The notes: generated by a model from the letters alone, not told the origin. A stretch of 64,000 nucleotides of DNA from Bacteroidales bacterium UBA6117 (GCA_002428385.1 DIWB01000003.1:366-64365); one strand, 5' to 3'. Counted from the stretch's first letter, positions 1 through 64,000 are shown. Translations and numbers: made by a program.

Positions 1-2
1 TA

Positions 3-1028
3 GAAAGAGCTGAAGCTTTCGCGACCAGAGGTGATTATTCTCAGGCAATAAATGATTACAATTCAGCAAACAGCGTTTCGTCTGGTTCAGGGGAATACGG
101 ACTTTCCAGGATATACGCACTGAAGGGTGATGCCGCGACTGCCGTTTACCACCTTGAACTATGCCTCGGATCGGAATACAGGAGAAGTGAAAAGGAGATC
201 ATGCTCGATCCTTCATTCAGCCTTGTTGAGAACCGGCCGGAGTGGCGTCAGTTCTGGAAGAGTGACATTTACAGTTCCGTCGAGAAGGGAATTGCGGAAA
301 TTGAGTACAACCTGTCGACCGGTAATATTTCCGATGCAAAGACTGTGTTTACAAGTCTTACGGGGAGTTATCCGGGAAATAATGACCTGGCCTGTGCAGG
401 AGCTTTGATCAGTTTTAACGAAAAGAAGTATCCGGAGGCCCTCAAAACGCTTGACGGCATTCTTGCAAATGCACCAGGCAATGAAAAGTATTTAAAGCTC
501 CTTGCCTTAACACAGGAAGCATCGGGCAATCCTGCAGGAGCTTCTTCTACCTATACACGACTTATTGCAGCAGGTACAGCCGAACCTGAGCTGCTTTTAC
601 TCAGGGCTGAGAGTTACAGGAAGACGGGAGAAACAGACAGGGCGCTCGGGGATGTGGAAAAATTCCTTGATCTTTATCCGGGTGACAAAAAAGCTCTTAG
701 CCGGGCAGGCCGGCTTTCGGCCGCGTCAGGCGATAATCTGAAGGCGCTCACTTATTTCTCGGAAAATCTCAGACTTCATCCGAACGACGCAGAATGCTAT
801 ATCGACAGGGCTGACTCGTATTTTGTGTCGAAATCGTGGGACTTTGCAGCGAAGGACTACAGCATGGCGCTCGACCTTCAGCCCGAGAACCCGGAGGCCT
901 GGCTGAATATGGGCATAGCCCGGTTGAGCATGGGTAAAAAGGACGATGCCTGCTTTTATTTCAGAAAAGCTTTCGGACAGGGAAACAAAAAGGCCGCGGA
1001 ATACCTTAGTAAAAACTGCATAAAATAA
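3..1028 (+). CDS. TPR-repeat protein, 5' end cut by the window edge
   Basis: Frame 3 is open from nt 3 and continuous with the 201..1028 ORF. Translation shows repeated TPR-like helical units, e.g. AECYIDRADSYFVSKSWDFAAKDYSMALDLQPENPEAWLNMG. Family-level call only. Confidence 0.7.
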   Translation, partial: ERAEAFATRGDYSQAINDYNSANSVSSGSGEYGLSRIYALKGDAATAVYHLELCLGSEYRRSEKEIMLDPSFSLVENRPEWRQFWKSDIYSSVEKGIAEIEYNLSTGNISDAKTVFTSLTGSYPGNNDLACAGALISFNEKKYPEALKTLDGILANAPGNEKYLKLLALTQEASGNPAGASSTYTRLIAAGTAEPELLLLRAESYRKTGETDRALGDVEKFLDLYPGDKKALSRAGRLSAASGDNLKALTYFSENLRLHPNDAECYIDRADSYFVSKSWDFAAKDYSMALDLQPENPEAWLNMGIARLSMGKKDDACFYFRKAFGQGNKKAAEYLSKNCIK

Positions 1029-1074
1029 GGGGTCTGCAAGTCCTGCAAGCCCTGCCGCGCACCGCGACCGCTTC
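1029..1074. repeat. Short tandem oligomer repeats filling a convergent intergenic gap
   Basis: ggggtCTGCAAGtcCTGCAAGccCTGCCGCGCACCGCGACCGCttc. CTGCAAG is repeated, followed by CCGCGCACCGCG, which also occurs as the reverse complement of the heptamer block at 61213..61239. No hairpin seen. Confidence 0.5.
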
Positions 1075-3978
1075 TCACCTTATATTCTTAAGTATCTTGT
1101 CGAACAGGTCGTGCGGCTTGAAAGGCTTCAGCACATAGTCGTTGATACTCAGATCGGCAATCTTATCGTGGTTTTCGGACATTATAGCGGCTGTAAGAGC
1201 CACAACCGGAATATTGCTGATTTCAGGATTGCTTGATTTTCTTATCATGCGGGTGGCTTCAATTCCGTCCATCACGGGCATGTGAAGATCCATGAGAACC
1301 AGATCGAAATCGGCTTTTTCGAGCATTTCCACTGCAAGCTGACCATTTTCGACATGAGTCACCTTTACTCCCCAGCCGGAAAGGAACTTGTTGGCAACAA
1401 AGAAGTTGATCTTATTGTCCTCTGCCACGAGGATTCTTTTGCCTTCCAGCCCGACGTAGGTCTCAGAGGCTTCACCTGCATTAGACCTGATTCCTTGTTC
1501 AGAGATTCCGAATGAAAGAACGAACCTGAAAGCAGAACCTTTACCGGGCTCGCTTTCCACATCAATCTTTCCTCCCTGAAGCTCAACGAGTTTTTTGCAG
1601 ATCGCCAGCCCCAGCCCCGTGCCTCCGAAATGTCTTGTAGTATCCGGAGAAGCCTGAGTGAAGCTTTCAAATATCATGTCGTGCTTGTCTTTTTGTATTC
1701 CCATACCGGTGTCCTTTACCACAAATTCAACGTTGGTCTTGTTGTTCTTTCTTTCAATCTCCTTCAGGGTCACATGGATATAACCCGATTTTGTGAATTT
1801 GAGGGCATTTGAAAGAAGGTTGGAGAGGATCTGGTTGAGACGGATGGGATCGCCGATGACTTCATTCGGAAGATTGTCGTCCCTGATTATTTCAAATTCA
1901 ATATTCTTTGACCGGGACCGGAATGAATAGGTTCTGAGAATATCATTCATGAAATCAGTGAGGCTGAAAGGAGTCTGTTCAAAGACGATTTTCCCTGATT
2001 CCATTTTGTTGTAATCGAGCACATCGTTAACAAGGGTGAGGAGATGATTTCCCGAAAACCTCAGTGTCTTTATGAAATCCATCTGGTCCTCCCTGGGATT
2101 GCCCTGAAGAAGGAGGTTGGTTATTCCTATAACTTCGTTGAGGGGTGTCCTTATCTCATGACTCATTGTCGACATGAACTGCTGTTTCGACTGGGCGGCT
2201 TCTTCAGCTTTCCGGCTTGCCTGGATCATATTGTCAATCATTGTCCTGCGCTGTATTGCAATGGCTATCTGATTGGCAATGAATTCAAGCACATTGACGT
2301 CTTCCTGAGTGAACTTGTTCTCGTCATGATAATCCTGAAGAGCCATTACTCCAATGATCTCCTTTTCGGCTTTCAGGGGAACACCCATCCATACCTGGCA
2401 GGGAGTTCCTACAAGCGCTATATCACCCGAGTTCTCGAGATCTTTCAGGTCATTTAATTTGAGCAGAACCGATTTCCTGAGTCCTATTACCCATTTTGTT
2501 ATGGTTTTTCGTGCAGGTACATTCTCGAATTTGTCCTGTTCGTCGGAGAACAGCGGCATCGACAGTGTATCGGTCCTGGCGTCATACAGGGCGATGAAGA
2601 AATTGTTCGTATCCCATATCTTGCCGAGCTCTTTCACTATTGTAGGATAAATATCCTTAATGTCGATCTGGTTCAGAGCGGCAGTTGAAATGTTATAAAG
2701 AATTTCCTGGATGGTCTGAACCTTTCGTTCCTGGGTAACATTCCTGAAAATCCCCAGTGAGGCTGCTGTTTCGCTGTTTATCAGCAGATTTGTTGCTGTG
2801 AGCGATACCTGGATCAGGTTCCCTGATTTATCGTGCAGCAGGGTGTTTTTGATCATTCTCTCTTTTTCACGCAACAGCTCCTCCAGCGTGCCTGATTCCG
2901 TCTTCAGGTTGTCGGGAGTTATCAGTTCATCAACGGTTCTGCCAAGGGCTTCTTCCCTTGTGTAGCCAAACATAGAAGTGAATTCCTTGTTTACGCTGCT
3001 TATCCTTCTTTCACGGTCAATAATTACGATTGCCTCGGGGATGGAGTCGACCAGGTGTTCAAGGAAGGCCTTCTCCCGGTTTATCTGGTCCTCATAGCTT
3101 TTTTGTTTGCTGATATCCGATACAACTCCCCTGTAGCCTATCTTAAGGTTGTCATGGAACAGGGCAAAAGAATGAGTAAGTATTGGCACCGGAGATCCAT
3201 CCTTTTTCGTGGCGTAATATTCATTGCTTGAAATCTGGTCGGGGGAGTCCAGATGCTTAAGGTTTTCGATCATTTGCGGATAATTCTCAGGGAATACCTT
3301 TGAGATATGAATACCTTCCGTTAAATCCTTCTTTGAATATCCGAAAAACTTCAATGCCTGGATGTTGCCATAAATGATATTTCCTGAAAGATCGACTTCA
3401 TAAATCATTTCGGGAAGCATATCTGCAAAGTTTTCGAAAATGGTATTTTGCTTTGAGAGGTCATCCTCGCTTTTTTGCCGCGTGGAAGGCTCCCATGTAA
3501 CGAGTATGTTTCCTGAGGCAATGCTGAATCCTATGTAATGACCAAGTGAGTCGTCGCCATTATCCGAAACTGAAAGTTTCGTTGCACATCCTGTTTTCTT
3601 TGTATCAATTATAAGTCTTACGAGCCTTTCCTTGTTTGCCAGGGGGGTCTCATCAAGATATTTGTCCTTCGTTTCTGACCTGCGAACCGATTCGATAAGC
3701 GCCGCCTTATCGTTCAAGTCAAGGATCTTTATCCTTCTGTCTTCAGTTATTCTGAACAAGGCAAGGTACGCGCTTACAGTTTCAAATATCTCCTTAATTG
3801 TATTGATCGGTGTAAAAGCCCTGTTATCTGCATGGTTGTTCTGGAGATGGATCCCACTTACCGATCTGAGCCGTTCAACTTCTTCAGTCAGTATTTTGTT
3901 GGCCTGGAGAAGCTCTTCATATGTAATTTTAATGTCAGGCATACTGGAGTCAGAATTTGGCAGGAATGAAATTTTCAC
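1075..3978 (-). CDS. Hybrid sensor histidine kinase / response regulator (PAS-PAS-GAF-HisKA-HATPase-REC)
   Basis: 967-aa ORF with H-box SHEIRTPLNEVIG, ATPase boxes KDTGMGI and GGTGLGLAICKKL, and a C-terminal receiver ILVAEDNKIN...DLVLMDLHMPVMDG...LKPF. PAS/GAF-like segments lie upstream. Confidence 0.9.
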   Translation of the reverse strand: MKISFLPNSDSSMPDIKITYEELLQANKILTEEVERLRSVSGIHLQNNHADNRAFTPINTIKEIFETVSAYLALFRITEDRRIKILDLNDKAALIESVRRSETKDKYLDETPLANKERLVRLIIDTKKTGCATKLSVSDNGDDSLGHYIGFSIASGNILVTWEPSTRQKSEDDLSKQNTIFENFADMLPEMIYEVDLSGNIIYGNIQALKFFGYSKKDLTEGIHISKVFPENYPQMIENLKHLDSPDQISSNEYYATKKDGSPVPILTHSFALFHDNLKIGYRGVVSDISKQKSYEDQINREKAFLEHLVDSIPEAIVIIDRERRISSVNKEFTSMFGYTREEALGRTVDELITPDNLKTESGTLEELLREKERMIKNTLLHDKSGNLIQVSLTATNLLINSETAASLGIFRNVTQERKVQTIQEILYNISTAALNQIDIKDIYPTIVKELGKIWDTNNFFIALYDARTDTLSMPLFSDEQDKFENVPARKTITKWVIGLRKSVLLKLNDLKDLENSGDIALVGTPCQVWMGVPLKAEKEIIGVMALQDYHDENKFTQEDVNVLEFIANQIAIAIQRRTMIDNMIQASRKAEEAAQSKQQFMSTMSHEIRTPLNEVIGITNLLLQGNPREDQMDFIKTLRFSGNHLLTLVNDVLDYNKMESGKIVFEQTPFSLTDFMNDILRTYSFRSRSKNIEFEIIRDDNLPNEVIGDPIRLNQILSNLLSNALKFTKSGYIHVTLKEIERKNNKTNVEFVVKDTGMGIQKDKHDMIFESFTQASPDTTRHFGGTGLGLAICKKLVELQGGKIDVESEPGKGSAFRFVLSFGISEQGIRSNAGEASETYVGLEGKRILVAEDNKINFFVANKFLSGWGVKVTHVENGQLAVEMLEKADFDLVLMDLHMPVMDGIEATRMIRKSSNPEISNIPVVALTAAIMSENHDKIADLSINDYVLKPFKPHDLFDKILKNIR

Positions 3979-4024
3979 TGTACTTTATTCTATAGAACGT
4001 TAATTTGTGCGGTAACTGTATGTA

Positions 4025-4678
4025 TCATACATATGTCTGCCTGTTTTTTTCAGTATAGTATCTGCAAAACTCCCTTAATCCGCACTCACTGCAAAGCGGA
4101 GCCCTGGCTTTACAGACGTATCTTCCGTGGAGAATAAGCCAGTGGTGAGCTTTATGGATCATTGACTGCGGGATGTAAGTTGTCAACTGAAGTTCGGCAC
4201 TTAACGGTGTTCTGGCGTTTCTTGTCAGGCCTATCCTTGCAGCGACTCTGAATACATGGGTGTCGACGGCCATAACTGGCTTATTGTAAACCACCGATGC
4301 CACTACGTTTGCGGTTTTCCTTCCGACACCCGGCAGTCTCTGCAGTTCCGACGGATCGGAAGGTACAACTCCTCCGAATTCACTGACCAGCATTTTAGCC
4401 ATTGCCACAAGATGCTTTGCCTTGTTGTTTGGGTAGGAACATGATTTGATGAACTCAAGTACTTCCGGCTGCTCAGCCTTTGCCATCGATTCCGCATCGG
4501 GATACCTTTCAAGAAGGGCAGGAGTGATCATGTTCACACGTTTGTCGGTGCATTGTGCTGACAGTATTACGGCAACGATCAGTTCGAAAGGGTCTGAGTA
4601 TGAGAGCTCTGTCTCTGCAATCGGCATGTTGACACTGAAATACTCAATTGTTTTGCGGTATCTTTCTCTGGTAGTCAT
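4025..4678 (-). CDS. nth: Endonuclease III (DNA glycosylase/AP lyase)
   Basis: HhH motif LPGVGRKTANVV and Fe-S loop CKARAPLCSECGLREFC (C-x6-C-x2-C-x5-C). 217 aa is the typical length. Confidence 0.9.
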   Translation of the reverse strand: MTTRERYRKTIEYFSVNMPIAETELSYSDPFELIVAVILSAQCTDKRVNMITPALLERYPDAESMAKAEQPEVLEFIKSCSYPNNKAKHLVAMAKMLVSEFGGVVPSDPSELQRLPGVGRKTANVVASVVYNKPVMAVDTHVFRVAARIGLTRNARTPLSAELQLTTYIPQSMIHKAHHWLILHGRYVCKARAPLCSECGLREFCRYYTEKNRQTYV

Positions 4679-4830
4679 ATAAGGATGAAAAGGCGGATCT
4701 AAAGTTAGTTTTTTTTATCAATGAATGTAATCCTTCTGCAAGCGTACCGCTCTTGAGGATAAGGATATTTTGGGGTTTTATATGTGATTCCGTATGTTTT
4801 GTTAACTTTATCGGGCAAAGGAGAAGTCAA

Positions 4831-5868
4831 TTGGAAAAAATAGTAATCAAGACAAGTGATTCTGTTTCGGATATCCTTGTAGGTGAAGGCTGGGAGATGG
4901 TTCATGAACTGCTGCCCGAATCGGGTGTCGCAATCCTGACTGACGAAAATATTTACAGGATTTATGGAGACAAATTCCCCGGTTTCCCGGTATTTCAGGT
5001 AAGACCCGGAGAGTCAAGCAAAAAGTTGCGGGTTGTTGAATCACTGGCCGGAGAGCTTCTGGAGGCCGGGATCGACCGGGATGGGTTAATTCTTGGCATC
5101 GGTGGGGGTGTAGTATGCGACCTGGCAGGATTTCTGGCTTCCATTTATATGCGGGGCATCAGATGCGCTTATGTCTCTGCTTCGCTGCTTTCCCAGGTCG
5201 ACGCCAGTACGGGAGGAAAAAACGGAGTGAACCTTGAGGGGGCAAAAAATGTTCTTGGCTGCTTTAAACAGCCGGAGTTTGTCATCTGTGATCCGCTGAT
5301 GCTGGAGACCCTGCCCGAGGAGGAATATTATTCGGGACTTGCCGAACTTATCAAGACAGCGCTTATTGGCGACAGTAAACTATTTGAGTTTATAGAGAAC
5401 AATCATGCGGGAATATCCCGTCGTGATCCGGGACTGCTTTCAATGTGCATTTCAATGGCTGTGAACTTTAAGGCAGCTGTTGTCACTGAAGACGAAAAGG
5501 AGACCGGACTCAGGCGTATCCTTAATTTCGGGCATACTTACGGTCATGCAATGGAGATGTTTAAATCGTACCGGCACGGATATGCTGTTGCCGCCGGAAT
5601 GGAACTTGCCTCCGGCTTTTCACTCTCCAGGGGAATGATAACAAGGGAGGAACATGAAAGGATAACAGGTCTGCTTAAATCATACGGATTACTGCTGAGT
5701 CATGACATTCCGGACGACCAGATAACTCAGCTGATAATGAAGGACAAGAAAAAGTCGGGAAATGACATAAACTTTGTATTCCTGAACGGAATAGGCAAAG
5801 CAGTGGCTGAAAAGATCACTGTGAAAGAAGCAGCTGAGTTTTATATTCGGAGTAAACCCGCCAAATAA
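4831..5868 (+). CDS. aroB: 3-dehydroquinate synthase
   Basis: Motifs GIGGGVVCDLAGFLAS and NFGHTYGHAME. The track ORF starts at ATG 4753, but its first 26 codons look non-coding. An in-frame TTG at 4831, preceded by aaaggagaag, gives (M)EKIVIKTSD and about 346 aa. The start is uncertain. Confidence 0.85.
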   Translation: MEKIVIKTSDSVSDILVGEGWEMVHELLPESGVAILTDENIYRIYGDKFPGFPVFQVRPGESSKKLRVVESLAGELLEAGIDRDGLILGIGGGVVCDLAGFLASIYMRGIRCAYVSASLLSQVDASTGGKNGVNLEGAKNVLGCFKQPEFVICDPLMLETLPEEEYYSGLAELIKTALIGDSKLFEFIENNHAGISRRDPGLLSMCISMAVNFKAAVVTEDEKETGLRRILNFGHTYGHAMEMFKSYRHGYAVAAGMELASGFSLSRGMITREEHERITGLLKSYGLLLSHDIPDDQITQLIMKDKKKSGNDINFVFLNGIGKAVAEKITVKEAAEFYIRSKPAK

Positions 5869-5878
5869 CGTACAGTAT

Positions 5879-6874
5879 ATGAATTCTTTCGGTAACGTGT
5901 TCAGAGTTTCGGTTTTTGGAGAGTCGCATGGCAATGCCATCGGTGTTATTATTGACGGCTGCCCTCCCGGGCTAAGTGTCAGTCCCGATGATTTTATGCA
6001 GGATCTCTCGCGAAGGCGCAGCGGATCAAAGGGAACAACCCCGCGCAGCGAGACAGACACCCCCGAGATACTGAGCGGAGTATATAATGGAAATACAACC
6101 GGGGCACCTCTTACCCTTGTCACCAGAAACAGTGACAGAAGATCGGCCGATTATGATGAGTTCAGGAATGTCCCGAGGCCGGGTCATGCTGACTATGTGG
6201 CCGGAATAAAATACAAGGGTATGGCCGACATGAGGGGAAGCGGCCATTTTTCGGGCAGGATAACATGGGGACTGGTGGCCGCGGGCGTGATAGCAAAAAG
6301 AATCATTCAGCCGTCGGTTGTCAATGCCCGGCTTATATCCGCAGGGGGCATGAACGATGTTGATAAGGCAATTGAGAAAGCGCTTTCAGATGGAGATTCA
6401 ATCGGAGGCATAATCGAATGCAGGGTTTCAGATCCGGTTAAGGCTCTGGGCGAACCATTCTTCTATCCGGTTGAATCAGCTATCAGTCATGCCGTCTTTG
6501 CAATTCCCGCAATCAAGGGTATTGAATTCGGTTCGGGATTCGGGGCGGCTTCAATGAAGGGATCGGAACATAATGATGCTTTTGTTGATGACAAAGGGAA
6601 AACCCTGACAAACAACGCCGGAGGGATTAACGGAGGAATCACCAACGGAAATGAGATAATATTCAGAGTTGCCGTAAAACCTACATCATCGACCGGGGTG
6701 GAACAGAATACCTTCGATTTTGGCAGGAAGGAGATGACACGCCTGAATGTAAAGGGGAGACATGATACATGCATTGCCCTCAGAATGCCTGTAATTGTTG
6801 AAGCCGCCGCTGCCGTTGCACTGGCCGACTTTCTGATGATCGACAGGGGGATTAACGGGTTGCGGACTCACTGA
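5879..6874 (+). CDS. aroC: Chorismate synthase
   Basis: N-terminus FGNVFRVSVFGESHGNAIGVIIDGCPPGL and internal RPGHADY are characteristic. It lies 10 nt after aroB. Confidence 0.9.
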   Translation: MNSFGNVFRVSVFGESHGNAIGVIIDGCPPGLSVSPDDFMQDLSRRRSGSKGTTPRSETDTPEILSGVYNGNTTGAPLTLVTRNSDRRSADYDEFRNVPRPGHADYVAGIKYKGMADMRGSGHFSGRITWGLVAAGVIAKRIIQPSVVNARLISAGGMNDVDKAIEKALSDGDSIGGIIECRVSDPVKALGEPFFYPVESAISHAVFAIPAIKGIEFGSGFGAASMKGSEHNDAFVDDKGKTLTNNAGGINGGITNGNEIIFRVAVKPTSSTGVEQNTFDFGRKEMTRLNVKGRHDTCIALRMPVIVEAAAAVALADFLMIDRGINGLRTH

Positions 6875-6880
6875 TTATTT

Positions 6881-8227
6881 TCATTCGGACGGATCGTTCA
6901 TCTCAATCCTCAGTACCGTTCTTGTTGATTCAGTAACCCTGAACCTGTCATCAAGCCTTTCCCCCATTACCCAGACAATGTCACCGTCCGATTCAAGTAT
7001 CAGGGTTTCTTCCTTTCTTATCCTTGAAAACTTGTTATCGACAAAGTAATCACTGAGTTTCTTTCTGTTCTTCATGCCCAGGGGTACGAAGTAATCGCCC
7101 TCTTTCCATCTTCTTACAATAATAGGCAGCCTGATCTTTTCGCGGTCGATGGAAGCAATCCGCGGATCGCTTGGTATAGTGCTGCCGGTATCAACCGGCT
7201 CAAGCGAGGCTGACTTTACCGACGGGATACTCAACAGATCCTCCACGGATTCTATAAGGAGATCATCCTGCCGGTCGTGTCTGACCGGACTTACAATAAG
7301 TTCATTCCTGTTCTTCAGAATCCGGTGTGTTAATGTGAATATCTGTTTTCCGGTGGCTGCATTAATCAGTTTTTGAAGGTCTCCTGCAAGAGGTTTTGTT
7401 ATGCCCCAGGGGAAGAAGAGTTCGAACATCATTGCTTTGTTTTCACTGAATTCAGCCAGTTTCTCAGTATCAAAAACTATGGATTTGCCTCTTGGTACAG
7501 AAACCCGTAATCTGATGCCTTCGATGTGTTCCGAAAGTATTCTGTCGAGCCCGCCCAGCCTGAGCGCTGTATCATTGAGCGTCTCCTCTATAGATGGATT
7601 AATCTCCCTGAGAACGGGGATCACAAGATGCCTTATCTTGTTGCGCGTATATTTGGTTTCGGCATTCGATCTGTCTTCCCTGAATGGTATGCTGTATTCG
7701 TTGCACCAGGCTTCAATTCTTGCCCTGGTTGCAAAAAGGAGAGGCCTGATGATTCCATTGGCTGAAGGCTTCATCCCGGCCAGTCCTGTGAGTCCTGTGC
7801 CCCTTATGAGGTTAATAAGCAGAGTTTCAATGTTGTCGTTCAGATTGTGGGCCACGGCAACAAGGTTGCAGCCTTGCCGGATTTTTAATTGTTCAAACCA
7901 TTCATACCGCAGGTCCCTGGCGGCCATTTGTATAGATATGCCTTTTCCTTCTGCAAATTTCATTGTATCAAAAGATACTGAATGGAAGGGGATGTCATTC
8001 TTCCCTGCATAGTCCCTGACAAGTTCCTCGTCCCTATCCGATTCAACACCTCTCAGCCTGAAGTTGCAGTGGGCGATAACCGTATCGGCTTTTATCCTCG
8101 CGAACAGGTGAAGCATTACCATTGAATCGATCCCTCCGCTTACAGCCAGCAGTATCCTGTCATTCTTTGTGAACAGGGCATTCCTGGCAGCATAATCCTT
8201 AAATTCTTCAAATAAAGTCATAATCAT
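6881..8227 (-). CDS. tilS: tRNA(Ile)-lysidine synthetase
   Basis: PP-loop AVSGGIDSMVMLHL near the N-terminus, 448 aa. Its start overlaps the stop of the upstream Omp85-like gene by 4 nt. Confidence 0.9.
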   Translation of the reverse strand: MIMTLFEEFKDYAARNALFTKNDRILLAVSGGIDSMVMLHLFARIKADTVIAHCNFRLRGVESDRDEELVRDYAGKNDIPFHSVSFDTMKFAEGKGISIQMAARDLRYEWFEQLKIRQGCNLVAVAHNLNDNIETLLINLIRGTGLTGLAGMKPSANGIIRPLLFATRARIEAWCNEYSIPFREDRSNAETKYTRNKIRHLVIPVLREINPSIEETLNDTALRLGGLDRILSEHIEGIRLRVSVPRGKSIVFDTEKLAEFSENKAMMFELFFPWGITKPLAGDLQKLINAATGKQIFTLTHRILKNRNELIVSPVRHDRQDDLLIESVEDLLSIPSVKSASLEPVDTGSTIPSDPRIASIDREKIRLPIIVRRWKEGDYFVPLGMKNRKKLSDYFVDNKFSRIRKEETLILESDGDIVWVMGERLDDRFRVTESTRTVLRIEMNDPSE

Positions 8228-10197
8228 CTGAATGGTACTATGGATGGTTGACCTGGTTCAAAATTGTAAGGTCTCAGCATTTGCTCTCCTGATACCATTA
8301 ACGGGGTTGTGATTGAGTACGGCGGAACATTCGGATAAAAACCCAGCCTGATCTGTAATGTGTTAAGGATGAGATTGTCGTTCCTTACTCTGAGGCCAAG
8401 TCCGAAGGCCGACACAAATTCGCCCCTTGCCACGAACTGGTTAGTTCCGAAGAGAAATCCGGCATCGGCAAATCCGAATAATGCAAACCTGAAACCATAA
8501 AAATCAATCGGACTGAAAAGCACTGTTTCGAAGTTAAAGGCAAGTCTCTGGGTATTGCCAATTGAATCGTTCCGGAAGCCGGAAAAACCATCATCACAGA
8601 TAAAGGTCAGTGATTCGTCGTAATACCTGTCAAAACCCCGTGTATATTCAGCGTTTATAAAGTTCCTTATCCGGTATCTGCCTGTATAGAGAAGGTTCGA
8701 AATAAAATTGGCTCTGAACGAGAGGATGCCCTGTTCTGTTTTGTTATGGTTAATGAAGGTTCCGAAAGCGGCTGAATAATAAAGATAGCCCAATTTGTTA
8801 ACCGATTCGCCCAGCGATACGGATGCCCCGGCGTAGTACCTGTTCTTGAATTCATTGAATTCGCGTCCGGCAGTAATATTAAACAAAAGTCCGTGAGGGA
8901 TGTCTTCAGTGCGGCCATAGCCATAGATAAGGCTTGCCTTGTAGAATCTCTGGACTGAATAGGAGACAGAACCAAGGAAGAGGCGGTATTGCTGAAGATT
9001 GTGATAGGAGTCGGGATGGATATATGGATGCAGGAATACATTATTATTGGTGTATCGCACTCCGACGATGAGCCGGGTGACCGACTTGTTGTCGATAAGG
9101 AAAGATCTTAGGAGCCAGTAATCCTGTAAATTATATTTAACAGGATGCGGTTCGGGAAGGGAATCGAGATCCTCCGAGGTGATAGTTTTTCGGAGAGTAA
9201 TGTTCCCCGCGTATTTTGTTGCCGAGCTTATCAGCCTGCGGCCGACATCTATTCCATAGGTCTTTCTGCCCAGCCCGTCGTGAAAGAATAATCCCAGGTT
9301 GGTAAAGGTTTTTCCCAGGTTGTTCACTTTGTAATTTACTCCGAATCCGGGAGAATTTGTGGAGTCAATATCCCAGGGAACATCAATTCCGAATTCATGT
9401 CCCATTCCAAAGATATTCCGTTCGAACACGGATACCTTTCCTTTTCCGACTCCTGCCAGGCTGGCCGATGCCCCGAGGGAGTATATATCTTTTGTAACAA
9501 CTATAACATCTGCAAGAGAATCGGAAACGGGAACCACCAGAATCCTTGCGTCGTCGATATAGGGCAGTTCCCTCAGGTATCTCTCGTTGTCACTCAGGGT
9601 AAGAGGGGAGATGGTGTCGCCTGACCTGAAAAGGAGGTTCTTCTTTATTATGAGCTCGTTGGTATTGAAGTGAGTTTTGTTAAGGAGTCTTTCTGTTCTG
9701 TTTGGTTCAAAGAAATCAGGAGTGTTAATGTTTGAGCCAAAGACATTCAGTCTTTTGATTTCTATATTTCTGATTTTCAGGCCCGAAGTATTCACGAATT
9801 TCTCTTCGCTTGAGCCTGAGATCTCTTTTGTAGTTTCGGGATCGCGGTTGATGATAATGAAATCGTAGAGCTTTTTGGTGACCAGTGTTTTGGAAGCCTT
9901 GTTCTTTAAGGAATCGAGGAAGATCATGGTGCGGTGTTCTCCGTTTCCGGCAGGTGGAATGAGTCTTGAAGCCTCTGAATTGCCGTTCTCCGGCAGCGAC
10001 AGCCTTATCTTCCTGATATCAGGCAGAGGAAGACGCTCTTCTTTTTTACTTATTGCAGAATCTGCAGAAAATTGTCTCTGTGGGTAGGATGGCAGGAAAA
10101 TAAGTAGAAATATCTGGAAGCAGAAGAATCTCCGGATCAGCTGAAACCTTTTAATATCTTCATTTTCAGGTTTCATTCTGATTTTTGAGTAGAACAT
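8224..10197 (-). CDS. Omp85/BamA-superfamily outer-membrane barrel with a single POTRA-like domain
   Basis: N-terminal hydrophobic segment; a POTRA-like stretch (IRNIEIKRLNVFGS...LRELPYIDDARILVVPVSDSLADVIVVTKDI); an L6-like YTRGF; a C-terminal GLGLRVRNDNLILNTLQIRLGF resembling the surface-antigen barrel motif. The start could be M8 at 10176. Confidence 0.55.
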   Translation of the reverse strand: MFYSKIRMKPENEDIKRFQLIRRFFCFQIFLLIFLPSYPQRQFSADSAISKKEERLPLPDIRKIRLSLPENGNSEASRLIPPAGNGEHRTMIFLDSLKNKASKTLVTKKLYDFIIINRDPETTKEISGSSEEKFVNTSGLKIRNIEIKRLNVFGSNINTPDFFEPNRTERLLNKTHFNTNELIIKKNLLFRSGDTISPLTLSDNERYLRELPYIDDARILVVPVSDSLADVIVVTKDIYSLGASASLAGVGKGKVSVFERNIFGMGHEFGIDVPWDIDSTNSPGFGVNYKVNNLGKTFTNLGLFFHDGLGRKTYGIDVGRRLISSATKYAGNITLRKTITSEDLDSLPEPHPVKYNLQDYWLLRSFLIDNKSVTRLIVGVRYTNNNVFLHPYIHPDSYHNLQQYRLFLGSVSYSVQRFYKASLIYGYGRTEDIPHGLLFNITAGREFNEFKNRYYAGASVSLGESVNKLGYLYYSAAFGTFINHNKTEQGILSFRANFISNLLYTGRYRIRNFINAEYTRGFDRYYDESLTFICDDGFSGFRNDSIGNTQRLAFNFETVLFSPIDFYGFRFALFGFADAGFLFGTNQFVARGEFVSAFGLGLRVRNDNLILNTLQIRLGFYPNVPPYSITTPLMVSGEQMLRPYNFEPGQPSIVPFR

Positions 10198-10876
10198 CGT
10201 CAGAGTTGAACTGGAATCCGAGACGTTTACCCGTTATTATCCTGGAATGCTGTATTTTTTCTTCCGCCTGTCCGACTGTGGCAATTTTTACTGTATCGTA
10301 CGGAGGTACGAGTAGATCAAATTCCAGGGAGTATTGGATAGCGGTAGATATTATTACCTGCAGGGAAGACCGGGTAATTGGCTCATTGCCGTAGTTCGAG
10401 AAGAGCATGCCCATCTGTCGTTTTCCTTCAACCAGGTACTGGTTTTCATGGTTAATGAAGATCCTCGCGATCAGGTATCCGAGATCGTCAAGCCTTGAGT
10501 ATTTGAACGAATCGTACAGAAAGTTGTAAATATTGATCATTCCCGAATACGCGTTGTTCTTGTTTTTCTGGATATACGGTGTTTTCCATGCCGGATGTTC
10601 CCTGTCGAACTGAAAGATATTTGAATGCATGCTGAACAGAAGAAGATCGCCGGCTACCTTAAGTTGCGCATCGAAGCTGCTCCTGTCGGTATACTCCATT
10701 TTGATCCTTGAATCCACGTTCCCGAGGTTGTTGTTGACATCCCTGGACAGGTTTTTCAGTAAATCCTTTACTACATTGAACCATTCAAAGGTATTGTCGA
10801 ATACTTTTTGTTTCAGCAGCGATTTCTCCTTTAGTGTGTTGATAATCTGAACTTTTTTATCTTCGGGTTCTGGCAT
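10166..10876 (-). CDS. Hypothetical protein (no motif recognised)
   Basis: 236-aa ORF heading a tightly packed unknown-Omp85-tilS string. It overlaps the next gene by 32 nt (11 nt if that gene starts at 10176). No signal peptide or catalytic motif seen. Confidence 0.6.
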   Translation of the reverse strand: MPEPEDKKVQIINTLKEKSLLKQKVFDNTFEWFNVVKDLLKNLSRDVNNNLGNVDSRIKMEYTDRSSFDAQLKVAGDLLLFSMHSNIFQFDREHPAWKTPYIQKNKNNAYSGMINIYNFLYDSFKYSRLDDLGYLIARIFINHENQYLVEGKRQMGMLFSNYGNEPITRSSLQVIISTAIQYSLEFDLLVPPYDTVKIATVGQAEEKIQHSRIITGKRLGFQFNSDDVLLKNQNET

Positions 10877-10941
10877 GACCGTAGGGTTAGTTAATAACGG
10901 AGCTCTAAAATAGCAAATATATCGCGAAATGCAGCTTTACT

Positions 10942-12417
10942 TTAGTATGATCTTGCAAAAAGGACGCGTCTTTTTGAGGGTAAGCCTGAGTAGATGCAAA
11001 TGCCTTCTTCTTCAGGTGAGTCGAAAGGTATACACCTGATGGTGGCCTTGGTCTCTTCCTTGATTTTTTCCTCTGTTTCTGATGTGCCGTCCCAGTGGGC
11101 CAGAATGAAGCCTCCTTTTTTCTCGATGATTTCAATAAATTCTGTCCATGTGTCTATCCTGTATGTATTGTCAGCACGGAATTTCAATGCCTTTTGGAAC
11201 AAATTGGCCTGGATATCCTCAAGCAGAGCCTTTATCCTCTTCGGCAGCCCTTCTGATGAGACTGTTTCTTTTTCAAGAGTGTCGCGCCGGGCAATTTCCA
11301 CTGTATTGTTTTCAATATCCCGCGGTCCGATGGCTATCCTTACCGGAACACCCTTCAGCTCATAATCTGCGAATTTGAAACCCGGTTTAAGGTTATCGCG
11401 GTCGTCGTACTTCACTGAGATGCCCGCTTTCTGAAGTTCTGCCATAATTGTCCTGGCCTTTTCGCTGATAAGCTGAAGCTGTTCGTCAGTTTTGAAGATG
11501 GGGACAATTACAGTCTGGGTTGGAGCCAGCCTGGGTGGCAGGATAAGTCCTTTATTATCGGAGTGAGCCATTATCAGGGCTCCTACCATCCTTGTCGATA
11601 CTCCCCACGAAGTAGCCCATACGTAATCGAGCTTCCCTGTCTTGTCAGTGAACTGAACATCGAAGGCTTTGGCAAAATTCTGACCAAGGAAATGGCTTGT
11701 TCCTGCCTGAAGGGCTTTCCCGTCCTGCATCAGGGCTTCAATTGTATAGGTGTCGATTGCCCCTGCAAAACGTTCGTTTTCCGTCTTGTATCCCCTGATG
11801 ACGGGAAGCGCCATATAATTTTCAGCAAAGTCAGCATATACATTTATCATCCTTTCTGTTTCCTCAACAGCTTCCTGACTTGTCGCGTGGGCTGTATGCC
11901 CCTCCTGCCAGAGAAACTCAGATGTCCTCAGGAACAGACGGGTACGCATCTCCCATCTGACAACGTTCGCCCACTGGTTGATCAGAATCGGGAGGTCGCG
12001 GTAGGACTGGATCCAGTTTTTGTATGAATTCCAGATAATCGTTTCGGAGGTGGGGCGGATTATGAGCTCTTCCTCCAGTTTAGCGGCAGGATCAACAACA
12101 ATCCCCTTCCCATTCTCATCGTTTTTCAGCCTGTAGTGGGTGACAACTGCACACTCCTTGGCAAATCCTTCAACATGTGCTGCTTCCCTGCTGAAAAAAG
12201 ATTTAGGTATAAAAAGAGGAAAATATGCATTGACATGGCCTGTTGCCTTGAACATTTTGTCAAGTCCGGCCTGTATGTTTTCCCATATTGCATAACCATA
12301 GGGCTTGATAACCATGCAGCCCCTCACTGCCGAATTCTCGGCAAGATCGGCTTTTATTACAAGGTCGTTGTACCATTGTGCATAATTGTCTTCCCTGTCT
12401 GTCAAAAACTTAGCCAT
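10942..12417 (-). CDS. proS: Prolyl-tRNA synthetase, archaeal/eukaryote-like type
   Basis: 491 aa. N-terminus [25 protein letters not shown] and C-terminal ...VLFARSY are typical of the short class II ProRS found in Bacteroidota. Confidence 0.95.
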
Positions 12418-12712
12418 TGTATGGTGTGGTATTTTAAATTGTTTGTATCATTTATAAGCCGGTCGTAAAAGTAGTTAAATATTGGAAATTTAAAAAAGCG
12501 GGTGTCCGCACGGGCAGTAAACAGCGGAGTTGCTTTGCCATGCAGACTAAAAGAGAATTATAAGCGTTTTGAAAATGATTGTTACTTTGGCAAAAAGAAT
12601 TAAATTTGCTGAAACCTGAAGCCTGAGTAAAAATCTGGAAAACCTTGATACTTTGGTATGGATTTTGATATTTGTTGGTAAGTAAAGTAAACAAAAGGAA
12701 ACAACAACCAAA

Positions 12713-14023
12713 ATGAAAGCAACAAATTACATATTCGGCCTTGCCCTTCTGACTCTCGCCTCCTGCTCTTCGGGGCTGTATGTGGGAACAGAATACGATG
12801 ACCTGTATTTTGTGAGTTCCGATCAGCCTGTAACAAAGGCAAGAACAAGCGAGCGCAATCAGATTTCCGAAGACAATCTGAGATCAGGATCATATTACGA
12901 CAACATCTATGCTGCCGACACCCTGGTATCGGAGGAATATTCCGATGCAGTCGACTATGCTGATGCGGGCAGTTATGACAACAGATACGATTATTATGAC
13001 GGCTCCTACTCCGGAAGGCTGAACAGGTTTTACGGGAACTACTTCAACCCTTACTGGAGGGATCCATTCTACTCCAGCTTCTACCCGTCGTTCGGGTTCA
13101 ATAGCTTCTACTCCGGATTTCCGTACTCATACTACGATCCGTTCTACTACGATTACTACAGCCCTTATTCCTACGGAGGTTTTTACAGCCCCTACTCATA
13201 CGGCGGGTACTATGGAATGGGAATGGGCATGGGAATGGGAATGGGATATTACAGCCCATACTACAGCTCCTTCTATTCACCCTGGTACTACGGAGGCTAT
13301 TACAGCCCCTACACATTCAACGACCGTGATGTGAATTACGGAAGAAGGGAAAAACCAAGCAACATGTCTACCCGCTGGTCAGGCGGCAGCTCCACAGGAG
13401 CGTCCGGAACTTCCGGAACAGCATCATCCAGGAGAACCACCGACCCGGCTTCCGGCACCGGAGTACCGGCCACCGGAACTGTTGGAACATCAACTTTGAG
13501 AAGGACTACCACCCCGGTCAGCGGTACTCAGCAGCCTGTAGCAGGTGAAAGAAGAACCACTACCCAGGGGGCCGGCAACACCGGAACTCAGTCAACCCAG
13601 ACTAGAAGACCGGCTGCCACACGCCCTGAATACAATTCAGTCAACAGGTCATACACTCCTACTTACACAAATCCAAGGGTTAGCACCAGGCCTTCATACA
13701 ACAACACCAGGGTAAACAGCGGGACTACCACCACCAGGCCTTCCAGCTCTTCGACCCAGGGAAGAAGTAGTTCATCATATTCCGCTCCCTCCAGGTCAGG
13801 CTCGTCTTACAGCAACCCCGGCACCTATTCTGTTCCGTCAAGAAGAAGCTCAGGATCAGGATCATCCTACCCCGGCGGCAGTTCTTCCTACAGCGGAGGC
13901 AGCTCCGTGTCGAGGAGCAGCGGCTCATCATACTCAGGAGGTTCTTCCTACTCGGGTTCTTCATCCTCTGGCAGCTCTTCATCATCATCATCCGGCCGCT
14001 CTTCATCAGGAGGAAGAAGGTAA
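12713..14023 (+). CDS. Tyr/Ser/Gly/Thr-rich low-complexity lipoprotein
   Basis: Signal peptide with lipobox LTLASC, then YYSPY/SYGGFY/(GM)5 motifs, RRTT-P-SGT repeats and an SSYSGG tail ending GGRR. Long open frame with a proper signal sequence. No homology call possible by eye. Confidence 0.75.
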   Translation: MKATNYIFGLALLTLASCSSGLYVGTEYDDLYFVSSDQPVTKARTSERNQISEDNLRSGSYYDNIYAADTLVSEEYSDAVDYADAGSYDNRYDYYDGSYSGRLNRFYGNYFNPYWRDPFYSSFYPSFGFNSFYSGFPYSYYDPFYYDYYSPYSYGGFYSPYSYGGYYGMGMGMGMGMGYYSPYYSSFYSPWYYGGYYSPYTFNDRDVNYGRREKPSNMSTRWSGGSSTGASGTSGTASSRRTTDPASGTGVPATGTVGTSTLRRTTTPVSGTQQPVAGERRTTTQGAGNTGTQSTQTRRPAATRPEYNSVNRSYTPTYTNPRVSTRPSYNNTRVNSGTTTTRPSSSSTQGRSSSSYSAPSRSGSSYSNPGTYSVPSRRSSGSGSSYPGGSSSYSGGSSVSRSSGSSYSGGSSYSGSSSSGSSSSSSSGRSSSGGRR

Positions 14024-14100
14024 TTAATTTAATAACACATTGATTATCAATACATTCCTTAATGGAATGCGGGTATTCTCTTAAATAAAAAGAAAAGATA

Positions 14101-15582
14101 ATGAAAAGGTCAGCCTTAATAATTGTAGCAGCATTGCTTACATTCACCGGACTCAAAGCCCAGAATGTAGATGATGCCCTAAGATACTCCCAGATCTTCT
14201 ATACCGGTACAGCCAGGTTCATGTCGATGGGGGGGGCCTTCACAGCCCTCGGAGGCGATATGTCAACATTTAGCCAGAACCCTGCCGGAATCGGTGTGTT
14301 CAGATCTTCAGAAATATCACTGACACCGCAGCTTCTGCACGCAAAAACGTCAGCTAATTTCAACGGGATCTCCGATGATTATCTGTACAATTTTAACCTT
14401 GGCCAGGCAGGCGTTGTCGGAAACCTGATAAAGGGAAGCGGAACCACCGGATTGATCTCACTCAATGTCGGATACTCATTCAACAAGACGAACAACCTGA
14501 ACAATACGGCACGTATTCAGGGAAACAGCGCAAACAGCTCAATGGCCGATTACTGGGCTGATGAGGCTTACGGTATTTACTATGGCGATATCGGAGGCGC
14601 AGCAGGAATTGCTTACGATGCATGGATCATCGATACTTTAAGAGATGCGAATGCCAGTTACTATGGTACGGTTTTTTCGAATTACGGCGACAATCCAACA
14701 TCCGATTACGGTCAGAACATCAGGCGACTGATCACCAACCAGGGATATACGGGTGAACATGCAATATCAATCGGTGGAAACTATTCAAACAAAGTGTATT
14801 TCGGAGCAACCCTGGGTATCAACACTATGAGGTATACCGGACATTATGAGCATCTTGAGAAAGCCGACTATTTCCTCGATTCACAGTTCAGCGATTTCTC
14901 TTATGTTGAGCATTTTGAAAATACAGGAACAGGGGTTAACCTCAAGATTGGAGCTATAATCAGACCGGTAGAGGAACTCAGGATAGGAGTTGCTTTCCAT
15001 TCACCCACATTATATAAGATTAATGAGAGGTTCTATGATAACATCTCTTCCAACTTCACCGATGGTGGCCATTATGAATTCTATAACGACGAGCTGGTTT
15101 ATGAATATGCACTGACAACTCCTTTCAGGGTTCTTGCCGGTGTTGCTTACCAGATTGAAAAAACTGGTCTGCTTAGCGTTGATTATGAATTTGTTGATTA
15201 CAGCATGGTTAAGTTCTCGGAAACAGGCGATGACTATGATTACAGCGAGAAGAACCTTGATATAAAGAATACACTGCAACCTGCACATAACATCCGCGTT
15301 GGCGGCGAACTGAGGTTTAACAAACTGTACTTCAGGGGAGGATACGGCTATTACGGAAAAGTATTCAGGGAGGATGAGGTTAACAAGGATTTGTTCAACA
15401 GGTCAATTTCGGCAGGACTCGGCTTCAGGGAGCAGAACCTGAGTATCGACTTCGGCTTTACCAACATGAGGAACGAACAGAAATACATACTTTACGACTC
15501 TTACTACGAAACTGCAATGGCCAACCTGACTAACACCAGGAATATGTTTTCGGTTACCCTTGGCTATAAATTTGGCTTCTGA
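14101..15582 (+). CDS. FadL/TodX/PorV-like outer-membrane beta-barrel protein
   Basis: Signal peptide MKRSALIIVAALLTFTGLKAQ, a FadL-type N-terminal segment GTARFMSMGGAFTALGGDMSTFSQNPAG, alternating beta-strand pattern, and a C-terminal aromatic ...LGYKFGF. Confidence 0.7.
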   Translation: MKRSALIIVAALLTFTGLKAQNVDDALRYSQIFYTGTARFMSMGGAFTALGGDMSTFSQNPAGIGVFRSSEISLTPQLLHAKTSANFNGISDDYLYNFNLGQAGVVGNLIKGSGTTGLISLNVGYSFNKTNNLNNTARIQGNSANSSMADYWADEAYGIYYGDIGGAAGIAYDAWIIDTLRDANASYYGTVFSNYGDNPTSDYGQNIRRLITNQGYTGEHAISIGGNYSNKVYFGATLGINTMRYTGHYEHLEKADYFLDSQFSDFSYVEHFENTGTGVNLKIGAIIRPVEELRIGVAFHSPTLYKINERFYDNISSNFTDGGHYEFYNDELVYEYALTTPFRVLAGVAYQIEKTGLLSVDYEFVDYSMVKFSETGDDYDYSEKNLDIKNTLQPAHNIRVGGELRFNKLYFRGGYGYYGKVFREDEVNKDLFNRSISAGLGFREQNLSIDFGFTNMRNEQKYILYDSYYETAMANLTNTRNMFSVTLGYKFGF

Positions 15583-15602
15583 TTTACTTTACTGATTAAT
15601 AA

Positions 15603-15632
15603 AAAAACGGTGCCTGGCCAGGCACCGTTTTT
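15603..15632. terminator. Bidirectional rho-independent terminator
   Basis: Perfect 30-nt palindrome AAAAACGGTGCCTGG|CCAGGCACCGTTTTT, with an A-tract on one side and a T-tract on the other. It lies between the convergent FadL-like gene (+) and the WbqC gene (-). Confidence 0.8.
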
Positions 15633-15637
15633 ATTTG

Positions 15638-16240
15638 CTATAAAAACAAGGCTGCATCCGGACCAAGGTTGAAGATCAGATCGAGGATACTTAAACCCGG
15701 CACAAAACCGGCTTCTCCGAAAACCTGGATGTAAGGCTTTGAACTGAATACCTGTTCTCTTTTTGGTGAAATGCAGTACCTGTAATCCCCTGGCTTAAGG
15801 GTGGCCGGTTCAAACGATGAAGTGTAGTTTATACACTTATTAATATTCAAAAGGGTGAGGCACTCCTGAAGCAGTTCCTGGTTAAGGTCGATAAGAAAAC
15901 GATGTTTTTTTTGCAGAATGCTGAAGATGTTTTCGGAATAATAAAGGAAGTAAGGCGATCTTCCGTATGCTGATGTGAAGGCTCCTGTATGAACCTGTTG
16001 CCATCGTTTCGAATAATCAATCTGAATATCTTTTACCGGCGCTTTTAACCTGTCGCCTTTCGTGACCGGCACGGAGAGGATCAGTACACCATTTGATGCA
16101 AGTATCATGCATCTGTTCCTGTAGGTTTGTTTGAGGTAGTTTTCTTCCCGTTCTAAAAATACGATTGCTGCATCCCGGATAAGCCTGAAATAGCAGGCCG
16201 GAGGAAAGTATGCCGTGGAAAGAAGCAGTTTGTCGGCCAT
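15638..16240 (-). CDS. WbqC-family protein
   Basis: N-terminus LLLSTAYFPPACYFRLI...LEREENYLKQTYRNRCMILASNGVLILSVPV matches my memory of the WbqC-like family. It starts 9 nt after the larB stop. Confidence 0.7.
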   Translation of the reverse strand: MADKLLLSTAYFPPACYFRLIRDAAIVFLEREENYLKQTYRNRCMILASNGVLILSVPVTKGDRLKAPVKDIQIDYSKRWQQVHTGAFTSAYGRSPYFLYYSENIFSILQKKHRFLIDLNQELLQECLTLLNINKCINYTSSFEPATLKPGDYRYCISPKREQVFSSKPYIQVFGEAGFVPGLSILDLIFNLGPDAALFL

Positions 16241-16249
16241 CAGGGCAGA

Positions 16250-16999
16250 TCACTTCATATGGTTAATCATGCTTGCAGAGAAGCCGGCGCCGAAACCATT
16301 GTCGATATTGACAACAGTCACCCCTGAGGAACAGCTTGTAAGCATTGCCAGCAGCGCCGATATGCCTCCGAAACTTGCTCCGTATCCAACGCTTGTGGGA
16401 ACAGCGATAACGGGTGAGCTGACCAGTCCTCCGACAACACTTGCAAGGGCTCCCTCCATGCCGGCAATTACAATTACCACACGGCATTTCCTTATTTCGG
16501 GGAGTTTATCCACAAGGCGGTGTATGCCGGCAACGCCTGCATCATATATCCTGAGAACGTTGTTCCCGAGAAGTTCTGCAGTGACGGCAGCCTCTTCAGC
16601 AACCGGTATGTCGGAGGTGCCTGCAGTGATAACCGCAATAGCAGTTTCGGGCCGTTTCATTTCGCGGAAAGGGATGCTTATGATTCGTGCCTCCGGATAC
16701 CAGACGGCTTCGGGGAAAATTTCCTTCACCGCGTCGTACATTTCCCGGCCGGCCCTGGTTCCGATGACATTGTTCTTTTTCCCCGCCATCAGCCTGAAGA
16801 TTCCAATGACCTGGTCGGTAGTCTTCCCTGCGCAGTATACTATTTCAGGATACCCTGTCCTGATCTCCCGGTGATTATCAATTTTTGCATACCCGAGATC
16901 GGTAAACGGAAAGTCGTGCAGAATGTCGAGTGCTTCCTCTACGCTTTTACTTCCGTCTTTTATCTCCCTGAGGAGTGTTTCAATGTCGTCCCTGTTCAT
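16250..16999 (-). CDS. larB: Nickel-pincer cofactor biosynthesis protein LarB (NaAD carboxylase/hydrolase, PurE-like)
   Basis: 249 aa with DNHREIRTGYPEIVYCAGKT and a PurE-like ITAGTSDIPVAEEA...VIAGMEGALASVVGGL core. 4-nt overlap with larE. Confidence 0.9.
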   Translation of the reverse strand: MNRDDIETLLREIKDGSKSVEEALDILHDFPFTDLGYAKIDNHREIRTGYPEIVYCAGKTTDQVIGIFRLMAGKKNNVIGTRAGREMYDAVKEIFPEAVWYPEARIISIPFREMKRPETAIAVITAGTSDIPVAEEAAVTAELLGNNVLRIYDAGVAGIHRLVDKLPEIRKCRVVIVIAGMEGALASVVGGLVSSPVIAVPTSVGYGASFGGISALLAMLTSCSSGVTVVNIDNGFGAGFSASMINHMK

Positions 17000-17799
17000 G
17001 GTCTGGTGTTTTCAGGATCATAGGAGCCTGATCTGTATCCTTCGAGATCCAAAGATACATATCTGAATCCGATTTTCTTAAGTCCTGAGATAATAAGTTC
17101 TCTGTCAGGACTCTGAGTCATCTTGCTGAAATTGGCGGGGTGGCATTCTATCCGGGCCAGGTCGCCATGTATCCGGACCCTGGTTCCCGGATATCCGCTG
17201 GTTCGAAAGAAATCTTCCGCCTGTTCAACCATAAGGATCATTTCGGAAGTTACTGCAGTGTTATAAGGGATCCTGGTGAGCAGGCACGCCATAGAAGGTT
17301 TAGAGGCGATATTAAGTCCTTCTGCGGCCAGTAAATCCCTGATGTCCTGTTTTGTGAGGCCAGCTTCCATCAGGGGGCTTCTGACGCCCAGCTCCTTAAG
17401 CGCCCTGATTCCAGGTCGGTGAGAGTTGGCATCATCAGCGTTGGAGCCGTCGACGACGTGACTGAAACCGTTGTCAGCAGCAAAGCCAAGCAGTTGTCCG
17501 AACAGTATCTTTTTGCAGATGTAGCACCTGTCGGGTGGATTATTCCGGATTGGTTCAGGGAAGGAAAGATCCAATATACGGTGGCTGATTTTATGTGCCC
17601 TCGCAAATTCAGTAGCTTCTTCAATTTCCGAATCAGGCATATAGGGGGTACTGAGGGTGACTCCAGTTATTTTTTCTTTCAGGAGTGAATGTGCGCGAAG
17701 AAGGAGATATGAACTATCCACACCTCCTGAAAAACCTACGACAAAGGAATTCAGATCAATAAGCAAACGGTCAAGTTTATCCCTTTTGTTTTCGGTCAT
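16996..17799 (-). CDS. larE: LarE sulfur-insertion ATP pyrophosphatase
   Basis: PP-loop GFSGGVDSSYLL, 267 aa, with cysteines in DRCYICKK and SMACLLTRIPY. 4-nt overlaps with both larC and larB. Confidence 0.9.
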   Translation of the reverse strand: MTENKRDKLDRLLIDLNSFVVGFSGGVDSSYLLLRAHSLLKEKITGVTLSTPYMPDSEIEEATEFARAHKISHRILDLSFPEPIRNNPPDRCYICKKILFGQLLGFAADNGFSHVVDGSNADDANSHRPGIRALKELGVRSPLMEAGLTKQDIRDLLAAEGLNIASKPSMACLLTRIPYNTAVTSEMILMVEQAEDFFRTSGYPGTRVRIHGDLARIECHPANFSKMTQSPDRELIISGLKKIGFRYVSLDLEGYRSGSYDPENTRP

Positions 17800-18980
17800 G
17801 ATTGCTTTTTGTTGTTTACAATAACCGAGATGATATTGTTATAAACCTCCTTGACGGGGATGTTTCTTTCCGATGCAATCTTCCTGCATTCTTCGTATTC
17901 TGGTTTGACGGAGACCTGTTTCCCGCCGAAGAACGACCTTTTCACCGTTACCTCGCCGTAGATTGTGTCAACCTTAAAGGTTTCCCTTGCAAGTGTGTCC
18001 TTATTAAATTCAAATGATCTCATTCCGAGCGTGGTGGACTCTGTGAAGATTATCTCTTTCAGCTTGTTTTCCGAACCCTTTTCGCATATAACATTAAGAA
18101 TTACGCCGGGTCGTCCCTTTTTCATTATGATCTGAGTGAAAAATACATCAGCAGCGCCGGCCCTGAAAAGATTATCGGAAATATGGTCGTAAAACTCCGG
18201 ATTCATGTCGTCAATATTTGCTTCCAGCAAGACGGCCCTGTGTCCCCGCGCATTATCTCCGGCTGCTTCGCCCATAAAGACCCTGAGGAGGTTGGGTACC
18301 ACGGGATGTTCCTTATGTCCAATTCCGTAGCCTGTTTTTGTTATGGTAAGCTCTGGTCCGGTGCCGAATTTTGTCCCGAGGGCAGTGACAATTGCAGCTC
18401 CTGTAGGTGTTGTAGCCTCAAAATCAACGCCTCCGACCCTGACAGGAATTCCTTTTATTATTTCGGCTGTAGCCGGCGCCGGCACCGGCAGCCTGCCATG
18501 ATCGCAATTAACGAAGCCGCTCCCGAGTTCAACCTCCGAAACGTATACCGCTTCAACCCCAAGTGCAACGAAGCATATTGCGGCACCGGTAACGTCAATT
18601 ATTGAATCGACTGCTCCTACCTCGTGGAAATGAACCACTTCGAGTGGTATTCCGTGAACGGCAGCCTCAGCCTGTGCAATTTTCATGAATATCTTCATGC
18701 TCAATTCTTTAACCTTATCAGGCAAAGCTGATCCCGTGATTATCTTTTCAATATCCGATAAGTGCCTGTGTACATGTTCGTGCCTGGTTTGCCTTACGGT
18801 TATTCTAGTTCCTGTGATCCCGTGGCGCTGGCTCTTTTCTGAGATAAGTTCCCATCCCTCCAGTCGGAGCTTTTCAAGTTCGGATCTGAGAAATCCGGTA
18901 TCAATGCCAAGGTCGACCATGGCGCCGAGGTTCATGTCGCCGCTAATACCCGAAAAACAATCATAGTACAGTACTTTCAT
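17796..18980 (-). CDS. larC: LarC nickel insertase (DUF111 family)
   Basis: N-terminus MKVLYYDCFSGISGDMNLGAMVDLG is the DUF111/LarC signature. Single 394-aa ORF, no frameshift needed. Confidence 0.9.
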   Translation of the reverse strand: MKVLYYDCFSGISGDMNLGAMVDLGIDTGFLRSELEKLRLEGWELISEKSQRHGITGTRITVRQTRHEHVHRHLSDIEKIITGSALPDKVKELSMKIFMKIAQAEAAVHGIPLEVVHFHEVGAVDSIIDVTGAAICFVALGVEAVYVSEVELGSGFVNCDHGRLPVPAPATAEIIKGIPVRVGGVDFEATTPTGAAIVTALGTKFGTGPELTITKTGYGIGHKEHPVVPNLLRVFMGEAAGDNARGHRAVLLEANIDDMNPEFYDHISDNLFRAGAADVFFTQIIMKKGRPGVILNVICEKGSENKLKEIIFTESTTLGMRSFEFNKDTLARETFKVDTIYGEVTVKRSFFGGKQVSVKPEYEECRKIASERNIPVKEVYNNIISVIVNNKKQS

Positions 18981-19083
18981 ATACAGCCGTTAATTAAGTG
19001 TAACAAACAAAACCCGGGAATGTTGAGATCTCATGAACCGGATAATAAACAGTAATTCTGCGTAAATATACAATTTACAATCA

Positions 19084-19116
19084 TTGGAGAATTGATAAAA
19101 ATAATTCGTATTTTTG
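19084..19116 (+). promoter_or_regulatory. Candidate Bacteroidota sigma-A promoter for the DUF362 gene
   Basis: Perfect -7 box TATTTTTG (19109..19116), 41 nt before the ATG. The upstream TTG (19084..19086) sits at a slightly long 22-nt spacing. Confidence 0.3.
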
Positions 19117-19156
19117 TTGACTTTTCGGTTACGTATTAAAACCTGAGTTATCCATT

Positions 19157-20077
19157 ATGAGAAGGAGGGAGTTTTTCAGAAAGTCTGTCGGGGCCGGTAT
19201 TGCTGCCGGTGCTGCTTTCAGCATTGGAGGATACAATAAATTATGGGCAGCAGGGACTTCTCCGGAAAAATATGATATGGTTGCAATAATGGGTGGTGAA
19301 CCCGATGCAATGTTCGATCTGGGTATTCAGGAACTTGGCGGTATGGGAACATTCATCCGGAAAGGACAGAAGGTTCTTGTCAAACCAAATATAGGCTGGG
19401 ACGTTGTTCCGGAACTGGCAGCCAATACAAATCCCAATCTTGTAAAAAGGATTATTGAACACTGTTTCAGGGCAGGAGCAAAGGAAGTATATGTTTTCGA
19501 TCATACCTGCGACAACTGGGTCAACACTTACAAGAATTCGGGGATCGAAAAAGCTGCAAAAGCTGCAGGCGCCAAGGTAGTTCCCGGCAATACCGAGAAC
19601 TATTACCAGGAGATCGAGATACCCACAGCTGTGAAGCTTAAGAAAGCCAAGGTTCACGAACTCATTATGGAGACAGATGTATTTATAAATGTTCCCATAC
19701 TGAAAGACCATAACTCAACCAGAATGACAGCCTGTCTTAAAAACATGATGGGAGTAGTCTGGGACAGGGGGTACTGGCATTCGAATGATCTTCACCAGTG
19801 TATAGCCGATTATGCTCTGTTTGAAAAGAAACCCGTCCTCAATATCATTGATTGCTACAACGTGATGGTAAAGCATGGGCCGCAGGGTGTTTCAAAAGAG
19901 GATGTTGTCCAGATGAAATCACAGATCATAACCTCCGACTGGGTTGCAGGTGATGCCGCGGCCGCGAAAATGCTCAGCATTGATCCCCGGCGGGTTGATT
20001 ATATTCCCATTGCTCATAAGATGGGCCTTGGCAACATGAACCTTGAATCGCTCAATATCAAGCGTATAAAAATGTAA
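19157..20077 (+). CDS. Tat-signal DUF362 domain protein
   Basis: Twin-arginine leader MRRREFFRKSVGAGIAAGAAFS. The body (VLVKPNIGW..., PILKDHNSTRMTACLKNMMG, IIDCYNVMVKHGPQG) matches my memory of DUF362. Confidence 0.8.
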   Translation: MRRREFFRKSVGAGIAAGAAFSIGGYNKLWAAGTSPEKYDMVAIMGGEPDAMFDLGIQELGGMGTFIRKGQKVLVKPNIGWDVVPELAANTNPNLVKRIIEHCFRAGAKEVYVFDHTCDNWVNTYKNSGIEKAAKAAGAKVVPGNTENYYQEIEIPTAVKLKKAKVHELIMETDVFINVPILKDHNSTRMTACLKNMMGVVWDRGYWHSNDLHQCIADYALFEKKPVLNIIDCYNVMVKHGPQGVSKEDVVQMKSQIITSDWVAGDAAAAKMLSIDPRRVDYIPIAHKMGLGNMNLESLNIKRIKM

Positions 20078-20083
20078 TTTGTA

Positions 20084-21646
20084 ATGACATCTTCCTTCCT
20101 CAGGAAATTAAGGATTTTGTTTTCTTCCATTGTCCTGATTTGTTTTTTTTTCGTTTTTGCTGACTTCATGTCAGTAATACCGGAGAAATACATTAATTCT
20201 CTTTTATACCTTCAGTTTGTTCCTTCGGCGCTTAAGTATATCAACCTGACGACAATGGCAGCAGGAGGGTTCATCATTGTTCTCCTGCTCACACTTCTTA
20301 CCGGCAGGACATATTGTTCATTTCTTTGTCCGCTGGGGATCGGACAGGATCTCTTCAGCCGTATCGGAGGCAGGATTAAAAGGAAATTCAGGAGATTCGG
20401 ATATAAAAAGCCGCATACAATAATAAGATACTCCCTGCTTGTCCTGACTCTTGGGACCGCTATTTTCTATGGACTTTACCTGGTTACTCTTCTTGATCCC
20501 TACAGCATATTCGGTAGGTTTATGACTTATCTGGGCGAGCCTGTGATTTTGCTTATCAATAATTTTCTGACCTGGCTGCTCGGAAAATTCGATGTATACA
20601 CTCTCCATCATGTTGATATCAGGGGATTCAACCCGATGACATATGCTGTTCCTGTCGCATTCTTTCTGCTTGTCGGGACAATGTCCTTTGTGAAAGGAAG
20701 GCTTTATTGCAATATGATCTGCCCGGTAGGCACTCTTCTGGGCCTGATTTCGAAGGTCTCGATATTCAGGGTCAAATTCAGCGAAAGCAAATGCACCCGT
20801 TGCGGACGTTGTTCCGTACGATGCAAAGCATCATGCATCGATTTCCTTAATTATAACATAGATGTCAGCCGCTGTGTAAATTGCTTCAACTGTATTGATG
20901 TTTGTCCTGAAAAGGCGCTTTCCTATAGTTTTATCGCCTCAAAGGAAAAGCCCGCCAATACTGACGAAGGCAGGCGGAAATTTGTTGCAGGATCGCTTCT
21001 GATGCTTTTAGGGATTACCACCAGTGCCAGAAACCAGGATCAGGAAGGAGCGCCTGTCCCGCGTAAAGAGTCGACTGTAAAAGAGCCAAGAAATTTTCCG
21101 GTATGCCCTCCCGGAGCAGGATCGATGGAGGAATTCACAAAATATTGTACGGCATGTTCCCTCTGCATCAATGCTTGTCCGAACAATGTCCTTCAACCTG
21201 CCGTGATGCAGTATGGCATTGCCGGATTCATGCAGCCGGTTATGGATTATCACAGGAGCTTCTGTACTTTTAACTGCACCGTCTGTACTGAAATATGTCC
21301 CACAAATGCCCTCAAACCTCTGCTCCTTGAAGCTAAAAAACTTACTCAGTTAGGTAAGGTTTTCTTTATAAAGGACAATTGCATAGTCAAGACCGAAAAG
21401 ACAGCCTGTGGAGCCTGCTCCGAAGCCTGTCCCACAAAAGCAGTGTATATGGTGCCTTACGAGGGTAATCTGGTGATACCGGAGACCAATCAGGACATCT
21501 GTATCGGATGCGGACATTGCGAATATGCTTGCCCGGTTACACCTTACAAAGCCATATTCGTCGATGGAAATCCTGTTCACATGGCTGCCGCCAAACCCGA
21601 AATCAAAGAAGCCGAAATCACAACCCCGGAGGAGTTTCCTTTCTGA
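20084..21646 (+). CDS. Membrane-anchored polyferredoxin (NapH/MauN-like N-domain plus multiple 4Fe-4S motifs)
   Basis: TM helices carrying CSFLCPLG and CNMICPVG. Then CTRCGRCSVRC, CVNCFNCIDVCP, CTACSLCINACP, CTVCTEICP, CGACSEACP and CIGCGHCEYACP. Starts 6 nt after the DUF362 gene. Confidence 0.8.
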   Translation: MTSSFLRKLRILFSSIVLICFFFVFADFMSVIPEKYINSLLYLQFVPSALKYINLTTMAAGGFIIVLLLTLLTGRTYCSFLCPLGIGQDLFSRIGGRIKRKFRRFGYKKPHTIIRYSLLVLTLGTAIFYGLYLVTLLDPYSIFGRFMTYLGEPVILLINNFLTWLLGKFDVYTLHHVDIRGFNPMTYAVPVAFFLLVGTMSFVKGRLYCNMICPVGTLLGLISKVSIFRVKFSESKCTRCGRCSVRCKASCIDFLNYNIDVSRCVNCFNCIDVCPEKALSYSFIASKEKPANTDEGRRKFVAGSLLMLLGITTSARNQDQEGAPVPRKESTVKEPRNFPVCPPGAGSMEEFTKYCTACSLCINACPNNVLQPAVMQYGIAGFMQPVMDYHRSFCTFNCTVCTEICPTNALKPLLLEAKKLTQLGKVFFIKDNCIVKTEKTACGACSEACPTKAVYMVPYEGNLVIPETNQDICIGCGHCEYACPVTPYKAIFVDGNPVHMAAAKPEIKEAEITTPEEFPF

Positions 21647-21686
21647 TACAGGGGAATAACTAAATTCTTGTCAAACATGATTTTTG

Positions 21687-21719
21687 TTTGCCTGAGCTAT
21701 TTTTAAGCTGTTAATTTTG
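21687..21719 (+). promoter_or_regulatory. Candidate Bacteroidota promoter for the mce-mmd-cit operon
   Basis: TTTG (21687..21690), 21 nt, then TAATTTTG (21712..21719), 33 nt before the mce ATG. Both boxes match the TTTG / TAnnTTTG consensus. Confidence 0.5.
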
Positions 21720-21752
21720 CTTAAATTATAGTCATCAAAAACATGCTCTTTT

Positions 21753-22178
21753 ATGAAACCTGCACATATAGAACATATTGGTATTGCAGTAGCCAGTCTG
21801 GCAGAATCGGTGGCGTTTTACGAGAAGGTTCTCGGCCTGAAATGCTATAATATTGAGGAGGTTCCGGATCAGAAAGTCAGAACTGCTTTCTTTATGGTCG
21901 GACAGACAAAGATTGAACTGCTTGAGTCGACTGACCCTCAGGGTACAATTGCCCGCTTTATTGAGAAGAGGGGGGAGGGCATCCACCACATTGCATTTGC
22001 CGTGGAAAACATTGAGGAAAAGCTAAGGCATGCGGAAAAGGAGGGAGTCAGACTGATCGACACCAAGCCAAGGAAAGGCGCAGAAGGCCTTGAAATTGCA
22101 TTCCTTCACCCGGGGTCGGCACACGGGGTACTTATCGAGCTTTGCGAACATCCCGGTCACGAACAGCCGGAAAAGTAA
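21753..22178 (+). CDS. mce: Methylmalonyl-CoA epimerase (VOC/glyoxalase fold)
   Basis: 141 aa. [23 protein letters not shown] ... KIELLE ... GEGIHHIAF ... GVLIEL is typical of the epimerase. It precedes the carboxyltransferase. Confidence 0.85.
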
Positions 22179-22225
22179 TACAGGATATTCTACTTCATAA
22201 ACAGTACACAAAACACACATTATAT

Positions 22226-23785
22226 ATGGATAGCCAGGATAAGGTTAAGCAGCTCATCGAACTGAGAGAAAAAGCGCGTCTCGGTGGAGGGCTGCAAAAG
22301 ATTGAGGATCAGCATTCCAAGGGAAGACTGACAGCCAGGGAAAGGATAAATATTCTACTCGATGAAGGAAGCTTTGAAGAGTTTGACATGTTTGTCACTC
22401 ATCGTACCGAGGATTTCGGTATGGGTAAGAAGAAATTCCTTACCGACGGGGTGATAACAGGTCATGGGACCATCGACGGGAGGGTGGTGTATGTGTTTGC
22501 CCAGGACTTTACCATTTTCGGCGGGTCGTTGTCTGAAGCCTTCTCGCAGAAAATTTGCAAAGTGATGGATCAGGCGATGAAGGTGGGAGCGCCGGTAATC
22601 GGAATAAACGACAGCGGCGGAGCGCGTATCCAGGAAGGGGTGAAAAGTCTTGCAGGCTATGCTGAGATTTTTGAAAGAAATATTCTTGCTTCCGGGGTTA
22701 TCCCCCAGATTTCTGCGGTATTTGGACCATGTGCGGGAGGAGCGGTTTATTCCCCGGCCCTCACCGACTTCATAATCATGAGCGAGAAAAACAGTTATAT
22801 GTTCGTAACCGGCCCCAAAGTTACCAGGACGGTTACCGGAGAGGAAATATCAACTGAAAACCTTGGAGGTTCAGGCGTTCACGGAACAAAATCGGGTGTA
22901 GCTCATTTTATTGTGGACGAAGAGGAACAGGGGCTTTTGCTTATCCGTAAACTGCTGAGCTATCTCCCGCAGAATAATATGGAGGAACCTCCTCTTACCG
23001 AATGCGACGATCCGATCGACCGCAAGGAAGATGATCTTAACAGCCTGATACCGGAAAACCCAAATCAGCCCTATGATGTTAAGGACATTATTTTCAAAAT
23101 CGTTGATTACAGCGAGTTCCTTGAGATTCACGCGGGATATGCAAGGAATATAGTTGTCGGTTTTGCCAAGATGGCAGGAATGCCGGTGGGTATTGTGGCC
23201 AATCAGCCAAACTTCCTGGCAGGCGTCCTTGATATCGATGCATCGAGAAAGGCAGCAAGGTTTGTGAGATTCTGCGATGCTTTCAATGTCCCCATCGTAA
23301 CACTTGTTGATGTGCCGGGCTTTCTGCCTGGAAGCGGGCAGGAATATGGCGGCATAATTATCCATGGCGCCAAGCTTATGTTCGCCTACGGTGAAGCCAC
23401 TGTCCCAAAAGTCACTGTTACATTGAGGAAATCATACGGCGGGGCACATTGCGTCATGTCGTCCAAACAACTCCGGGGTGATGTAAATTACGCCTGGCCT
23501 TCGGCTGAGATTGCGGTAATGGGGCCATCTGGTGCAATTGAAATTCTCGAGGGAAAAGCTCTTGCTGAAATAAGCGATCAGGAAGAAAAAGCGGCTTTCA
23601 TTGCCGAAAAGGAGAATGAATACCGTACAAAGTTCGCCAATCCTTATGAGGCGGCAAAATACGGCTTTATTGATGACGTGATCGAGCCCCGGAACACCCG
23701 CTTCAGGATAATTAGGGCTCTGAGAACCCTTGCTACCAAAAAGGATCCGGGACCTATGAAGAAACATGCAAACATACCATTGTAA
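22226..23785 (+). CDS. mmdA: Methylmalonyl-CoA decarboxylase alpha subunit (acyl-CoA carboxyltransferase)
   Basis: The carboxyltransferase N-terminus starts at [22 protein letters not shown]...[20 protein letters not shown]. The track start 22142 would overlap mce; ATG 22226 gives about 519 aa. Confidence 0.9.
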
Positions 23786-23798
23786 ACAGAGTCCGGCC

Positions 23799-24161
23799 AT
23801 GAGTTATCTTTCAATAAATCTTTTAAGCCTCTACCTTGATGATGCAGCTGCTGTGCGACTGCTGATAGTGCTTAACATTATCCTGTTATCAATCATATTG
23901 CTGTGGTTTATAATCAGGGTACTGGTTCCCCTGATAAGGAAACTTCTTGCAGGGCGTAAGGAAAAGGCGGCTGTTGCTGAAACCATTATCACTGGAGCCC
24001 CGGAGACCGGCTCAGATGCAGAAGCCGCTATTGCCACAGCTCTTTACTTGTATTTCAATGAGATACACGACGAAGAGAGCGACATCATCACTGTTAAGAG
24101 GGTGTCGAAGACTTATTCGCCATGGAGCTCAAAACTATACAGTATGAGAAATTTGCGTTGA
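23799..24161 (+). CDS. mmdD: OadG-like small membrane subunit (decarboxylase delta/gamma chain)
   Basis: One TM helix (LLIVLNIILLSIILLWFIIRVLV), an Ala-rich linker and a C-terminal VKRVSKTYSPWSSKLYSMRNL tail, as in Bacteroidota OadG-like subunits. Sits between mmdA and the BCCP gene. The internal ATG 23799 is preferred over 23766. Confidence 0.65.
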   Translation: MSYLSINLLSLYLDDAAAVRLLIVLNIILLSIILLWFIIRVLVPLIRKLLAGRKEKAAVAETIITGAPETGSDAEAAIATALYLYFNEIHDEESDIITVKRVSKTYSPWSSKLYSMRNLR

Positions 24162-24208
24162 TTTTATTCAGACAGGGAATCTTAAATTGATCATGTAAGA
24201 AAAAAAAT

Positions 24209-24628
24209 ATGAAGAGCTTCAAGTTTTTAGTAAAAGGGAAAAAATACGATGTGAGTATTCTGTCCCTTACCGGAAATGTGGCAAAGCTGAAGGTGAATGA
24301 TGAGGATTACGTTGTTGAGATAGAAAGGAACGTTAAACCCGATAAAACCCCGATTGTTGTCAGGTCTGCAATCAAGGAGCCCCAAAAGGATATAGAGAAG
24401 AAAACGGGAGGCCCGAAAACGGAAGTTAAATCTCCTCTTCCCGGGATCGTTGTAAGGATATTTGTAAAACCGGGAGATACTGTTGCAAAGAACCAGCCCC
24501 TCTTCACCCTTGAGGCAATGAAGATGGAAAATGAGATCAAAGCGGAGCGCGACGGCATGATCTCAGGTGTGAAAGTTATAGCAGGACAGACAGTTCTGCA
24601 GGATGAGGTTATAATGGAAATGGATTGA
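24209..24628 (+). CDS. mmdC: Biotin carboxyl carrier subunit
   Basis: Biotinylation motif LEAMKMENEI within a C-terminal biotinyl/lipoyl fold, 139 aa. Confidence 0.9.
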   Translation: MKSFKFLVKGKKYDVSILSLTGNVAKLKVNDEDYVVEIERNVKPDKTPIVVRSAIKEPQKDIEKKTGGPKTEVKSPLPGIVVRIFVKPGDTVAKNQPLFTLEAMKMENEIKAERDGMISGVKVIAGQTVLQDEVIMEMD

Positions 24629-24660
24629 TCTGCTTTTAACACATCTTTAGTCACGGTATT

Positions 24661-25890
24661 ATGGATAACAACTGTGCGACATCAGGAAATTCAGGTCCCA
24701 AAATCAGGTCCGACTGCCAGATTACTCTCTTTCTGAAGAGCGAGGGAGGTATCTCTACTGATCTGAAATCGAAGGTGGAAACCCTTTATGGGGAATCCAT
24801 CAGGACGCTGTGCTCGGAAATGCTCGGCTATTTCGGGATTGAGAACGCTCATCTTGCAATAGATGATTCCGGAGGACTGCCTTTTGTTATTATGGCTCGG
24901 GTGGAAGCCGTTGTAAAGAAACTGACCGCATCGGAGATGAGTTTTCTTCCTGATTTCCCTGAGGCCAACAAGTATTCAACCCTGCGCGACAGATTTCGCT
25001 TTTCAAGACTATATCTGCCGGGGAACACTCCAAGCCTTATGATAAATGCGGGGCTTCACTCAGCCGACGGGATCATCCTCGACCTGGAAGACTCGGTAGC
25101 GCCCGACAGGAAGGACGAGGCAAGGATTCTTGTGAGGAATGCTCTCCGCCAGCTCGATTTCAGGGGTGCGGAAAGGATGGTGAGGATAAATCAGGGCGAC
25201 AGGGGAATGGACGATCTTGATTCCGTGATACCCCACAATGTGAATCTCATCCTGATACCAAAATGCGAGACTGCTGAAAACGTGAAGGAAGTCGCAATGC
25301 GTATCAGGGATATAAAGGCAGGATCCGGATCAGACAATCCCGTTTATCTGATGCCAATAATTGAGAGTGCCATGGGAGTGGAAATGGCATTCGATATTGC
25401 CAGAGCTGATGAAAGTGTTGTTGCACTGGCAGTAGGGCTGGAGGATCTTACCGCCGATATGGGCGTGAGAAGGACAAATGAGGGGAATGAGACACTCTAT
25501 GCCAGGACAAGGATCGTAAATGCTGCCAGGGCCGCCCGGATACAGCCGATTGATTCGGTTTTCCCCGATGTTGGTGATATGGAAGGTCTCCGCCGTAATG
25601 TTGCGGTCTCAAAATCACTCGGATTTGAGGGCATGGGTTGCATTCACCCCAGGCAGGTTGCAGTAATAAGACAGGGTTTTGCTCCGGAACAGGAAGAAAT
25701 TGAAAAAGCGAGGAAAATTGTACTGTCTTATGAAGACGCTCTGTCGAAAGGTCTGGGGGTGGTTGCCCTGGGTTCAAAAATGATTGATCCCCCGGTTGTT
25801 GCCCGGGCCATGAAGGCTATCGATCTGGCTGTAAGGCTCGGTCTCCTTGATTCTGGATGGAGAGATGAATCCTCGGCTGTTGTGAATTAA
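24661..25890 (+). CDS. citE: Citrate lyase acyl-carrier (CitD-like) fused to citrate (citryl-CoA) lyase beta subunit (CitE)
   Basis: The first ~95 aa align by eye with CitD (IRSDCQITL..., SKVETLYGESIRT, IDDSGGLPFVIMARVEAVVKKL). The rest is HpcH/CitE-like (RLYLPGNTPSLM, GIILDLEDSVAPDRK, IPKCET, GFEGMGCIHPRQV). Confidence 0.8.
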   Translation: MDNNCATSGNSGPKIRSDCQITLFLKSEGGISTDLKSKVETLYGESIRTLCSEMLGYFGIENAHLAIDDSGGLPFVIMARVEAVVKKLTASEMSFLPDFPEANKYSTLRDRFRFSRLYLPGNTPSLMINAGLHSADGIILDLEDSVAPDRKDEARILVRNALRQLDFRGAERMVRINQGDRGMDDLDSVIPHNVNLILIPKCETAENVKEVAMRIRDIKAGSGSDNPVYLMPIIESAMGVEMAFDIARADESVVALAVGLEDLTADMGVRRTNEGNETLYARTRIVNAARAARIQPIDSVFPDVGDMEGLRRNVAVSKSLGFEGMGCIHPRQVAVIRQGFAPEQEEIEKARKIVLSYEDALSKGLGVVALGSKMIDPPVVARAMKAIDLAVRLGLLDSGWRDESSAVVN

Positions 25891-25902
25891 TCAACTTAAA
25901 TA

Positions 25903-27468
25903 TTGCTTATCATGTCGATTCCGACTGTAATAAATGCCGTGGGAAGGGCTGTACCGGCAGAAATTAACGGCAAACCTGCAATCCCTTTCAGGGGAGTCGG
26001 AAAATACAGGCCTTCGGGAAATAAGTATGGTCCTCCCATTCCTTCATGCATCGATTTTCCTGACGATGGCAACAAGGTTGTTTCAACTCTGGAGGAGGCT
26101 CTCCTGAGATGCGGCATCCGCGATGGGATGACAATATCCACTCATCATCACCTCAGGGATGGAGACCTGGTCAGCAACAGGATCTTCGATATAGCATCAA
26201 AGATGGGAGTGAAGGACCTTGTCTGGTTCCCTTCTGCTTCTTTCCCATGTAATGACCCTGTTATCAAGTACCTCGAGGATGGAACTATAAACCGGATCGA
26301 AGGAAGCATGAATGGTCCGCTCGGAAGGTTCGTTTCGGAAGGAAGGATGAAGGGTACCGCGGTACTGAGGTCGCACGGGGGACGTGTTCAGGCAATCCAG
26401 GACGGTGAGGTGAAAATCGATATAGCGGTTCTTGCTGCACCAACAGCCGATTCTTTTGGAAACGCAAGGGGAACCGGAGGAAGTTCTGCTTGCGGGGTAC
26501 TCGGCTATGCCAAGGCCGATTCGATGTATGCCGGCAAGGTGATTGTTGTTACAGATAATCTCGTCGATATCCCGTGCTTCCCGATGGAAATTGAGGGCAA
26601 CTATGTCGACTATGTGGTGGTTGTCGACAAGATCGGGATACCGGAAAAGATTGTGTCAGGAACCACCCGGATTACAAAAAGTCCCGACAGGCTGCTTATT
26701 GCGGAGCTTACCGCGGCATTTCTTGAGAAGACTGGCATCTTGAAGGATGGTGTCAGAATGCAGGCCGGCGCAGGGGGTACATCTCTTGCTATCGGGGTGT
26801 TTATTCATGAGATACTCAGGAAAAAGGGCTGGAAATCGAAATTCGGATTCGGAGGCAGTACAAGGTATATGGTTGAAATGCTTGAGAGCGGGCAGATGGA
26901 ATACATCCTCGACGCACAGGTTTTTGACCTCGAATCGGTTGACTCTATTGCCAGAAATCCGAACCATGTACCGTATTCCGTTTTCAACGCATACAATCAT
27001 CACTCAAAGGGTAACCTCACCAGCATGATGGATATTATGATACTCGGGGCAACCGAGGTCGATCTGAATTTCAACGGGAATGTGGTGACACACTCCGACG
27101 GTTACCTGCTTCATGGCATAGGAGGATGGCAGAATTGCCTTCATGCCCGGAACGTAATACTTCCGGTGCCATTGTTCCGCGACAGGATACCTGTAATAGT
27201 TGACGAGGTTACAACCCTTTGCGGCCCGGGAGAACTAATCGATGCAGTTATCACAGAGAGGGGTATTGCAATAAATCCCCTGAGGCAGGATCTTATTGAT
27301 AGTGTGAAGAACAGCGGCCTGCCGGTCACTACAATTGAAGAGCTGAAGATGGAAGCAGAAAGGATCTGCGGGAAGCCTTCAAAGCCTCAGTTCGATGACA
27401 AAATTGTTGCTGCAATAAAATGGGTCGACGGCACAATTATTGATACAGTCAGAAAAATCAAAAAGTAA
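25903..27468 (+). CDS. citF: Citrate lyase alpha subunit (citrate CoA-transferase)
   Basis: 521 aa. [28 protein letters not shown] and overall length match CitF. The start may be ATG 25912. Confidence 0.9.
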
Positions 27469-27479
27469 AGTATTGTCAA

Positions 27480-27641
27480 ATGGAAAGATACAAGTGTATC
27501 ATCTGCGGATTCGTATATGATCCTGAAGAAGGAGATCCTCATTCCGGAATTGCCCCGGCTACTGATTTCAGCAATCTGCCTGATGATTACAAATGCCCTG
27601 TTTGCGGGGCGGGCAAGGATGAGTTTTTTGCCGCCGACTGA
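27480..27641 (+). CDS. Rubredoxin (53 aa, absent from the ORF track)
   Basis: My translation: [53 protein letters not shown]. It has both CxxCG knuckles and the FxxLPDDxxCPxCG signature. Starts 11 nt after the citF stop. Confidence 0.9.
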
Positions 27642-27660
27642 CACATACAAATGAAGGTGA

Positions 27661-29133
27661 TTATTTCTCCCCGGTAACGTCAGGAATCCTTCCTATCACA
27701 TCAATAAGCAGGTCCCAGAACATCTCCACTGTATCAATTTTTATCTTTTCTTCAGGTGTATGAGCCCCCCTGATGGTTGGACCTATTGAAATCATGTCTA
27801 TCCCATGGAATTTCTCATAAATCAGTCCGCATTCCAGACCGGCATGTATTGCCCTGACCAGCGGCTTACGCCCAAAAAGCTTTTCGTACGATTCAGTTGT
27901 TATCCTGAGTATTTCCGATCTTAAGTCCGGTTTCCATCCGGGGTAGCCGTCAGAATGCAACACTTCGGCATTTGCCAGATTAAGACATTTTTCTACCATC
28001 CCGGCAACTTCATGCTTCGACGACTTCACAGAGCTTCGCTGAGTAGTTACAATCCGTATCCTGTTGTTATCTTCAAAACTGACTGAGGCCAGGTTTGTGG
28101 AGGTCTCGACCAGGTCTTCCATGTCTTCCGACCAGGATATAACGCCGTGGGGGCAACAATCCAGCGCCCTGATCAGTTTATCCTGGCTTTCCCTGTCCAT
28201 GACCGTAACAGGAGCCTGGATTTCAGTGATGGCAAGTTTCAGATCCTTTTCTGTTTCAGCAAATTCTTCCGCAAGCCTGATTCCGCTTTCCCCGATCCAT
28301 TTTATTATCTCTTTTCCGTGGGCCCGATCGGCAGCAATCACTGCAAAAGCTTCCCGCGGAATCGCATTCCTGAGATTGCCACCGTTGAAGCTGTTTACCG
28401 ATATTCCGAATTTATAGCCAAGGGAGGACAGAATTGAGTTCATTATCTTTACGGAATTGCCGTATCCTTTGTGGATCTCATCCCCGGAATGGCCACCGCG
28501 AAGTCCGGTCAGGGAGATCTTGAAACCAATGCTCCCTTCGCTGGCAGGGATGCTTTTGTAATAAAAGTCTCCAACTGTATCGATACCCCCGGCACTTCCG
28601 ATGTAAAGGATTCCTTCATCCTCCGAATCGAGGTTGAGAAGCGTCTTTCCTTCAAAAAAACCAGGTTTCAGCGCGATGGCGCCAGTCATTCCGGATTCCT
28701 CATCAACAGTGAAGAGGCATTCGATCCTGCCTGTTTTTATTGTCTGGTCAGTGAGGATGGCAAGCTGCGACGCAATTCCTATGCCGTCGTCGGCACCCAG
28801 AGTCGTCCCTCTGGCAGCAACATGGCCATCAATTATATAAGGAATGATGGGATCGGTGAGCCAATTGTGAGGGTAATCGGCATTTTTTTCTCCCACCATG
28901 TCCATGTGACTCTGCAGAACAATGCTTTTCCGGAGTTCATATCCCGGTGAGGGCGGCCTGGTAATAAGAATATTACCGATTGCGTCTTCCTTTGATTCGA
29001 GTTTATGCTCCGCTGCAAAATTGAGAAGATATTTTCTGATCTTACCTTCATTTTTGCTCAAACGCGGTATCCTGCATATCTCCTCGAAATAGATCCAGAT
29101 TGGCGCTGGATTTAAATGAGATAAGGTACTCAT
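27661..29133 (-). CDS. pepD: Aminoacyl-histidine (Xaa-His) dipeptidase, M20 family
   Basis: N-terminus LSHLNPAPIWIYFEEICRIPRLSKNE, LQSHMDMV, GADDGIG and 490 aa are typical of PepD. Confidence 0.9.
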   Translation of the reverse strand: MSTLSHLNPAPIWIYFEEICRIPRLSKNEGKIRKYLLNFAAEHKLESKEDAIGNILITRPPSPGYELRKSIVLQSHMDMVGEKNADYPHNWLTDPIIPYIIDGHVAARGTTLGADDGIGIASQLAILTDQTIKTGRIECLFTVDEESGMTGAIALKPGFFEGKTLLNLDSEDEGILYIGSAGGIDTVGDFYYKSIPASEGSIGFKISLTGLRGGHSGDEIHKGYGNSVKIMNSILSSLGYKFGISVNSFNGGNLRNAIPREAFAVIAADRAHGKEIIKWIGESGIRLAEEFAETEKDLKLAITEIQAPVTVMDRESQDKLIRALDCCPHGVISWSEDMEDLVETSTNLASVSFEDNNRIRIVTTQRSSVKSSKHEVAGMVEKCLNLANAEVLHSDGYPGWKPDLRSEILRITTESYEKLFGRKPLVRAIHAGLECGLIYEKFHGIDMISIGPTIRGAHTPEEKIKIDTVEMFWDLLIDVIGRIPDVTGEK

Positions 29134-29265
29134 GCTTTTATTGTAGCGTTAATGAATCAAAAGTACTTCTTTTTTTATTGGTTAAGTAAAGTGACTATGA
29201 ATTATAACAAGCTGATATACTTAATTTTTGTTAAATTTACGGAGCAATAAAAATTTAGGTTACAT

Positions 29266-30462
29266 ATGGCAAAGCTAACAATAGTTACCCTGCCCGGGGA
29301 CGGGATCGGTAATATAGTGATGAAGCAGGCTCTGAGAGTCCTTGATGCTTCCGGATTTGAAGCAGAATACATACATGGCGACATTGGCTGGGATCTTTGG
29401 TGCAGTGAGGGCAATCCTCTGCCGCAACGGACCCTCGATCTTATAAGCAAACACAGAATCGCGCTTTTTGGTGCCATTACCTCAAAGCCCAACGAAGAGG
29501 CAAGGGCCGAGCTCGCTCCCTCGTTACAGGATAAAGGTTATGTGTATTCAAGTCCGATAGTCGGGCTCAGACAGAAATTCAATCTCGATATCTGCGTCAG
29601 ACCCTGCAGGTCGTACACGGGGAACCCGCTGAACTTTATAAGAAGGGGAAGGGGAGGTGCAATCGAGGAACCTCTTGTTGACGTGGTGATATTCAGGCAG
29701 AATACCGAAGGTTTGTATTCGGGCGTGGAATGGACAAATCCTCCCGATCAGGTTCATCAGGCCCTTATGACTCATCCGAAATTCAGGGCCAATTATGGCA
29801 GCGTGCCTCCTGAGGAGCTGTCAATTTCGACAAGGATTTTTACAAGAAAAGCCACTCAGCGTATTCTGACTGCTGCCTTCGAACACGCTCAGAAATACGG
29901 ATACAAATCAGTGACCGTCTGCGAAAAACCAAATGTTATCAGGGAGACCTCCGGCCTTATGTGGAAGATGGCGAAGGAAACCCAGAAGAATTTCTACCCC
30001 GGAATTAAACTCCTCAATACAAATATTGACGCACAGATGATGTGGCTGACAAAAAATCCCGAGGACTACGGGGTGATTGTGGCCGGAAACATGTTTGGCG
30101 ACATAGTGTCGGACGCATTTGCAGGACTCATCGGCGGACTGGGCTTTGCATGCAGTGCACAGTTCTCTGAGGACGGAATTGCAGTATTTGAACCAACTCA
30201 CGGATCTGCCCCGAAATATGCGGGATTCGAAATTCCTATTGTCAACCCGATTGCAATGATTGAATCGGCATGCATGATGCTCGATTATCTTGAAGAAAAA
30301 GCCACAGCCGCCAGGATCAGAAAGGCAGTCGCCGAAACAATCCTTGAAGGAAAGACAAGAACATACGACATGATGAAGATGACCGGTTCTCCGGATGTGG
30401 TTAAGAAGGGTGCAGCATCGACCATAGAGATGGCAGATACCATTATCTCAAAACTAAAGTAA
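29266..30462 (+). CDS. Isocitrate/isopropylmalate dehydrogenase family protein
   Basis: Family signature NMFGDIVSDAFAGLIGGLG and N-terminus IVTLPGDGIG. Substrate specificity cannot be set by eye. Confidence 0.8.
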   Translation: MAKLTIVTLPGDGIGNIVMKQALRVLDASGFEAEYIHGDIGWDLWCSEGNPLPQRTLDLISKHRIALFGAITSKPNEEARAELAPSLQDKGYVYSSPIVGLRQKFNLDICVRPCRSYTGNPLNFIRRGRGGAIEEPLVDVVIFRQNTEGLYSGVEWTNPPDQVHQALMTHPKFRANYGSVPPEELSISTRIFTRKATQRILTAAFEHAQKYGYKSVTVCEKPNVIRETSGLMWKMAKETQKNFYPGIKLLNTNIDAQMMWLTKNPEDYGVIVAGNMFGDIVSDAFAGLIGGLGFACSAQFSEDGIAVFEPTHGSAPKYAGFEIPIVNPIAMIESACMMLDYLEEKATAARIRKAVAETILEGKTRTYDMMKMTGSPDVVKKGAASTIEMADTIISKLK

Positions 30463-30476
30463 CAAGGAGGCTGGAA

Positions 30477-31028
30477 ATGAACGACAAGGTAAAGAAACTA
30501 TGGCCCGAACTTGAATGGATCAAGGATGAGTCGTTGCGTGAAAAGACAGCCAGGACATGGGAAACAGCTCTTGAGAAAAGTGTTCTGAAGGAGGAGGATC
30601 TCGATCATATTCCTTTTACCCTGCTGTGCGGACCCGAAATGAAGGTGACTTTTATGGAGCATAAGCGATGCGTGGTTCATATTGCCAGGGATAGCGGGGA
30701 GAAGATGAATCTGTTTTTCGGCGATAACCTGAAGGTGAATATGGATGTGCTTATCTCAGGGGCAATACTTGCAGATGTCGGAAAACTTCTTGAGTATGAG
30801 ATTGATGAACACGGGAAAGCCATTCAGGGCCGGTACGGCCAGTACTTGCGTCATCCGTTCTCGGGGGTGTCACTGGCTGAAGAATGCGGTGTGCCGCCAG
30901 AGGTGTGTCATATAATTGCAGCGCATGCCCAAGAAGGCGATCTTGTGAAACGGACAACGGAGGCATGTATCGTGCATCATGCCGATTTTATGACTTTCCT
31001 TCCCTTCAAAAGCCGCCTGGTAGTCTGA
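30477..31028 (+). CDS. HD-domain-like protein with a degenerate HD dyad
   Basis: HKRCVVHIA ... GAILADVGKLL ... HIIAAHA ... VHHADF follows the HD phosphohydrolase layout, but AD stands where HD is expected. Starts 14 nt after the dehydrogenase gene. Confidence 0.55.
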   Translation: MNDKVKKLWPELEWIKDESLREKTARTWETALEKSVLKEEDLDHIPFTLLCGPEMKVTFMEHKRCVVHIARDSGEKMNLFFGDNLKVNMDVLISGAILADVGKLLEYEIDEHGKAIQGRYGQYLRHPFSGVSLAEECGVPPEVCHIIAAHAQEGDLVKRTTEACIVHHADFMTFLPFKSRLVV

Positions 31029-31045
31029 AAAAATGAGGTGGATTA

Positions 31046-32959
31046 TTAACCCAGTTTCATCTTCTCGATCTCTTCAAGGTTCCTCTCATTGCAGACATCC
31101 TTGGCATTGGGAGTGTACAGATAATCAATAAGTTCCTCATACCTGTCCATGATTTTGCCCCTGACGATCTTCATCGTTGAGTTCATCAGACCGTTTTCCT
31201 CATTGAATCCTTCATCGAGAATGCCGATAGCAACAGGAAGCCATCTCTGGGGGAACATATGGCCAAACTTCCCGTTTGTGCGATACTCATTCACTTCGTT
31301 CTCAAGGAGTGTCGCAACAGCTCTTCTCCCTTCGTCCGAATCGGCTGTCAGATTTTTCTCCTCCAGGTAAAATTTGAGAGCATACTGGTTAGGCACAACC
31401 AGGGCCACGGAATATGGCTTCTGATTGTTGTAAAGCATACACTGATCGATATACTTTGACTGTTCAGACATGGCTTCCTCAATTCCCTCCGGACTGAATT
31501 TCTCACCGTCGTCAGCAATAAGCAGGCTCTTGAATCGTCCGAGGACATAAAGGAATCCGTCAGGAGTCATGTAGCCCATGTCGCCAGTGTACAGCCAGCC
31601 GTCCTTTATCGTTTCTTTTGTAGCCGCCTCATTCTTCCAGTAACCGTGCATGACATTCCCGCCCCTGATTACTATTTCTCCTTTTTCTCCGACAGGGAGT
31701 TCCCGGCCTTCATCGTCGCAGATCCTGAGTTCCATATTGCTTACTATGGCACCTGAAGAACCAAGTTTATGCCTTGCTGCTGAATTCGACGAAATGACAG
31801 GCGAGGCTTCGCTTAATCCGTAACCCTGATACATGGGTACTCCAAGCGCATAGAAGAATCTCTGGAGTTCGATCTCGAGCAGGGCTCCTCCGCCGATGAA
31901 ATAATCAAGCTCGCCGCCAAAACTCTCTCTTATCTTCCTGAACAGGATCTTGTCATAAAGGTCGATTAGCGGTTTTTTCAGTTTCTGCAAGCCGCGCCCC
32001 TTGTTCCATCCTTCCTTGTTGTATGAATAGGATATCTTCATGGCATGATTGAAAAGAAGCTCAGTCAGTTTGCCCTTCTCCTTGATGCCCTTTTCTATAC
32101 TCTTCCTGAAATTCTTGGCTATTGCGGGGACACTCATAAGCAGATTTGGCTTGATCTCCTTCAGGCAGACCGGCATATTCCTGAGTGTTTCCAAAGGGGT
32201 CTTCCCGGTTTTCACCGACGCCACGCTGGCACCCTTGCCCATGAATGCATAAATAGCTGCGGTATGTCCGAATGAATGATCCCACGGAAGGATAAGCAGT
32301 GTTTTGTAGAATGAGGGAATGTCCATCAGACTGTATGACTGGTACACGTTGGTCACATAGTTGCTGTGGGTTAGAATGATACCCTTGGGATCGGCTGTGG
32401 TGCCCGAAGTATAGCAGATATTTGCAAAATCGGATGGTTTAATAGCTGAATAAAGCTCCTTGAATTTGTTTTTGTTCGCCGGTATTTCAAGCCACTCCCT
32501 TCCTGCCTTCCTGACCTCATTGAAATGGATTTCATTATTTTCATACTCCTCCTGGGTGTCGAAGTGGACAATCTTTTCGATGGTAAGACAGTCCTTAATC
32601 ACTGTTTTCAATTTCGCTGCCTGTATCGAGGAGGCCAGAACCATTCTTGATTCGGAATGATTTATCCGGAACTTGATCTCTTCATGATTGAGTTTTACCG
32701 AGAGGGGTACGTTGACAGCGCCGGCATAAAGAATCCCAAGTTCACCGATAACCCAGTTGTTGCGGCCTTCAGAGATAATACTCAGCCTGTCGCCCGGTTT
32801 GATGCCCATTGTGATGAGGCCGGCAGCAAACTCATATACCTGTTTCCTCGTTTCACCATAGGTGGTTCCTTCGTACTTTTCCTGAGGCTTTTCCCACAGA
32901 TAAACATTGCTTTCATACTTTTCAACACTCTCTTCGAAGAACTGAATTATTGATTTCAT
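31046..32959 (-). CDS. Long-chain acyl-CoA synthetase (AMP-forming)
   Basis: AMP-binding motif ICYTSGTTADPKGI, QGYGLSE, YTGDMGY. 637 aa. Confidence 0.85.
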   Translation of the reverse strand: MKSIIQFFEESVEKYESNVYLWEKPQEKYEGTTYGETRKQVYEFAAGLITMGIKPGDRLSIISEGRNNWVIGELGILYAGAVNVPLSVKLNHEEIKFRINHSESRMVLASSIQAAKLKTVIKDCLTIEKIVHFDTQEEYENNEIHFNEVRKAGREWLEIPANKNKFKELYSAIKPSDFANICYTSGTTADPKGIILTHSNYVTNVYQSYSLMDIPSFYKTLLILPWDHSFGHTAAIYAFMGKGASVASVKTGKTPLETLRNMPVCLKEIKPNLLMSVPAIAKNFRKSIEKGIKEKGKLTELLFNHAMKISYSYNKEGWNKGRGLQKLKKPLIDLYDKILFRKIRESFGGELDYFIGGGALLEIELQRFFYALGVPMYQGYGLSEASPVISSNSAARHKLGSSGAIVSNMELRICDDEGRELPVGEKGEIVIRGGNVMHGYWKNEAATKETIKDGWLYTGDMGYMTPDGFLYVLGRFKSLLIADDGEKFSPEGIEEAMSEQSKYIDQCMLYNNQKPYSVALVVPNQYALKFYLEEKNLTADSDEGRRAVATLLENEVNEYRTNGKFGHMFPQRWLPVAIGILDEGFNEENGLMNSTMKIVRGKIMDRYEELIDYLYTPNAKDVCNERNLEEIEKMKLG

Positions 32960-33100
32960 CAGGCAATTAGATTATATTAACGTAACTAAATATGTAATTA
33001 CATCGTAATTACTATGTTAGGGGGTGGAATTTCCGGAGCCTAATATACAAAAACCTTTTAAATCAATTATTGTTTGTGCAATTGTAAAAACGTTTTATCC

Positions 33101-33132
33101 TTTGGATTGGTTTTCAATATTTTGTACTTTTG
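33101..33132 (+). promoter_or_regulatory. Candidate promoter for the SPOR lipoprotein gene
   Basis: TTTG (33101..33104), 20 nt, then TACTTTTG (33125..33132). A perfect 7-bp stem hairpin GAGGCTC-atgatc-GAGCCTC (33139..33158) would sit at the 5' end of the transcript. Confidence 0.45.
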
Positions 33133-33181
33133 AAAGGAGAGGCTCATGATCGAGCCTCAAAAAACCTCTTAAAATCCAACC

Positions 33182-33655
33182 ATGAAGCATTATGCGATAG
33201 TTTTTCTGGCGATGTTGCTGATACTGCCTGTTTCCTGCAAGAAAATAAGGGAAGGGGGGCTGTTCGGAAAGAAGGCTAAAACACTGGAGATGCTGCTTGC
33301 CCAGCAGGACAGCATCAGGGTGGCTGATTCCATAAAAAGGGTTGAAAACCGGTTAAGGGCTATTGAGGAAGCAAGACTTGACAGCCTGATAAGGGCAGAA
33401 CAGGAAAAGGCCACATATGAAGCCCGCCAGAAATACAATATTGTGGTCGGCAGTTTTATTACGCCGGAATATGCCCTTGCATGGGCAGAAGAATACAGGA
33501 AGATGGGTTACGATCCGCAGATAATCCGCATTACTGACAGCCGGTTTGAACTTGTTGTTGCGGAATCGCATGAACAGTATTTAAGGGCTTTCAGGAGGCT
33601 TGAACAGTTCCGCGACACCGTTGAGATCGATGCCTGGCTGTATGTGAGGAGGTAA
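33182..33655 (+). CDS. SPOR-domain lipoprotein
   Basis: Lipobox LILPVSC, a coiled-coil-like linker, and a C-terminal YNIVVGSFITPEYALAWAEEYRKMGYDPQIIRI...FELVV typical of SPOR domains. Confidence 0.65.
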   Translation: MKHYAIVFLAMLLILPVSCKKIREGGLFGKKAKTLEMLLAQQDSIRVADSIKRVENRLRAIEEARLDSLIRAEQEKATYEARQKYNIVVGSFITPEYALAWAEEYRKMGYDPQIIRITDSRFELVVAESHEQYLRAFRRLEQFRDTVEIDAWLYVRR

Positions 33656-33662
33656 ACGGAAG

Positions 33663-34931
<1,269 letters not shown>

Positions 34932-35230
34932 TCAGGATTTATAAAACAGTTTCGAAGTTACAAAATAATCCGGCCTGCAATCACGTTGATAATATTATGT
35001 TGATAACTGAAAGGGAAATTCTCAGCTGTCGGAGGCAGTGTGGCATTCGGAAGACAATGGATTTTCAGGAAGGGATTTGTTATTGACTTCTTCTTCGGCG
35101 GCCACTACACTGACGGGAGTGTTGATATTCAGCAGGGTGGTGAGCCTGAAGATGTAACTAAAATTGAAGGTTTTAAAACCAGGGTGGGTCTTGCGGTTGG
35201 TTTCCCATTTTAAGATCAATAGTCTGCAAC

Positions 35231-35258
35231 AAAAAGGGGATTAGTCAATCCCCTTTTT
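35231..35258 (-). terminator. Rho-independent terminator of fur
   Basis: AAAAAGGGGATT-agtc-AATCCCCTTTTT perfect 12-bp arms spanning the fur stop codon. On the minus-strand RNA the GC core is followed by UUUUU. Confidence 0.7.
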
Positions 35259-35706
35259 GTTTTTTCACGGGTCTGTCCAGGTTGCCGTAGATGTAGAGGG
35301 AGTGATACATTGGAGTGAATCCGTGCATGCCGCATGCTGTCCGGATGATCTGCTGAATTCTGGGATCACAGAATTCTATTACCTTGCCAGTCTCTAAATC
35401 GATCAGATGGTCGTGCTGACCACACTGGTAGGCCCGTTCATACTGGGCAATGTTTTTCCCGAACTGGTGCTTTATTACAAGATTGCAGTCGAGGAGCAGT
35501 TCAATTGTATTGTAAATTGTGGCCCTGCTGACTCTGTAATTCTTGTTCTTCATGAAGATGTAAAGCGATTCCACGTCGAAGTGCCCGGTTCTTGAATAAA
35601 TCTCATCAAGAATTGCGAATCTTTCGGGTGTCTTCCTGTGACCCTTCTTTTCCAGATATTCGGTAAATATCTGCTTTACTGTAGATCTGGTATCATTTTC
35701 AGCCAT
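35245..35706 (-). CDS. fur: Fur-family transcriptional regulator
   Basis: 153 aa. Winged-helix N-domain ([15 protein letters not shown]...[13 protein letters not shown]) and a dimerisation domain with HDHLIDL. The Fur/Zur/PerR subtype is not resolvable. Confidence 0.85.
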
Positions 35707-35776
35707 TTAAGATCCGGTTTTTCTGGTCATTTAATAATCGTTCCGGGATAGCTTGATGATTATTTCTTCGTAATCA

Positions 35777-38029
35777 TCAGGAAAAATCCTCAACACGACT
35801 GATTGTGTCAATTCCTTTCACATTCGACAACTTCAGTATGAGGTTATTGAGATCCTGGGTGTGATGGACATAAAGATCGATCGTTCCCTCGAAAATACCT
35901 TCCCTGACGTTGAAATTTATATTGGTCATATTGACTTTCAGCTCTGAAGAAATAATATTTGTCAGGTCGTTTACCAGTCCGATCCTGTCGACCCCGCTTA
36001 CCTTTATTCGCGCGAGGAAGGAGACAAGTTTGTGAATTGCCCACCTGACCGGCAGAATCCTGTTACCCTCGTTTGACATTATTCTGATTGCTGCAGGACA
36101 TTTGGGCTTATGAATTACTATCGACCCCTGTGGTGAGTGATACCCGATAACTTCATCGCCCGGAATAGGATTGCAGCATTTTGCTATTTCGTACGACTGA
36201 CCGGCATTTTCGATGTTTTCCCTCAGTAGGAAAGGCGCTGACGGGTCAATCCAGCCTGTAATCGTCTCATCTTCTTCTTCCTTTTTGTCTTTTTTCGGCC
36301 CAAGGAGCTTAAGCTCCCAGTATTTTATTACATTTTTTGCAGGCGACTTCCTGATAACCTTTTTAAGGTTGTCGGGGTTTATTGTTCCCAGCTCTATTCC
36401 CGAATAGAGTTCATCTTTATTCGGTAAATCATAGGCTTGCATCAGCTTTTTCAGTATCTCGGTGTTCGGTGTGACTCCTATTTCGGCAAGTTTCATCTCG
36501 AGAATTTCCATACCTTTCTGGATCCTGTTGGTCGATTCGGCCCTGAGCACACTTTTTATAGCTTCCTTTGCCTTTGAGGTGGTAACGTACGAAAGCCATT
36601 CTCTTTCAGGCTTGGCAATGTCAGAAGTGATAATCTCCACCTGGTCGCCGCTCATAAGCACTGTGCTGATCGGATTCAGTTTATGGTTGATCTTGGCGCC
36701 AATGGCTTTGTTACCTATTTCGGTATGGATTTCGTAAGCAAAATCGAGGGCTGATGCTCCTTTTGGCAGGCTGACAAGGGTTCCTTTTGGAGTGAAGACC
36801 ATTATTTCGGAAGAAAAAAGGTTCATCTTGAACTCGTCAAGGAATTCAATCGGATTCTCCAGCGGATTCTCAAGCATCGATCTGATTTTCTTGATCCACT
36901 TGTCGAGCTCAGTCTCGGGTGTGTTGTCCCCCTTATACTTATAGTGGGCTGCATATCCTCTCTCAGCTATTTCATCCATGCGCCTGCTACGTATCTGGAC
37001 CTCAACCCAGTGGCCTTCAGGACCCATGACTGTTACATGAAGCGCCTCGTAGCCGTTGGGCTTCGGCCTGCTCACCCAGTCGCGCAGCCTGTCGGGCTTT
37101 GGAAGATAGGTGTCAGTGATTACTGAATAAATGTTCCAACAGGTTGTCTTTTCGGGTATCCCGGGCATAGGGTCAAACACAATTCTGACAGCCAGTACAT
37201 CGTAAACTTCTTCGAACGGCACATTCTTAGCCTGCATTTTTGTCCAGATCGAGAATATCGATTTCGGACGACCGCTTATTTCGAAGTTTAGACCTGATTC
37301 ATTGAGCTTGTTTATGATGGGGAAACTGAATTTATTGATGAGTGCGTGATATTTTTTCTCTCCAAGCTTCATTTTGGAGGATATCTCATCATATATCGCC
37401 GGCTGCCGGTATTTGAAACTGAGGTCCTCAAGCTCACTTTTTATGGCATACAGACCTATCCTGTTTGCAAGCGGAGCGTACAGGAAGATGGTCTCGCCGG
37501 CCACCTTCATCTTTTTGTGTTCGGGCATCGATTCAAGAGTCCGCATGTTATGAAGCCTGTCGGCTATCTTGATAAGAATTACCCTCAGATCGTCCGACAG
37601 GGTCAGAAGCATTCTGCGGAAGTTCTCTGCCTGAAGCGATGATGAAGTGCCCTTGTCGTATGTGGTGCTCGATATTTTGGTAAGACCGTCAATCAGCGAG
37701 GCTATCTTCGGTCCGAAATCCCTGTTAACTTCTTCCAGAGTGTAGTCGGTGTCCTCAACGGCGTCGTGAAGGAGGGCTGTGGCAATCGAACGGGCACCAA
37801 GACCTATTTCCTGGTTAACTATTTTTGAAACGGCTATCGGGTGGAGAATATAAGGTTCACCCGATTTGCGGCGAAGATTCCAGTGAGCCTTGTTGGAGAT
37901 ATTGAATGCCTTTTCAATAAGTTCGCGGTCGCCCGGCTCCCTGCACCTTACCATATTGTTAATCAGGGAATCGTATTCGGATTGAATAAGCTTTATGTCC
38001 TCCTCGTCAAATATATCCTTACTGCCCAT
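35777..38029 (-). CDS. relA: Bifunctional (p)ppGpp synthetase/hydrolase, RelA/SpoT family
   Basis: HD hydrolase motif LLHDAVEDT, synthetase core (IFSIWTKM, RIVF..., DWVSRPKPNGYEALH), then TGS and C-terminal ACT-like regions. 750 aa. Confidence 0.95.
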   Translation of the reverse strand: MGSKDIFDEEDIKLIQSEYDSLINNMVRCREPGDRELIEKAFNISNKAHWNLRRKSGEPYILHPIAVSKIVNQEIGLGARSIATALLHDAVEDTDYTLEEVNRDFGPKIASLIDGLTKISSTTYDKGTSSSLQAENFRRMLLTLSDDLRVILIKIADRLHNMRTLESMPEHKKMKVAGETIFLYAPLANRIGLYAIKSELEDLSFKYRQPAIYDEISSKMKLGEKKYHALINKFSFPIINKLNESGLNFEISGRPKSIFSIWTKMQAKNVPFEEVYDVLAVRIVFDPMPGIPEKTTCWNIYSVITDTYLPKPDRLRDWVSRPKPNGYEALHVTVMGPEGHWVEVQIRSRRMDEIAERGYAAHYKYKGDNTPETELDKWIKKIRSMLENPLENPIEFLDEFKMNLFSSEIMVFTPKGTLVSLPKGASALDFAYEIHTEIGNKAIGAKINHKLNPISTVLMSGDQVEIITSDIAKPEREWLSYVTTSKAKEAIKSVLRAESTNRIQKGMEILEMKLAEIGVTPNTEILKKLMQAYDLPNKDELYSGIELGTINPDNLKKVIRKSPAKNVIKYWELKLLGPKKDKKEEEDETITGWIDPSAPFLLRENIENAGQSYEIAKCCNPIPGDEVIGYHSPQGSIVIHKPKCPAAIRIMSNEGNRILPVRWAIHKLVSFLARIKVSGVDRIGLVNDLTNIISSELKVNMTNINFNVREGIFEGTIDLYVHHTQDLNNLILKLSNVKGIDTISRVEDFS

Positions 38030-38158
38030 AAAAAATCATTGTGTTCTTTTCTGCCAGATACAAAGATAACGTAATTGAGCTAAAATTGAAACTCTCATAT
38101 GATTTGTAGCAGGCCGGAAGTCAATGTATATTGCATCATTCAGACAATGCCTGATCTG

Positions 38159-39643
38159 TTATCTCCTAACAATTGTCAGTGTGCCGGTACGGTCAATAAT
38201 CTTTCCGGAAGAAGTAGTCATCCGGAGGTACCACATTACCACTCCCTGAGGGGCCGGAGATCCTCCTGCCGTTCCATCCCATGATTCGGTGTAATCGCGG
38301 GTCTCAAAAAGGGTGTCGCGCCGCCTGTCGGCTATTATCAGCCTGTATTCTGAAGGTGTGAAAGTTATTACCGGCCTGAAGAAATCATTTATCCCGTCGC
38401 CGTCGGGAGTGAAAATATTGGGAACAGTAACAACTTCCTCAATTGTCGTGCAAACTATCCCTGAAAAGGCTTCTCCTGTTATTCCGAAAGGATTATCCGT
38501 TTCGTCAGCCCTGATCCTGAAACAGATCTCCTCTTTATTAAGTTCATACATAATATCCGGGATGCTTACAGAAAAAATGGTGTCGGCCGATCCGGTAGTG
38601 GCTTCAGATTCAAAACCGTTTCCCTTGTCGGCAAGAATGGTGTATGAAGAAACGGATCCGCGCCACTGACGGTACCTGTTCCATTTCAGTATTATCTCGT
38701 TGCCTGTATTTGTAAGTGTCAGATGAAGGTTGGATGCCGTATTGGAGGTAGCTGCGTTTTGTTTGCAGATGACTGCGGAAAGCCGGTAGAAATATATTTC
38801 ATCAGGGCTGGCTGACCTGTCGGTATAGGCAAGCGGCTTCATGTCGTTACCGGTGAACTGGCTTATCTGTTGAAACGGTCCTGAAAATCCTGATCTTCTC
38901 TCAAGGGCGAATGTGTCGATATCAGATAACGGATCAATATGGAATGAGAGTTCTATTTCATCATCATCCGTAACCGTTGCATAATCGGCATTTATCCATT
39001 GCGGGGGAGTTGTAAGGCTGGCAACGGCTGAGGTAAGGTTGGATGAGGAGGATTGTCCGTTCTCAAGAACAGCCTTTATTATAAAATCATATCTGCTGCC
39101 GTCAGTTATATTGTCGAGGCTGAATGCGGTTTCTTCACTTCCTGCCTGCCCGGCAAGTAAAAAAGGCCCCCCGTTTTCCGATGCCATGATTTCATATCGC
39201 ACTACCTCATAGGGATAAGATTGATACTTGCTCCACGTAATCTTAATAATGTTATTGCAGGGATCGGGACTTGCCTTGGCATGAATGGTGCACAACCCGT
39301 TTGAGAGCCGGCTTATGTTCCTTGCGTTATCAAATGCCGCAATGACATAACATTCAGGCCTTTCGTCGGCGTATAGGTTCAGGAAGGAGTAGCTTGTTGC
39401 TGAAGGATTGAATACGGAATCGATAATATACCCTTCTCCGTTCCTGAAATTATAAAGAGCATATCCTGCCAGGTCGGGTTCGGTATTTGCAGTCCAAAAC
39501 AACTCTGTAAAACCGTTCTCCTGATTTATGGATGTCAGCAACAGAGTCGGGGCTGCAGGTTGTTCCTCATCGGTCTGCCCGTTTGACGGCAAAACCCCAA
39601 GTGATATAAGAATAATCAGGATGTATGTGAGCTTTTTATTCAT
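38159..39643 (-). CDS. Secreted Fn3-like repeat protein with a T9SS type-B (gliding-motility-associated) C-terminal domain
   Basis: Signal peptide and a C-terminal VPNIFTPDGDGINDFFRPV... motif. Its ATG overlaps the upstream M16 stop by 1 nt (TGATG). Confidence 0.8.
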   Translation of the reverse strand: MNKKLTYILIILISLGVLPSNGQTDEEQPAAPTLLLTSINQENGFTELFWTANTEPDLAGYALYNFRNGEGYIIDSVFNPSATSYSFLNLYADERPECYVIAAFDNARNISRLSNGLCTIHAKASPDPCNNIIKITWSKYQSYPYEVVRYEIMASENGGPFLLAGQAGSEETAFSLDNITDGSRYDFIIKAVLENGQSSSSNLTSAVASLTTPPQWINADYATVTDDDEIELSFHIDPLSDIDTFALERRSGFSGPFQQISQFTGNDMKPLAYTDRSASPDEIYFYRLSAVICKQNAATSNTASNLHLTLTNTGNEIILKWNRYRQWRGSVSSYTILADKGNGFESEATTGSADTIFSVSIPDIMYELNKEEICFRIRADETDNPFGITGEAFSGIVCTTIEEVVTVPNIFTPDGDGINDFFRPVITFTPSEYRLIIADRRRDTLFETRDYTESWDGTAGGSPAPQGVVMWYLRMTTSSGKIIDRTGTLTIVRR

Positions 39644-40917
39644 CAGCCTGCCGTAATCTCGTAAATATCCCCGGTGGTGTAGTAGGTGTTAGCGAGTTTT
39701 AGCAATTCTTCGGGAGTTATTGTCCTGATTGTATGCATTATTGTAGAAAAATAACTCAGATCAAGGCCGAATTCCCAAGCTGATTTAAAGCTTTCTGCAA
39801 TCGCCATTGGCCCGTCAAATAATCTGACAAGCTCTCCTGCCATGTAATTGCTTACTACTTCTATCTCATCAGCCTGAACCGGTATTGTAAGAAGGAGGTT
39901 TATTTCCTTTTTTATCTCATCGACTGCCTTTCCGGCATTTTCCCTTCCGACTTCAGTAGATATCATTCTGAAGCCCGATTTATCAAATGATGAAACTATA
40001 GAGTGAATCCCGTAGGTATAACCTTTTTCTTCCCGTATGTTCTTCATAAGGCGCGATCCGAAATAACCGCCCAGGATCACATTGAGGAACTTCAGCCCGG
40101 GGTAATCGGGGTGACGCTTGTTTATTGTTGCCGCTCCTATCCTTATCGCGGTCTGAACCGCTCCCTTCTTCTTAATATGCTCCTTTCTTACAGGAGAGCC
40201 TTCAAGGATGCTTTCCGTTTCAATGTTTTGAATTTTTTCTGATCTGAGACCGCCGAAATGCTTTTCCAGGGAGGCTGATGCAGAACCGGGAATTTTGCCT
40301 GATACGATAACAGCCATTTCTTCGGGCCTGTATAAGCGGGAATGGAAATCCCTTAACAGTGATGGCGTCATGCCATCGAAGTCGGGTTCACTTACCTGCC
40401 TTCCATACGGATGATTTTGTCCGAAAACGGATTCGAAGAACCTGTCACTGGCGATATTCTGGACTTTTTCCCTGTTGATTCTGAACCAGTTTAGTCTCTT
40501 CTTCATAAGCTTTTCAAGCTCTTTTGCCGGGAAAACCGGACTGAACAGAACCTCTGCAATCAGTTCCAGCGACTTGTCGAAATATCTGCTGAGGAAATAA
40601 GCGGTGAGGCCGGCAGTGTCCCTCTCCGCCTGAAGGTTCAGGAATATCCCGTAGTAGTCGAGTAAAGCGTTCAGCTCTTCCGATGTATACTTTTCGGAAC
40701 CCTCTGTGAGCATCATATTGGCCGAGCTTGCCAGCAGGGGCAGGTTTTCCTTTATAATTCCGGCTCTGAAGACACACTCAATCCTGATAACATCCTCTGT
40801 GCCGGCCTCAATCATGAAGACCCGGGCCCCGTTGTTCAATGCAAGCGATTTTAACGGAATATCAATCTGTGCATCAAAAGGATGTACCGGGGGTTGTATT
40901 CTCTGGAAACTGCTCAT
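39643..40917 (-). CDS. M16-family peptidase-like protein, non-catalytic partner
   Basis: M16 architecture, but I see no HxxEH at the expected position. The ATG at 40917 forms an ATGA overlap with the upstream gene; the track start 40959 is less likely. Confidence 0.8.
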   Translation of the reverse strand: MSSFQRIQPPVHPFDAQIDIPLKSLALNNGARVFMIEAGTEDVIRIECVFRAGIIKENLPLLASSANMMLTEGSEKYTSEELNALLDYYGIFLNLQAERDTAGLTAYFLSRYFDKSLELIAEVLFSPVFPAKELEKLMKKRLNWFRINREKVQNIASDRFFESVFGQNHPYGRQVSEPDFDGMTPSLLRDFHSRLYRPEEMAVIVSGKIPGSASASLEKHFGGLRSEKIQNIETESILEGSPVRKEHIKKKGAVQTAIRIGAATINKRHPDYPGLKFLNVILGGYFGSRLMKNIREEKGYTYGIHSIVSSFDKSGFRMISTEVGRENAGKAVDEIKKEINLLLTIPVQADEIEVVSNYMAGELVRLFDGPMAIAESFKSAWEFGLDLSYFSTIMHTIRTITPEELLKLANTYYTTGDIYEITAG

Positions 40918-42164
40918 TTGCCTGTCTTTTTTGAGGCGATGTAATACAATGTGGAACAATTCTCCGGATTGAAATGCCTGATCGCTGCATCCTTTATCAT
41001 TGGTTTGCTTACAGCCCTGTAGTTTTCAACTTCCCTGTTTATCCGGGATGCATCCCCAAGCAGCTCAAAAACCGAGAGATTGAGTGCCTTGTTCAGGATG
41101 CTTGTATTTGAAAGTACGGTTGATGATTCGTATCTGTTCTTCACCTTGTCGATCTCATCATCCATGGGGACTGTGTCCTTTAGTTCGTCAATGACCCGGA
41201 TGACAGCCGTTTCGGCTTTTTCGATATTAACACCCTTCATTAATTTTCCGGTCACGATCACAAGTCCCGGATCCAGGTCAGAGGTTATATATGCATTTAT
41301 CTCACTGAAAAGGTTTAGATCCCTGACGACCCTGTTGTAAAGCCTGCCTGATTCGCCGCCTGCAAGAAGGTCGGTTATCAAATCCATTGTATGGAAATCG
41401 GAGCCGGAGCGGGGTCCCATGTGCCATGCTTTGTAAAGAGCAGAAGCAGGCAGATCCCTTTCAACTGTCATATGTCTTTCTTCGGTCTGGACGGGTTCGG
41501 AGGGCAGGCTTCTGTCATGCTGTTCACCTGAGGGAATAGAGCCAAACCAAAGCTGAGCCAGATCGTATGCCCTGTCAGGAGTGATATTACCGGTAAGGGT
41601 TAAAATTGCCTTACCCGGATTATAGTGACGGCTGAAGAAATGCTGAACATTCTCAAGACTAATTCTTTCGATGTGCGAGGGATCAATTCCTATAGTCGGC
41701 CACCTGTAAGGGTGAGTTGTGTAAGCCAGCGGCCTCAGCCGGAGCATGGCGTCGCCGTAGGGTTGATTGAGATACCTTTGCTTGAATTCTTCAATTACAA
41801 CACTTTTCTGGACATCCAGTTTCCTGCCGGTAAAATCCGGGGCAAGCATTCTGTCGGACTCGAGCCAGAATGCAGTCTCTATGTTTCCGGAGGGAAGAGT
41901 GAGGTAATAATTGGTAATGTCGTTGTTTGTAAATGCGTTGTTCTCTCCTCCTGCAAGCTGAAGAGGGAGATCATATTCCGGGATGTTCCCGGTGCCGCAA
42001 TACATAAGGTGTTCAACAAGATGCGCCATCCCGGTCAGTGAGGGATCTTCATCCCTCGAACCGGCATCATAAAGAACATTCATGGCAACCAGGGGTGTTG
42101 ACCGGTCCTCATGCACTAAGAGCCTCAATCCGTTATCCAGCCTGTAACTCCTGAAATCTATCAT
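40914..42164 (-). CDS. M16-family zinc peptidase (pitrilysin/insulinase-like)
   Basis: Inverted zinc motif in GMAHLVEHLMY (HxxEH), 416 aa. Confidence 0.85.
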   Translation of the reverse strand: MIDFRSYRLDNGLRLLVHEDRSTPLVAMNVLYDAGSRDEDPSLTGMAHLVEHLMYCGTGNIPEYDLPLQLAGGENNAFTNNDITNYYLTLPSGNIETAFWLESDRMLAPDFTGRKLDVQKSVVIEEFKQRYLNQPYGDAMLRLRPLAYTTHPYRWPTIGIDPSHIERISLENVQHFFSRHYNPGKAILTLTGNITPDRAYDLAQLWFGSIPSGEQHDRSLPSEPVQTEERHMTVERDLPASALYKAWHMGPRSGSDFHTMDLITDLLAGGESGRLYNRVVRDLNLFSEINAYITSDLDPGLVIVTGKLMKGVNIEKAETAVIRVIDELKDTVPMDDEIDKVKNRYESSTVLSNTSILNKALNLSVFELLGDASRINREVENYRAVSKPMIKDAAIRHFNPENCSTLYYIASKKTGK

Positions 42165-42241
42165 CGCCTGGAAATTTAGAAAAAGACAAACTTAATTAAA
42201 AAACAAAGACGCTTTGTTAATGTTTTTATCTTTGCAGGGCT

Positions 42242-44017
42242 ATGTCGGTTATAAGGTTTTTCAGGAAGCTATTTGCAAAACAGTTTAATGAGATCGATCA
42301 GTCGAGGCTGATTTATATTCTCAGTCTTGCTGTAGGATTGTTCAGCTCTCTTGCTGCCGCGGTCCTTAAAAATTCCATCCATTACACAAGAAGACTACTT
42401 ACCGAAGGAATAACCCCTGAGTCCGGAAGCTATCTTTATCTTATTTACCCTGTTCTAGGTATACTGCTGACAGTATTGTTTGTAAAGTACATTGTAAGGG
42501 ACAATATTGAGCACGGCGTGAGCAGGGTACTCCATGCGATTTCAAGAAAGAAAAGCAGGATCTCCAGCCATAACAACTGGACCTCCCTTCTGGCAACAAC
42601 CGTCACCATTGGTTTCGGCGGTTCCGTGGGTGCAGAGGCCCCCATTGTGCTTACTGGTTCGTCGATCGGTTCAACCATCGGCAGATATTTTGGCCTTAAT
42701 TACAGGTATGTGACCCTCCTGATTGGCTGCGGTGCAGCCGGCGCGGTGTCGGGCATATTCAAGGCTCCCATTGCAGGGATTGTATTCACTCTTGAGGTAC
42801 TCCTGCTCGACCTTACCATGTCGTCGATAGTGCCTCTTCTCATATCCTCGGTCACCGCTGCAACAGTGGCATATTTCCTTATGGGTGACAATGTTCTTCT
42901 CTCTTTTACGATAACAGGGGCATTCAACATACGGAACATTCCCTGGTATGTCCTTCTGGGGGGGATCACCGGAATGGTATCCCTTTACTTTACCAGGCTG
43001 ACTCTGTTTCTTGAGGCCGGGTATAAGGAGATTAGAAATATTTATATAAGGTTGCTCGCAGGAGGACTTGTCCTTGGAATTCTTGTTTTTCTCTTCCCTG
43101 CTTTCTATGGAGAGGGTTATGATGCAATAATGGCTCTCCTGAAAGGAGAATCTGAATCATTGTTTCAGAGTTCGCTGTTTTCGAAGCTGGGAGGCGGATA
43201 CATGGTATTTTCGCTTTTCTTCCTCTGTCTTATCCTGCTGAAGGTGGTCGCCAGCAGCTCCACCACCGGTGCCGGAGGCGTGGGAGGGATCTTTGCCCCT
43301 ACACTGTTTCTGGGTGGGGTGACTGGTTTTCTGACAGCCAGCCTTCTGAACAAGTTTGCATTGCTTGACCTTCCCGATAACCGTTTCGTTCTGGTCGGGA
43401 TGGCCGGAACAATGGCAGCAGTTATGCATGCACCCCTTACAGCCATCTTCCTTATCGCGGAAATAACCGGCGGTTATTCCCTGCTTATACCGCTTATTAT
43501 TACATCAACCACAGCCTATATTACAGTTAAGGGCTTTGAACGGCACTCAATCTATCATATTCAGCTCGCTGAAAAAGGCGAACTGATAACCCACGACAAG
43601 GACAAGGCAGTTCTTACGATGATGGAATGGAAGAAAGAAATTGAAAGGGATCTGACAACCGTCCGCTCAACTGATAATCTTGGAGAACTCGTCAAAACGA
43701 TATCAAAATCGTCAAGGAATATTTTCCCTGTGGTCGATGAATACAATATTCTTCAGGGAGTGGTCTATCTTGATGATGTGCGGGATATTATGTTCAACAG
43801 CGACCTCTATAAGTCGGTCTTTGTAAAAGATATGATGACAATTCCTCCAACATATCTTGACCTGAGCGAAAACGTCGAAGCCGTAATGGAGGCATTTACA
43901 AAAACAGATGCATGGAACCTGCCGGTGCTCGACAAGGGTTATTATGTGGGATTCTTATCCAAATCCAGGATTTTCGGTACCTACCGCGATTTGCTCGTTC
44001 AGTTTTCCCAGGAATAG
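42242..44017 (+). CDS. ClC-family chloride channel/antiporter with C-terminal CBS pair
   Basis: ClC selectivity motifs GGSVGAEAP and GGIFAPTLFLG, about 10 or more TM segments, and two CBS-like repeats at the C-terminus. Confidence 0.9.
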   Translation: MSVIRFFRKLFAKQFNEIDQSRLIYILSLAVGLFSSLAAAVLKNSIHYTRRLLTEGITPESGSYLYLIYPVLGILLTVLFVKYIVRDNIEHGVSRVLHAISRKKSRISSHNNWTSLLATTVTIGFGGSVGAEAPIVLTGSSIGSTIGRYFGLNYRYVTLLIGCGAAGAVSGIFKAPIAGIVFTLEVLLLDLTMSSIVPLLISSVTAATVAYFLMGDNVLLSFTITGAFNIRNIPWYVLLGGITGMVSLYFTRLTLFLEAGYKEIRNIYIRLLAGGLVLGILVFLFPAFYGEGYDAIMALLKGESESLFQSSLFSKLGGGYMVFSLFFLCLILLKVVASSSTTGAGGVGGIFAPTLFLGGVTGFLTASLLNKFALLDLPDNRFVLVGMAGTMAAVMHAPLTAIFLIAEITGGYSLLIPLIITSTTAYITVKGFERHSIYHIQLAEKGELITHDKDKAVLTMMEWKKEIERDLTTVRSTDNLGELVKTISKSSRNIFPVVDEYNILQGVVYLDDVRDIMFNSDLYKSVFVKDMMTIPPTYLDLSENVEAVMEAFTKTDAWNLPVLDKGYYVGFLSKSRIFGTYRDLLVQFSQE

Positions 44018-44193
44018 AATCCGGAGCCAACTTATCTTTTCGCGGATCATTTGAAGGAAATTAGTCAAGGATGCACCAGGACTTTTCCTATTTGCATTAT
44101 ATTTGTCAAAAGGAGAGGATCCCCGTTTTTCCGGTGATCTCCGGACCTGATTTGTTATTCCATTAGTAATTTATTGAAAATCACATATTTATT

Positions 44194-45471
44194 ATGAAAG
44201 ATACATTGATATTCGATCTTATCGAGAAAGAACGTCAGCGTCAGCTGAACGGAATCGAGCTGATTGCTTCGGAAAATTTTGTCAGCCAGCAGGTACTGGA
44301 TTCTATGGGATCGGTCCTGACAAATAAATATGCAGAGGGTTACCCGGGGTACAGGTATTACGGAGGATGTGAGATAGTGGATCAGACCGAGCTCATAGCA
44401 ATCGACAGGCTGAAACAGCTCTTCGGCGCCGAATATGCAAACGTTCAGCCGCATTCCGGCGCCCAGGCCAATATGGCTGTTTTCTTTACGGTCATGAAAC
44501 CCGGAGATACATTCATGGGATTAAACCTGGCGCATGGCGGACATCTTTCACACGGATCTCCTGTGAATTCATCAGGGATCCTTTACAGGCCGGTAGCCTA
44601 CAGTGTAAAGGAAGCTGACGGACTGGTCGATTATGATATGATGGAAGAGCTTGCACTGAAAGAAAAGCCAAAAATGATAATCGGCGGGGCATCTGCCTAT
44701 TCGCGCGAGTGGGATTATGAGCGGATGAGAAAGATTGCTGATGCTGTCGGTGCCATGCTGGTTGTGGATATGGCACATCCCGCTGGACTTATTGCAGCAG
44801 GCCTGCTTAAGAATCCGCTGAAATACGCTCACATTGTTACTTCCACCACACACAAGACGCTGAGGGGACCCAGAGGCGGAATTATTCTCATGGGTAAGGA
44901 TTTTGTCAATCCATGGGGAATTACAACAACAAAGGGTGAGGTGAGGATGATGTCCTCACTGTTGAACTCAGCTGTTTTCCCCGGAGTTCAGGGTGGTCCG
45001 CTCGAACATGTAATTGCATCCAAAGCTGTTGCATTCGGAGAGGCGCTTCTTCCTGAATTCGGCTTGTACCAGTCCCGGGTTAAAAAGAATGCCGCAGTGA
45101 TGGCTGAGGCATTCATGGCCTTAGGCTACAAGGTTATATCAAACGGAACAGACAATCACCTGCTGCTGATAGACCTGCGGACAAAATTCCCTGATATTTC
45201 AGGCAAAAAAGCTGAGAATACCCTTGTACTTTCTCATATCACTGTCAACAAAAACATGGTGCCCTTCGATTCCAGATCACCATTTCTGACATCCGGACTC
45301 AGAGTCGGAACTCCGGCAATTACAACCAGGGGGCTGAAGGAAGAACATATGGGTGTTATTGTCGGCCTTATTGATGAAGTGCTTTCTAATATTGATGATG
45401 AGGTAGTTATAAAAACTGTGGGCGACAAGGTGAAAGAAATGATGAAACCGTTTCCGCTCTTTAGCTTTTGA
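44194..45471 (+). CDS. glyA: Serine hydroxymethyltransferase
   Basis: PLP-lysine motif [14 protein letters not shown] and N-terminus [17 protein letters not shown]. Confidence 0.95.
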
Positions 45472-45489
45472 AAACGGCATGAATTAGGG

Positions 45490-46383
45490 TTATTGCAGTA
45501 CAAAGTTATATGTGATAAACCCCTTCTGTATTGCCGGTGCATCGGTCTTGGAATCAAACCTTGCCTTAAGTGCTGCTTCCTTTGCCACCCTGAGGAGATC
45601 AGCATTGAGAGTTGTGGAACCTTTTACTCCCGGATTTGCCTGAATCACTTTGCCTGATCTGTCAACACTGATTGCTACCACAACCTTGGCTCTTTCCTGG
45701 TAGTCTAAATTTGGTTTTGGCAGTGATTGAGCGCGCCTATCTCCGAGATCGTAAGAAACGCCCTGGTTTCCCAATCCGCTTCCGTCGCCCCTGTTCTGGG
45801 AGTCGACCGATCCTGTGGGTACACCCTGGTTCCCGGAACCGCCGGCAACACCTTCACTTGTGGAGGTGGTCCCTGCATTTTTTGAGCCGGCCAGTGCGTC
45901 ACGGGTTTTATTTTTGATGTCGGCTTCTCTCTTCTGTTCCGCCTCAATTCTTTTTCTCTCAGCTTCTTCAGCTTCCTTCCTTTTTCTCTCCGCTTCAATC
46001 TGCTCCCTTATTTTTCTGTCTGCCTCAATCTTTTCGAGTCGCTTTCGTTCAGCTTCGGGATCCACTTTTTTTACCTCTGGAGCCTCCTCAGTGTCCTGGG
46101 TAAGGATGGCTTCTTCATTCTGATTGTTTTGAGCAACCTGCCGAGGTGGACTTGAGGGCTCGGTTTCGACCGGAGGAACAGACGGTTCTATCATTCCAAG
46201 ACCTGTCTCATCCAATCCGAAATTAACCAGGATTCCTTCTTCCGTTTCAGGCGGTTCGGGAGCTGTGAAGGCAACAATGATCAGAAGAACCATCGTAATC
46301 AGAGCTATTATTGAGGTGCCGATGATTCCCTTCTTCCTCTCGCTGGGAATGTTCCTTATGCTGTTATTTTGGTGAAGTTGCAA
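45490..46383 (-). CDS. tonB: TonB-family energy transducer
   Basis: N-terminal TM anchor, a charged EAERKRKEAEEAERKRIEAEQKRE linker, and a C-terminal TonB_C-like fold (VVVAISVDRSGKV...GFITYNFVLQ). Follows exbB-exbD. Confidence 0.75.
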   Translation of the reverse strand: MQLHQNNSIRNIPSERKKGIIGTSIIALITMVLLIIVAFTAPEPPETEEGILVNFGLDETGLGMIEPSVPPVETEPSSPPRQVAQNNQNEEAILTQDTEEAPEVKKVDPEAERKRLEKIEADRKIREQIEAERKRKEAEEAERKRIEAEQKREADIKNKTRDALAGSKNAGTTSTSEGVAGGSGNQGVPTGSVDSQNRGDGSGLGNQGVSYDLGDRRAQSLPKPNLDYQERAKVVVAISVDRSGKVIQANPGVKGSTTLNADLLRVAKEAALKARFDSKTDAPAIQKGFITYNFVLQ

Positions 46384-46756
46384 TTATCAGTTTATAGTTA
46401 TTTGCCTGAGCAATGTTTAGTACTGCTACAACCGTTTCGAAAGGTACGTTTTTATCCGCATGCAGCGAAATATATGTCTCGGGATTTGCTCCCAGCTTTT
46501 CTTTAAGGAGCGCTTCCATGGTCTCAAGCGTCACAGGCTGCTGTTCGAGATAGTATTTCTGATCAGCAGTGATTGAAATAGTTGTCTGTGGCTTTGCCGA
46601 GGTTTGTGTGCTTCCTTTCGGCAAAAGAAGCTTGAGGGCGGTAGGATGCACCAGCGTCGACGTAAGCATGAAGAAGATGAGAAGGTTGAAAATAACATCC
46701 GTCATCCCTGTCGAGCTGAAATTAACGCTTATTTTATTTCTCTGAGATAATGCCAT
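46364..46756 (-). CDS. exbD: ExbD/TolR biopolymer transport protein
   Basis: 130 aa with a single TM (MTDVIFNLLIFFMLT) and a periplasmic domain. 1 nt after exbB. Confidence 0.85.
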   Translation of the reverse strand: MALSQRNKISVNFSSTGMTDVIFNLLIFFMLTSTLVHPTALKLLLPKGSTQTSAKPQTTISITADQKYYLEQQPVTLETMEALLKEKLGANPETYISLHADKNVPFETVVAVLNIAQANNYKLIIATSPK

Positions 46757-46757
46757 G

Positions 46758-47501
46758 TCAGCGACCTGTTTTTAACGGTTCATTCAGAATATCCAGAAAT
46801 TCAGTCATTGTGGCCTCCAGACTGAATACAACCTTTTCGGTTCTGACTACCAGTGTATTGTAGGCAAAATATCCAAGGATCCCTACAATAAGTCCGGCAA
46901 CCGTGGTTATCAGAGCTGTATAGATACCACCCGACATCATTGAAACATCAATATTGTTTCCTGCCATTTCCATATTGTAGAACGACCGAATCATCCCAAT
47001 TACAGTTCCAAGAAATCCAAGCATTGGTTCTGCTCCTGCAATTGTTGCCAGAGTTGGAAAGCCTCTTTCGAGTTTTGAAATCTCCAGCTTGCCAACATTC
47101 TCCACGGCTGTTGAAATATCGTGGAGAGGTCTTCCGAGCCTGCTTATTCCCTTCTCGATCATCCGGGCCGACGGCGAATCGGTCGATTTGCACAACGCCA
47201 TAGCGGAATCTATCTTGCCATCATGTATATAGTCCTTTATCCTGTTCATGAAATTAGTATCCTGCCTGGATGCCCTTTTTATAACATAGAATCTTTCAAT
47301 GAAAATGTATGTGGCAACCAGGAATAAAAGGAAGATAGGTATCATAACCCATCCGCCCTTGATTGCAAAATCCAGGAGTGTCAGCCTCTGAGCAGTCGTA
47401 ACCGCAGTTTCCTGTCCCTCCTGCATAAGTAATTGTAGAAATCCCATATTTTCCCCTGTTATTAATTTATTATAAATGAATTCATTATTTTGTTCCTGCA
47501 A
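46758..47501 (-). CDS. exbB: MotA/TolQ/ExbB proton channel protein
   Basis: Three TM segments and the conserved AGAEPMLGFLGTVIGMI region. Confidence 0.85.
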   Translation of the reverse strand: MQEQNNEFIYNKLITGENMGFLQLLMQEGQETAVTTAQRLTLLDFAIKGGWVMIPIFLLFLVATYIFIERFYVIKRASRQDTNFMNRIKDYIHDGKIDSAMALCKSTDSPSARMIEKGISRLGRPLHDISTAVENVGKLEISKLERGFPTLATIAGAEPMLGFLGTVIGMIRSFYNMEMAGNNIDVSMMSGGIYTALITTVAGLIVGILGYFAYNTLVVRTEKVVFSLEATMTEFLDILNEPLKTGR

Positions 47502-47590
47502 TTTTTACACAGGCGAATTTATTAAAAAACGAAAAATCGGCCCGGTCTATTATCGTGTGTTAATAACATTCTCACAATATTTATCAACTC

Positions 47591-50500
47591 TCATTCTTCC
47601 GCCGTCACTTCTTCTTCTTTCCTGAATTCTGAGGGAGGCTTTTTCTTAAAGATGTCCGTCAGCTTGTTGAAATCCTGCCTTAAAGAAAATCCCAGCCCCT
47701 GGGTATAAGGCGCTCCCTTGCCGGTATATGGATTGTTATATCTGTTAAAGACCTTGAATCTCAGTTTCTCTGTTAACCTGTATTCAATATCGAAATCTCC
47801 GATCAGAGGTGTTTCTTCAGTCTCGGTTCCGGTAACATCGAAATTTCCGTTTATTGTGACCTTGTCATTGAGCAGCTGAGTCGAAAGCGCCACCTGGAGC
47901 TGTTGTGAGCTTAAGTCCTTGGTCCCGGGTGTATAAAGGAATCCTACATCAAAATCGTTGCTGATCTGCGACAGCCAGTTGCTCAGTTGGTTTGAAAGCA
48001 TCTCGGTTGTTGTGACTGCCATTGCCGATGTTCCCGTTCCGGTAAATCCCGATGATGCACGGTAGGAGGGATCGGCATAAAAACTGTTCATCACAAGAAG
48101 ATAGATGAACTGTTTGCTCTTTTCCTCCTCGGTGGTAATGGCATTCCTAAGGTAAGTTCTCGTCTCCTCATCAGCATTCGGAAGATAGATGTTGAACCCG
48201 ACAACAGGGTTGAACAGGTTCCCGGAGAGATTCAGCTGTGGTTCAACAGGTATCCTGGCTTCATATTTGGGATCCTGAAGAATCGGGAACAGGATAGGGG
48301 AGAGTGATGTCTTTATATTCCTGTATTTTGCAGTGAGGTCGATCTCAGCGCTTTCTATATTTCCGTTGAAACTTATTTTCCCTCCCTTTTCAACTTCAAA
48401 CTTCTTGTTGAGGATATTCTTGAGTGTGAATAGATAATCGCCTTCCTCTATAGTGTAATCCCCGAAGATTTTGAATTCTCCTTTCCTGTTAAGACTGATA
48501 TTGAGCCTGCCGGAACCTTTTCCCCTGATCACGTCACCTGCTTTGGGATCAATAAGGAGCTGCACCTCAGCATCGGGAGTGACATCGAGGTCAAAATTAA
48601 GCTCGAGTGTTGATCCTGCAGAAGTTGTGGCGGCGGCCTTAAGGTCCTTTCCCTTCGCCATCATTGCGGAGTCGTGATTAATAAAGGTGACGAAGGAAGA
48701 TTCAGAAACTGACATGCCGGAATTCAGAGGTATGAAGAAGCTTGTCCCGCTGCCTGTTCTGGCAGAAATATCGAATGAAAGTGAGTTAGGGCCGCTCTTT
48801 ATTGTGGTTACGCCCGAAACGTATGCGGTTCCATAGAAAAGCTCGTTGTCGCCCTGACTGGTATTGAGAACAAGGCAGTCGTTCTTGTCCATATTGATAG
48901 TCAGATCAACAGCGAAATCCTTGAATGATTTGTGGTAGACGGCCCCGGTGAGTATGGCGCTGTTACCTTCTTCATCTGTTATCCCGGTATTCCTGAACCT
49001 GATTCCGCGCCTGTCGAACCGAATTGAATCGTTTATAGAATACCGTGTCTGGAGATAATCGATCTTGAGTGACGTGTTTTCTGGCATGAGAGAACCTGTG
49101 AGGACAAGCTCGCCCGGCGCCCCGGTGACTTTTACCCTGCCCGATACTGTACCCTTTATGTCGGACGCAAAAAAGCTTAAAAGCGGATTGAGCGCATGAA
49201 CCGGCAGATTTGAAGCGACTCCGTCAATCAGGAATTGCTTGATCCCCGGATCGTAAAAGCCAGACAGATCAAAGTTTCTGAGGCCGTTCAGATTGTTTCT
49301 CGCACTCAGATCAGCTACTTTTTTCTGCGAATTCCACCGGGAAATAACCGATACATCTCCATAATTGCCGCTGAGTATTGAAAATCCGGCGATACTGAGG
49401 TCACTCTGGATGAGAGGATCCTTCAAAGCGCTTGAGATCACAATATTCCCGTTAACAATCCCCCTGATGTCAAGAAGGAGCGGCTCCTTGCCTGCATTTT
49501 CAGCCTGTTTGGCCGGACTGTTCAGGGGGCTCAGGTCTATCCCGTTAAACAACAATTTCAGGGTGTCATTCTGATTCCCTGAAACAGAGCCGTCGGCAAT
49601 ATAGGAATGGGCTCCGCTTGAGACTACGAAACGGTTGATTGTTGTTGATGCTGAATCAATGATTATCGATGATTTTCTTACTGTCCATGTTTTTTTCGAT
49701 GTGGTGACATCCGTTGAGTCAATGTCGATCCGGAGAAATGATCCGGTTCTGCCGTCATCCCTGGGGATGAACGATCCTCTCGAAATAAAGGATCCCTTGC
49801 TTATTTTACCGATCCTGTCATTCCAGTCAAGATCGAAATTGAATTCGTCAGAACCCGCGTTGAAACCTGCCCGGAATTCCTTCAGATCGGCTCTTCCCAG
49901 AACCAGCAGCGAAGTACTCCTCATGTCGGCCATGAATGCCGATTCCGAATAGAGCGCTTTCAGTGAAAAATTGCTGAAGGTGTTGTTCCTGAAAACGAGC
50001 TTCCCTGCATCTGCAGACATGGTTATCAGACTGTCCCTGTAAAATGATCCGCTCATGGTGCTCTTTTCCGAAAGGAGAAGACCTGTTTTGAAGAAATTGT
50101 TCAGTTTGTCAGTGTTCCTGAATCTGACGTTATATGTAAATTCATTTGCTGAAAGTCCGCCTGAAAGCTCAGGAGCACTGAATTTTGACGGCAGGAGGGT
50201 GGCAAGGGCTGATTTCAGGACCAGACCTATTTCACCAAACTTATAATAGCCCCTCAGGTCGGCATCAACAAAATCGGTCTTTACGGAAAGGGCAGGCTTG
50301 CCGCCTTCATTAAATGCCTTCAGGGTAAAGTCGTACAAATCGAGTTTGTTGCCGTATTTCTTTATTGTGGAATTAAGCAGTCTGATTTCGCCGAAAAGGT
50401 TGTCAATGTTATTTCCCCTGAAATTTGCAGTTGCCAGCATGGAAAGTCCAGCTGTGGTGTCGCGTTTGTCAAAATTCAGCCTGTAAAGGTTCGATTCGGC

Positions 50501-52072
50501 GAGATTGAGGGTTAAATCAAATTCAGGCAGCTCATTGCTGAAGTCGAGCATTCCCAGCATATCCATCTTTATGTTCCTGTCGGAGATTTTTATGTTTCCG
50601 TCCCAGGTCTTTTCAGTGAAGATGCCATTGAGTGTAACATTCCTGTAAACATATTTGTTGACCTCAACACTATCTATTCTGCCCGTTAGTTTACCGGAAA
50701 TATTTGTTGCCGAAGTCGCATAACCGTCAACATCCGTTTCCATGGTAAGCTTGCCCAGCATTTCCTTGTTGTCAGTGAGAAGGCCCAGATCGACATTTTC
50801 ACCCCTTACCAGACCCCTGATTCTGAAGTTTCCCTTGCCCTCAGGCCTGAATGAGATGTCGGTTTTCAACGACCCGGCATCTGTCCCTATTTTGCCGTAT
50901 GTAACAAAATCGGTAGTGAAGCCGGTGAAACTTCCTGCAAATGAAATGTTGCCAAGCTTACCGATAGCATCCGGAAGTATCAGCGCTTTGCCATACCGGC
51001 GTATCATTTCCATATCAAGGGCATTGGTACTGAGGTTGCCTATGCTTATATGGATGAAGGTGTCCTTTATATCAGGCAGACCCGACATGTCAAAATCGCA
51101 TTCGAGCTTTGTGTAATCCCTGAATGCTGCCGTTATTTTTCTCCCGTTTATATCAGACACTGTTCCTGTTATTCTTCCCGATAATTCAATTGACTCCTTC
51201 AAGCCTCCTGCTGCCGGAAGAAAATATCTCAGATCCGAGGTACTTATCAGGGACTTTTCAAGAATGATGTCGAGCCTTGCATTTTCAGTGAAGTTTCCGA
51301 ATCCATCCGCTTCATCTCCCGAAAGGATAAGATGATTTGCATTTATTATTGAACTGTCGAGATACAGGAAGAGATCCCTGAACAGAATGTCTTTCCCGGC
51401 AAATGTCAGGTTGCTGTTCATGCTTCTGACAAGAAAGCCTTTCGATTCCCCGAACCGGATGTCGTTGATCTCAAGCACGGTCGAATCGCCGTGGATTCTG
51501 AAATCCTCAGCATCGCCGTTAATCCCCGACAGACGCAGATTGTTGAAATCGATAAGGGATTTACCGGGCTGATGCGTCCTGTTGAGAAGGGCAAATCTCC
51601 CGTCTTTTATTGTTATTTTATTAACAGAAAATCTTGTTTCTCCTTTCTTGACTGTATCCTCCGGTGTTTTTAGCATGTTGATATACCATGTGAGGTTCAT
51701 CATACCCGTTGTGTCAGTAATCAATGCAATTACAGGCTGATCGATATCCACATGGCCGAGCCTGATATTATTTCCTGCAAAGTCGAGCCTGAGAATGCCT
51801 GCAGATATCCTTTGTGAGTAGAGCATTGTATCGTTATTCTGGTCTTTTATGAGAAGATCGCTTAAAACCAGCTTGTTAAAGAAGGTGTATTCTACCCTGC
51901 CAACCGAGATTGTCGATTTTATTCTTTCCGAAAAATGACCGGTTATCCTGTTCACCATGAACGTCTGGACCTCAGGTACACGCAGAACAATGGACGCCAG
52001 GGTCGGCACCAGAAGGATGATGCCAAACAGTATCATAAGATACTTAAATGATTTTTTAATACTTTTGAGCAT
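47591..52072 (-). CDS. tamB: TamB/AsmA-like translocation and assembly module protein
   Basis: 1493 aa with one N-terminal TM anchor, a long beta-rich body, and a DUF490-like C-terminus (...LRFKVFNRYNNPY...GLGFSLRQDF). Confidence 0.8.
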   Translation of the reverse strand: MLKSIKKSFKYLMILFGIILLVPTLASIVLRVPEVQTFMVNRITGHFSERIKSTISVGRVEYTFFNKLVLSDLLIKDQNNDTMLYSQRISAGILRLDFAGNNIRLGHVDIDQPVIALITDTTGMMNLTWYINMLKTPEDTVKKGETRFSVNKITIKDGRFALLNRTHQPGKSLIDFNNLRLSGINGDAEDFRIHGDSTVLEINDIRFGESKGFLVRSMNSNLTFAGKDILFRDLFLYLDSSIINANHLILSGDEADGFGNFTENARLDIILEKSLISTSDLRYFLPAAGGLKESIELSGRITGTVSDINGRKITAAFRDYTKLECDFDMSGLPDIKDTFIHISIGNLSTNALDMEMIRRYGKALILPDAIGKLGNISFAGSFTGFTTDFVTYGKIGTDAGSLKTDISFRPEGKGNFRIRGLVRGENVDLGLLTDNKEMLGKLTMETDVDGYATSATNISGKLTGRIDSVEVNKYVYRNVTLNGIFTEKTWDGNIKISDRNIKMDMLGMLDFSNELPEFDLTLNLAESNLYRLNFDKRDTTAGLSMLATANFRGNNIDNLFGEIRLLNSTIKKYGNKLDLYDFTLKAFNEGGKPALSVKTDFVDADLRGYYKFGEIGLVLKSALATLLPSKFSAPELSGGLSANEFTYNVRFRNTDKLNNFFKTGLLLSEKSTMSGSFYRDSLITMSADAGKLVFRNNTFSNFSLKALYSESAFMADMRSTSLLVLGRADLKEFRAGFNAGSDEFNFDLDWNDRIGKISKGSFISRGSFIPRDDGRTGSFLRIDIDSTDVTTSKKTWTVRKSSIIIDSASTTINRFVVSSGAHSYIADGSVSGNQNDTLKLLFNGIDLSPLNSPAKQAENAGKEPLLLDIRGIVNGNIVISSALKDPLIQSDLSIAGFSILSGNYGDVSVISRWNSQKKVADLSARNNLNGLRNFDLSGFYDPGIKQFLIDGVASNLPVHALNPLLSFFASDIKGTVSGRVKVTGAPGELVLTGSLMPENTSLKIDYLQTRYSINDSIRFDRRGIRFRNTGITDEEGNSAILTGAVYHKSFKDFAVDLTINMDKNDCLVLNTSQGDNELFYGTAYVSGVTTIKSGPNSLSFDISARTGSGTSFFIPLNSGMSVSESSFVTFINHDSAMMAKGKDLKAAATTSAGSTLELNFDLDVTPDAEVQLLIDPKAGDVIRGKGSGRLNISLNRKGEFKIFGDYTIEEGDYLFTLKNILNKKFEVEKGGKISFNGNIESAEIDLTAKYRNIKTSLSPILFPILQDPKYEARIPVEPQLNLSGNLFNPVVGFNIYLPNADEETRTYLRNAITTEEEKSKQFIYLLVMNSFYADPSYRASSGFTGTGTSAMAVTTTEMLSNQLSNWLSQISNDFDVGFLYTPGTKDLSSQQLQVALSTQLLNDKVTINGNFDVTGTETEETPLIGDFDIEYRLTEKLRFKVFNRYNNPYTGKGAPYTQGLGFSLRQDFNKLTDIFKKKPPSEFRKEEEVTAEE

Positions 52073-52132
52073 TAAATGCCTGAACGTTCGGGTTTCAAAA
52101 TAACCTAAAATATCCGGAAAATCAAAGGAAGC

Positions 52133-53143
52133 ATGGCGGTTACAATACTGGCGATAGAATCATCCTGCGATGATACCTCTGCGGCTGTCATAAGGGACGG
52201 CTATATACTCTCGAACCTTATAGCAGGACAGGACATACACATGTCGTACGGGGGCGTTGTACCCGAGCTTGCTTCCAGGGCTCATCAAGCAAATATTGTG
52301 CCAGTTGTGGATCAGGCGCTTAAAAAGGCTGAAGCCGATCTTGCTGAAATTGATGCGGTTGCATTTACCCGGGGACCCGGGTTGCTTGGATCGTTGCTTG
52401 TTGGCGCCTCCTTCGCAAAAGGATTTGCCCTTGCAAGAAATATTCCTCTCATCGAGGTGAATCACCTTCAGGCTCATGTTCTTGTGCATTTCATCCTGGC
52501 AAGGGACGGCAGGAACAGGCTTCCTGACTTTCCTTTCCTTTGCCTTCTTGTCTCCGGCGGACATACAAGGCTGATTGTGATGAAGAGCCATCTCGAAATG
52601 GAAATAATCGGAAACACAATTGATGATGCTGCAGGTGAAGCTTTCGACAAGTGCGGGAAACTCATGGACCTCCCGTATCCGGCTGGTCCGATGATTGATA
52701 AGCTTGCGGCACAAGGTAATAAGAAGGCATTTGTTTTTGCAAAACCCAAAGTAAAGGACCTCGATTTCAGCTTCAGCGGACTAAAAACAAGCTTTCTATA
52801 TTTTTTGCGCGACCGGATTAAAGAAGATCAACAGTTCATCGAAAAAAACAAAGCCGATTTGTGTGCCTCTCTCCAGGAAACTATTGTAAGCATTCTCATT
52901 TCAAAACTTGTGAAAGCCTCTCAACTGACTGGAATAACGGAGATTGGCATTGCCGGCGGAGTATCAGCTAATTCCGGGCTGAGAAACGGCCTTGTCAGGG
53001 AAGCATCGAGAAGGGGATGGAACCTTTATGTTCCTCCATTTTCTTATACAACTGATAATGCCGCGATGATCGGAATTACAGGATACTATAAATATCTGAG
53101 GGGAGAATTCGCAGGTCAGGATGTTTCCCCGCAGGCCAGTTAG
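52133..53143 (+). CDS. tsaD: tRNA N6-adenosine threonylcarbamoyltransferase
   Basis: ILAIESSCDDTSAAV, YGGVVPELASRAH, LLVSGGHT: the Kae1/TsaD signature. 336 aa. Confidence 0.95.
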   Translation: MAVTILAIESSCDDTSAAVIRDGYILSNLIAGQDIHMSYGGVVPELASRAHQANIVPVVDQALKKAEADLAEIDAVAFTRGPGLLGSLLVGASFAKGFALARNIPLIEVNHLQAHVLVHFILARDGRNRLPDFPFLCLLVSGGHTRLIVMKSHLEMEIIGNTIDDAAGEAFDKCGKLMDLPYPAGPMIDKLAAQGNKKAFVFAKPKVKDLDFSFSGLKTSFLYFLRDRIKEDQQFIEKNKADLCASLQETIVSILISKLVKASQLTGITEIGIAGGVSANSGLRNGLVREASRRGWNLYVPPFSYTTDNAAMIGITGYYKYLRGEFAGQDVSPQAS

Positions 53144-53221
53144 GACATAAATCGATCTCAGCACTGGCTACTTTGTCCGTAACGCTTTACAATAAGGGGC
53201 TAATGTTCCCGTTAATTCAGC

Positions 53222-53596
53222 ATGAATGAATTGAGGATAGAGGCTACCAGAAGTTCACCAGAGATACTGTTGAATCCGGGAGGGAAGATCAGGATCAAGG
53301 GCCGGTCCATTCATGAAAACACACTGGATTTCTATAAACCTGTAGAGGTTTGGATTGACACCTACGTTCTTGAGCCTGCTGAGGTTACATGCATAGACAT
53401 GAATCTTGAATACTTCAACAGTGCAAGCGCCAAGATCATGATACAAATCTTTCAGAAAATCTCCCGCGTCAGGCTGCTTAACAAGAAATTCATAGTAAAC
53501 TGGTACTATGAAGAAGGGGATGAGGATATTTATGAAAGAGGTGAGTATTTTTCATCCGTCCTTCATATGCCTTTCAATTTCATTAAAACAGCCTGA
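53222..53596 (+). CDS. DUF1987 / SiaC-like small protein
   Basis: 124 aa. GKIRIKGRSIHENTLDFYKPVEVWIDTY ... LEYFNSASAKIMIQIF ... VNWYYEEGDEDIYERGE fits my memory of the DUF1987 pattern. Confidence 0.6.
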   Translation: MNELRIEATRSSPEILLNPGGKIRIKGRSIHENTLDFYKPVEVWIDTYVLEPAEVTCIDMNLEYFNSASAKIMIQIFQKISRVRLLNKKFIVNWYYEEGDEDIYERGEYFSSVLHMPFNFIKTA

Positions 53597-53608
53597 TTAA
53601 CAGGCTGT
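53588..53608. terminator. Hairpin between the convergent DUF1987 and serpin genes
   Basis: ACAGCCTG-attaa-CAGGCTGT perfect 8-bp stem overlapping the DUF1987 stop codon. The flanking A/T runs are weak. Confidence 0.5.
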
Positions 53609-53633
53609 CTTAGTTCTAACTTCCATCACGTAT

Positions 53634-54887
53634 TCAGTTCACGGAGGGATCGCTTACCCTTCCCACGAATAATATTGAATTGGTTGATGTTTCCCTGATT
53701 ATATACAAAAACGGATGATCCATTCTGAATTCAAGGGGTGGAGGAGGCATTGAGGTCGTTCCAACTGTTACCACTGTTGCTGCTGCAGCTTCAGTACCTT
53801 CCTCATTTGTTTCGATGAAGGTCTGATGTGCGACATCATTTAGCAGAAGATCATACTGTTCTGAGATATTTGAAAAATCAGCAAACTCAGTGAAAGCAAT
53901 TCCCATTCCCATATCCGAGAGTATGTCCTTAAGGGTTCTCTTGTACCCGTATTTGAATCTCGGGAAGGTTACTTCGATCTCCTGTTCGGTCATCTGATTT
54001 ACCCACAGCTGATAATCGCTGCTGTTAATGAGAGCAAGTGTGCTGTTCAATCCTTCCTTATCGTCGGGCAGAATTACATCCATCACATAGTTGCCCTGTC
54101 CATACGGAAATTCGGCAATTTTGAAGCCGTCTCCTGCAAATACCTTAAAGTCTTTCTTCTGCTTCATCATCGGTACTGTTACCTGTGAGCTTCCTGTTTT
54201 GAAGAAAGCTTCATCAACGGTTTTGGATTCATCAAACTGAAGTTTCCATTGCCCCTTGAAGTAGATTGCATTGATCAGCAGCATTACAGTGTTATCCGGA
54301 AGCTCGCTTATCATTTCTTTTATCAGTCCGTTGGTTTTTTCTTCGATCCAGCTATTCATCAGTCCGGGCGCCGACGGATCCCCGATGTCAAATGCCTTCG
54401 ACTCGGCATCATAGTAACTGGTAAGCACATCGATGAAAGCCTTTTTTACTTCGAAATCATCTTCTGTCCATACCGAGTTGGCTATTGATATCAGTACCCG
54501 CTTGTCAATATTGAGCAGTGCGCTTGTAAGCGCCTTGTATGATTTATTAAGCGTTTCCTGGTCGATGCCGCTGATCCTGAGAGCTTCCTGCATCGCATCC
54601 CTTGTTTCACCTGTTGCACCGTTTATCGTCATGGAAAGTGCATATGAAATACTCAGGGGAGAGATCATTACATTCTGAACAGGTGTCGCGTTTTCAATAA
54701 CATTACCGAAGATGTCGAACGCGAACTCATTTCCTGATTCAATAATAATGGCCTGAGCTTCAGTCAGGTCGATGGGTACGGGATCAGTGACCGGATCATC
54801 CTCTTTCTTGCTGCATGACAGCAAAAACAGCATTATTATAAGGATGAAGGCTGGTGATGTGATTTTGATATTCGTCTTCATAATCAT
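53634..54887 (-). CDS. Serpin-family protease inhibitor, lipoprotein
   Basis: Hinge and reactive-centre loop NEEGTEAAAATVVTVGTTSMPPPP followed by FRMDHPFLYIIRE. The lipobox LFLLSC is reached from ATG 54887 (MIMKTNIK...); the track start 54989 adds an unlikely leader. Confidence 0.85.
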   Translation of the reverse strand: MIMKTNIKITSPAFILIIMLFLLSCSKKEDDPVTDPVPIDLTEAQAIIIESGNEFAFDIFGNVIENATPVQNVMISPLSISYALSMTINGATGETRDAMQEALRISGIDQETLNKSYKALTSALLNIDKRVLISIANSVWTEDDFEVKKAFIDVLTSYYDAESKAFDIGDPSAPGLMNSWIEEKTNGLIKEMISELPDNTVMLLINAIYFKGQWKLQFDESKTVDEAFFKTGSSQVTVPMMKQKKDFKVFAGDGFKIAEFPYGQGNYVMDVILPDDKEGLNSTLALINSSDYQLWVNQMTEQEIEVTFPRFKYGYKRTLKDILSDMGMGIAFTEFADFSNISEQYDLLLNDVAHQTFIETNEEGTEAAAATVVTVGTTSMPPPPLEFRMDHPFLYIIRETSTNSILFVGRVSDPSVN

Positions 54888-55016
54888 TCGATTTTGATTA
54901 ATACTGTTATGTCGTATGGTTCCGCAAGGCTTCTTGTACAAAAATGGAATCATTAACATATAACGATTTTGAATGACGTTTTGTGACAAAATATGGTCAA
55001 AAATCGTGCCGCCGGG

Positions 55017-55577
55017 TTACTTTTTTCTTTTTTGTTTCCGGTTGGCGTCGATGTACGCCTTGAGATAGATACCGGAGACAGTCAGGAGTATGAGACTCAA
55101 AATAAGAAGAACTATGAAGGAAAAAGTAGTGGTTTTTTCAGTTCCGGGGATTGGATCCCTGAGCCTCAGCACGTATCCCAGGATTGCAAAAAAGAAGATT
55201 GTAAGTGAAACTGCAAAGGCAAAAACAGCCGAAGTCAGATTGAATATCCTGGTTGATTTGTAATACTTGCTGTTTTTGAATTGATTGAATGAGCTTCTGG
55301 CGTAGTACTGTGCACGCTGGCGCGACCGGTCCTGCCTGTATTTTCTCCACTCCTCAACTACCCTGAAATAGTCCTGATCATCAAGTTGTCCCTTACCGTG
55401 GTTTGCCAGAAGGAAATCATAGGCCTCAGTCGCTTCAATGAACTTTTCCTTTGCTCCCGGAGTCTGGCTTATGTCAGGATGATACAACCTTGCTTTCTTT
55501 CTGTAAGCTTTCCTGATGTCCTCAAGCGATGAATTCATCGGGATGCCAAGTATGTCGTAATATTCAGATATGAGCAT
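55017..55577 (-). CDS. J-domain (DnaJ-like) membrane protein
   Basis: N-terminal J-domain YDILGIPMNSSLEDIRKAYRKKARLYHPD with the HPD triad, and two C-terminal TM helices. Confidence 0.8.
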   Translation of the reverse strand: MLISEYYDILGIPMNSSLEDIRKAYRKKARLYHPDISQTPGAKEKFIEATEAYDFLLANHGKGQLDDQDYFRVVEEWRKYRQDRSRQRAQYYARSSFNQFKNSKYYKSTRIFNLTSAVFAFAVSLTIFFFAILGYVLRLRDPIPGTEKTTTFSFIVLLILSLILLTVSGIYLKAYIDANRKQKRKK

Positions 55578-55678
55578 TCACGGAGAGTTGAAGAGTTACT
55601 TTATACCTGCTTTTGCACAGGTTTGCCGGGTTTATCCTTTTTCGGGATTCCCGGTGAATGACAGTCCGGCCGGGATTT

Positions 55679-56251
55679 TTATACTATTCCTGTAAATCCC
55701 ATGAAGGCCAGGGCGAGAATACCTGCTGTAACCAGTGAGATGGGAACACCTTTCATCCCCTTGGGGATATCAACGAGTTCAAACTGTTCCCTTAAGCCTG
55801 CCAGAATGATTAAGGCCAGTCCGAAACCAAGCGCGGTAGCTGCTGAGTAAACAACCCCTTCGAGAAGATTGTAATCTTTCTTTATAACCAGGATTGCAAC
55901 TCCGAGAACAGCACAGTTTGTTGTGATCAGGGGCAGGAAAATGCCGAGGGCCTGGTAAAGTGACCTGCTGATCTTCTTAAGAACTATTTCCACCATCTGA
56001 ACCAATGCTGCAATCACGAGTATGAAGGTGATGGTTTGCATGAAGGCAATGCCAAGTTTGTTGAGAACATAAACCTGGATGAGGTATGTTACAATCGTGG
56101 CAAGCACCATTACGAAAGTTACTGCGGCTGACATGCCCAGAGCGGTGTTGACTTTGGTTGATACTCCAAGAAAAGGGCACACCCCGAGAAACTGCGCCAG
56201 TACGATGTTGTTTACCAGGAGGGCTGAAATTATTATCAGTATGTATTCCAT
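55679..56251 (-). CDS. rnfA: Rnf complex subunit A
   Basis: LVNNIVLAQFLGVCPFLGVS N-terminus, six TM segments, 190 aa. Confidence 0.9.
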   Translation of the reverse strand: MEYILIIISALLVNNIVLAQFLGVCPFLGVSTKVNTALGMSAAVTFVMVLATIVTYLIQVYVLNKLGIAFMQTITFILVIAALVQMVEIVLKKISRSLYQALGIFLPLITTNCAVLGVAILVIKKDYNLLEGVVYSAATALGFGLALIILAGLREQFELVDIPKGMKGVPISLVTAGILALAFMGFTGIV

Positions 56252-56263
56252 CGGATTGTAGGT

Positions 56264-56845
56264 TTAGTTCTGCCTGATCTTATTTACAAGAGCTATCATG
56301 TATCCAAGGGCTATAAAGGCTCCTGGAGCAAGAATGAAAACAAGGATGCCGTCGCCCTGAATGAACTTATGCCCGAAAATAGCGCCGCTTCCGAGGATTT
56401 CCCGGAAGGCTCCCAGTATGCCCAGGGCAAGAGTGAATCCCAGCCCCATCCCGGCCCCGTCGATAAGCGATGACCATACTGAGTTCTTGCTGGCAAATGC
56501 CTCGGCACGGCCAAGCACAATACAGTTTACCACTATCAGGGGAATAAAAATGCCCAGGGTTTTGTAGAGATCCGGTACGTATGCCTGCATTACCAGGTCA
56601 ACAACTGTCACAAATGAGGCAATAACCACAATGAACGCCGGTATCCTGACCTTGTCGGGGATCATCTTTGACAACAGCGATATAACTACATTTGATCCTA
56701 TCAGAACAAATGTTGTCGCAAGCCCCATGCTCATCCCATTTATCGAAGAGGATGTTGTAGCCAGTGTCGGGCAGGTGCCCAGAACCATTACAAGAATGGG
56801 ATTCTCCTTCAGTAGTCCTTTCGTAAAATTTTGAAGCTGATTCAT
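56264..56845 (-). CDS. rnfE: Rnf complex subunit E
   Basis: ENPILVMVLGTCPTLATTSS motif, 193 aa, paralogous to RnfA. Confidence 0.9.
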   Translation of the reverse strand: MNQLQNFTKGLLKENPILVMVLGTCPTLATTSSSINGMSMGLATTFVLIGSNVVISLLSKMIPDKVRIPAFIVVIASFVTVVDLVMQAYVPDLYKTLGIFIPLIVVNCIVLGRAEAFASKNSVWSSLIDGAGMGLGFTLALGILGAFREILGSGAIFGHKFIQGDGILVFILAPGAFIALGYMIALVNKIRQN

Positions 56846-57417
56846 TTTTTTTCTCCTTTCTGAAGCGTGTTATAAGCTCTCTGAACTGCATCGCAGAATG
56901 CCCTTGAGCTGATTGTGGCTGCCGTGATGGCATCAACAGGGCCTCCGTCCTTTGTTACACTAAGTCTGAAATCCGCAGGGTTCTTATTATTGAACTGATC
57001 CTTGAATTCAGGTTCTGTCATCTTTGTTCCAAGCCCAGGGGTTTCCTTATGCTCCAGGACGGTTACATTTATTATCGTCCCGTCGGGCTTGAAACCTGCC
57101 ATCAGGGTTATGTTTCCGCTAAATCCTTTGTTTGTATAAGTATTTACCGCGTAGCCAATGATCTCATTGTCTTTTTTTGCAGGGTAAACCTCAAGACTGT
57201 CTCCTTCGCCGGTGGGAAGAAGGAACATTTCATCGTTGGGGTTATTGGTGAATTCAGGAACAACCTGCTTTATGGCATTTAGCTTCTTATTAAGGTTCGA
57301 CAGGGCAATGGGTTCCTTTGTCATTTCATAAACAAACCCCAGCAACGCTGATGATAACATAGCAATAAGCGTAAGCGAAACCGCCATGTTCCTGAAAGTC
57401 GATTCAGTCTTAGCCAT
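56842..57417 (-). CDS. rnfG: Rnf complex subunit G (FMN-binding)
   Basis: N-terminal anchor and the flavinylation motif DAITAATISSRA. Confidence 0.85.
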   Translation of the reverse strand: MAKTESTFRNMAVSLTLIAMLSSALLGFVYEMTKEPIALSNLNKKLNAIKQVVPEFTNNPNDEMFLLPTGEGDSLEVYPAKKDNEIIGYAVNTYTNKGFSGNITLMAGFKPDGTIINVTVLEHKETPGLGTKMTEPEFKDQFNNKNPADFRLSVTKDGGPVDAITAATISSRAFCDAVQRAYNTLQKGEKK

Positions 57418-58411
57418 TTTTTACCTCCTCCCCAAATCGCCTGGGTTTAATATAGGCATTCATCAAAGGGACAAATGCATTCATGATAAGTATAGCAAAT
57501 GATACACCCTCGGGATATGCCCCGTAGACGCGTATCACCACTGTTATTATTCCGATCCCGCATCCGTAGATTAGCATCGCCTTCGGCACCATGGGCGATG
57601 TAACGTAATCAGTGGCCATATAAATTGCTCCGAGAAGAACGCCTCCTGCAAGAATATGAAACATCGGATCGGCATTCTTTTCAGGATTTATAAGCCAAAG
57701 GATGCCTGTGAATACTGCAATGCTTCCGACAACAGCAACAGGAATATGCCATGTGATCACTTTCCTCAGAAGAAGCCAGACAAATCCGATAAGCAATGCC
57801 GCTGCAGCAACTTCGCCTATCGATCCTCCGATATCGCCGAGGAACATCTGTGCCGGTGAAGGCAGTTTTTCCATGATTTCAGGCAGCGATTGTCCACTTG
57901 CCAGCCCTTCCTTTAATATTGCAAGCGGTGTAGCACCTGTTACCGCATCCAGGTAACCAGTTCCCAGACCTTTGGGCACCGGCCATGTTGTCATCTGCAC
58001 GGGGAACGATATAAGCATAAAAACTCTTCCTACAAGAGCGGGGTTGAAAGGATTGTTTCCAAGTCCTCCGAAAGTCATCTTTGCAATTGCTATCGAAACA
58101 AAGCTCCCGATAACAATTATGAGCACCGGGATGTTTGAAGGAAGGTTAAAGGCAAGGAGAATACCTGTCACGAGCGCTGATCCGTCGGTAATGGAGACCG
58201 GTTTTTTAAGCACGAACCTCTGAATCAGATATTCGAACAGCAGGCAGGAAATAACGGATGTAGCTGTTACAATCAATGCCCCGATGCCAAAATAAAAAAC
58301 TGAGACAATGAACGCAGGGATAAGTGCAATTACAACATCGGTCATCAGCTTCCGGGTTGATTCCTTGCTGTGCGCATGGGGCGACGGGGCTATATTCAGC
58401 ATATTAGTCAT
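57410..58411 (-). CDS. rnfD: Rnf complex subunit D
   Basis: Polytopic membrane protein with the NqrB/RnfD motif GAIYMATDYVTSP. Confidence 0.9.
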   Translation of the reverse strand: MTNMLNIAPSPHAHSKESTRKLMTDVVIALIPAFIVSVFYFGIGALIVTATSVISCLLFEYLIQRFVLKKPVSITDGSALVTGILLAFNLPSNIPVLIIVIGSFVSIAIAKMTFGGLGNNPFNPALVGRVFMLISFPVQMTTWPVPKGLGTGYLDAVTGATPLAILKEGLASGQSLPEIMEKLPSPAQMFLGDIGGSIGEVAAAALLIGFVWLLLRKVITWHIPVAVVGSIAVFTGILWLINPEKNADPMFHILAGGVLLGAIYMATDYVTSPMVPKAMLIYGCGIGIITVVIRVYGAYPEGVSFAILIMNAFVPLMNAYIKPRRFGEEVKNG

Positions 58412-58429
58412 GGGTCAGATGAATTCTGT

Positions 58430-59764
58430 TTATTTTAATACTTTCTGGCGGGCCATTCGTATCACAGTTGACTTGCCGAGCCTGATGTAATCGAGAAGAG
58501 GCCTGCCGGCCGGACACGTAAAACTGCAGGAGCCGCACTCCATGCAATCGGTAATTCTTTCTTTTTCGGCACGTTCAAACATACTCCTCTCCGAGAGTGT
58601 CATCAGCAGGTAGGGCTCAAGGTGTATAGGACACACCGAAACACACCTTGCACACCTGATGCACGGATTGATTTCCTTCCTTACGGCCTCAGCGGCAGGT
58701 ACGAGAATTATGCCCGACATTCCCTTCACTACCGGGGCATCGGTGTTGCTCACAGCCTTGCCCATCATCGGTCCGCCGTTTATGATTTTTCCGGTGTCGT
58801 CCGGTATCCCGCCGACAGCTTCCAGAACCCGTGAAAGGGGAGTCCCTATCCGGATCATATAGTTGCCAGGCTTTGATACCGATTTCCCGGTAACAGTGAC
58901 AACCCTTTCTATAAGCGGCTTGTTTTTCTGAACCGCTTCATAAACGGCAAATGCAGTTCCTGTATTATGGACTACAGCTCCTACATCGACAGGCAGCCTG
59001 CCTGATGGAACTTCCCTGTTGATCAGGGCTTTTATAAGCTGTTTTTCCGCACCCTGAGGATATTTTACCTTAAGGGGGTGAACGGTAATGCCCGTGAAAG
59101 ATGAAGCAAGCGATGTCATTCGGGCTATTGCATCCGGCTTGTTGTTCTCGATGCCTATCATTGCCTTTTCAACCTTCAGGGCCTTCATCAGGATACTGGT
59201 GCCAACCAGTATTTCCTCTCCCTTTTCAAGCATCAGCCTGTGGTCGGAGGTAAGATAAGGTTCGCATTCCACTCCATTGATAATAAGTACATCACATTTC
59301 TTTCCCGAAGGAACGTTAAGCTTGATGTGCGAGGGGAAGGTGGCACCGCCCATTCCTACAATACCCGATTCAAAGCATTTTTTTATAATATCTTCCGCCG
59401 ACAGCATTATGTCCCTGACTATATTAGTGTTCCGGTCGATTGTGTCGAGCCATTCATCGCCTTCCACATCGATGAATACAGCTGTCTGCTTCAATCCGGA
59501 ACTGTCGGCGGCGGTATCAATCTTGCTTACCTTGCCTGAAACCGACGAGTGAACATTGGCCGATACGAATCCTTTGCCTTCTGCTATAAGCTGGCCGGTT
59601 TTTACCATGTCGCCTTTCGCAACAACGGGATTGGCAGGTGCGCCAATGTGCTGCGACAAAGGAATGACGACGTTCCCGGGAACCGGAAGATACTCAATCG
59701 GAATACCGGCTGTCAGCTTGTTCTCGGGTGGATGAACACCTCCTGTTGGGAATGTTTTGAGCAC
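58430..59764 (-). CDS. rnfC: Rnf complex subunit C
   Basis: NADH/FMN-binding-like core (GIVGMGGATFPS) and two clusters CIRCARCVSVCP and CMECGSCSFTCP. Confidence 0.9.
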   Translation of the reverse strand: MLKTFPTGGVHPPENKLTAGIPIEYLPVPGNVVIPLSQHIGAPANPVVAKGDMVKTGQLIAEGKGFVSANVHSSVSGKVSKIDTAADSSGLKQTAVFIDVEGDEWLDTIDRNTNIVRDIMLSAEDIIKKCFESGIVGMGGATFPSHIKLNVPSGKKCDVLIINGVECEPYLTSDHRLMLEKGEEILVGTSILMKALKVEKAMIGIENNKPDAIARMTSLASSFTGITVHPLKVKYPQGAEKQLIKALINREVPSGRLPVDVGAVVHNTGTAFAVYEAVQKNKPLIERVVTVTGKSVSKPGNYMIRIGTPLSRVLEAVGGIPDDTGKIINGGPMMGKAVSNTDAPVVKGMSGIILVPAAEAVRKEINPCIRCARCVSVCPIHLEPYLLMTLSERSMFERAEKERITDCMECGSCSFTCPAGRPLLDYIRLGKSTVIRMARQKVLK

Positions 59765-59789
59765 AATTATTCAGTTTAAATTGTCATTA

Positions 59790-60653
59790 CTAAGTTTTTA
59801 CCGCTTCAACCTCTGCTTCGGCCTTTGGTTTTCTCGGTGGGAAATTGACCTCAATTATTGCATTTGTGGGACACTCCGGAACGCATTTTCTGCAAAATGT
59901 ACATTTGGTTGCATCGATATATGCAAGATTGTTTTCCAGGGTAATAGCATCAAATGCACAAACCTTTACACATTTGCTGCAGCCTATGCATGCAACCTTG
60001 CAGGCTCTTCTTGCAGGCCCTCCCTTGTCACAATTGGAGCATGCCACATATATTTTCCTGTCTTTTTTTGCTTTTTTGCGTAACTCTATAAGATTTCTGG
60101 GGCATGCCTTGACACAGGAGCCGCAGGAAGTGCATTTTTCATCCGAAATCTCCGGCAGCAGCGAAACCGGATTGATGTGCAGCGCATCGAAGGCGCATGC
60201 CCTTTCGCAATCTCCGTATCCGAGGCAACCGTAACTGCAGTCTGTCTCTCCGATATAAAGGTTATGCACTATCCTGCAGTCTGCTACTCCGTTGTAAACT
60301 GAAGTGCGGGCACGGTATTCTGTTGATCCGTTGCATTTCAGCACGGCTACTTTCGGATCTGAAACAGGAGCAGTTCTTCCAAGGAGGCCGGCGATGTTTC
60401 CCATTACAGCAGCTCCGCCGACAGGACAGTTGAGTCCTTCAAAGCTGTCTGATTTTACAATTGCTTCGGCAAAGTTCCTGCATCCGGCAAAGCCGCATCC
60501 GCCGCAGTTGGCTGCCGGCAGAAGAGCCTGAACCTCATCAATCCTCGGGTCCTCATATACCTTGAATTTCTGAGCAATAAAATAGAGAATGACAGCCGAT
60601 AGAAATGCCAGCAGGCTCAGACTTATTATAGTTATTAGAATAGTCGGACTCAT
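59790..60653 (-). CDS. rnfB: Rnf complex subunit B (polyferredoxin)
   Basis: N-terminal TM, CGGCGFAGC motif, and several CxxCxxCxxxCP motifs (CTSCGSCVKACP, CIGCSKCVKVC, CTFCRKCVPECP). Confidence 0.9.
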   Translation of the reverse strand: MSPTILITIISLSLLAFLSAVILYFIAQKFKVYEDPRIDEVQALLPAANCGGCGFAGCRNFAEAIVKSDSFEGLNCPVGGAAVMGNIAGLLGRTAPVSDPKVAVLKCNGSTEYRARTSVYNGVADCRIVHNLYIGETDCSYGCLGYGDCERACAFDALHINPVSLLPEISDEKCTSCGSCVKACPRNLIELRKKAKKDRKIYVACSNCDKGGPARRACKVACIGCSKCVKVCAFDAITLENNLAYIDATKCTFCRKCVPECPTNAIIEVNFPPRKPKAEAEVEAVKT

Positions 60654-60659
60654 CTATTT

Positions 60660-61121
60660 TTATGTTTTTAGAGTAAAGGTAAAACTCCGGTCAATTTTCT
60701 TCCGGAACAGGTAAAGGATAAGAAACCACGGAACCAGCAGGGCAATTGAAATCACTCCTGCCGTGAGTTCATTAAAGGATAAGGATTGAAGGATTAAAAG
60801 GCCGCCAACTACGATGAAAAAAGGTATCAGGTAGCTGAGTACGACTGCTCTCATTCCCGCCGATTCCTCCATCTGTACTGTTACCTTGTCGCCAGGAGAT
60901 ACATCGTATCTTCCTTTAATGTCGATTATTTTCTCCTCATTTTCCGTCATCCCGCATATTCCCCGGGCCTGGCAGCCTGCACATGCAGCGCAGGATATAA
61001 TGCTGACAACAATCTTATCGACGCCAACTTCCTTAACCGTCCCGTCATGCTGTATCTTGTCTTTTAAAACTGATTCTTTCATCTGAATGTCAGCCCGGTT
61101 TGAAGAGGGCAAATTTATCAA
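60660..61121 (-). CDS. rseC: RseC/MucC-family (SoxR-reducing system) protein
   Basis: Cys cluster SCAACAGCQARGIC in the N-domain and two C-terminal TM helices. Sits immediately upstream of rnfB, as in many rnf operons. Confidence 0.7.
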   Translation of the reverse strand: MINLPSSNRADIQMKESVLKDKIQHDGTVKEVGVDKIVVSIISCAACAGCQARGICGMTENEEKIIDIKGRYDVSPGDKVTVQMEESAGMRAVVLSYLIPFFIVVGGLLILQSLSFNELTAGVISIALLVPWFLILYLFRKKIDRSFTFTLKT

Positions 61122-61165
61122 AGCTTAGTTTAATTGAACTGCTTTTTATCAGGTTTTAATTTCAG

Positions 61166-61197
61166 CAAAATTATTTATAATCATTCTAATTAAGCAA
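61166..61197 (-). promoter_or_regulatory. Candidate promoter of the rseC-rnf operon
   Basis: Minus strand reads aTTG, 21 nt, then TAATTTTG (plus-strand caaaatta at 61166..61173), about 45 nt upstream of the rseC ATG. Confidence 0.45.
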
Positions 61198-61212
61198 TTT
61201 TAAAGGTTAGGC

Positions 61213-61289
61213 GGTACGCGGTACGCGGTGCGCGGTAAGATTACCGATTACTGATTACCGAATACCGGGTTGCTGGTTACTGGTTAGGA
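61213..61289. repeat. Eleven in-phase heptamer repeats in three families
   Basis: GGTACGC GGTACGC GGTGCGC GGTAAGA | TTACCGA TTACTGA TTACCGA ATACCGG | GTTGCTG GTTACTG GTTAGGA, read directly with no phase break. Confidence 0.9.
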
Positions 61290-61321
61290 ATTGATTATCT
61301 GGCAACAAGCAACCAGCAACC
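61268..61321. other. Long imperfect inverted repeat (potential stem-loop)
   Basis: GGTTGCTGGTTACTGGTT (61268..61285) pairs with AACAAGCAACCAGCAACC (61304..61321): 16 of 18 positions, 11 contiguous, 18-nt loop. Confidence 0.7.
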
Positions 61322-61418
61322 CGCCTCCGCTGAAGCTATGGCGGGCAAAGCCAGCAACCAACAACAAGCAACCAGCAACCCGCCTCCGCTGAAGCTATGG
61401 CGGGCAAAGCCAGCAACC
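61303..61418. repeat. Perfect tandem duplication: 57-nt unit, 59-bp period, two copies
   Basis: caacaagcaaccagcaacccgcctccgctgaagctatggcgggcaaagccagcaacc at 61303..61359 and 61362..61418, identical by manual comparison. Each copy holds a CCCGCC-15 nt-GGCGGG hairpin. Confidence 0.95.
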
Positions 61419-61433
61419 AGCAACCTGATCTGC

Positions 61434-63539
61434 TTAACTGATATTGCTCCACGATTGCTTTATGCTGAACAACCTTCCAAGCTCGGAAACCAGGACAAAA
61501 TTCTCCTCATTTCCCAGTGTCGGATCTTTTGCCAGGATGCCTTCAGCTATATTTCTGACATGTTCGATAATCTGCCCGTCCTTGCCAAGACTGGCGATCT
61601 TGAGGTCGAACGGAATTCCACTCTGGATTGTGCCCTCTATGTCGCCCGGTCCCCTGAGACGCAGATCCGTTTCAGCAATTTCAAATCCGTCTGAAGTCCT
61701 TACCATTACTTCCAATCTTGCAATGGCCTCTTTCGATAGCTTATCTGAAGTCATGAGTATGCAATACGACTGATCGCCTCCCCTGCCAACCCTTCCCCTG
61801 AGCTGGTGGAGCTGGGAAAGCCCGAACCTTTCAGCGCTTTCGATTATCATTACTGTAGCATTCGGAATATCCACCCCGACTTCAATTACCGTGGTTGCAA
61901 CCAGTATGTTTGCATGACCTTCCTTAAATAGCTTCATCGAGGTTTCCTTCTCAGACGGTGTCATCTTTCCATGGACAATGCTGATGCAGTATTTCGGGGC
62001 AGGAAACACTCTTGAAATCGTGTCCCATCCATCCTCCAGATTCTTATAGTCCATCTTCTCCGACTCCTGAATCAGAGGGTAAACTATGAATATCTGTCTT
62101 CCTTCGTCTATCTGCTTCCTGATGAAACCAAATACTTTGTTTCGTTCCGGGTCTGTAAAGTGCATTGTTTTTACCGGCACCCTTCCGGGAGGCAGCTCAT
62201 CAATAACCGAAACATCAAGGTCACCGTAAAGAGTCATGGCAAGTGTTCGGGGAATGGGTGTGGCAGTCATTACAAGTATATGTGGAGGATTGGCACTCTT
62301 TTCCCACAGCCTTGCACGCTGGGCTACGCCGAACCTATGCTGCTCATCGATAATTACCAGACCCAGGTTGTTGAAAATGACATTTTCTTCTATAAGGGCA
62401 TGGGTGCCAATCAGAATATGAAGCGATTTGTCCCTGAGCGATTCATCAATTTTCTTTCGAAGACTCTTCTTTGACGATCCGGTAAGCAGACTGACATTTA
62501 TCCCTATCCCTTTCAGCATCAGACATATGGTGTTATAATGCTGGTTTGCAAGTATCTCGGTCGGAGCCATAAGGCATGCCTGGTATCCGTTGTCAATTGC
62601 GATCAGCATGCTCATAAGGGCAACAAGTGTCTTCCCGCTTCCCACATCCCCCTGGAGGAGCCTGTTCATCTGCCTGCCGGAGCCAAGGTCCCTCCTTATC
62701 TCCTTCATTACCCTTTTCTGAGCTTCCGTAAGGGAAAAGGGGAGGTTGTTGTGATAAAAGCTGTTGAAATGCTCCCCTACATTGGCGAAAACGAATCCCT
62801 TGTATTTTCGCGAACGGATTGTCTTGAATCTTAACAGGTTGAGCTCAATGTAAAAGAGTTCTTCGAATTTCAGCCTGTACCTGGCCCTTTCAATTTCCGT
62901 GTTGTTTGCCGGAAAATGTATTTTATGTATGGCATCATGAAGACTCATAAGGTTGTGACCTGAAATCAGATAGGAGGGGAGGGTCTCAGGAATCCTGTAT
63001 TTTAGCTGCTTCAGGATCGACCCTATAAACCTGCTCAGGGTTTTTGAGGTGATAAACTGGTTCTTCAGCTTTTCGGTTGTGTTGTACTGCGCCTGCAATG
63101 CTGATGTGATCCGGGCTGATGCTTTTTCCGATGCCTCAATCTCAGGATGTATGATATTGATTATCCCGTTGAAAACGCCCGGTTTGCCGAAAACAATATA
63201 TTCCACATCCGGAACATAAGTTCCCATTATCCACTTTGTGCCCTTGAACCATATAAGCTTTATGGTACCGGTTTCATCCTGAAAATCGGCAACAAGCCGT
63301 TTCCCCTTGCCCTGTCCTTCGGTGTAATATCCCTTTATGTATCCTTTAACCTGAACAAGCGGAATATCGGGTTCAAGTTCCGCAATTGTGTAGTACCTGG
63401 TCCTGTCGATATACCTGAAAGGAAAATGATAAAGCATATCCCTGAACGTCAGAATGCCGAGTTCCTGGTTAAGCAGCTCCGCCCGTTTGGGCCCAACGCC
63501 CTGAAGATAGGTTATGTTCGTTTCGAGAAAATCCTGCAT
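61434..63539 (-). CDS. recG: ATP-dependent DNA helicase RecG
   Basis: Walker A GDVGSGKT, DEQHRFG, TATPIPRT, QLRGRVGRG, and an N-terminal wedge/OB region. 701 aa. Confidence 0.95.
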   Translation of the reverse strand: MQDFLETNITYLQGVGPKRAELLNQELGILTFRDMLYHFPFRYIDRTRYYTIAELEPDIPLVQVKGYIKGYYTEGQGKGKRLVADFQDETGTIKLIWFKGTKWIMGTYVPDVEYIVFGKPGVFNGIINIIHPEIEASEKASARITSALQAQYNTTEKLKNQFITSKTLSRFIGSILKQLKYRIPETLPSYLISGHNLMSLHDAIHKIHFPANNTEIERARYRLKFEELFYIELNLLRFKTIRSRKYKGFVFANVGEHFNSFYHNNLPFSLTEAQKRVMKEIRRDLGSGRQMNRLLQGDVGSGKTLVALMSMLIAIDNGYQACLMAPTEILANQHYNTICLMLKGIGINVSLLTGSSKKSLRKKIDESLRDKSLHILIGTHALIEENVIFNNLGLVIIDEQHRFGVAQRARLWEKSANPPHILVMTATPIPRTLAMTLYGDLDVSVIDELPPGRVPVKTMHFTDPERNKVFGFIRKQIDEGRQIFIVYPLIQESEKMDYKNLEDGWDTISRVFPAPKYCISIVHGKMTPSEKETSMKLFKEGHANILVATTVIEVGVDIPNATVMIIESAERFGLSQLHQLRGRVGRGGDQSYCILMTSDKLSKEAIARLEVMVRTSDGFEIAETDLRLRGPGDIEGTIQSGIPFDLKIASLGKDGQIIEHVRNIAEGILAKDPTLGNEENFVLVSELGRLFSIKQSWSNIS

Positions 63540-63626
63540 TTTCTGTCCGTGGAGAAAGTAAGTAAAATGATACCCGAAAATAATTATTTTTGGTGACCTG
63601 TCCTAACACTAAAAATCACACCGCCT

Positions 63627-64000
63627 ATGGACTTGTCATGCATCCCGGATTACCTCACTTACCTTGCATTTTCAAGGCACCGGAGCGGACATGGCATTCA
63701 CAGTCCGTTTTTGTTCAGGCTTGTTTCAGATGTTTTCCGGAATAAAATCGATCCCGATATTGTCTGTACTATTGAAAAGACAAGAATAAGTCTGCTTGCA
63801 GATACCAGATCAATAAATGTAACTGATCTGGGTGCAGGCTCCAGAATTATGAAACCGAAACTCAGGAAAGTGTCCGACATTGCAAGATATTCGTCAGTTC
63901 CGAAGAAATACGGGATACTCCTTGCCAATATGGCTCGAAATTTCGGCAAATCCGGTGTTCTTGAGTTCGGAACTTCGCTGGGCATCAGCGCCATGTACAT
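63627..64000 (+). CDS. Class I SAM-dependent methyltransferase, 3' end cut by the window edge
   Basis: Open frame from ATG 63627 to the window end: MDLSCIPDYLTYLAFSRHRSGHGIHSPFLF...VLEFGTSLGISAMY (motif I-like LEFGTSLG). Not in the track because no stop codon falls within the window. Confidence 0.6.
   Translation, partial: MDLSCIPDYLTYLAFSRHRSGHGIHSPFLFRLVSDVFRNKIDPDIVCTIEKTRISLLADTRSINVTDLGAGSRIMKPKLRKVSDIARYSSVPKKYGILLANMARNFGKSGVLEFGTSLGISAMY

What the first reader, a model, noticed from the sequence alone, without database searches (positions are those of the whole stretch)
12713..15582. Extreme Tyr/Gly/Ser low-complexity lipoprotein paired with a FadL/PorV-like barrel
This is a self-contained two-gene unit, with a 295-bp upstream gap and a perfect bidirectional terminator downstream. 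Gene 1 has a lipoprotein signal (LTLASC). It is followed by a stretch of about 145 residues in which I count about 40 Tyr, arranged as YYSPY, SYGG(F/Y)Y and FYS motifs around a (GM)5 core. The last ~200 residues are almost free of hydrophobics: RRTT(D/T)P-SGT repeats, TRPSYNN-like repeats and an SSYSGG tract ending GGRR. No enzymatic or structural domain is recognisable. Gene 2, 77 nt downstream, is a 493-aa FadL/PorV-like barrel. The [G/S]Y[G/S] pattern is known from eukaryotic phase-separating, adhesive and cross-linkable proteins. A barrel with a lateral opening could display or anchor such a polymer. The function is unknown to me.
Basis: partly seen in the sequence, partly recalled or inferred. 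Interest (0 to 1): 0.75.

Follow-up and report, generated by a model that had tools for sequence, protein, structure and literature searches.

The report
Disordered tyrosine-rich lipoprotein with dedicated barrel
This is a real gene pair, conserved across the phylum Bacteroidota and never described: a fully disordered outer-membrane lipoprotein rich in tyrosine, serine and arginine sits next to its own FadL-type barrel protein, and what the pair does is still unknown.

Summary
Gene 1 (12713-14023) is a real gene under purifying selection (dN/dS 0.10-0.13). It encodes a lipoprotein that is predicted to be fully disordered, with 13% Tyr, 22% Ser and 13% Gly.

Despite its low complexity it belongs to a large family with no Pfam or NCBIfam model. 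At least 228 clusters at 50% identity match at E<=1e-10. Members share:
- a lipobox Cys near residue 18
- a DDxYY motif about 12 residues after the Cys
- an acidic block, then an aromatic/Gly block, then a Ser/Thr/Arg-rich basic tail
- a C-terminal RR

Gene 2 (14101-15582) is a divergent FadL-fold barrel. By fold it resembles BamG, TodX and FadL about equally. By sequence it is none of them, and it is not PorV.

The arrangement proS <- -> lipoprotein -> barrel is kept in eight lineages whose barrels are only 25-35% identical (an uncultured Bacteroidales clade, Gaoshiqia, Flavobacteriaceae). All other flanking genes differ. About half of the close relatives carry a third gene, a secreted paralog that is not a lipoprotein.

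The most likely mechanism, which is inferred and not shown, is that the barrel is the membrane partner of the lipoprotein, as BamG is for BamH. It would act as a dock or a portal. The lipoprotein would form a sticky, partly polycationic polymer layer at the outer membrane. Which side of the membrane it faces is unresolved: it has no canonical surface-export signal.

The parts
10942..12417 (-). proS (prolyl-tRNA synthetase), the conserved divergent neighbour of the pair
   Evidence: Pfam hits to tRNA-synt_2b, HGTP_anticodon and ProRS-C_1. It lies divergent from the lipoprotein gene in all eight lineages examined.
12418..12712 (.). 295-nt divergent intergenic region between proS and gene 1, presumed to hold the promoters
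   Evidence: There is no Rfam match and no strict Bacteroidetes-type TTTG-N17-23-TAnnTTTG match. One sigma-70-like hit lies at 12645-12672. In about half of the close relatives a paralog gene ('A') sits in this position.
12713..14023 (+). Gene 1: a 436-aa intrinsically disordered Tyr/Ser/Gly/Arg-rich lipoprotein
   Evidence: ORF. dN/dS is 0.10-0.13 with in-frame indels against four relatives. At least 228 clusters at 50% identity match at E<=1e-10. AlphaFold2 mean pLDDT is 45 and the chain is all coil after the signal peptide. No Pfam, NCBIfam or PDB hit.
12713..12766 (+). Signal peptide and lipobox (MKATNYIFGLALLTLASC, lipidated Cys18)
   Evidence: Read directly from the sequence. C18 is invariant in 77 sequences. 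162 of 167 family members have no acidic residue in the six residues after the Cys, so there is no canonical surface-export signal.
12767..13012 (+). Acidic N-terminal block (aa 19-100, pI 4.1). It holds the motif EYDDLYF at a fixed distance from the Cys, and YYDNIYAADTLVS with the invariant D69-T70-L71.
   Evidence: The DDxYY-type motif lies 9-14 residues from the Cys in 163 of 167 members, and at +12 in 115 of them.
13013..13327 (+). Aromatic/Gly block (aa 101-205: 30 Tyr, 12 Phe, 2 Trp). It starts with the conserved GRLNRFYGNYFNPYWRDPFY and includes the variable (GM)5 repeat (GGAATG x5.5 at 13214-13246).
   Evidence: The repeat length varies among the closest relatives.
13328..14020 (+). 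Basic Ser/Thr/Gly/Arg tail (aa 206-436, pI 11.6). Conserved blocks are YGRREKPSNMSTRW, RPEYNSVNRSYTPTYTNPRVSTRPSYNNTRV (aa 304-334, nt 13622-13714), YSVPSRRS and the terminal GGRR.
   Evidence: A C-terminal basic pair is present in 155 of 167 members.
14024..14100 (.). 77-nt gap between the two genes, with a small hairpin (14053-14069) and no T-run. This is consistent with co-transcription.
   Evidence: the hairpin z-score of -1.7 is not significant. The same gap is only 11-20 nt in three distant lineages.
14101..15582 (+). Gene 2: a 493-aa divergent barrel with the FadL fold
   Evidence: AlphaFold2 pLDDT 73, pTM 0.74. Foldseek matches BamG, TodX and FadL at E 1e-15 to 1e-8, with TM 0.44-0.66 over all 26 FadL-family chains listed. 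Most homologs carry PF03349. dN/dS is 0.05-0.08.
14161..14310 (+). The barrel's N-terminal hatch segment (aa 21-70, QNVDDALRYSQIFYTGTARFMSMGGAFTALGGDMSTFSQNPAG...), with the NPA motif at aa 60-62 (nt 14278-14286). It is the most conserved part of the barrel.
   Evidence: Invariant columns are dense over aa 21-78. The Pfam UPF0164 hit covers aa 19-73.
15603..15632 (.). Bidirectional intrinsic-terminator hairpin that closes the unit

Best explanation
The pair is an outer-membrane module conserved across Bacteroidota.

The two proteins:
- Gene 1 encodes a Sec/Lsp-processed lipoprotein whose whole mature chain is intrinsically disordered. It has four conserved zones: an acidic N-terminal block with a DDxYY motif at a fixed distance (about 12 residues) from the lipidated Cys; an aromatic/Gly-rich cohesive block; a long Ser/Thr/Arg-rich polycationic tail with conserved short linear motifs; and a terminal RR.
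- Gene 2, co-transcribed with it, is a divergent 14-strand FadL-fold barrel.

Proposed mechanism (inferred, not shown):
- The barrel is the lipoprotein's dedicated membrane partner. It would bind the anchor-proximal motif next to the lipid anchor, and possibly let the chain reach the cell surface. This is what the FadL-fold barrel BamG does for the lipoprotein BamH, and (from my own knowledge) what PorV and PorQ do for PorU and PorZ.
- The rest of the lipoprotein would extend as a flexible, sticky polymer. The aromatic block would give self-association or glycan and hydrophobic contacts. The basic tail would bind polyanions such as LPS, capsule, extracellular DNA or peptidoglycan.

Shown: both genes are real; the lipoprotein is predicted to be disordered; the family is large; the pair stays linked across lineages; the two proteins show correlated divergence; the barrel has the FadL fold.
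Inferred: physical association, which side of the membrane the lipoprotein faces, and the biological role.
For: 1. Both genes are under purifying selection (dN/dS 0.10-0.13 and 0.05-0.08), and indels in gene 1 are in frame.
2. The lipoprotein family keeps its architecture over large distances. A profile search of 1.84 billion representative proteins gives 706 clusters at E<=1e-3 and 228 at E<=1e-10. The distant members inspected keep the lipobox, the DDxYY motif, about 10% Tyr, 18% Ser and 8% Arg, and the terminal RR.
3. Linkage: 75 of 75 assessable loci in the close clade have the pair. The pair also persists, next to proS, in Gaoshiqia, three Flavobacteriales genomes and two further Bacteroidales lineages. 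Their barrels are 25-35% identical to this one and all other flanking genes differ.
4. The gap between the two genes is 11-100 nt in seven of the eight lineages compared and 271 nt in the eighth, L090. In the window no terminator-like site separates them.
5. Pairwise divergence of the lipoprotein and the barrel is correlated after controlling for five neighbouring genes. Partial Mantel r is 0.60, the highest of 21 gene pairs, and 0 of 2000 permutations reach it.
6. The DDxYY motif keeps a fixed spacing from the lipid anchor. That fits docking to a partner embedded in the membrane.
7. The barrel's best fold match is BamG of the Bacteroides thetaiotaomicron BAM complex (9hiv_F, E 9e-15). BamG binds the N-terminal region and lipid anchor of the lipoprotein BamH (PMC12578637, PMC12611786).
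8. In B. thetaiotaomicron the paralogs BamG2 and BamH2 lie in a putative operon (PMC12578637). A FadL-type barrel gene next to a lipoprotein gene is therefore an established pattern in this phylum.
Against: - There is no direct evidence of interaction. No complex prediction could be run.
- The lipoprotein lacks the canonical surface-export signal: 162 of 167 members have no acidic residue in the six residues after the Cys (the rule is taken from PMC12578637). It may therefore stay in the periplasm, unlike BamH.
- The barrel shows no sequence similarity to any solved BamG, PorV or FadL chain. Its fold scores against the transporters TodX and FadL are about as good as against BamG.
- The hatch segment with its NPA motif, typical of transporting FadL proteins, is the most conserved part of the barrel.
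- Unrelated neighbours also show partial correlation of divergence (proS with LarC, r = 0.52), so the co-evolution signal is only suggestive.
- Within the close clade the whole neighbourhood is syntenic, so those 75 loci are not independent.
Confidence: 0.45

Rival explanations
1. Uptake channel plus capture lipoprotein. The barrel is a working FadL-type channel that imports hydrophobic or aromatic compounds by lateral diffusion. The disordered, aromatic-rich lipoprotein is its accessory that captures substrate, following the SusC/SusD logic of Bacteroidota.
For: - The barrel has the FadL fold and matches TodX and FadL about as well as BamG.
- The hatch with its NPA motif is conserved.
- Pfam PF03349 is passed by relatives, for example 55 bits against a cut-off of 29.7 for the Aureibaculum barrel, and by most homologs.
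- Complexes of a barrel with a surface lipoprotein are described as a hallmark of the phylum (PMC12578637).
Against: - No lipid- or aromatic-degradation genes are linked to the pair in any of the eight contexts.
- The lipoprotein lacks the surface-export signal that a capture role would need.
- A 230-residue polycationic Ser/Arg tail has no obvious role in capturing hydrophobic molecules.
- The constant position next to the housekeeping gene proS suggests a core envelope function. It does not suggest a nutrient-specific one.
Confidence: 0.2
2. Dedicated secretion pore for disordered matrix proteins, analogous to FapF/FapC or CsgG/CsgA. The barrel would export the unfolded lipoprotein and, where present, the soluble paralog 'A'. 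These would then build a surface or extracellular matrix, which could be an amyloid, a gel or a condensate. The lipoprotein would act as the cell-anchored nucleator and 'A' as the bulk subunit.
For: - The cargo-like proteins are fully disordered and rich in Gly, Ser, Asn and Tyr.
- An anchored form and a soluble paralog occur in one operon in about half of the close relatives. This recalls the CsgB/CsgA and FapB/FapC pairs (my own knowledge).
- Before its structure was solved, FapF was predicted to resemble the FadL and TodX barrels (PMC5137466).
- The conserved C-terminal RR could be a recognition or stop signal.
Against: - Paralog 'A' is absent from the window and its closest relatives, and no gene lies between proS and the lipoprotein in the six distant loci. 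The core unit is therefore lipoprotein plus barrel.
- In FadL-fold barrels the lumen is plugged by the hatch, and here the hatch is the best-conserved segment.
- No FapF or CsgG chain is among the 50 listed Foldseek matches.
- No other Fap- or Csg-like accessory genes are present.
Confidence: 0.15
3. Periplasmic role without a specific barrel complex. The lipoprotein would stay in the inner leaflet of the outer membrane. Its long basic tail would reach peptidoglycan or anionic lipids as a tether, spacer or gel. The barrel would be co-regulated with it but would act independently.
For: - There is no canonical surface-export signal in 162 of 167 members.
- The tail has pI 11.6 and is about 230 residues long.
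- The position next to housekeeping genes is conserved.
Against: - Linkage to the barrel across barrels only 25-35% identical, with changing flanks, is hard to explain without functional coupling.
- The two proteins show the highest partial correlation of divergence among the neighbouring genes.
- The fixed spacing of the anchor-proximal motif points to a membrane-embedded partner.
Confidence: 0.15
4. Gene 1 is not a real protein-coding gene. It would be a spurious ORF across repetitive DNA.
For: The composition is of low complexity, two short tandem DNA repeats are present, and there is no domain hit.
Against: - dN/dS is 0.10-0.13 with in-frame indels.
- 22 columns are invariant across 77 homologs.
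- The lipobox is conserved, and hundreds of family clusters exist across two bacterial classes.
- ORFs on the opposite strand are short.
Confidence: 0.01

Closest known systems
BamG-BamH of the Bacteroidota BAM complex, and the paralog pair BamG2-BamH2 (Bt1785/Bt1786)
   Same: - A 14-strand FadL-fold barrel is paired with a lipoprotein.
- BamG is the best Foldseek match (9hiv_F, E 9e-15; also 9n2d_B and 9hjm_F).
- BamG grips the N-terminal region and lipid anchor of BamH (PMC12611786, PMC12578637).
- BamG2 and BamH2 lie in a putative operon (PMC12578637).
- The barrel's N-terminus is highly conserved in both cases (PMC12578637).
   Different: - No sequence similarity to any solved BamG chain is detectable, even for the Flavobacteriaceae ortholog against F. 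johnsoniae BamG.
- This barrel is 45-90 residues longer.
- BamH is a folded, arch-shaped surface lipoprotein with an export signal. Gene 1 is fully disordered and lacks that signal.
- Nothing links this pair to BamA.
FadL/TodX/OmpP1 transporters for hydrophobic compounds (Pfam PF03349)
   Same: - The fold is the same: TodX 3bs0 at E 3e-14, the P. aeruginosa FadL homologue 3dwo at E 1e-13, and E. coli FadL at about 1e-12.
- An N-terminal hatch with an NPA motif is present.
- Most homologs carry PF03349.
- Flavobacterial orthologs are annotated 'OmpP1/FadL family transporter'.
   Different: - The window's own barrel does not reach PF03349 in my scan.
- It is always paired with a disordered lipoprotein, which classical FadL genes are not.
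- No catabolic genes are linked to it.
PorV/PorQ (type IX secretion system) and the UPF0164 family
   Same: - These are FadL-superfamily barrels of Bacteroidota that dock other proteins at the surface (my own knowledge; PorV as a substrate-binding shuttle is cited in PMC12578637).
- There are weak model hits: UPF0164 at 23.6 bits, PorV2 at 30 bits, and PorV_fam at 35-45 bits in relatives.
- NCBI names a 96%-identical protein 'UPF0164 family protein'.
   Different: - The PorV-type scores are far below the curated cut-offs (325 and 90).
- The UPF0164 hit covers only the N-terminal 55 residues.
- No type IX secretion genes are adjacent, and gene 1 matches no Pfam or NCBIfam model of any kind, so no type IX C-terminal sorting domain was found.
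- No PorV chain is among the 50 listed Foldseek matches.
Functional-amyloid secretion pairs (FapF/FapC, CsgG/CsgA)
   Same: An outer-membrane barrel gene lies next to genes for unfolded, low-complexity secreted proteins. In many relatives there is both an anchored and a soluble paralog.
   Different: - The barrel architectures differ, and no Fap or Csg chain is among the 50 listed Foldseek matches.
- The cargo here is a lipoprotein.
- The accessory genes of those systems are absent.
- Amyloid formation was not tested.
Eukaryotic [G/S]Y[G/S] low-complexity domains (FUS-like), FG-nucleoporins, resilin and RS domains
   Same: Only the composition is shared: Tyr/Gly/Ser and Phe/Gly motifs followed by an Arg/Ser-rich region.
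   Different: There is no homology. This is a bacterial lipoprotein of the cell envelope, and its behaviour (condensates, gels, dityrosine cross-links) was not tested. The resemblance comes from memory and is a lead, not a test.
Tyr/Gly/Asn-rich extracellular loop 3 of Bacteroidota BamA
   Same: It is a flexible, tyrosine-rich, disordered segment at the outer face of the Bacteroidota outer membrane, and its function is unknown (PMC12578637).
   Different: It is a 38-residue loop within BamA. Gene 1 is a separate 419-residue mature lipoprotein. No sequence relation was tested.

Membership tests
FadL/Toluene_X superfamily (PF03349) | 14-strand beta-barrel fold shared with FadL and TodX | tested here: met
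   The AlphaFold2 model has pLDDT 73 and pTM 0.74. The top 26 Foldseek PDB matches are all FadL-family chains, at E 9e-15 to 1e-8 and TM 0.44-0.66.
FadL/Toluene_X superfamily (PF03349) | N-terminal hatch segment with a conserved NPA motif | tested here: met
   SQNPAG lies at aa 58-63, and N60 and P61 are invariant in 36 homologs. In E. coli FadL the motif lies at residues 33-35, as the PDB mutant names N33A, P34A and delta-NPA show. Here it is at mature residues 40-42, assuming signal-peptide cleavage after A20.
FadL/Toluene_X superfamily (PF03349) | Pfam model score above the gathering threshold | tested here: inconclusive
   The window's barrel gives no PF03349 hit at E<=1. Most of its homologs carry a precomputed PF03349 hit, and the Aureibaculum ortholog scores 55 bits against a cut-off of 29.7.
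FadL/Toluene_X superfamily (PF03349) | [quoted passage not shown] | not testable with these tools
   This needs model coordinates or an experimental structure, plus transport assays.
UPF0164 (PF03687) | Pfam model match over the whole family domain | tested here: inconclusive
   The score is 23.6 bits against a cut-off of 21.4, but only profile positions 30-85 of 325 are matched, corresponding to the N-terminal hatch.
PorV/PorQ (type IX secretion system) | NCBIfam PorV_fam, PorQ or PorV2 score above the curated cut-off | tested here: not met
   PorV2 scores 30.3 bits against 325. In distant orthologs PorV_fam scores 45 and 34.6 bits against 90, and PorQ about 20 bits against 220.
PorV/PorQ (type IX secretion system) | Partner or cargo carries a type IX C-terminal sorting domain, and the genes lie in a type IX context | tested here: not met
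   Gene 1 and its orthologs hit no Pfam or NCBIfam model at all. No type IX secretion genes appear in any of the eight contexts.
BamG (subunit of the Bacteroidota BAM complex) | Sequence homology to characterised BamG proteins (Bt4367, Fjoh_1412, P. gingivalis BamG) | tested here: not met
   Profile and single-sequence searches of all PDB chains, which include 9hiv_F, 9n2d_B and 9hjm_F, give no hit at E<=1 to 10. This holds for the window's barrel, its 36-sequence profile and the Flavobacteriaceae ortholog.
BamG (subunit of the Bacteroidota BAM complex) | Extended, conserved N-terminal tail that threads the lateral opening, and tight association with BamA | tested here: inconclusive
   The segment from the mature N-terminus to the NPA motif is about 7 residues longer than in E. 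coli FadL, and it is highly conserved. The model is unreliable there, with pLDDT below 50 for residues 1-62. Association with BamA cannot be tested here.
Bacteroidota surface-exposed lipoprotein | Lipobox with a lipidated Cys | tested here: met
   LTLASC places the Cys at residue 18, and it is invariant in 77 sequences.
Bacteroidota surface-exposed lipoprotein | Lipoprotein export signal: two or more acidic residues in the six residues after the Cys (rule as used in PMC12578637) | tested here: not met
   In the window the six residues are SSGLYV. 162 of 167 family members have no acidic residue there and 5 have one. The conserved acidic DDxYY motif lies at +9 to +14 instead.
Functional-amyloid secretion systems (Fap, curli) | Homology of the barrel to FapF or CsgG, and presence of the accessory genes | tested here: not met
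   There are no such Pfam or NCBIfam hits, none of the 50 listed Foldseek matches is a FapF or CsgG chain, and the locus has no accessory genes.

The most novel reading that the evidence does not exclude
The lipoprotein would be a bacterial counterpart of eukaryotic cohesive low-complexity domains: a chain anchored in the outer membrane that self-associates through its Tyr/Phe/Gly block and binds polyanions through its Arg/Ser tail. It would form a gel- or condensate-like layer organised around its own FadL-fold barrel. Such a layer could act as a selective 'sticky phase' at the mouth of a channel for hydrophobic compounds, or as a core envelope and matrix material of Bacteroidota. Either would be a kind of envelope structure not described in bacteria.
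Probability: 0.12. Interest if true: 0.9.

Novelty: new variant of a known kind. Interest (0 to 1): 0.66.

Why it matters
Complexes of a barrel with a lipoprotein organise much of the Bacteroidota outer membrane. In 2025 FadL-fold barrels were shown to act there as docking subunits (BamG with BamH), in addition to their known role as transporters.

This pair adds a third, sequence-distinct branch of FadL-fold barrels. Its obligatory partner is an entirely disordered lipoprotein, a polyampholyte rich in tyrosine and arginine. The lipoprotein family has no Pfam or NCBIfam model, and four full-text searches of the held paper library turned up no paper on it. It is nonetheless conserved from anaerobic uncultured Bacteroidales to marine Flavobacteriaceae, always next to proS. 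Conservation that broad suggests a core envelope role.

If the two proteins form a complex, the pair would be a tractable system for two questions: what long disordered proteins do in a bacterial envelope, and how such proteins are placed at the outer membrane. Cultured carriers exist for experiments (Gaoshiqia, Aureibaculum).

Tried and rejected
- Domain and structure searches for gene 1 gave nothing meaningful. These covered Pfam, NCBIfam and a profile search of PDB sequences. The only PDB 'hits' were low-complexity matches at E>0.01.
- Rfam on 12300-15800 gave only sub-threshold chance hits.
- A strict Bacteroidetes promoter pattern is not present upstream of gene 1. The hairpin between the two genes is not significant (z = -1.7).
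- I asked whether the barrel is simply BamG or PorV. It is not, by sequence: for BamG, and for PorV.
- I asked whether linkage in the 80 genome loci proves coupling. It does not on its own, because proS, WbqC and LarB/E/C are syntenic there too. I therefore looked at distant lineages.
- Two apparent exceptions to the linkage (L036, L074) are frameshifted copies, caused either by sequencing indels or by pseudogenisation (their MFD names suggest Nanopore assemblies, from my memory). A third (L042) contains a masked N-run.
- Enrichment of the O-glycosylation sequon D-[ST]-[ALIVMT] was rejected: 167 observed against 174 expected from shuffles. One DTL site is nonetheless invariant.
- No second copy or paralog 'A' is present in the window.
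- Four literature searches found no paper on this pair or on the lipoprotein family.
- Prediction of the two-protein complex was not possible with the tools and caps available.

Full report
**1. The observation.**
- Gene 1 is at 12713..14023 (+, 436 aa) and gene 2 at 14101..15582 (+, 493 aa).
- The gap to the divergent upstream gene is 295 nt. That gene is proS by Pfam (10942..12417, minus strand).
- The gap between the two genes is 77 nt.
- A perfect 13-bp hairpin flanked by an A-run and a T-run lies at 15603..15632. It scores as an intrinsic terminator on both strands.
- Gene 1 starts with MKATNYIFGLALLTLASC, a lipobox with the Cys at residue 18. It has 40 Tyr in residues 60-205.
- It contains the (GM)5 core, the RRTT(D/T)P..SGT repeats, the TRPEYNS/TRPSYNN repeats and the SSYSGG tract, and it ends in GGRR.
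- The composition is far outside the local range. Gene 1 has 12.8% Tyr and 22.2% Ser. The 33 other long ORFs of the window average 3.3% (sd 1.4) and 6.7% (sd 1.3). Its entropy is 3.60 bits against 4.07 (sd 0.06).
- The (GM)5 core is a GGAATG x5.5 DNA repeat. It changes even among the closest relatives, so it is incidental.

**2. Gene 1 is a real, conserved and disordered protein.**
- Against four relatives whose barrels are 84-96% identical, gene 1 has dN/dS of 0.10-0.13, and all its indels are in frame. The barrel has 0.05-0.08.
- A word-indexed search found 207 homologs. All are unnamed proteins of 420-500 aa from Bacteroidales or Bacteroidia metagenome-assembled genomes.
- These homologs have the same composition, a lipobox Cys at residue 18 and a C-terminal ...SSGGRR.
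- Alignments of 23 and 77 sequences show that the protein is not featureless. The conserved blocks are:
  - LYxGxEYDDLYY
  - YYDNIYAADTLVS
  - SYSGRLRRFYGNYFxPYWRDPFY
  - YGRRERxSxLSxRW
  - RPEYNSVNRTYTPSYSNPRMSTRPSYNNSRV
  - YSVPSRRS
  - the terminal RR
- 22 columns are invariant across the 77 sequences.
- AlphaFold2 with the 77-sequence alignment gives mean pLDDT 45 and pTM 0.18, with coil everywhere after the signal peptide.
- The mature chain is a block polyampholyte:
  - an acidic block, aa 19-100, pI 4.1
  - an aromatic/Gly block, aa 101-205, with 44 aromatic residues in 105
  - a basic Ser/Thr/Gly/Arg tail, aa 206-436, pI 11.6
- No Pfam, NCBIfam or PDB-sequence match exists for it or for its distant orthologs.

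**3. The family is large.**
- A profile search of 1.84 billion representative proteins found 706 clusters at E<=1e-3, 228 at E<=1e-10 and 50 at E<=1e-30.
- The distant full-length members I inspected (E of about 1e-14 to 1e-30) keep the architecture. They have a lipobox Cys at about residue 18, a DD[ILV]YY motif, about 10% Tyr, 18% Ser and 8% Arg, and a terminal GRR.
- In 167 full-length lipoprotein members, a DDxYY-type motif lies 9-14 residues after the Cys in 163. It is at +12 in 115 of them.
- 155 of the 167 end in a basic pair.
- 162 of the 167 have no acidic residue in the six residues after the Cys.
- By the rule used for Bacteroides lipoproteins (two or more acidic residues in those six positions; PMC12578637), the family therefore lacks the canonical surface-export signal.
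- Named members come only from Bacteroidota. They include the cultured Gaoshiqia (WP_423128144.1) and Flavobacteriales.

**4. The barrel.**
- The AlphaFold2 model has pLDDT 73 and pTM 0.74. It is a large beta-barrel, with a low-confidence N-terminal segment of 62 residues.
- The top 26 Foldseek PDB matches are all FadL-family chains:
  - B. thetaiotaomicron BamG (9hiv_F), E 9e-15
  - TodX, E 3e-14
  - the P. aeruginosa FadL homologue, E 1e-13
  - F. johnsoniae BamG, E 5e-13
  - P. gingivalis BamG, E 9e-13
  - E. coli FadL, about 1e-12
- No PorV chain is among the 50 matches listed.
- By sequence, the barrel, its 36-sequence profile and the Flavobacteriaceae ortholog match no solved chain at all.
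- Model hits are weak:
  - UPF0164 scores 23.6 bits over the N-terminal 55 residues only
  - PorV2 scores 30 bits against a cut-off of 325
  - PorV_fam scores 35-45 bits against 90 in relatives
- Most homologs do carry PF03349, the FadL/Toluene_X family.
- The N-terminal hatch segment, with its NPA motif at aa 60-62, is the most conserved part.
- The barrel is therefore a distinct branch of the FadL superfamily. It is not BamG, PorV or a classical FadL.

**5. Linkage of the two genes.**
- A scan of bacterial and archaeal genome assemblies returned 80 loci with barrels 58-96% identical, nearly all labelled as uncultured Bacteroidales or Bacteroidota assemblies.
- In all 75 loci with enough upstream DNA, the lipoprotein gene lies directly upstream of the barrel.
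- Two copies are frameshifted (L036, L074), from sequencing indels or pseudogenisation (their MFD names suggest Nanopore assemblies, from my memory). One contains a masked stretch.
- In this clade, however, the whole neighbourhood is syntenic: TilS, an Omp85-like ORF, a 236-aa ORF, proS | pair | WbqC, LarB, LarE, LarC. These loci are therefore not independent evidence.
- The decisive evidence comes from distant lineages:
  - Gaoshiqia, family Prolixibacteraceae by my own knowledge
  - a Flavobacteriales assembly
  - Aureibaculum conchae and another Flavobacteriaceae genome
  - two further Bacteroidales lineages
- Their barrels are only 25-35% identical to this one, and every other flanking gene differs. 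The order proS <- -> disordered lipoprotein -> barrel is still kept, with gaps between the two genes of 11-271 nt.
- The flavobacterial lipoproteins have an even more extreme Arg/Ser tail, with 15% Arg.
- Across 50 loci, the pairwise divergence of lipoprotein and barrel is correlated after controlling for five neighbouring genes. Partial Mantel r is 0.60, the highest of 21 gene pairs, and 0 of 2000 permutations reach it.
- The unrelated pair proS and LarC reaches r = 0.52, so this signal is only suggestive.

**6. A third gene in relatives.**
- About half of the close relatives have a paralog ('A') between proS and the lipoprotein gene.
- It has an ordinary signal peptide with no lipobox, a Tyr/Trp-rich block with an SSRINRFHRSY motif, a Ser/Arg tail and a terminal RR.
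- The window and its nearest relatives lack it.
- Relatives of a different type, with an SNYEKYLLAKE N-terminus and no lipobox, are not next to a barrel.

**7. Mechanism.**

*What is shown:*
- Both genes are real.
- The lipoprotein is predicted to be disordered.
- The pair is conserved and linked, and the two proteins diverge together.
- The barrel has the FadL fold.

*What is known from the literature:*
- In Bacteroidota the FadL-fold barrel BamG binds the N-terminal region and lipid anchor of the lipoprotein BamH.
- The paralogs BamG2 and BamH2 lie in a putative operon (PMC12578637, PMC12611786).
- PorV is a FadL homologue that binds type IX secretion substrates (cited in PMC12578637).
- From my own knowledge, PorV and PorQ also hold PorU and PorZ at the surface.

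*What I infer (confidence 0.45):*
- This barrel is the dedicated membrane partner of the lipoprotein, acting as a dock or a portal.
- It would recognise the motif that sits at a fixed distance from the lipid anchor.
- The aromatic block and the polycationic tail would extend as a sticky polymer.

*What remains open:*
- Topology is open. The missing export signal argues for the periplasmic side. The precedents and the long conserved loop at aa 131-204 of the barrel, which I take to be extracellular, argue for the surface.

*Rivals:*
- a true FadL-type uptake channel with a capture lipoprotein (0.2)
- a Fap- or curli-like pore that exports disordered matrix proteins, with the lipoprotein as anchored nucleator and 'A' as soluble subunit (0.15; FapF was predicted to be FadL-like in PMC5137466)
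- a periplasmic tether or spacer with only co-regulation of the barrel (0.15)
- a spurious ORF (0.01, effectively refuted)

**8. Comparison and novelty.**
- The pair follows the barrel-plus-lipoprotein logic of Bacteroidota, and BamG-BamH in particular.
- It fails the membership tests for BamG (no sequence homology), for PorV/PorQ (below the cut-offs, no type IX secretion context) and for export-signal-bearing surface lipoproteins.
- The lipoprotein family has no model in Pfam or NCBIfam. I found no paper on it.
- I rate it a new variant of a known kind. It is a third branch of FadL-fold barrels with a partner of a kind not described before: a fully disordered Tyr/Ser/Arg block polyampholyte.
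- The resemblance to eukaryotic FUS-like domains, FG-nucleoporins, resilin or RS domains rests on composition alone and was not tested.
- Interest is 0.66. The family is widespread, conserved next to a housekeeping gene and compositionally extreme, and cultured carriers exist. Its function is still inferred.

Noticed in passing
window 8224-10197 (-) and 10166-10876 (-): A 657-aa ORF has no Pfam hit and only weak NCBIfam similarity to BamA (23 bits against a cut-off of 297), so it is probably a divergent Omp85-superfamily barrel. It overlaps by 32 nt a 236-aa ORF that matches no family. Both are syntenic with proS throughout the close clade. An unannotated 228-229-aa ORF sits in the same position next to proS in Gaoshiqia and in L093; whether it is a homolog was not tested.
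   Followed up: partly
L002:4578-5828, L001:4727-5863, and about half of L018-L083: A third gene ('A') lies between proS and the lipoprotein gene. It is a secreted paralog without a lipobox, with a Tyr/Trp-rich block, a Ser/Arg/Asn tail and a terminal RR. It is absent from the window and its nearest relatives.
   Followed up: partly
window 12917-12925 (gene 1 aa 69-71) and barrel aa 178-180: D69-T70-L71 is invariant in 77 lipoprotein homologs, and D178-T179 is conserved in the barrel. Both fit the Bacteroidota O-glycosylation sequon D-[ST]-[ALIVMT], which I recall from my own knowledge. The total number of such sequons is not above shuffles (167 against 174).
   Followed up: partly
window 15638-18980 (-): WbqC-family, LarB (AIRC), LarE-like and LarC (Ni_insertion) genes lie convergent with the barrel gene (names for the last two come from the Pfam hits on relatives' homologs). 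This nickel-pincer cofactor cluster is syntenic only within the close clade and is replaced by unrelated genes in distant lineages.
   Followed up: partly
L062 (JBLNAO010000259.1): This contig is labelled as a Chloroflexota metagenome-assembled genome. It carries the full Bacteroidales-type synteny with a barrel 63% identical to the window's, so it is probably mis-binned.
   Followed up: no
L036 4527-5913; L074 4535-5679: The lipoprotein gene is split over several reading frames in these two uncultured-Bacteroidales assemblies (isolate names MFD...; Nanopore-based as far as I recall). The cause is either homopolymer sequencing errors or true pseudogenes. The barrel is intact in both.
   Followed up: partly
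L095 5001-6272 (P0373): Relatives without a lipobox share the Tyr-rich and Ser/Arg architecture and the terminal RR, but have an SNYEKYLLAKE-type N-terminus. They form a separate subgroup that is not adjacent to a barrel or to proS.
   Followed up: no
window 13001-14000: GC content rises to 0.54 and GC skew falls to -0.15 across gene 1, against 0.42-0.48 in the flanks. I attribute this to the Ser/Gly/Arg/Tyr codon content of the gene; I did not test for foreign origin.
   Followed up: no

Follow-up and report, generated by a model that had tools for sequence, protein, structure and literature searches.

Which protein uses the nickel-pincer cofactor (NPN) in a bacterium whose lar operon stands without a larA gene is the question raised by this locus of Bacteroidales bacterium UBA6117. 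NPN is a hydride carrier, in the synthesis of which LarB acts as a NaAD carboxylase/hydrolase, LarE as a sulfur insertase, and LarC as the protein that inserts nickel. About 15% of genomes encode larBCE without larA (PMC11796402), and the other families of NPN users so far number two, both of them cytoplasmic and both hydride-shuttling (PMC13524815). In the 64-kb stretch of DNA analysed here (the window), the lar operon lies on the minus strand and comprises larC (fused LarC1 and LarC2; 17796-18980; PF01969, E=6e-147; NCBIfam LarC1 218 bits and LarC2 142 bits, both above the cut-offs), larE (16996-17799; TIGR00268, E=3e-84), whose product carries Cys92-x2-Cys95 and Cys172, larB (16250-16999; NF033503, E=1e-88, 296 bits), and, as the fourth gene, a WbqC-like gene (15638-16240; PF08889, E=2e-35); a terminator at 15603-15632 marks the end of the operon. 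The scores of larB, larE and larC are far above the NCBIfam cut-offs. The initial annotation had described this operon as lacking LarA and as lying back-to-back with a DUF362 gene across a gap of 176 bp. The coordinates bear out this layout, and a tblastn search across the whole 64-kb window found no LarA homologue.

The DUF362 gene (19157-20077, plus strand) encodes a protein of 306 residues, the candidate catalytic subunit, which matches PF04015 (E=2e-46; 158.9 bits against a cut-off of 24) over residues 73-271, corresponding to profile positions 1-200 of 200; no function is assigned to DUF362 in the literature searched. The N-terminus (MRRREFFRKSVGAGIAAGAAFSIGGYNKLWAAG), in which a twin-arginine leader had been noticed earlier, indeed has the parts of such a signal peptide in residues 1-33 (19157-19255, plus strand), that is, the motif R3R4-E-F-F-R-K, a mildly hydrophobic h-region and an AxA-like end (WAA/G), and residues 11-30 of this stretch have low pLDDT in the AlphaFold model. 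The RR motif is kept in 115 of 150 family representatives and in 71 of 76 metagenomic relatives, and the Pfam TAT_signal profile matches 23 of 68 relatives, which supports the prediction that it is targeted to the Tat pathway for export. Furthermore, no Cys is conserved among 68 diverse relatives, and this, together with the Tat targeting, argues for a cofactor that is loaded in the cytoplasm. Clustered at 50% identity (E<=1e-10), the family numbers about 1,800 clusters, and with a median identity of 80% the DUF362 gene is second only to the carboxyltransferase gene in conservation at the locus.

Whether DUF362 resembles LarA had been left open by the initial annotation, and the answer is that it does. 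When the AlphaFold model of the protein (pLDDT 94.4) was compared with the PDB by Foldseek, the best 18 matches were all LarA or LarA homologues (9eia, 2yjg, 5huq, 9q3j, 7s91, 6d6z), with E from 1.5e-6 to 1.6e-4, a probability of 1.0, 200-305 aligned columns, and moderate TM-scores of 0.39-0.53 (query-based); the match that follows them has an E of 7.7e-4 and a TM-score of 0.19. Pfam clan CL0471 holds both DUF362 and LarA_N (PMC11770544; PMC7955657), and genuine LarA proteins match the DUF362 HMM at 22-26 bits, the LarA protein P0276, for instance, reaching 26.1 bits (cut-off 24) over its residues 82-245. LarA (PF09861 plus PF21113; PDB 5HUQ, 2YJG, 9EIA, 9Q3J) thus shares the alpha/beta fold and the Pfam clan of the DUF362 protein. 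Sequence profiles give a fainter signal: neither the Lar_N (PF09861) nor the LarA_C (PF21113) HMM matches the DUF362 protein at E<=10, Lar_N matches one of 68 relatives (E 0.08), the HMM of Tat-DUF362 does not pick up LarA, and the hhalign comparison of the Tat subfamily with LarA is weak (E ~0.05, low probability). The protein also differs from LarA in being about 120 residues shorter, and no LarA_C domain is detected in it. By its model, the DUF362 protein has a compact version of the lactate racemase (LarA) fold.

The likeness extends to a putative cofactor site, D174-x2-I-x7-H185-x9-K195-N-x11-H208 (19676-19780, plus strand), the proposed counterpart of D163...H174-x9-K184...H200 in LarA. 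The corresponding composite motif, D-x2-h-x7-9-H-x9-K-[NS]-x10-15-H, spans three LarA residues, His174 (catalytic), Lys184 (NPN tether) and His200 (nickel ligand), and was found in 100 of 121 Tat-DUF362 proteins, 69 of 78 metagenomic DUF362 proteins and 99 of 120 LarA proteins, against 0 of 425 control ORFs; remote cytoplasmic DUF362 proteins keep it as well. In three hhalign runs H185 fell on LarA H174 and K195 on K184, and among 68 diverse relatives H185 is conserved in 65, K195 in 64 and H208 in 64. Placed by these alignments and by motif anchoring, K195 sits at the sequence position of the NPN-tethering Lys184 of LarA_Lp. H208 lies 13 residues past the Lys, compared with 16 for LarA His200 and 15 in cytoplasmic DUF362 proteins, in a region where the hhalign register is unreliable, and its equivalence to His200, taken from this spacing, is putative. 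Some LarA residues are not kept: no conserved His takes the place of His108, position 116 being R, H or N, while Asp115 is conserved near it (57 D and 8 E of 68); the ribose-binding Asp72 is replaced by Asn78 in a conserved strand end, K76-P77-N78 (66, 66 and 64 of 68); and no counterpart of the phosphate-binding Arg75 is evident in register. LarA homologues with a single catalytic His do exist. The near-invariant polar residues of the DUF362 protein (K76, N78, D115, D174, N178, K183, H185, K195, N196, R204, H208, D232 and D266) lie where strands end and in register with the active site of LarA.

The partner gene starts 6 nt past the DUF362 stop and encodes a polytopic polyferredoxin of 520 residues (20084-21646, plus strand) with two Pfam Fer4_5 matches and several other Fer4 families. 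As the initial annotation had noticed, it is a membrane protein with NapH-type CxxxCP motifs and about six ferredoxin motifs; we found C78xxxCP just past TM2, C209xxxCP just past TM4, and six Cys motifs. A NapH-like membrane domain with TM1-4 (20084-20728, plus strand) was delimited by hydropathy and motif scanning, both CxxxCP motifs being on the predicted cytoplasmic side, and the loop 84-112 is placed in the cytoplasm by the positive-inside rule, since it contains 9 K/R. The domain is followed by two predicted cytoplasmic [4Fe-4S] motifs, Cys237-247 and Cys264-274 (20792-20908, plus strand; CxxCxxCxxxC(P); Fer4_10 and Fer4_16 matches), and by an internal twin-arginine motif, R297R298-K-F, with TM5 (20972-21028, plus strand), a predicted signal for Tat-dependent insertion. 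This internal motif and TM5 had been overlooked in the earlier description. TM5 (residues 299-315) is weakly hydrophobic, with a Kyte-Doolittle value of 1.44 versus 1.97-2.69 for TM1-4, positive charges (R316, R327, K328, K332 and R335) lie past it, and the RR-TM5 arrangement recurs in 36 of 44 partner proteins of diverse lineages. The remainder is a NapG-like, predicted periplasmic domain with four [4Fe-4S] motifs (21104-21535, plus strand; Cys motifs 355-365, 394-405, 433-449 and 473-483). NCBIfam matches are to NapH/MauN (E=7e-27), NapG (E=6e-16), NapF (E=2e-18) and MauM/NapG (E=2e-12), the NapG/NapF/MauM matches covering residues 291-493, and the scores remain below the equivalog cut-offs (TIGR02163 for NapH, 94.6 versus 213; NF007013, 85.9 versus 234; NF007012 for NapG, 58.3 versus 269). 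Because the internal RR motif precedes TM5, the polyferredoxin is best described as a NapH-NapG fusion with four clusters predicted to lie outside, which makes the earlier view of a NapH-type electron conduit more exact by adding a NapG part and dual Sec/Tat targeting.

Dual dependence on Sec and Tat has been demonstrated experimentally for the PFD Q1NSB0 of the delta proteobacterium MLMS-1 (Tooke et al. 2017, PMC5449189). By its published architecture, that protein is likewise a NapH-NapG fusion with 5 TM, an RR before a weak TM5, positive charges after it and four outside [4Fe-4S] clusters, and the features by which PMC5449189 defines a dual Sec/Tat polyferredoxin, namely TM1-4, RR-TM5 and a four-cluster domain, are all present in ours. 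It differs in that three cytoplasmic clusters are counted and no catalytic partner is named for it (PMC5449189), whereas here the partner is DUF362. NapGH, the quinol dehydrogenase that serves periplasmic nitrate reductase, and its relatives MauMN and NosGH also have a NapH-type part with two CxxxCP and two cytoplasmic clusters and a NapG-type part with four periplasmic clusters, and like them our protein would be expected to link quinol to a Tat-exported periplasmic enzyme; here, however, the two parts are fused, with scores well below the NapH and NapG cut-offs, and in place of a molybdo-, haem- or copper enzyme the client would be a LarA-fold protein. The neighbourhood of the polyferredoxin gene holds no nap, mau or nos genes, and the window contains no nap genes. 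More generally, NapH-like modules (PF12801; PceC, NosR-type) serve many extracytoplasmic reductases and oxidases (PMC8238504). The PceC/NosR-type proteins have a flavinylated FMN-binding domain outside where ours has the NapG-like four-cluster domain, and no FMN-binding or ApbE gene was found near the polyferredoxin gene.

The DUF362 and polyferredoxin genes form a widespread, self-contained pair: the latter is immediately 3' of the former in all 75 close loci and in 37 of the 44 diverse ones, and no other gene family was found to be conserved near the pair in the loci compared. In two other lineages (four loci, L083-L086) tatA/tatC lies directly upstream of it. The adjacency to lar genes, on the other hand, is universal only within this Bacteroidales clade, where larC is divergent from and adjacent to the DUF362 gene in all 74 of 74 loci. 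As all the neighbours in the clade are syntenic too, including a porin-like gene and a methylmalonyl-CoA epimerase gene, this is not independent evidence of a functional link. For the same reason the divergent control region, which had been offered as grounds for counting DUF362 as a candidate client of the lar operon, carries little weight. This region (18981-19156, 176 bp) has two blocks that stay conserved when 26 related intergenic regions are aligned, the one, before the DUF362 gene, being a TAnnTTTG-like box of the Bacteroidetes type (GTATTTTTG), the other, an AA.ATAC.A.TT block, facing larC; no operator common to the DUF362 gene and the lar operon was found in the 26 aligned regions, and an Rfam search of the region matched 0 families, with no riboswitch.

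Beyond the clade, lar genes occur within 10 kb of the pair in 1 of ~32 loci with long flanks, and none lie near the pair in Parabacteroides distasonis and several other loci; in L168 larC-larB is 8 kb from a distant Tat-DUF362 pair, where ~0.04-0.18 such cases would be expected by chance in 708 kb of flanks. In an NRPS cluster of Streptomyces, an operon of DAHPS, chorismate-enzyme and larE-larB-larC genes lies ~4 kb from a DUF362 gene that faces it, and no LarA was found in 46 kb or on the 2.35-Mb replicon; this linkage of lar genes and DUF362 is an independent recurrence. Similarly, the 2.63-Mb replicon of Acetoanaerobium noterae encodes larB-larC and a DUF362-Fer4 protein, and has no LarA match. 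DUF362 proteins commonly come fused to Fe-S modules or paired with them, and among the cytoplasmic members some have fused ferredoxin domains and some have no membrane partner. Mining of lar neighbourhoods has already led to nickel-pincer enzymes other than LarA, namely the NphT aldo-keto reductase (PMC13524815) and an NPAD-dependent ornithine cyclodeaminase, which resemble the present case in being encoded beside larBCE without LarA and in having conserved Lys and His as candidate tether and nickel ligand, and differ from it in their unrelated folds, cytoplasmic location and lack of an Fe-S partner. The pipeline of PMC13524815 left out LarA-homologous proteins, and DUF362 is not mentioned there.

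We give about an even chance to the reading that the pair acts in the periplasm as an oxidoreductase that uses the nickel pincer and is wired to the membrane. The DUF362 protein would be loaded in the cytoplasm with NPN from the adjacent LarB, LarE and LarC, in a site where Lys195 would probably hold the cofactor, His208 coordinate the nickel and His185 act as acid/base, and would then be exported folded through Tat, which would also place the C-terminal ferredoxin domain of the partner outside. In the periplasm, the LarA-like subunit may oxidise or reduce a small substrate (e.g. a hydroxy acid/keto acid or a sugar) with hydride passing to or from NPN, and by analogy with NapGH and nitrate reductase the six-cluster chain would join the reaction to the menaquinone pool, to a cytoplasmic donor, or to both. 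Such a system shares with LarA the His/Lys/downstream His motif and the larB/larE/larC neighbours, and departs from it in its Tat signal and Fe-S chain partner, LarA being a stand-alone, redox-neutral racemase/epimerase. To our knowledge all known LarA enzymes are cytoplasmic, and we know of no NPN enzyme that exchanges electrons with Fe-S clusters. A wider proposal, which we put forward tentatively and at somewhat less than even probability, is that Tat-DUF362 with its NapGH-fusion polyferredoxin is a widespread periplasmic NPN enzyme, Fe-S-wired to the respiratory chain, the first to be exported and the first to be coupled to electron transfer, and that the DUF362 family as a whole, including the ferredoxin-fused cytoplasmic forms and the Streptomyces NRPS member, accounts for part of the LarA-less genomes that make NPN.

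The same architecture could also house a site without a nickel pincer, in which the conserved Lys, His, Asp and Asn residues would bind a different metal, an organic cofactor or nothing, the lar operon being inherited synteny that serves the WbqC-like protein or a distant gene; this is a real possibility, though one that we lean against. The WbqC-like gene, part of the lar operon and following larB in 71 of 80 related loci, is a rival candidate associate of the lar genes, and the clade-wide synteny, the near-total lack of lar genes within 10 kb across the diverse loci and their lack in P. distasonis, the loss of LarA His108, Asp72 and Arg75, and the habitual tie of DUF362 to Fe-S modules, unlike any known NPN enzyme, all speak for this reading. 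These points have to be set against the exact His-x9-Lys register within a wider LarA motif that never occurs in the controls, the Streptomyces cluster and the Acetoanaerobium replicon, both of which combine lar genes and DUF362 without LarA, and the Tat targeting of a protein without conserved Cys.

Were NPN bound, the DUF362 protein might still work without net redox change, like LarA, as a racemase or epimerase in the periplasm. The polyferredoxin would then take no electrons to or from catalysis, merely keeping the oxidation-sensitive cofactor reduced or reactivating it, or serving a separate process. Every LarA-fold enzyme characterised so far is a racemase or an epimerase, LarA holoenzymes are labile (PMC11796402), and one acid/base His (H185) is kept; nevertheless, a six-cluster transmembrane chain that is adjacent in 37 of the 44 diverse loci would be costly for mere repair, the ferredoxin fusions of cytoplasmic DUF362 proteins point to electron exchange as a built-in property of the family, and two-way racemisation needs two catalytic His where only one is found, so that we regard this reading as improbable. 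Less probable still is a non-enzymatic role, in which the DUF362 protein, exported by Tat, would escort the periplasmic ferredoxin domain or help to assemble it as a docking or capping subunit. The invariable co-encoding of the pair and the tatAC genes adjacent to it in some lineages would fit such a role, but an escort would hardly be expected to keep near-invariant polar residues in an active-site register, to be the second-most conserved gene product at the locus (median identity 80%), or to have cytoplasmic relatives that lack a membrane partner.

DUF362 is the sister family of LarA and is very common in anaerobes, and the pair described here is a testable candidate for a user of the nickel-pincer cofactor beyond the cytoplasm. 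If the DUF362 protein carries NPN, a nickel-carbon cofactor would be coupled to one-electron Fe-S carriers, and this would take place in the periplasm. If so, the finding would also provide a catalytic partner for an orphan class of dual Sec/Tat polyferredoxins, and would put a name to a conserved respiratory-type module of the Bacteroidales, including the gut species Parabacteroides distasonis.

The DUF362 gene (19157-20077, forward strand; PF04015, E=2e-46) and the polyferredoxin gene (20084-21646, forward strand), which starts 6 nt past the DUF362 stop codon, are separated by an intergenic gap of 176 bp (18981-19156) from a divergent operon on the reverse strand that includes larC (17796-18980; LarC1 and LarC2 in a single frame), larE (16996-17799; TIGR00268, 282 bits) and larB (16250-16999; NF033503, 296 bits), which confirms the layout described in the initial annotation. 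LarB, LarE and LarC make the nickel-pincer nucleotide (NPN) used by the lactate racemase LarA, and no LarA homologue was found in the whole 64-kb window. Of the 34 window ORFs with 250 aa or more, 29 were scanned with Pfam, and the aldo-keto reductase, ornithine cyclodeaminase and Lar_N families are absent among these; the stretches without a scan or an assignment are 12713-14023, 14101-15582, 47591-52072, 57410-58411, 58430-59764, 59790-60653 and 61434-63539. The flanking genes have housekeeping roles.

Whether DUF362 resembles LarA, which had been left open at the outset, can now be answered in the affirmative from a structure comparison, a common Pfam clan and the matches of LarA proteins to the DUF362 HMM. 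The AlphaFold model of the DUF362 protein, based on an alignment of 68 diverse relatives, has high confidence (pLDDT 94.4), and all 18 Foldseek matches in the PDB with E<=0.001 are LarA or LarA homologues (E 1.5e-6 to 1.6e-4, probability 1.0, 200-305 aligned columns, query-normalised TM-score 0.39-0.53), with a clear gap after them. Clan CL0471, known as the "DUF362-like superfamily" (PMC7955657), is common to both, and for this reason DUF362 has served as the outgroup of a LarA tree by the Desguin group (PMC11770544). In addition, genuine lactate racemases match the DUF362 HMM with 22-26 bits over LarA residues 82-245, which include all cofactor-site residues. The two are sister families, DUF362 being the shorter with ~270 mature residues vs 424 in LarA. 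Sequence searches of the PDB, with either the single protein or a 68-sequence profile, gave no meaningful match, and a Tat-DUF362 HMM returned spurious low scores only against 120 LarA proteins. In NCBIfam the DUF362 protein matches one family only, the cyanobacterial NF052623 'Npun_F2552 family' (E=2e-17, below cut-off); since most cyanobacteria make NPN yet have no LarA (PMC11796402), this DUF362-like family may supply the NPN user that is missing in them. No functional study of DUF362, PF04015, Npun_F2552 or an exported NPN enzyme was found in the literature searched.

The active site was compared using LarA_Lp numbering taken from PDB alignments. In three local hhalign runs, which are statistically weak (E ~0.05) and were therefore used for register only, the global output being nonsense, DUF362 His185 fell on the catalytic LarA His174, and Lys195 on the NPN-tethering Lys184. 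Past Lys195 the alignments are unstable, and the putative equivalence of His208 to LarA His200 is based on spacing. Anchoring on His-x9-Lys brings out one common pattern in the DUF362 proteins of the window ((E/N)-A/T-D-x2-I ... KDH-NSTRMTACL-K-NMMG...WH), Streptomyces (RTH-SSVVFTNAM-K-NLVGLLPG...VH) and Subdoligranulum (KTH-VMTGMSCAV-K-NLFGTVPG...FH) and in LarA (ESH-FFAGFSGGR-K-SVLPG...NH). The composite motif D-x2-h-x7-9-H-x9-K-[NS]-x10-15-H occurs in 100 of 121 Tat-DUF362 representatives, 69 of 78 metagenomic relatives and 99 of 120 LarA proteins, and in none of 425 unrelated ORFs. H185 is conserved in 65 of the 68 diverse relatives, and K195 and H208 in 64 each; K76, N78, D115, D174, N178, K183, N196, R204, D232 and D266 are also kept, and there is no conserved Cys. 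Several features argue against full LarA membership: no conserved His corresponds to LarA His108, Asn78 stands in place of Asp72, nothing equivalent to Arg75 is seen, the protein has no match to the Lar_N and LarA_C HMMs, and His208 is placed by spacing. Some LarA homologues are known to have just one catalytic His (PMC12611868).

The DUF362 protein begins with MRRREFFRK; a stretch of mild hydrophobicity comes next and runs up to WAA/G. Its partner had been read as a NapH-type conduit with about six Cys motifs, a reading that is borne out by the motifs and by the profile matches. In the polyferredoxin, four helices are strongly hydrophobic, NapH-type CxxxCP motifs come after TM2 and TM4, and there are six ferredoxin-type Cys motifs; its N-terminal part resembles NapH/MauN (E=7e-27) and its C-terminal part NapG/NapF/MauM (E=6e-16 to 2e-18), all of these NCBIfam scores being far below the equivalog cut-offs. 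Between the two parts lies an RRKF motif (R297R298); the helix after it is only weakly hydrophobic (KD 1.44 vs 1.97-2.69), and several positive charges come next. The architecture is the same as that of the NapH-NapG fusion polyferredoxin of Tooke et al., which was shown to depend on Sec for its first four helices and on Tat for TM5 plus the external domain (PMC5449189). By the positive-inside rule, both CxxxCP motifs and two clusters are predicted to be cytoplasmic and four clusters to lie outside. The PDB holds no close structure of the polyferredoxin. NapH-like modules are used in a modular way to feed or drain extracytoplasmic oxidoreductases (PMC8238504).

At 50% clustering the DUF362 family comprises 4,843 clusters at E<=1e-3 and 1,844 at E<=1e-10, and the strict RR motif is present in 115 of the best 150 members. 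In a diverse set of 80 metagenomic loci with ~35% identity to the window protein, retrieved with a 12-sequence alignment (a 57-sequence alignment being too diverse), the polyferredoxin gene directly follows DUF362 in 37 of the 44 loci with enough sequence, or 41 of 44 including near neighbours; the internal RR-TM5 is found in 36 of 44, and no other gene family is conserved near these DUF362 loci. In four loci from two unrelated lineages, tatA/tatC lie immediately upstream of the pair (L083, 787-1782; L084; L085; L086, 7926-9061), and the Tat machinery and the module appear to form one operon there. On one metagenomic contig, an aldo-keto reductase gene (L170, 189-1247) lies ~1 kb upstream of the Tat-DUF362 gene. 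Some members of the aldo-keto reductase superfamily have recently been shown to use NPN; the proximity may be a coincidence.

The main rival explanation is that the module has this same architecture with another cofactor, its adjacency to lar being mere synteny. In the close set of eighty genomes from one Bacteroidales clade (75-96% identity), larC is divergent and adjacent in 74 of 74 loci and the polyferredoxin adjacent in 75 of 75, but this counts as one evolutionary event because the porin-like and methylmalonyl-CoA epimerase genes are also syntenic; the median identity of DUF362 in this clade, 80%, places it among the most conserved genes, vs 68% for LarC and 60% for LarE. Parabacteroides distasonis has the pair and no adjacent lar genes, and within the 10-kb flanks covered, lar genes occur in one diverse locus only (L168, 8 kb off, with unrelated genes between); chance alone would give ~0.04-0.18 such cases over the 708 kb of flanking sequence. 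Links to lar are also found in very distant members that keep the motif, which are few, but independent of the Bacteroidales clade. In Streptomyces sp. NBC_01450 (NZ_CP109481.1, a 2.35-Mb replicon), a cytoplasmic DUF362 gene follows a cyclase-family gene and is divergent from an operon that encodes DAHP synthase and a chorismate-binding enzyme together with larE, larB and larC. These lar genes are part of an NRPS cluster and lie ~4 kb from the DUF362 gene; LarA was found neither in 46 kb of this locus nor on the replicon. Acetoanaerobium noterae carries larB-larC and a ferredoxin-fused DUF362 protein, with no LarA match on its 2.63-Mb replicon. Only four records of the plasmid collection hold true DUF362 proteins, two of them genome fragments that are uninformative either way.

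The Streptomyces cluster (L173, 1077-9092; L175, 17000-39500) contains two giant C-A-T(-TE) NRPS genes, its DUF362 protein has a Cys-rich C-terminal extension, and the whole suggests a nickel-pincer-dependent step in secondary metabolism. A weak LarA-like match beside larC in Embleya sp. NBC_00888 (L177, 7782-9134) was rejected as a DUF362 protein. It is encoded between larE-larB and larC in an ordinary LarA-type cluster and is a very divergent LarA homologue (~21-26% identity to known LarAs), distant from the characterised groups.

Several other features of the locus were observed. A WbqC-like gene (15638-16240, reverse strand; PF08889), starting 10 nt past larB, joins larC-larE-larB as the operon's fourth gene, a position it retains in 71 of 80 related loci; elsewhere the family belongs to polysaccharide loci, and the AlphaFold model of this WbqC-like protein (pLDDT 55, shallow alignment) is too poor for classification. 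The window LarE has Cys92-x2-Cys95 and Cys172, a pattern that fits enzymes dependent on a [4Fe-4S] cluster and not those with a single sacrificial Cys; at least 12 of the 80 related loci have no larE between larB and larC (L021, L023, L026, L031, L032, L033, L047, L056-L058, L065, L068). A bidirectional terminator (15603-15632; a perfect 13-bp stem flanked on both sides by T-runs) separates the lar operon from the convergent porin-like gene and accounts for two weak Rfam STnc50 matches, no riboswitch being found in 15000-23000; the only features in the intergenic alignment are promoter-like blocks, with no operator in common. The porin-like gene (14101-15582; a 493-aa protein resembling outer-membrane porins) follows a gene for a 436-aa protein (12713-14023, forward strand) with a lipoprotein-like N-terminus and extreme Ser/Gly/Tyr/Thr-rich low complexity, both syntenic in relatives. 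Directly 3' of the polyferredoxin gene, with no terminator detected before them, lie genes (21753-27468, forward strand) for methylmalonyl-CoA epimerase, then a methylmalonyl-CoA decarboxylase-type complex (carboxyltransferase, small membrane and biotin-carrier subunits) and citrate-lyase beta-/alpha-like proteins, which indicates a propionate-fermentation context. A full-length bacterial serpin is encoded at 53634-54989 (reverse strand; PF00079, E=1e-114).

The best-supported model for the DUF362 protein would be a periplasmic LarA-fold enzyme whose cofactor is loaded in the cytoplasm, which would explain why a protein without Fe-S ligands uses Tat. The loaded protein would then be exported folded, and the cofactor would most plausibly be the nickel pincer made next door, attached at Lys195. 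The six-cluster chain would serve this enzyme, presumably through interaction of the two proteins, and would reach the membrane quinone pool and/or the cytoplasm. Of all this, the fold, the motifs, the targeting signals and the pairing of the genes are shown, and the identity of the cofactor, the export, the contact between the two proteins, the direction of electron flow and the substrate are inferred. Both parts are of known kinds, the LarA superfamily and a NapGH-type conduit, and there is a substantial, though less than even, chance that the module represents a new enzyme class. A 2026 screen of lar neighbourhoods, which purposely turned from LarA homologues, does not mention DUF362 (PMC13524815). 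DUF362 is habitually tied to ferredoxin modules, to which it is fused in cytoplasmic members, and electron exchange is therefore implied. To our knowledge, NPN is known only as a hydride carrier; electron exchange by DUF362, if it takes place with NPN, would thus be new for this cofactor.

What the first reader, a model, noticed from the sequence alone, without database searches (positions are those of the whole stretch)
21753..27641. Methylmalonyl-CoA decarboxylase operon with no Na+-pumping beta subunit gene; citrate lyase and rubredoxin follow instead
The order is mce, mmdA (carboxyltransferase), an OadG-like subunit and BCCP. In Bacteroides-type operons as I recall them, the next gene is the membrane beta subunit (OadB/MmdB). 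Here, 32 nt after the BCCP gene, the next genes are citD-citE (fused), citF and a rubredoxin, all with short gaps (10-40 nt). No OadB-like polytopic protein appears in the window. Either the pump subunit is encoded elsewhere, or the carboxyltransferase/BCCP pair works differently here. The linkage has a metabolic logic as inference: citrate goes to oxaloacetate, then down the reductive branch to succinate, methylmalonyl-CoA and propionate.
Basis: partly seen in the sequence, partly recalled or inferred. Interest (0 to 1): 0.6.

Follow-up and report, generated by a model that had tools for sequence, protein, structure and literature searches.

The report
Methylmalonyl-CoA decarboxylase operon missing its pump gene
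An uncultured Bacteroidales bacterium has lost the sodium-pump gene from a conserved operon joining propionate-forming decarboxylase and citrate lyase genes, but the same genome carries an intact stand-alone pump gene elsewhere, so the oddity is a gene rearrangement and probably not new biochemistry.

Summary
The window has mce, an mmdA-type carboxyltransferase, a 120-aa membrane anchor, BCCP, a citD-citE fusion, citF and rubredoxin on one strand. Gaps are 11-47 nt, and no OadB-like gene lies anywhere in the 64 kb.

Comparison with relatives changes the picture in two ways.
- The mmd-cit link is conserved. At least eight other Bacteroidales lineages carry mce-mmdA-anchor-BCCP-mmdB-citDE-citF, so the adjacency is not coincidental.
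- The beta-less state is derived. mmdB (about 450 aa) was cleanly deleted between BCCP and citDE in this genus: the window species, a sister species, and a third lineage.

The remaining genes are under strong purifying selection (dN/dS 0.03-0.20).

I laid four conspecific MAG-sized runs on relatives' operons and traced a 59-nt match to an intact 378-aa OAD_beta gene. It is followed by a 43-aa OadG-related mini-subunit. It lies on another contig of the same assembly (GCA_002347435.1) and stands alone, without carboxyltransferase or BCCP genes.

My best reading (0.6) is that this paralogous beta/mini-gamma module supplies the pump in trans. That partnership is inferred, not shown. Split mmd loci are already known in Xylanibacter ruminicola. 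I rate this a new variant of a known kind, of moderate-to-low interest.

The parts
21712..21719 (+). Candidate Bacteroidetes-type -7 promoter box TAATTTTG, 34 nt upstream of mce
   Evidence: It is the only + strand TAnnTTTG between 19116 and 33125 (sequence). The motif count over the whole window is at chance level, so this is suggestive only.
21753..22178 (+). mce, methylmalonyl-CoA epimerase (141 aa)
   Evidence: TIGR03081 scores 157 bits against a cutoff of 115. dN/dS is 0.14 against L011.
22226..23785 (+). mmdA-type 12S carboxyltransferase (519 aa)
   Evidence: PF01039 at E 3e-196; TIGR01117 at 778 bits, full length, below the 998.8 cutoff. It is 97% identical to L011 and 71-80% to 79 other Bacteroidota loci. 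dN/dS is 0.03.
23799..24161 (+). MmdD/OadG-like membrane anchor (120 aa, one N-terminal TM helix and a conserved C-terminal ...SKTYSPWSSK... domain)
   Evidence: It has no Pfam or NCBIfam hit itself. Positional orthologues hit PF04277 OAD_gamma. Between the two beta-less species, the TM part is 44/48 identical and the C-domain 45/47, while the linker is 14/25. dN/dS is 0.20.
24209..24628 (+). mmdC, biotin carboxyl carrier protein (139 aa, EAMKM biotinylation motif)
   Evidence: PF00364 at E 2.8e-19. dN/dS is 0.08. It is 40-50% identical to relatives, against a mean of 52% for other pairs at the same MmdA distance.
24629..24660 (.). 32-nt BCCP-citDE junction, the place where relatives carry the ~430-460-aa mmdB gene
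   Evidence: Relatives L013, L015, L020, L034, L042, L091, L100 and L104 have OAD_beta between BCCP and citDE. When the MAG runs were laid on L020, the joint had 2224 own letters in place of 3472. No remnant can fit in 32 nt.
24661..25890 (+). citD-citE fusion: citrate lyase acyl carrier domain plus citryl-ACP lyase beta domain (409 aa)
   Evidence: PF06857 covers residues 17-87 and PF03328 covers 117-330. TIGR01588 citE scores 256 (cutoff 443) and TIGR01608 citD scores 54 (cutoff 63.5). The motif GN.G...RSDC is invariant in 9 lineages. dN/dS is 0.09.
25912..27468 (+). citF, citrate lyase alpha subunit (518 aa)
   Evidence: TIGR01584 scores 513.4 against a cutoff of 501.45. The start is as called in 10 assemblies. 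dN/dS is 0.05.
27480..27641 (+). Rubredoxin (53 aa), 11 nt after citF, convergent with pepD
   Evidence: PF00301 at E 4e-23. It is syntenic in relatives, but in L091 and L013 opposite-strand VTC/DUF4956 genes separate it from citF.

Best explanation
The window holds a derived, beta-less version of an operon conserved in a clade of Bacteroidales: mce-mmdA-mmdD(OadG-like)-mmdC(BCCP)-mmdB-citDE-citF. In the ancestor of this genus the ~1.3-kb mmdB gene was deleted cleanly, leaving 32 nt between BCCP and citDE.

The epimerase, carboxyltransferase, membrane anchor and biotin carrier have stayed under strong purifying selection since then. They therefore still work as an enzyme.

The membrane step is carboxybiotin decarboxylation coupled to Na+ export. 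I propose it is supplied in trans by a paralogous stand-alone module elsewhere in the same genome. That module is a 378-aa OAD_beta protein translationally linked to a 43-aa OadG-related mini-subunit. The decarboxylase would thus be assembled from two loci, as already described for Xylanibacter ruminicola.

Citrate lyase is co-transcribed because it feeds the same route. Citrate gives acetate plus oxaloacetate. Oxaloacetate goes via malate, fumarate, succinate and succinyl-CoA to (R)- and then (S)-methylmalonyl-CoA, and finally to propionyl-CoA plus CO2 with Na+ extrusion. An Rnf complex in the same window handles redox balance.

Shown: the gene content, the deletion, the conserved linkage, the selection, and the presence of the second beta gene in the same genome.

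Inferred: the physical and functional pairing of that beta with MmdA/D/C, co-transcription, and the citrate-to-propionate flux.
For: Gene content of the window:
- No OadB-like sequence lies in the window.

Conserved linkage, with mmdB present in relatives:
- L013, L015, L020, L034 and L042, L091, L100 and L104 all carry mmdB between BCCP and citDE.
- Downstream synteny (rubredoxin, pepD, icd, 183-aa gene) is shared with L091.

The beta-less state is lineage-specific and old:
- L011 has it, at 89% nt and 97% aa identity in mmdA.
- A 92.5%-identical 39.9-kb contig has it too.

Purifying selection since the loss:
- dN/dS is 0.03-0.20 at dS 0.37-0.77.
- The anchor's TM helix is 44/48 identical while its linker is 14/25.

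A second beta gene in the same genome:
- A 59-nt piece matched a ~4.9-kb contig in all four MAG-sized runs. Its depth equals that of the operon contig: 19.5 vs 20.4, 10.6 vs 9.2, 10.1 vs 9.7, and 6.2 vs 7.5-8.4.
- The flanking letters translate to LVSQVLKSRY...PFAIRLCTTE.
- They match P0309 exactly.
- P0309 lies on DDXF01000053.1 of GCA_002347435.1. The operon lies on DDXF01000250.1 of the same assembly.

Properties of P0309 and its neighbour:
- P0309 passes TIGR01109 (413 bits, cutoff 190.6).
- The 43-aa neighbour passes NF040909 OadG_rel_small (30.4, cutoff 25).
- P0309 keeps the GADGPT, AAYSYMALVP and NPxVGAAGxSAxP..RV motifs.

Precedent and context:
- mmd genes are split over two loci in X. 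ruminicola (PMC11575231).
- An Rnf cluster lies in the window.
Against: - P0309 is only 48% identical to the operon-type MmdB. It lacks that protein's N-terminal extension and a 17-aa insert.
- The same orphan beta plus mini-gamma module stands alone in other Bacteroidales. According to earlier unverified notes it occurs in roughly 400 genomes, including Clostridia where it sits under a Mn riboswitch. It may therefore have a function of its own, unrelated to Mmd.
- It already has its own mini-gamma, so it is unclear how the 120-aa anchor would dock.
- I could not search the whole genome. A third beta gene, a 5S/OadA-type carboxyltransferase or other partners cannot be excluded.
- No transcript or protein data exist for this organism.
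- citC, citX and citG were not seen in the window or within 10 kb of the operon in relatives.
Confidence: 0.6

Rival explanations
1. The carboxyltransferase/BCCP pair no longer works with any pump. After losing mmdB it would hand the carboxyl group to another acceptor. One option is a 5S-type pyruvate carboxyltransferase (transcarboxylase-like, giving oxaloacetate). Another is a biotin carboxylase running in either direction (propionyl-CoA carboxylase or ATP-yielding decarboxylation). The orphan beta would then have an unrelated job.
For: - mmdB is deleted.
- BCCP and the anchor are somewhat more diverged than in other lineages at equal MmdA distance: 44 vs 52% and 42 vs 49%.
- The anchor's TM helix has lost the G-x-x-V-V-F pattern of relatives.
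- The orphan beta family is stand-alone in many genomes.
- A second carboxyltransferase plus biotin-domain cluster exists on a 28.8-kb contig of the same MAG runs.
Against: - The membrane anchor is retained, and its TM helix is the best-conserved part together with the C-domain, with dN/dS 0.20. A soluble enzyme would not need it.
- mce and the operon context are unchanged from pump-containing relatives.
- No 5S/OadA gene was seen in the window. The genome could not be searched.
Confidence: 0.2
2. Another beta subunit, which I did not detect, is the real partner. It could be a relocated mmdB orthologue or a third paralogue, and P0309 would be irrelevant.
For: My search of the own genome was at nucleotide level only. 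In a blastn simulation, a single reference detected only about a third to two thirds of other OadB genes. MAGs are also incomplete.
Against: - Four references were chosen so that together they detect all 68 OadB genes in my loci in simulation.
- They were laid on four conspecific MAG-sized runs.
- The only OadB-like piece found was the P0309 contig.
- An operon-type orthologue (about 85% aa conserved within the clade) should have been at least as detectable as the 48%-identical paralogue that was found.
Confidence: 0.12
3. The mmd genes are decaying remnants after loss of the pump, and the adjacency to citrate lyase is incidental or an assembly artefact.
For: An essential subunit gene is missing from the operon. 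In the L011 assembly citDE is split by an apparent frameshift.
Against: - All genes are intact in 10 independent assemblies.
- dN/dS is 0.03-0.20.
- The linkage is conserved in at least eight further lineages.
- L011 is a long-read MAG, where single frameshifts are common errors.
Confidence: 0.03

Closest known systems
[quoted passage not shown]
   Same: It has the same alpha carboxyltransferase, a small membrane anchor, a biotin carrier and an adjacent epimerase. 68 of 80 related Bacteroidota loci show both the mmdA gene and a full-length beta gene (more than 300 aa matched), in most directly after BCCP.
   Different: The beta gene is absent from the operon. The only beta-family gene found in the genome is a 48%-identical paralogue at another locus. 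Citrate lyase genes are appended to the operon.
Split methylmalonyl-CoA decarboxylase genes of Xylanibacter (Prevotella) ruminicola (PMC11575231)
   Same: Subunit genes for one decarboxylase are distributed over two loci, with mmdA/mmdC/epimerase at one and the beta and OadG-like genes at another.
   Different: In X. ruminicola the beta locus also carries an mmdC copy and lies next to mutAB. Here the beta stands with only a 43-aa mini-gamma and a Bfd-like gene, with no propionate-pathway neighbour.
Citrate fermentation gene sets of Klebsiella pneumoniae and Vibrio cholerae (citCDEFXG with oadGAB)
   Same: Citrate lyase is genetically coupled to a biotin-dependent Na+-pump decarboxylase. CitF meets its equivalog cutoff.
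   Different: The carboxyltransferase is an acyl-CoA (12S/MmdA) type, not the OadA (5S) type. CitD is fused to CitE. No citC/citX/citG lies nearby. This comparison with the enterobacterial clusters rests on my knowledge of them.
Orphan OAD_beta plus 'OadG-related small transporter subunit' modules (NCBIfam TIGR01109 plus NF040909)
   Same: P0309 and its 43-aa neighbour pass both models. They stand alone like their homologues in L112, L126 and L127.
   Different: Here the module sits in a genome whose mmd operon has lost its own beta. That gives this orphan module an obvious candidate partner.
Biotin-dependent malonate decarboxylase of Malonomonas rubra (MadA-H)
   Same: On paper it has a similar parts list: a CitF-like acyl-ACP transferase, a CitD-like ACP, a carboxyltransferase, BCCP and an OadB-like pump (from my knowledge of that system).
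   Different: The ACP here is fused to a CitE lyase domain. The carboxyltransferase is a single-chain MmdA type with an adjacent epimerase. The malonate beta model TIGR03136 scores far below its cutoff (156 vs 597). I considered this system and rejected it.

Membership tests
Na+-translocating methylmalonyl-CoA decarboxylase (Mmd) | Alpha subunit: 12S-type acyl-CoA carboxyltransferase | tested here: met
   PF01039 at E 3e-196. TIGR01117 mmdA aligns full length at 778 bits, though below the strict 998.8 cutoff. It is 71-80% identical to mmdA of operons that contain mmdB.
Na+-translocating methylmalonyl-CoA decarboxylase (Mmd) | Gamma subunit: biotin carrier with a biotinyl-lysine motif | tested here: met
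   PF00364 covers residues 72-138, and EAMKM is present.
Na+-translocating methylmalonyl-CoA decarboxylase (Mmd) | Delta/OadG-like single-TM anchor | tested here: inconclusive
   The window protein has no OAD_gamma hit even at E<=1. Its positional orthologues hit PF04277 and share its C-terminal domain.
Na+-translocating methylmalonyl-CoA decarboxylase (Mmd) | Beta subunit (OAD_beta) encoded with the other subunits | tested here: not met
   No OadB-like sequence lies in the 64-kb window. There are 32 nt between BCCP and citDE.
Na+-translocating methylmalonyl-CoA decarboxylase (Mmd) | A beta subunit somewhere in the genome | tested here: met
   P0309 (378 aa) passes TIGR01109 with 413 bits (cutoff 190.6). 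It lies on DDXF01000053.1 of the same assembly as the operon contig DDXF01000250.1, and in all four conspecific MAG-sized runs. It is a paralogue, 48% identical to operon MmdB.
Na+-translocating methylmalonyl-CoA decarboxylase (Mmd) | Na+-dependent decarboxylation of (S)-methylmalonyl-CoA by the assembled complex | not testable with these tools
   This needs biochemistry.
Citrate lyase CitDEF | Alpha subunit CitF | tested here: met
   TIGR01584 scores 513.4 against a cutoff of 501.45.
Citrate lyase CitDEF | Beta subunit CitE and ACP CitD | tested here: inconclusive
   The Pfam domains PF03328 and PF06857 are met. The equivalog models are below cutoff: citE 256 vs 443, citD 54 vs 63.5. The two are fused in one ORF in all 9 lineages aligned.
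Citrate lyase CitDEF | Serine that carries the phosphoribosyl-dephospho-CoA prosthetic group | tested here: inconclusive
   An invariant RSDC motif (Ser17 in the window protein) sits where I recall the ESGD serine of enterobacterial CitD. The correspondence rests on memory of the reference sequence.
Citrate lyase CitDEF | Accessory genes citC, citX and citG | not tested
   None is seen in the window parts I annotated, or within 10 kb of the operon in relatives.
Methylmalonyl-CoA:pyruvate transcarboxylase (12S/5S/1.3S) | 5S pyruvate/oxaloacetate carboxyltransferase subunit | not tested
   It was not seen among the window ORFs I annotated. The genome could not be searched.
Orphan OAD_beta plus OadG-related small subunit module | OAD_beta gene immediately followed by a ~40-50-aa single-TM OadG-related ORF, with no carboxyltransferase or BCCP nearby | tested here: met
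   L118-L125 show beta, a 10-nt gap, a 43-aa ORF (NF040909 at 30.4, cutoff 25), then Bfd-like, CSD and DEAD-helicase genes.

The most novel reading that the evidence does not exclude
In this genus the Mmd carboxyltransferase/biotin-carrier module has been re-plugged onto an 'orphan' beta plus mini-gamma Na+ pump. That pump family stands alone, with no known partner, in other Bacteroidales and reportedly in several hundred genomes. If true, this would give the orphan family its first assigned function. It would show that the pump and catalytic modules of biotin decarboxylases are interchangeable. It would also define a Bacteroidales citrate-to-propionate fermentation operon (mmd plus a fused CitDE-CitF) that has not been described in the literature I could search.
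Probability: 0.4. Interest if true: 0.6.

Novelty: new variant of a known kind. Interest (0 to 1): 0.35.

Why it matters
The "missing pump" does not point to a new decarboxylase mechanism, because a beta-family gene exists elsewhere in the genome. The comparison still gives three useful results.

- A conserved Bacteroidales operon joins the propionate-forming Na+ pump to a CitD-CitE-fused citrate lyase. This predicts citrate-to-propionate/acetate fermentation in uncultured Bacteroidales of methanogenic consortia.
- The genus is a natural experiment. The operon's own beta was deleted while the other subunits stayed under selection.
- There is a concrete candidate partner for the widespread orphan beta/mini-gamma modules, whose function is unknown.

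Each of these can be tested with standard biochemistry in E. coli or with genome surveys.

Tried and rejected
No direct HMM search of the own genome was possible.
- I looked for the own OadB among the best hits to a relative's operon-type OadB. I then looked up candidates P0079, P0123 and P0101 and cluster lists. All belonged to other organisms with complete operons. This was useful for synteny but not for the question.
- Read laying on L017 and L033 was uninformative. Not even the own mmdA aligned at 80% likeness.
- Two metagenome scans with the 30-mer and 24-mer flanks found nothing, although the same letters are present in JGI contigs fetched later.
- The first blastn simulation of sensitivity failed because long low-identity alignments masked short pieces. 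It was redone with stricter scoring.
- No RNA data were found. The only "RNA-Seq" runs holding related sequence contain a 39.9-kb contig and look like DNA.
- A malonate-decarboxylase (Mad-type) reading was rejected. The reasons are the CitE fusion, the adjacent epimerase and the low TIGR03136 score.
- Assembly artefact and coincidental adjacency were rejected.
- I could not establish whether relatives with complete operons also carry the orphan beta. Look-ups of P0147 and P0244 showed only that the module is stand-alone there too.


Full report
**What is there**

The region 21753-27641 holds seven same-strand ORFs with the following assignments.
- mce (TIGR03081, above cutoff).
- A 519-aa 12S-type carboxyltransferase. 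TIGR01117 mmdA aligns full length at 778 bits, below its strict cutoff of 998.8. PF01039 hits at E 3e-196.
- A 120-aa protein with one N-terminal TM helix and no family hit.
- A 139-aa BCCP with an EAMKM motif.
- A 409-aa CitD-CitE fusion (PF06857 plus PF03328).
- CitF (TIGR01584, 513 bits, cutoff 501).
- A 53-aa rubredoxin.

The gaps are 47, 13, 47, 32, 21 and 11 nt. Gene starts are those called in ten independent assemblies.

No OadB-like sequence exists anywhere in the window. tblastn with an operon-type OadB found nothing at E<=1e-5. tblastn with the 378-aa type gave only noise at E<=10.

**Origin**

The identical locus occurs in several kinds of record:
- metagenome assemblies of hydrocarbon-degrading methanogenic enrichment cultures (JGI records named TOLCLC, SCADCLC and Iso3TCLC, and runs labelled "hydrocarbon metagenome");
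- two NCBI MAGs (GCA_002347435.1 and GCA_002402645.1);
- four MAG-sized public runs of 3-4 Mb.

The nearest species representative is an uncultured Bacteroidales MAG (L011). Its mmdA is 97% identical at the amino-acid level and 89% at the nucleotide level.

**Comparison with relatives**

I fetched 80 loci around the closest mmdA homologues in one genome per species. I mapped the window proteins and a Rikenella OadB onto them.

In 68 loci tblastn found both mmdA and a full-length beta gene (more than 300 aa matched). In most of them the order is the canonical mce-mmdA-small-BCCP-oadB.

Five loci (L013, L015, L020, L034, L042) continue directly into citDE-citF. Three further lineages reached through protein look-ups (L091, L100, L104) have the same order, mce-mmdA-OAD_gamma-BCCP-OAD_beta-CitDE-CitF.

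In L091 the synteny continues as in the window, with rubredoxin, pepD (convergent), an Iso_dh gene and a 182-aa gene. Two opposite-strand genes (VTC, DUF4956) lie between citF and rubredoxin there, and a CitMHS/TrkA_C transporter follows.

Two conclusions follow.
- The mmd-citrate lyase linkage is an ancestral, conserved feature of this clade. It is not a coincidence of this window.
- The ancestral operon did contain mmdB, exactly between BCCP and citDE.

Only the window species and L011 lack it, together with a third lineage seen as a 39.9-kb contig that is 92.5% identical. Laying the MAG runs on L020 shows the corresponding joint, with 2224 own letters in place of 3472. The 32-nt junction leaves no room for a remnant. 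The rubredoxin is a syntenic neighbour brought next to citF in this lineage. It is not a fixed operon member.

**Are the remaining genes still in use?**

I compared the window with L011, two species that both lack mmdB.

| Gene | dN/dS |
|---|---|
| mmdA | 0.03 |
| citF | 0.05 |
| BCCP | 0.08 |
| rubredoxin | 0.08 |
| citDE | 0.09 |
| mce | 0.14 |
| membrane anchor | 0.20 |

dS ranges from 0.37 to 0.77.

Within the anchor, the N-terminal/TM part (44/48 identical) and the C-terminal domain (45/47) are conserved. The linker is not (14/25). A decaying remnant is excluded, and a membrane-anchored enzyme is indicated.

Relative to other lineages at the same MmdA distance, BCCP and the anchor are only modestly more diverged (44 vs 52% and 42 vs 49%). 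The anchor's TM helix has lost the G-x-x-V-V-F pattern seen in relatives.

**Is a beta subunit encoded elsewhere?**

Four runs of 3-4 Mb each hold 96-100% of the sampled words of the region. They behave as conspecific MAGs.

I laid their contigs on relatives' operons at 80% likeness.
- On L020 the own mmdA, citDE and citF aligned in pieces, and nothing aligned on oadB.
- L017 and L033 were uninformative.
- A simulation showed that one reference detects only about a third to two thirds of other OadB genes. The set L020 + L033 + L077 + L012 detects all 68.
- On L012 a 59-nt piece of oadB matched a ~4.9-kb contig in all four runs.

The depth of that contig matches the depth of the operon contig in each run.

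| Run | Beta contig depth | Operon contig depth |
|---|---|---|
| X1 | 19.5 | 20.4 |
| X2 | 10.6 | 9.2 |
| X4 | 10.1 | 9.7 |
| X5 | 6.2 | 7.5-8.4 |

Its flanking letters translate in frame to LVSQVLKSRY-[IGPIAIAAYSYMALVP.IQ]-PFAIRLCTTE, which is clearly OadB-like.

A protein search restricted to this 40-residue segment found a distinct 378-aa OAD_beta subfamily. Among cluster members, P0309 matches both flanks exactly.

P0309 is encoded on DDXF01000053.1 of GCA_002347435.1. That is the same assembly whose contig DDXF01000250.1 carries the operon. It is also in JGI 3300002219 and 3300002821, in an assembly of the same hydrocarbon metagenome run, and on a 4918-bp Logan contig. Both 30-mers read from the MAG runs occur exactly, 59 nt apart, in all eight P0309 loci. 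The genome therefore does encode an intact beta-family protein.

**What that gene is**

- P0309 passes TIGR01109 (413 bits, cutoff 190.6) and PF03977.
- It keeps the GADGPT, AAYSYMALVP and NPxVGAAGxSAxP..RV motifs. From my knowledge of Klebsiella OadB, these contain the residues needed for Na+ binding and carboxybiotin decarboxylation.
- It is only 48% identical to the operon-type MmdB. It lacks that protein's ~70-aa N-terminal extension and a 17-aa insert.
- Ten nt downstream, behind GAGGAA, lies a 43-aa single-TM ORF. It passes NF040909, "OadG-related small transporter subunit" (30.4, cutoff 25).
- Next come a 58-aa Bfd-like [2Fe-2S] gene, a cold-shock gene and a DEAD-box helicase. No carboxyltransferase or BCCP gene lies within 10 kb.
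- The same two-gene module stands alone in three other Bacteroidales contexts.

Earlier notes of this scan, which are unverified leads, report it as an orphan in some 400 genomes. These include Clostridia, where it sits under a manganese riboswitch. Other earlier notes independently describe complete mmd-mmdB-citDE-citF operons and two more beta-less ones in other genomes.

**How it most likely works**

My preferred explanation (confidence 0.6) is that the decarboxylase is now assembled from two loci.
- Mce epimerises (R)- to (S)-methylmalonyl-CoA.
- MmdA transfers the carboxyl group to biotin on MmdC.
- The 120-aa anchor holds the catalytic part at the membrane.
- The stand-alone beta/mini-gamma module decarboxylates carboxybiotin and exports Na+.

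Split mmd loci are documented in Xylanibacter ruminicola (PMC11575231).

Citrate lyase in the same transcription unit would supply oxaloacetate for the reductive branch to succinate and propionate. An Rnf cluster in the same window (55679-60653) fits the redox scheme described for propionate-forming Prevotella. I know that scheme only from the title and abstract of PMC10542786, listed.

The only Bacteroidetes-type -7 box on the + strand between 19116 and 33125 lies 34 nt before mce. No convincing terminator separates the genes. One transcript is therefore plausible but unproven.

Shown: gene content, the deletion, the conserved linkage, selection, and a second beta gene in the same genome.

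Inferred: the pairing, co-transcription and the metabolic flux.

**Rivals**

- The carboxyltransferase/BCCP pair works without a pump, as a transcarboxylase or with a biotin carboxylase, and the orphan beta does something else (0.2). In favour: the orphan family's wide stand-alone distribution and the changed TM helix. Against: the conserved membrane anchor.
- An undetected beta is the true partner (0.12). My genome search was at nucleotide level only.
- Decay or artefact (0.03). This is contradicted by selection and by the many independent assemblies.

**Comparison with what is known, and novelty**

The enzyme parts are ordinary members of the Mmd and citrate lyase families. The defining "beta encoded with the other subunits" feature is not met. 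The "beta in the genome" feature is met only by a paralogue.

I found no paper holding methylmalonyl-CoA decarboxylase, citrate lyase and Bacteroidales together. I also found none on orphan OadB modules. NCBIfam, however, already catalogues the small subunit.

I class the finding as a new variant of a known kind. The headline oddity has a mundane genomic explanation. The conserved mmd-citDE-citF operon and the candidate partner for an orphan pump family are worth a modest follow-up. Interest is 0.35.

Noticed in passing
L118:10001-11512 (= GCA_002418645.1 DIEN01000139.1; the same locus in L119-L125): The stand-alone OAD_beta (378 aa) is followed after 10 nt by a 43-aa OadG-related peptide and then a 58-aa Bfd-like [2Fe-2S] protein. 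About 740 nt of non-coding DNA lie upstream. The operon in the window likewise ends in a small iron protein (rubredoxin).
   Followed up: partly
window 55679-60653 (-): An Rnf cluster. Two Rnf-Nqr membrane subunits and an FMN_bind subunit were confirmed by Pfam. The adjacent ORFs at 57410-60653 have sizes fitting RnfD, RnfC and RnfB but were not scanned.
   Followed up: partly
window 53634-54989 (-): A 451-aa bacterial serpin (PF00079, E 1e-114).
   Followed up: no
window 16250-18980 (-): Three adjacent genes with AIRC, NAD_synthase/QueC-like and Ni_insertion (PF01969) domains. This is the pattern of LarB/LarE/LarC nickel-pincer cofactor synthesis. No lactate racemase-like gene was noted nearby.
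   Followed up: no
window 19157-21646 (+): A DUF362 protein with a Tat-like N-terminus and a 520-aa membrane polyferredoxin (NapH/NapG-like) lie directly upstream of mce. They are shared with L011 but not with other relatives, so the upstream flank was also rearranged in this genus.
   Followed up: partly
L011:10377-11664: In the sister-species long-read MAG, citDE is split into 376-aa and 70-aa ORFs by an apparent frameshift. It is likely a sequencing error but was not checked.
   Followed up: no
L027:9944-16641: In this relative the oadB gene lies about 5 kb downstream of BCCP, followed by a rubredoxin. Unidentified genes are inserted between, and no citDE/citF is present.
   Followed up: no
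A 28.8-kb contig of run X1 (pieces): A second carboxyltransferase gene has a biotinyl domain about 2 kb downstream in the same genome. It is probably an ATP-dependent acyl-CoA carboxylase cluster. I could not read it.
   Followed up: no
Runs X18 and X22 laid on window 21600-27700: Runs labelled RNA-Seq from a biogas fermenter hold contigs of 39.9 kb, 7.3 kb and 10.5 kb that are about 92% identical to the window. They cover both strands' genes, so they behave like DNA and cannot serve as expression evidence.
   Followed up: partly
L091:19505-21283: In a relative with the complete operon, a CitMHS/TrkA_C-type transporter follows the icd and HD-like genes downstream of the citrate lyase genes. 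It is a candidate citrate carrier. The window has an acyl-CoA synthetase-like gene (31046-32959, -) at that place instead.
   Followed up: no
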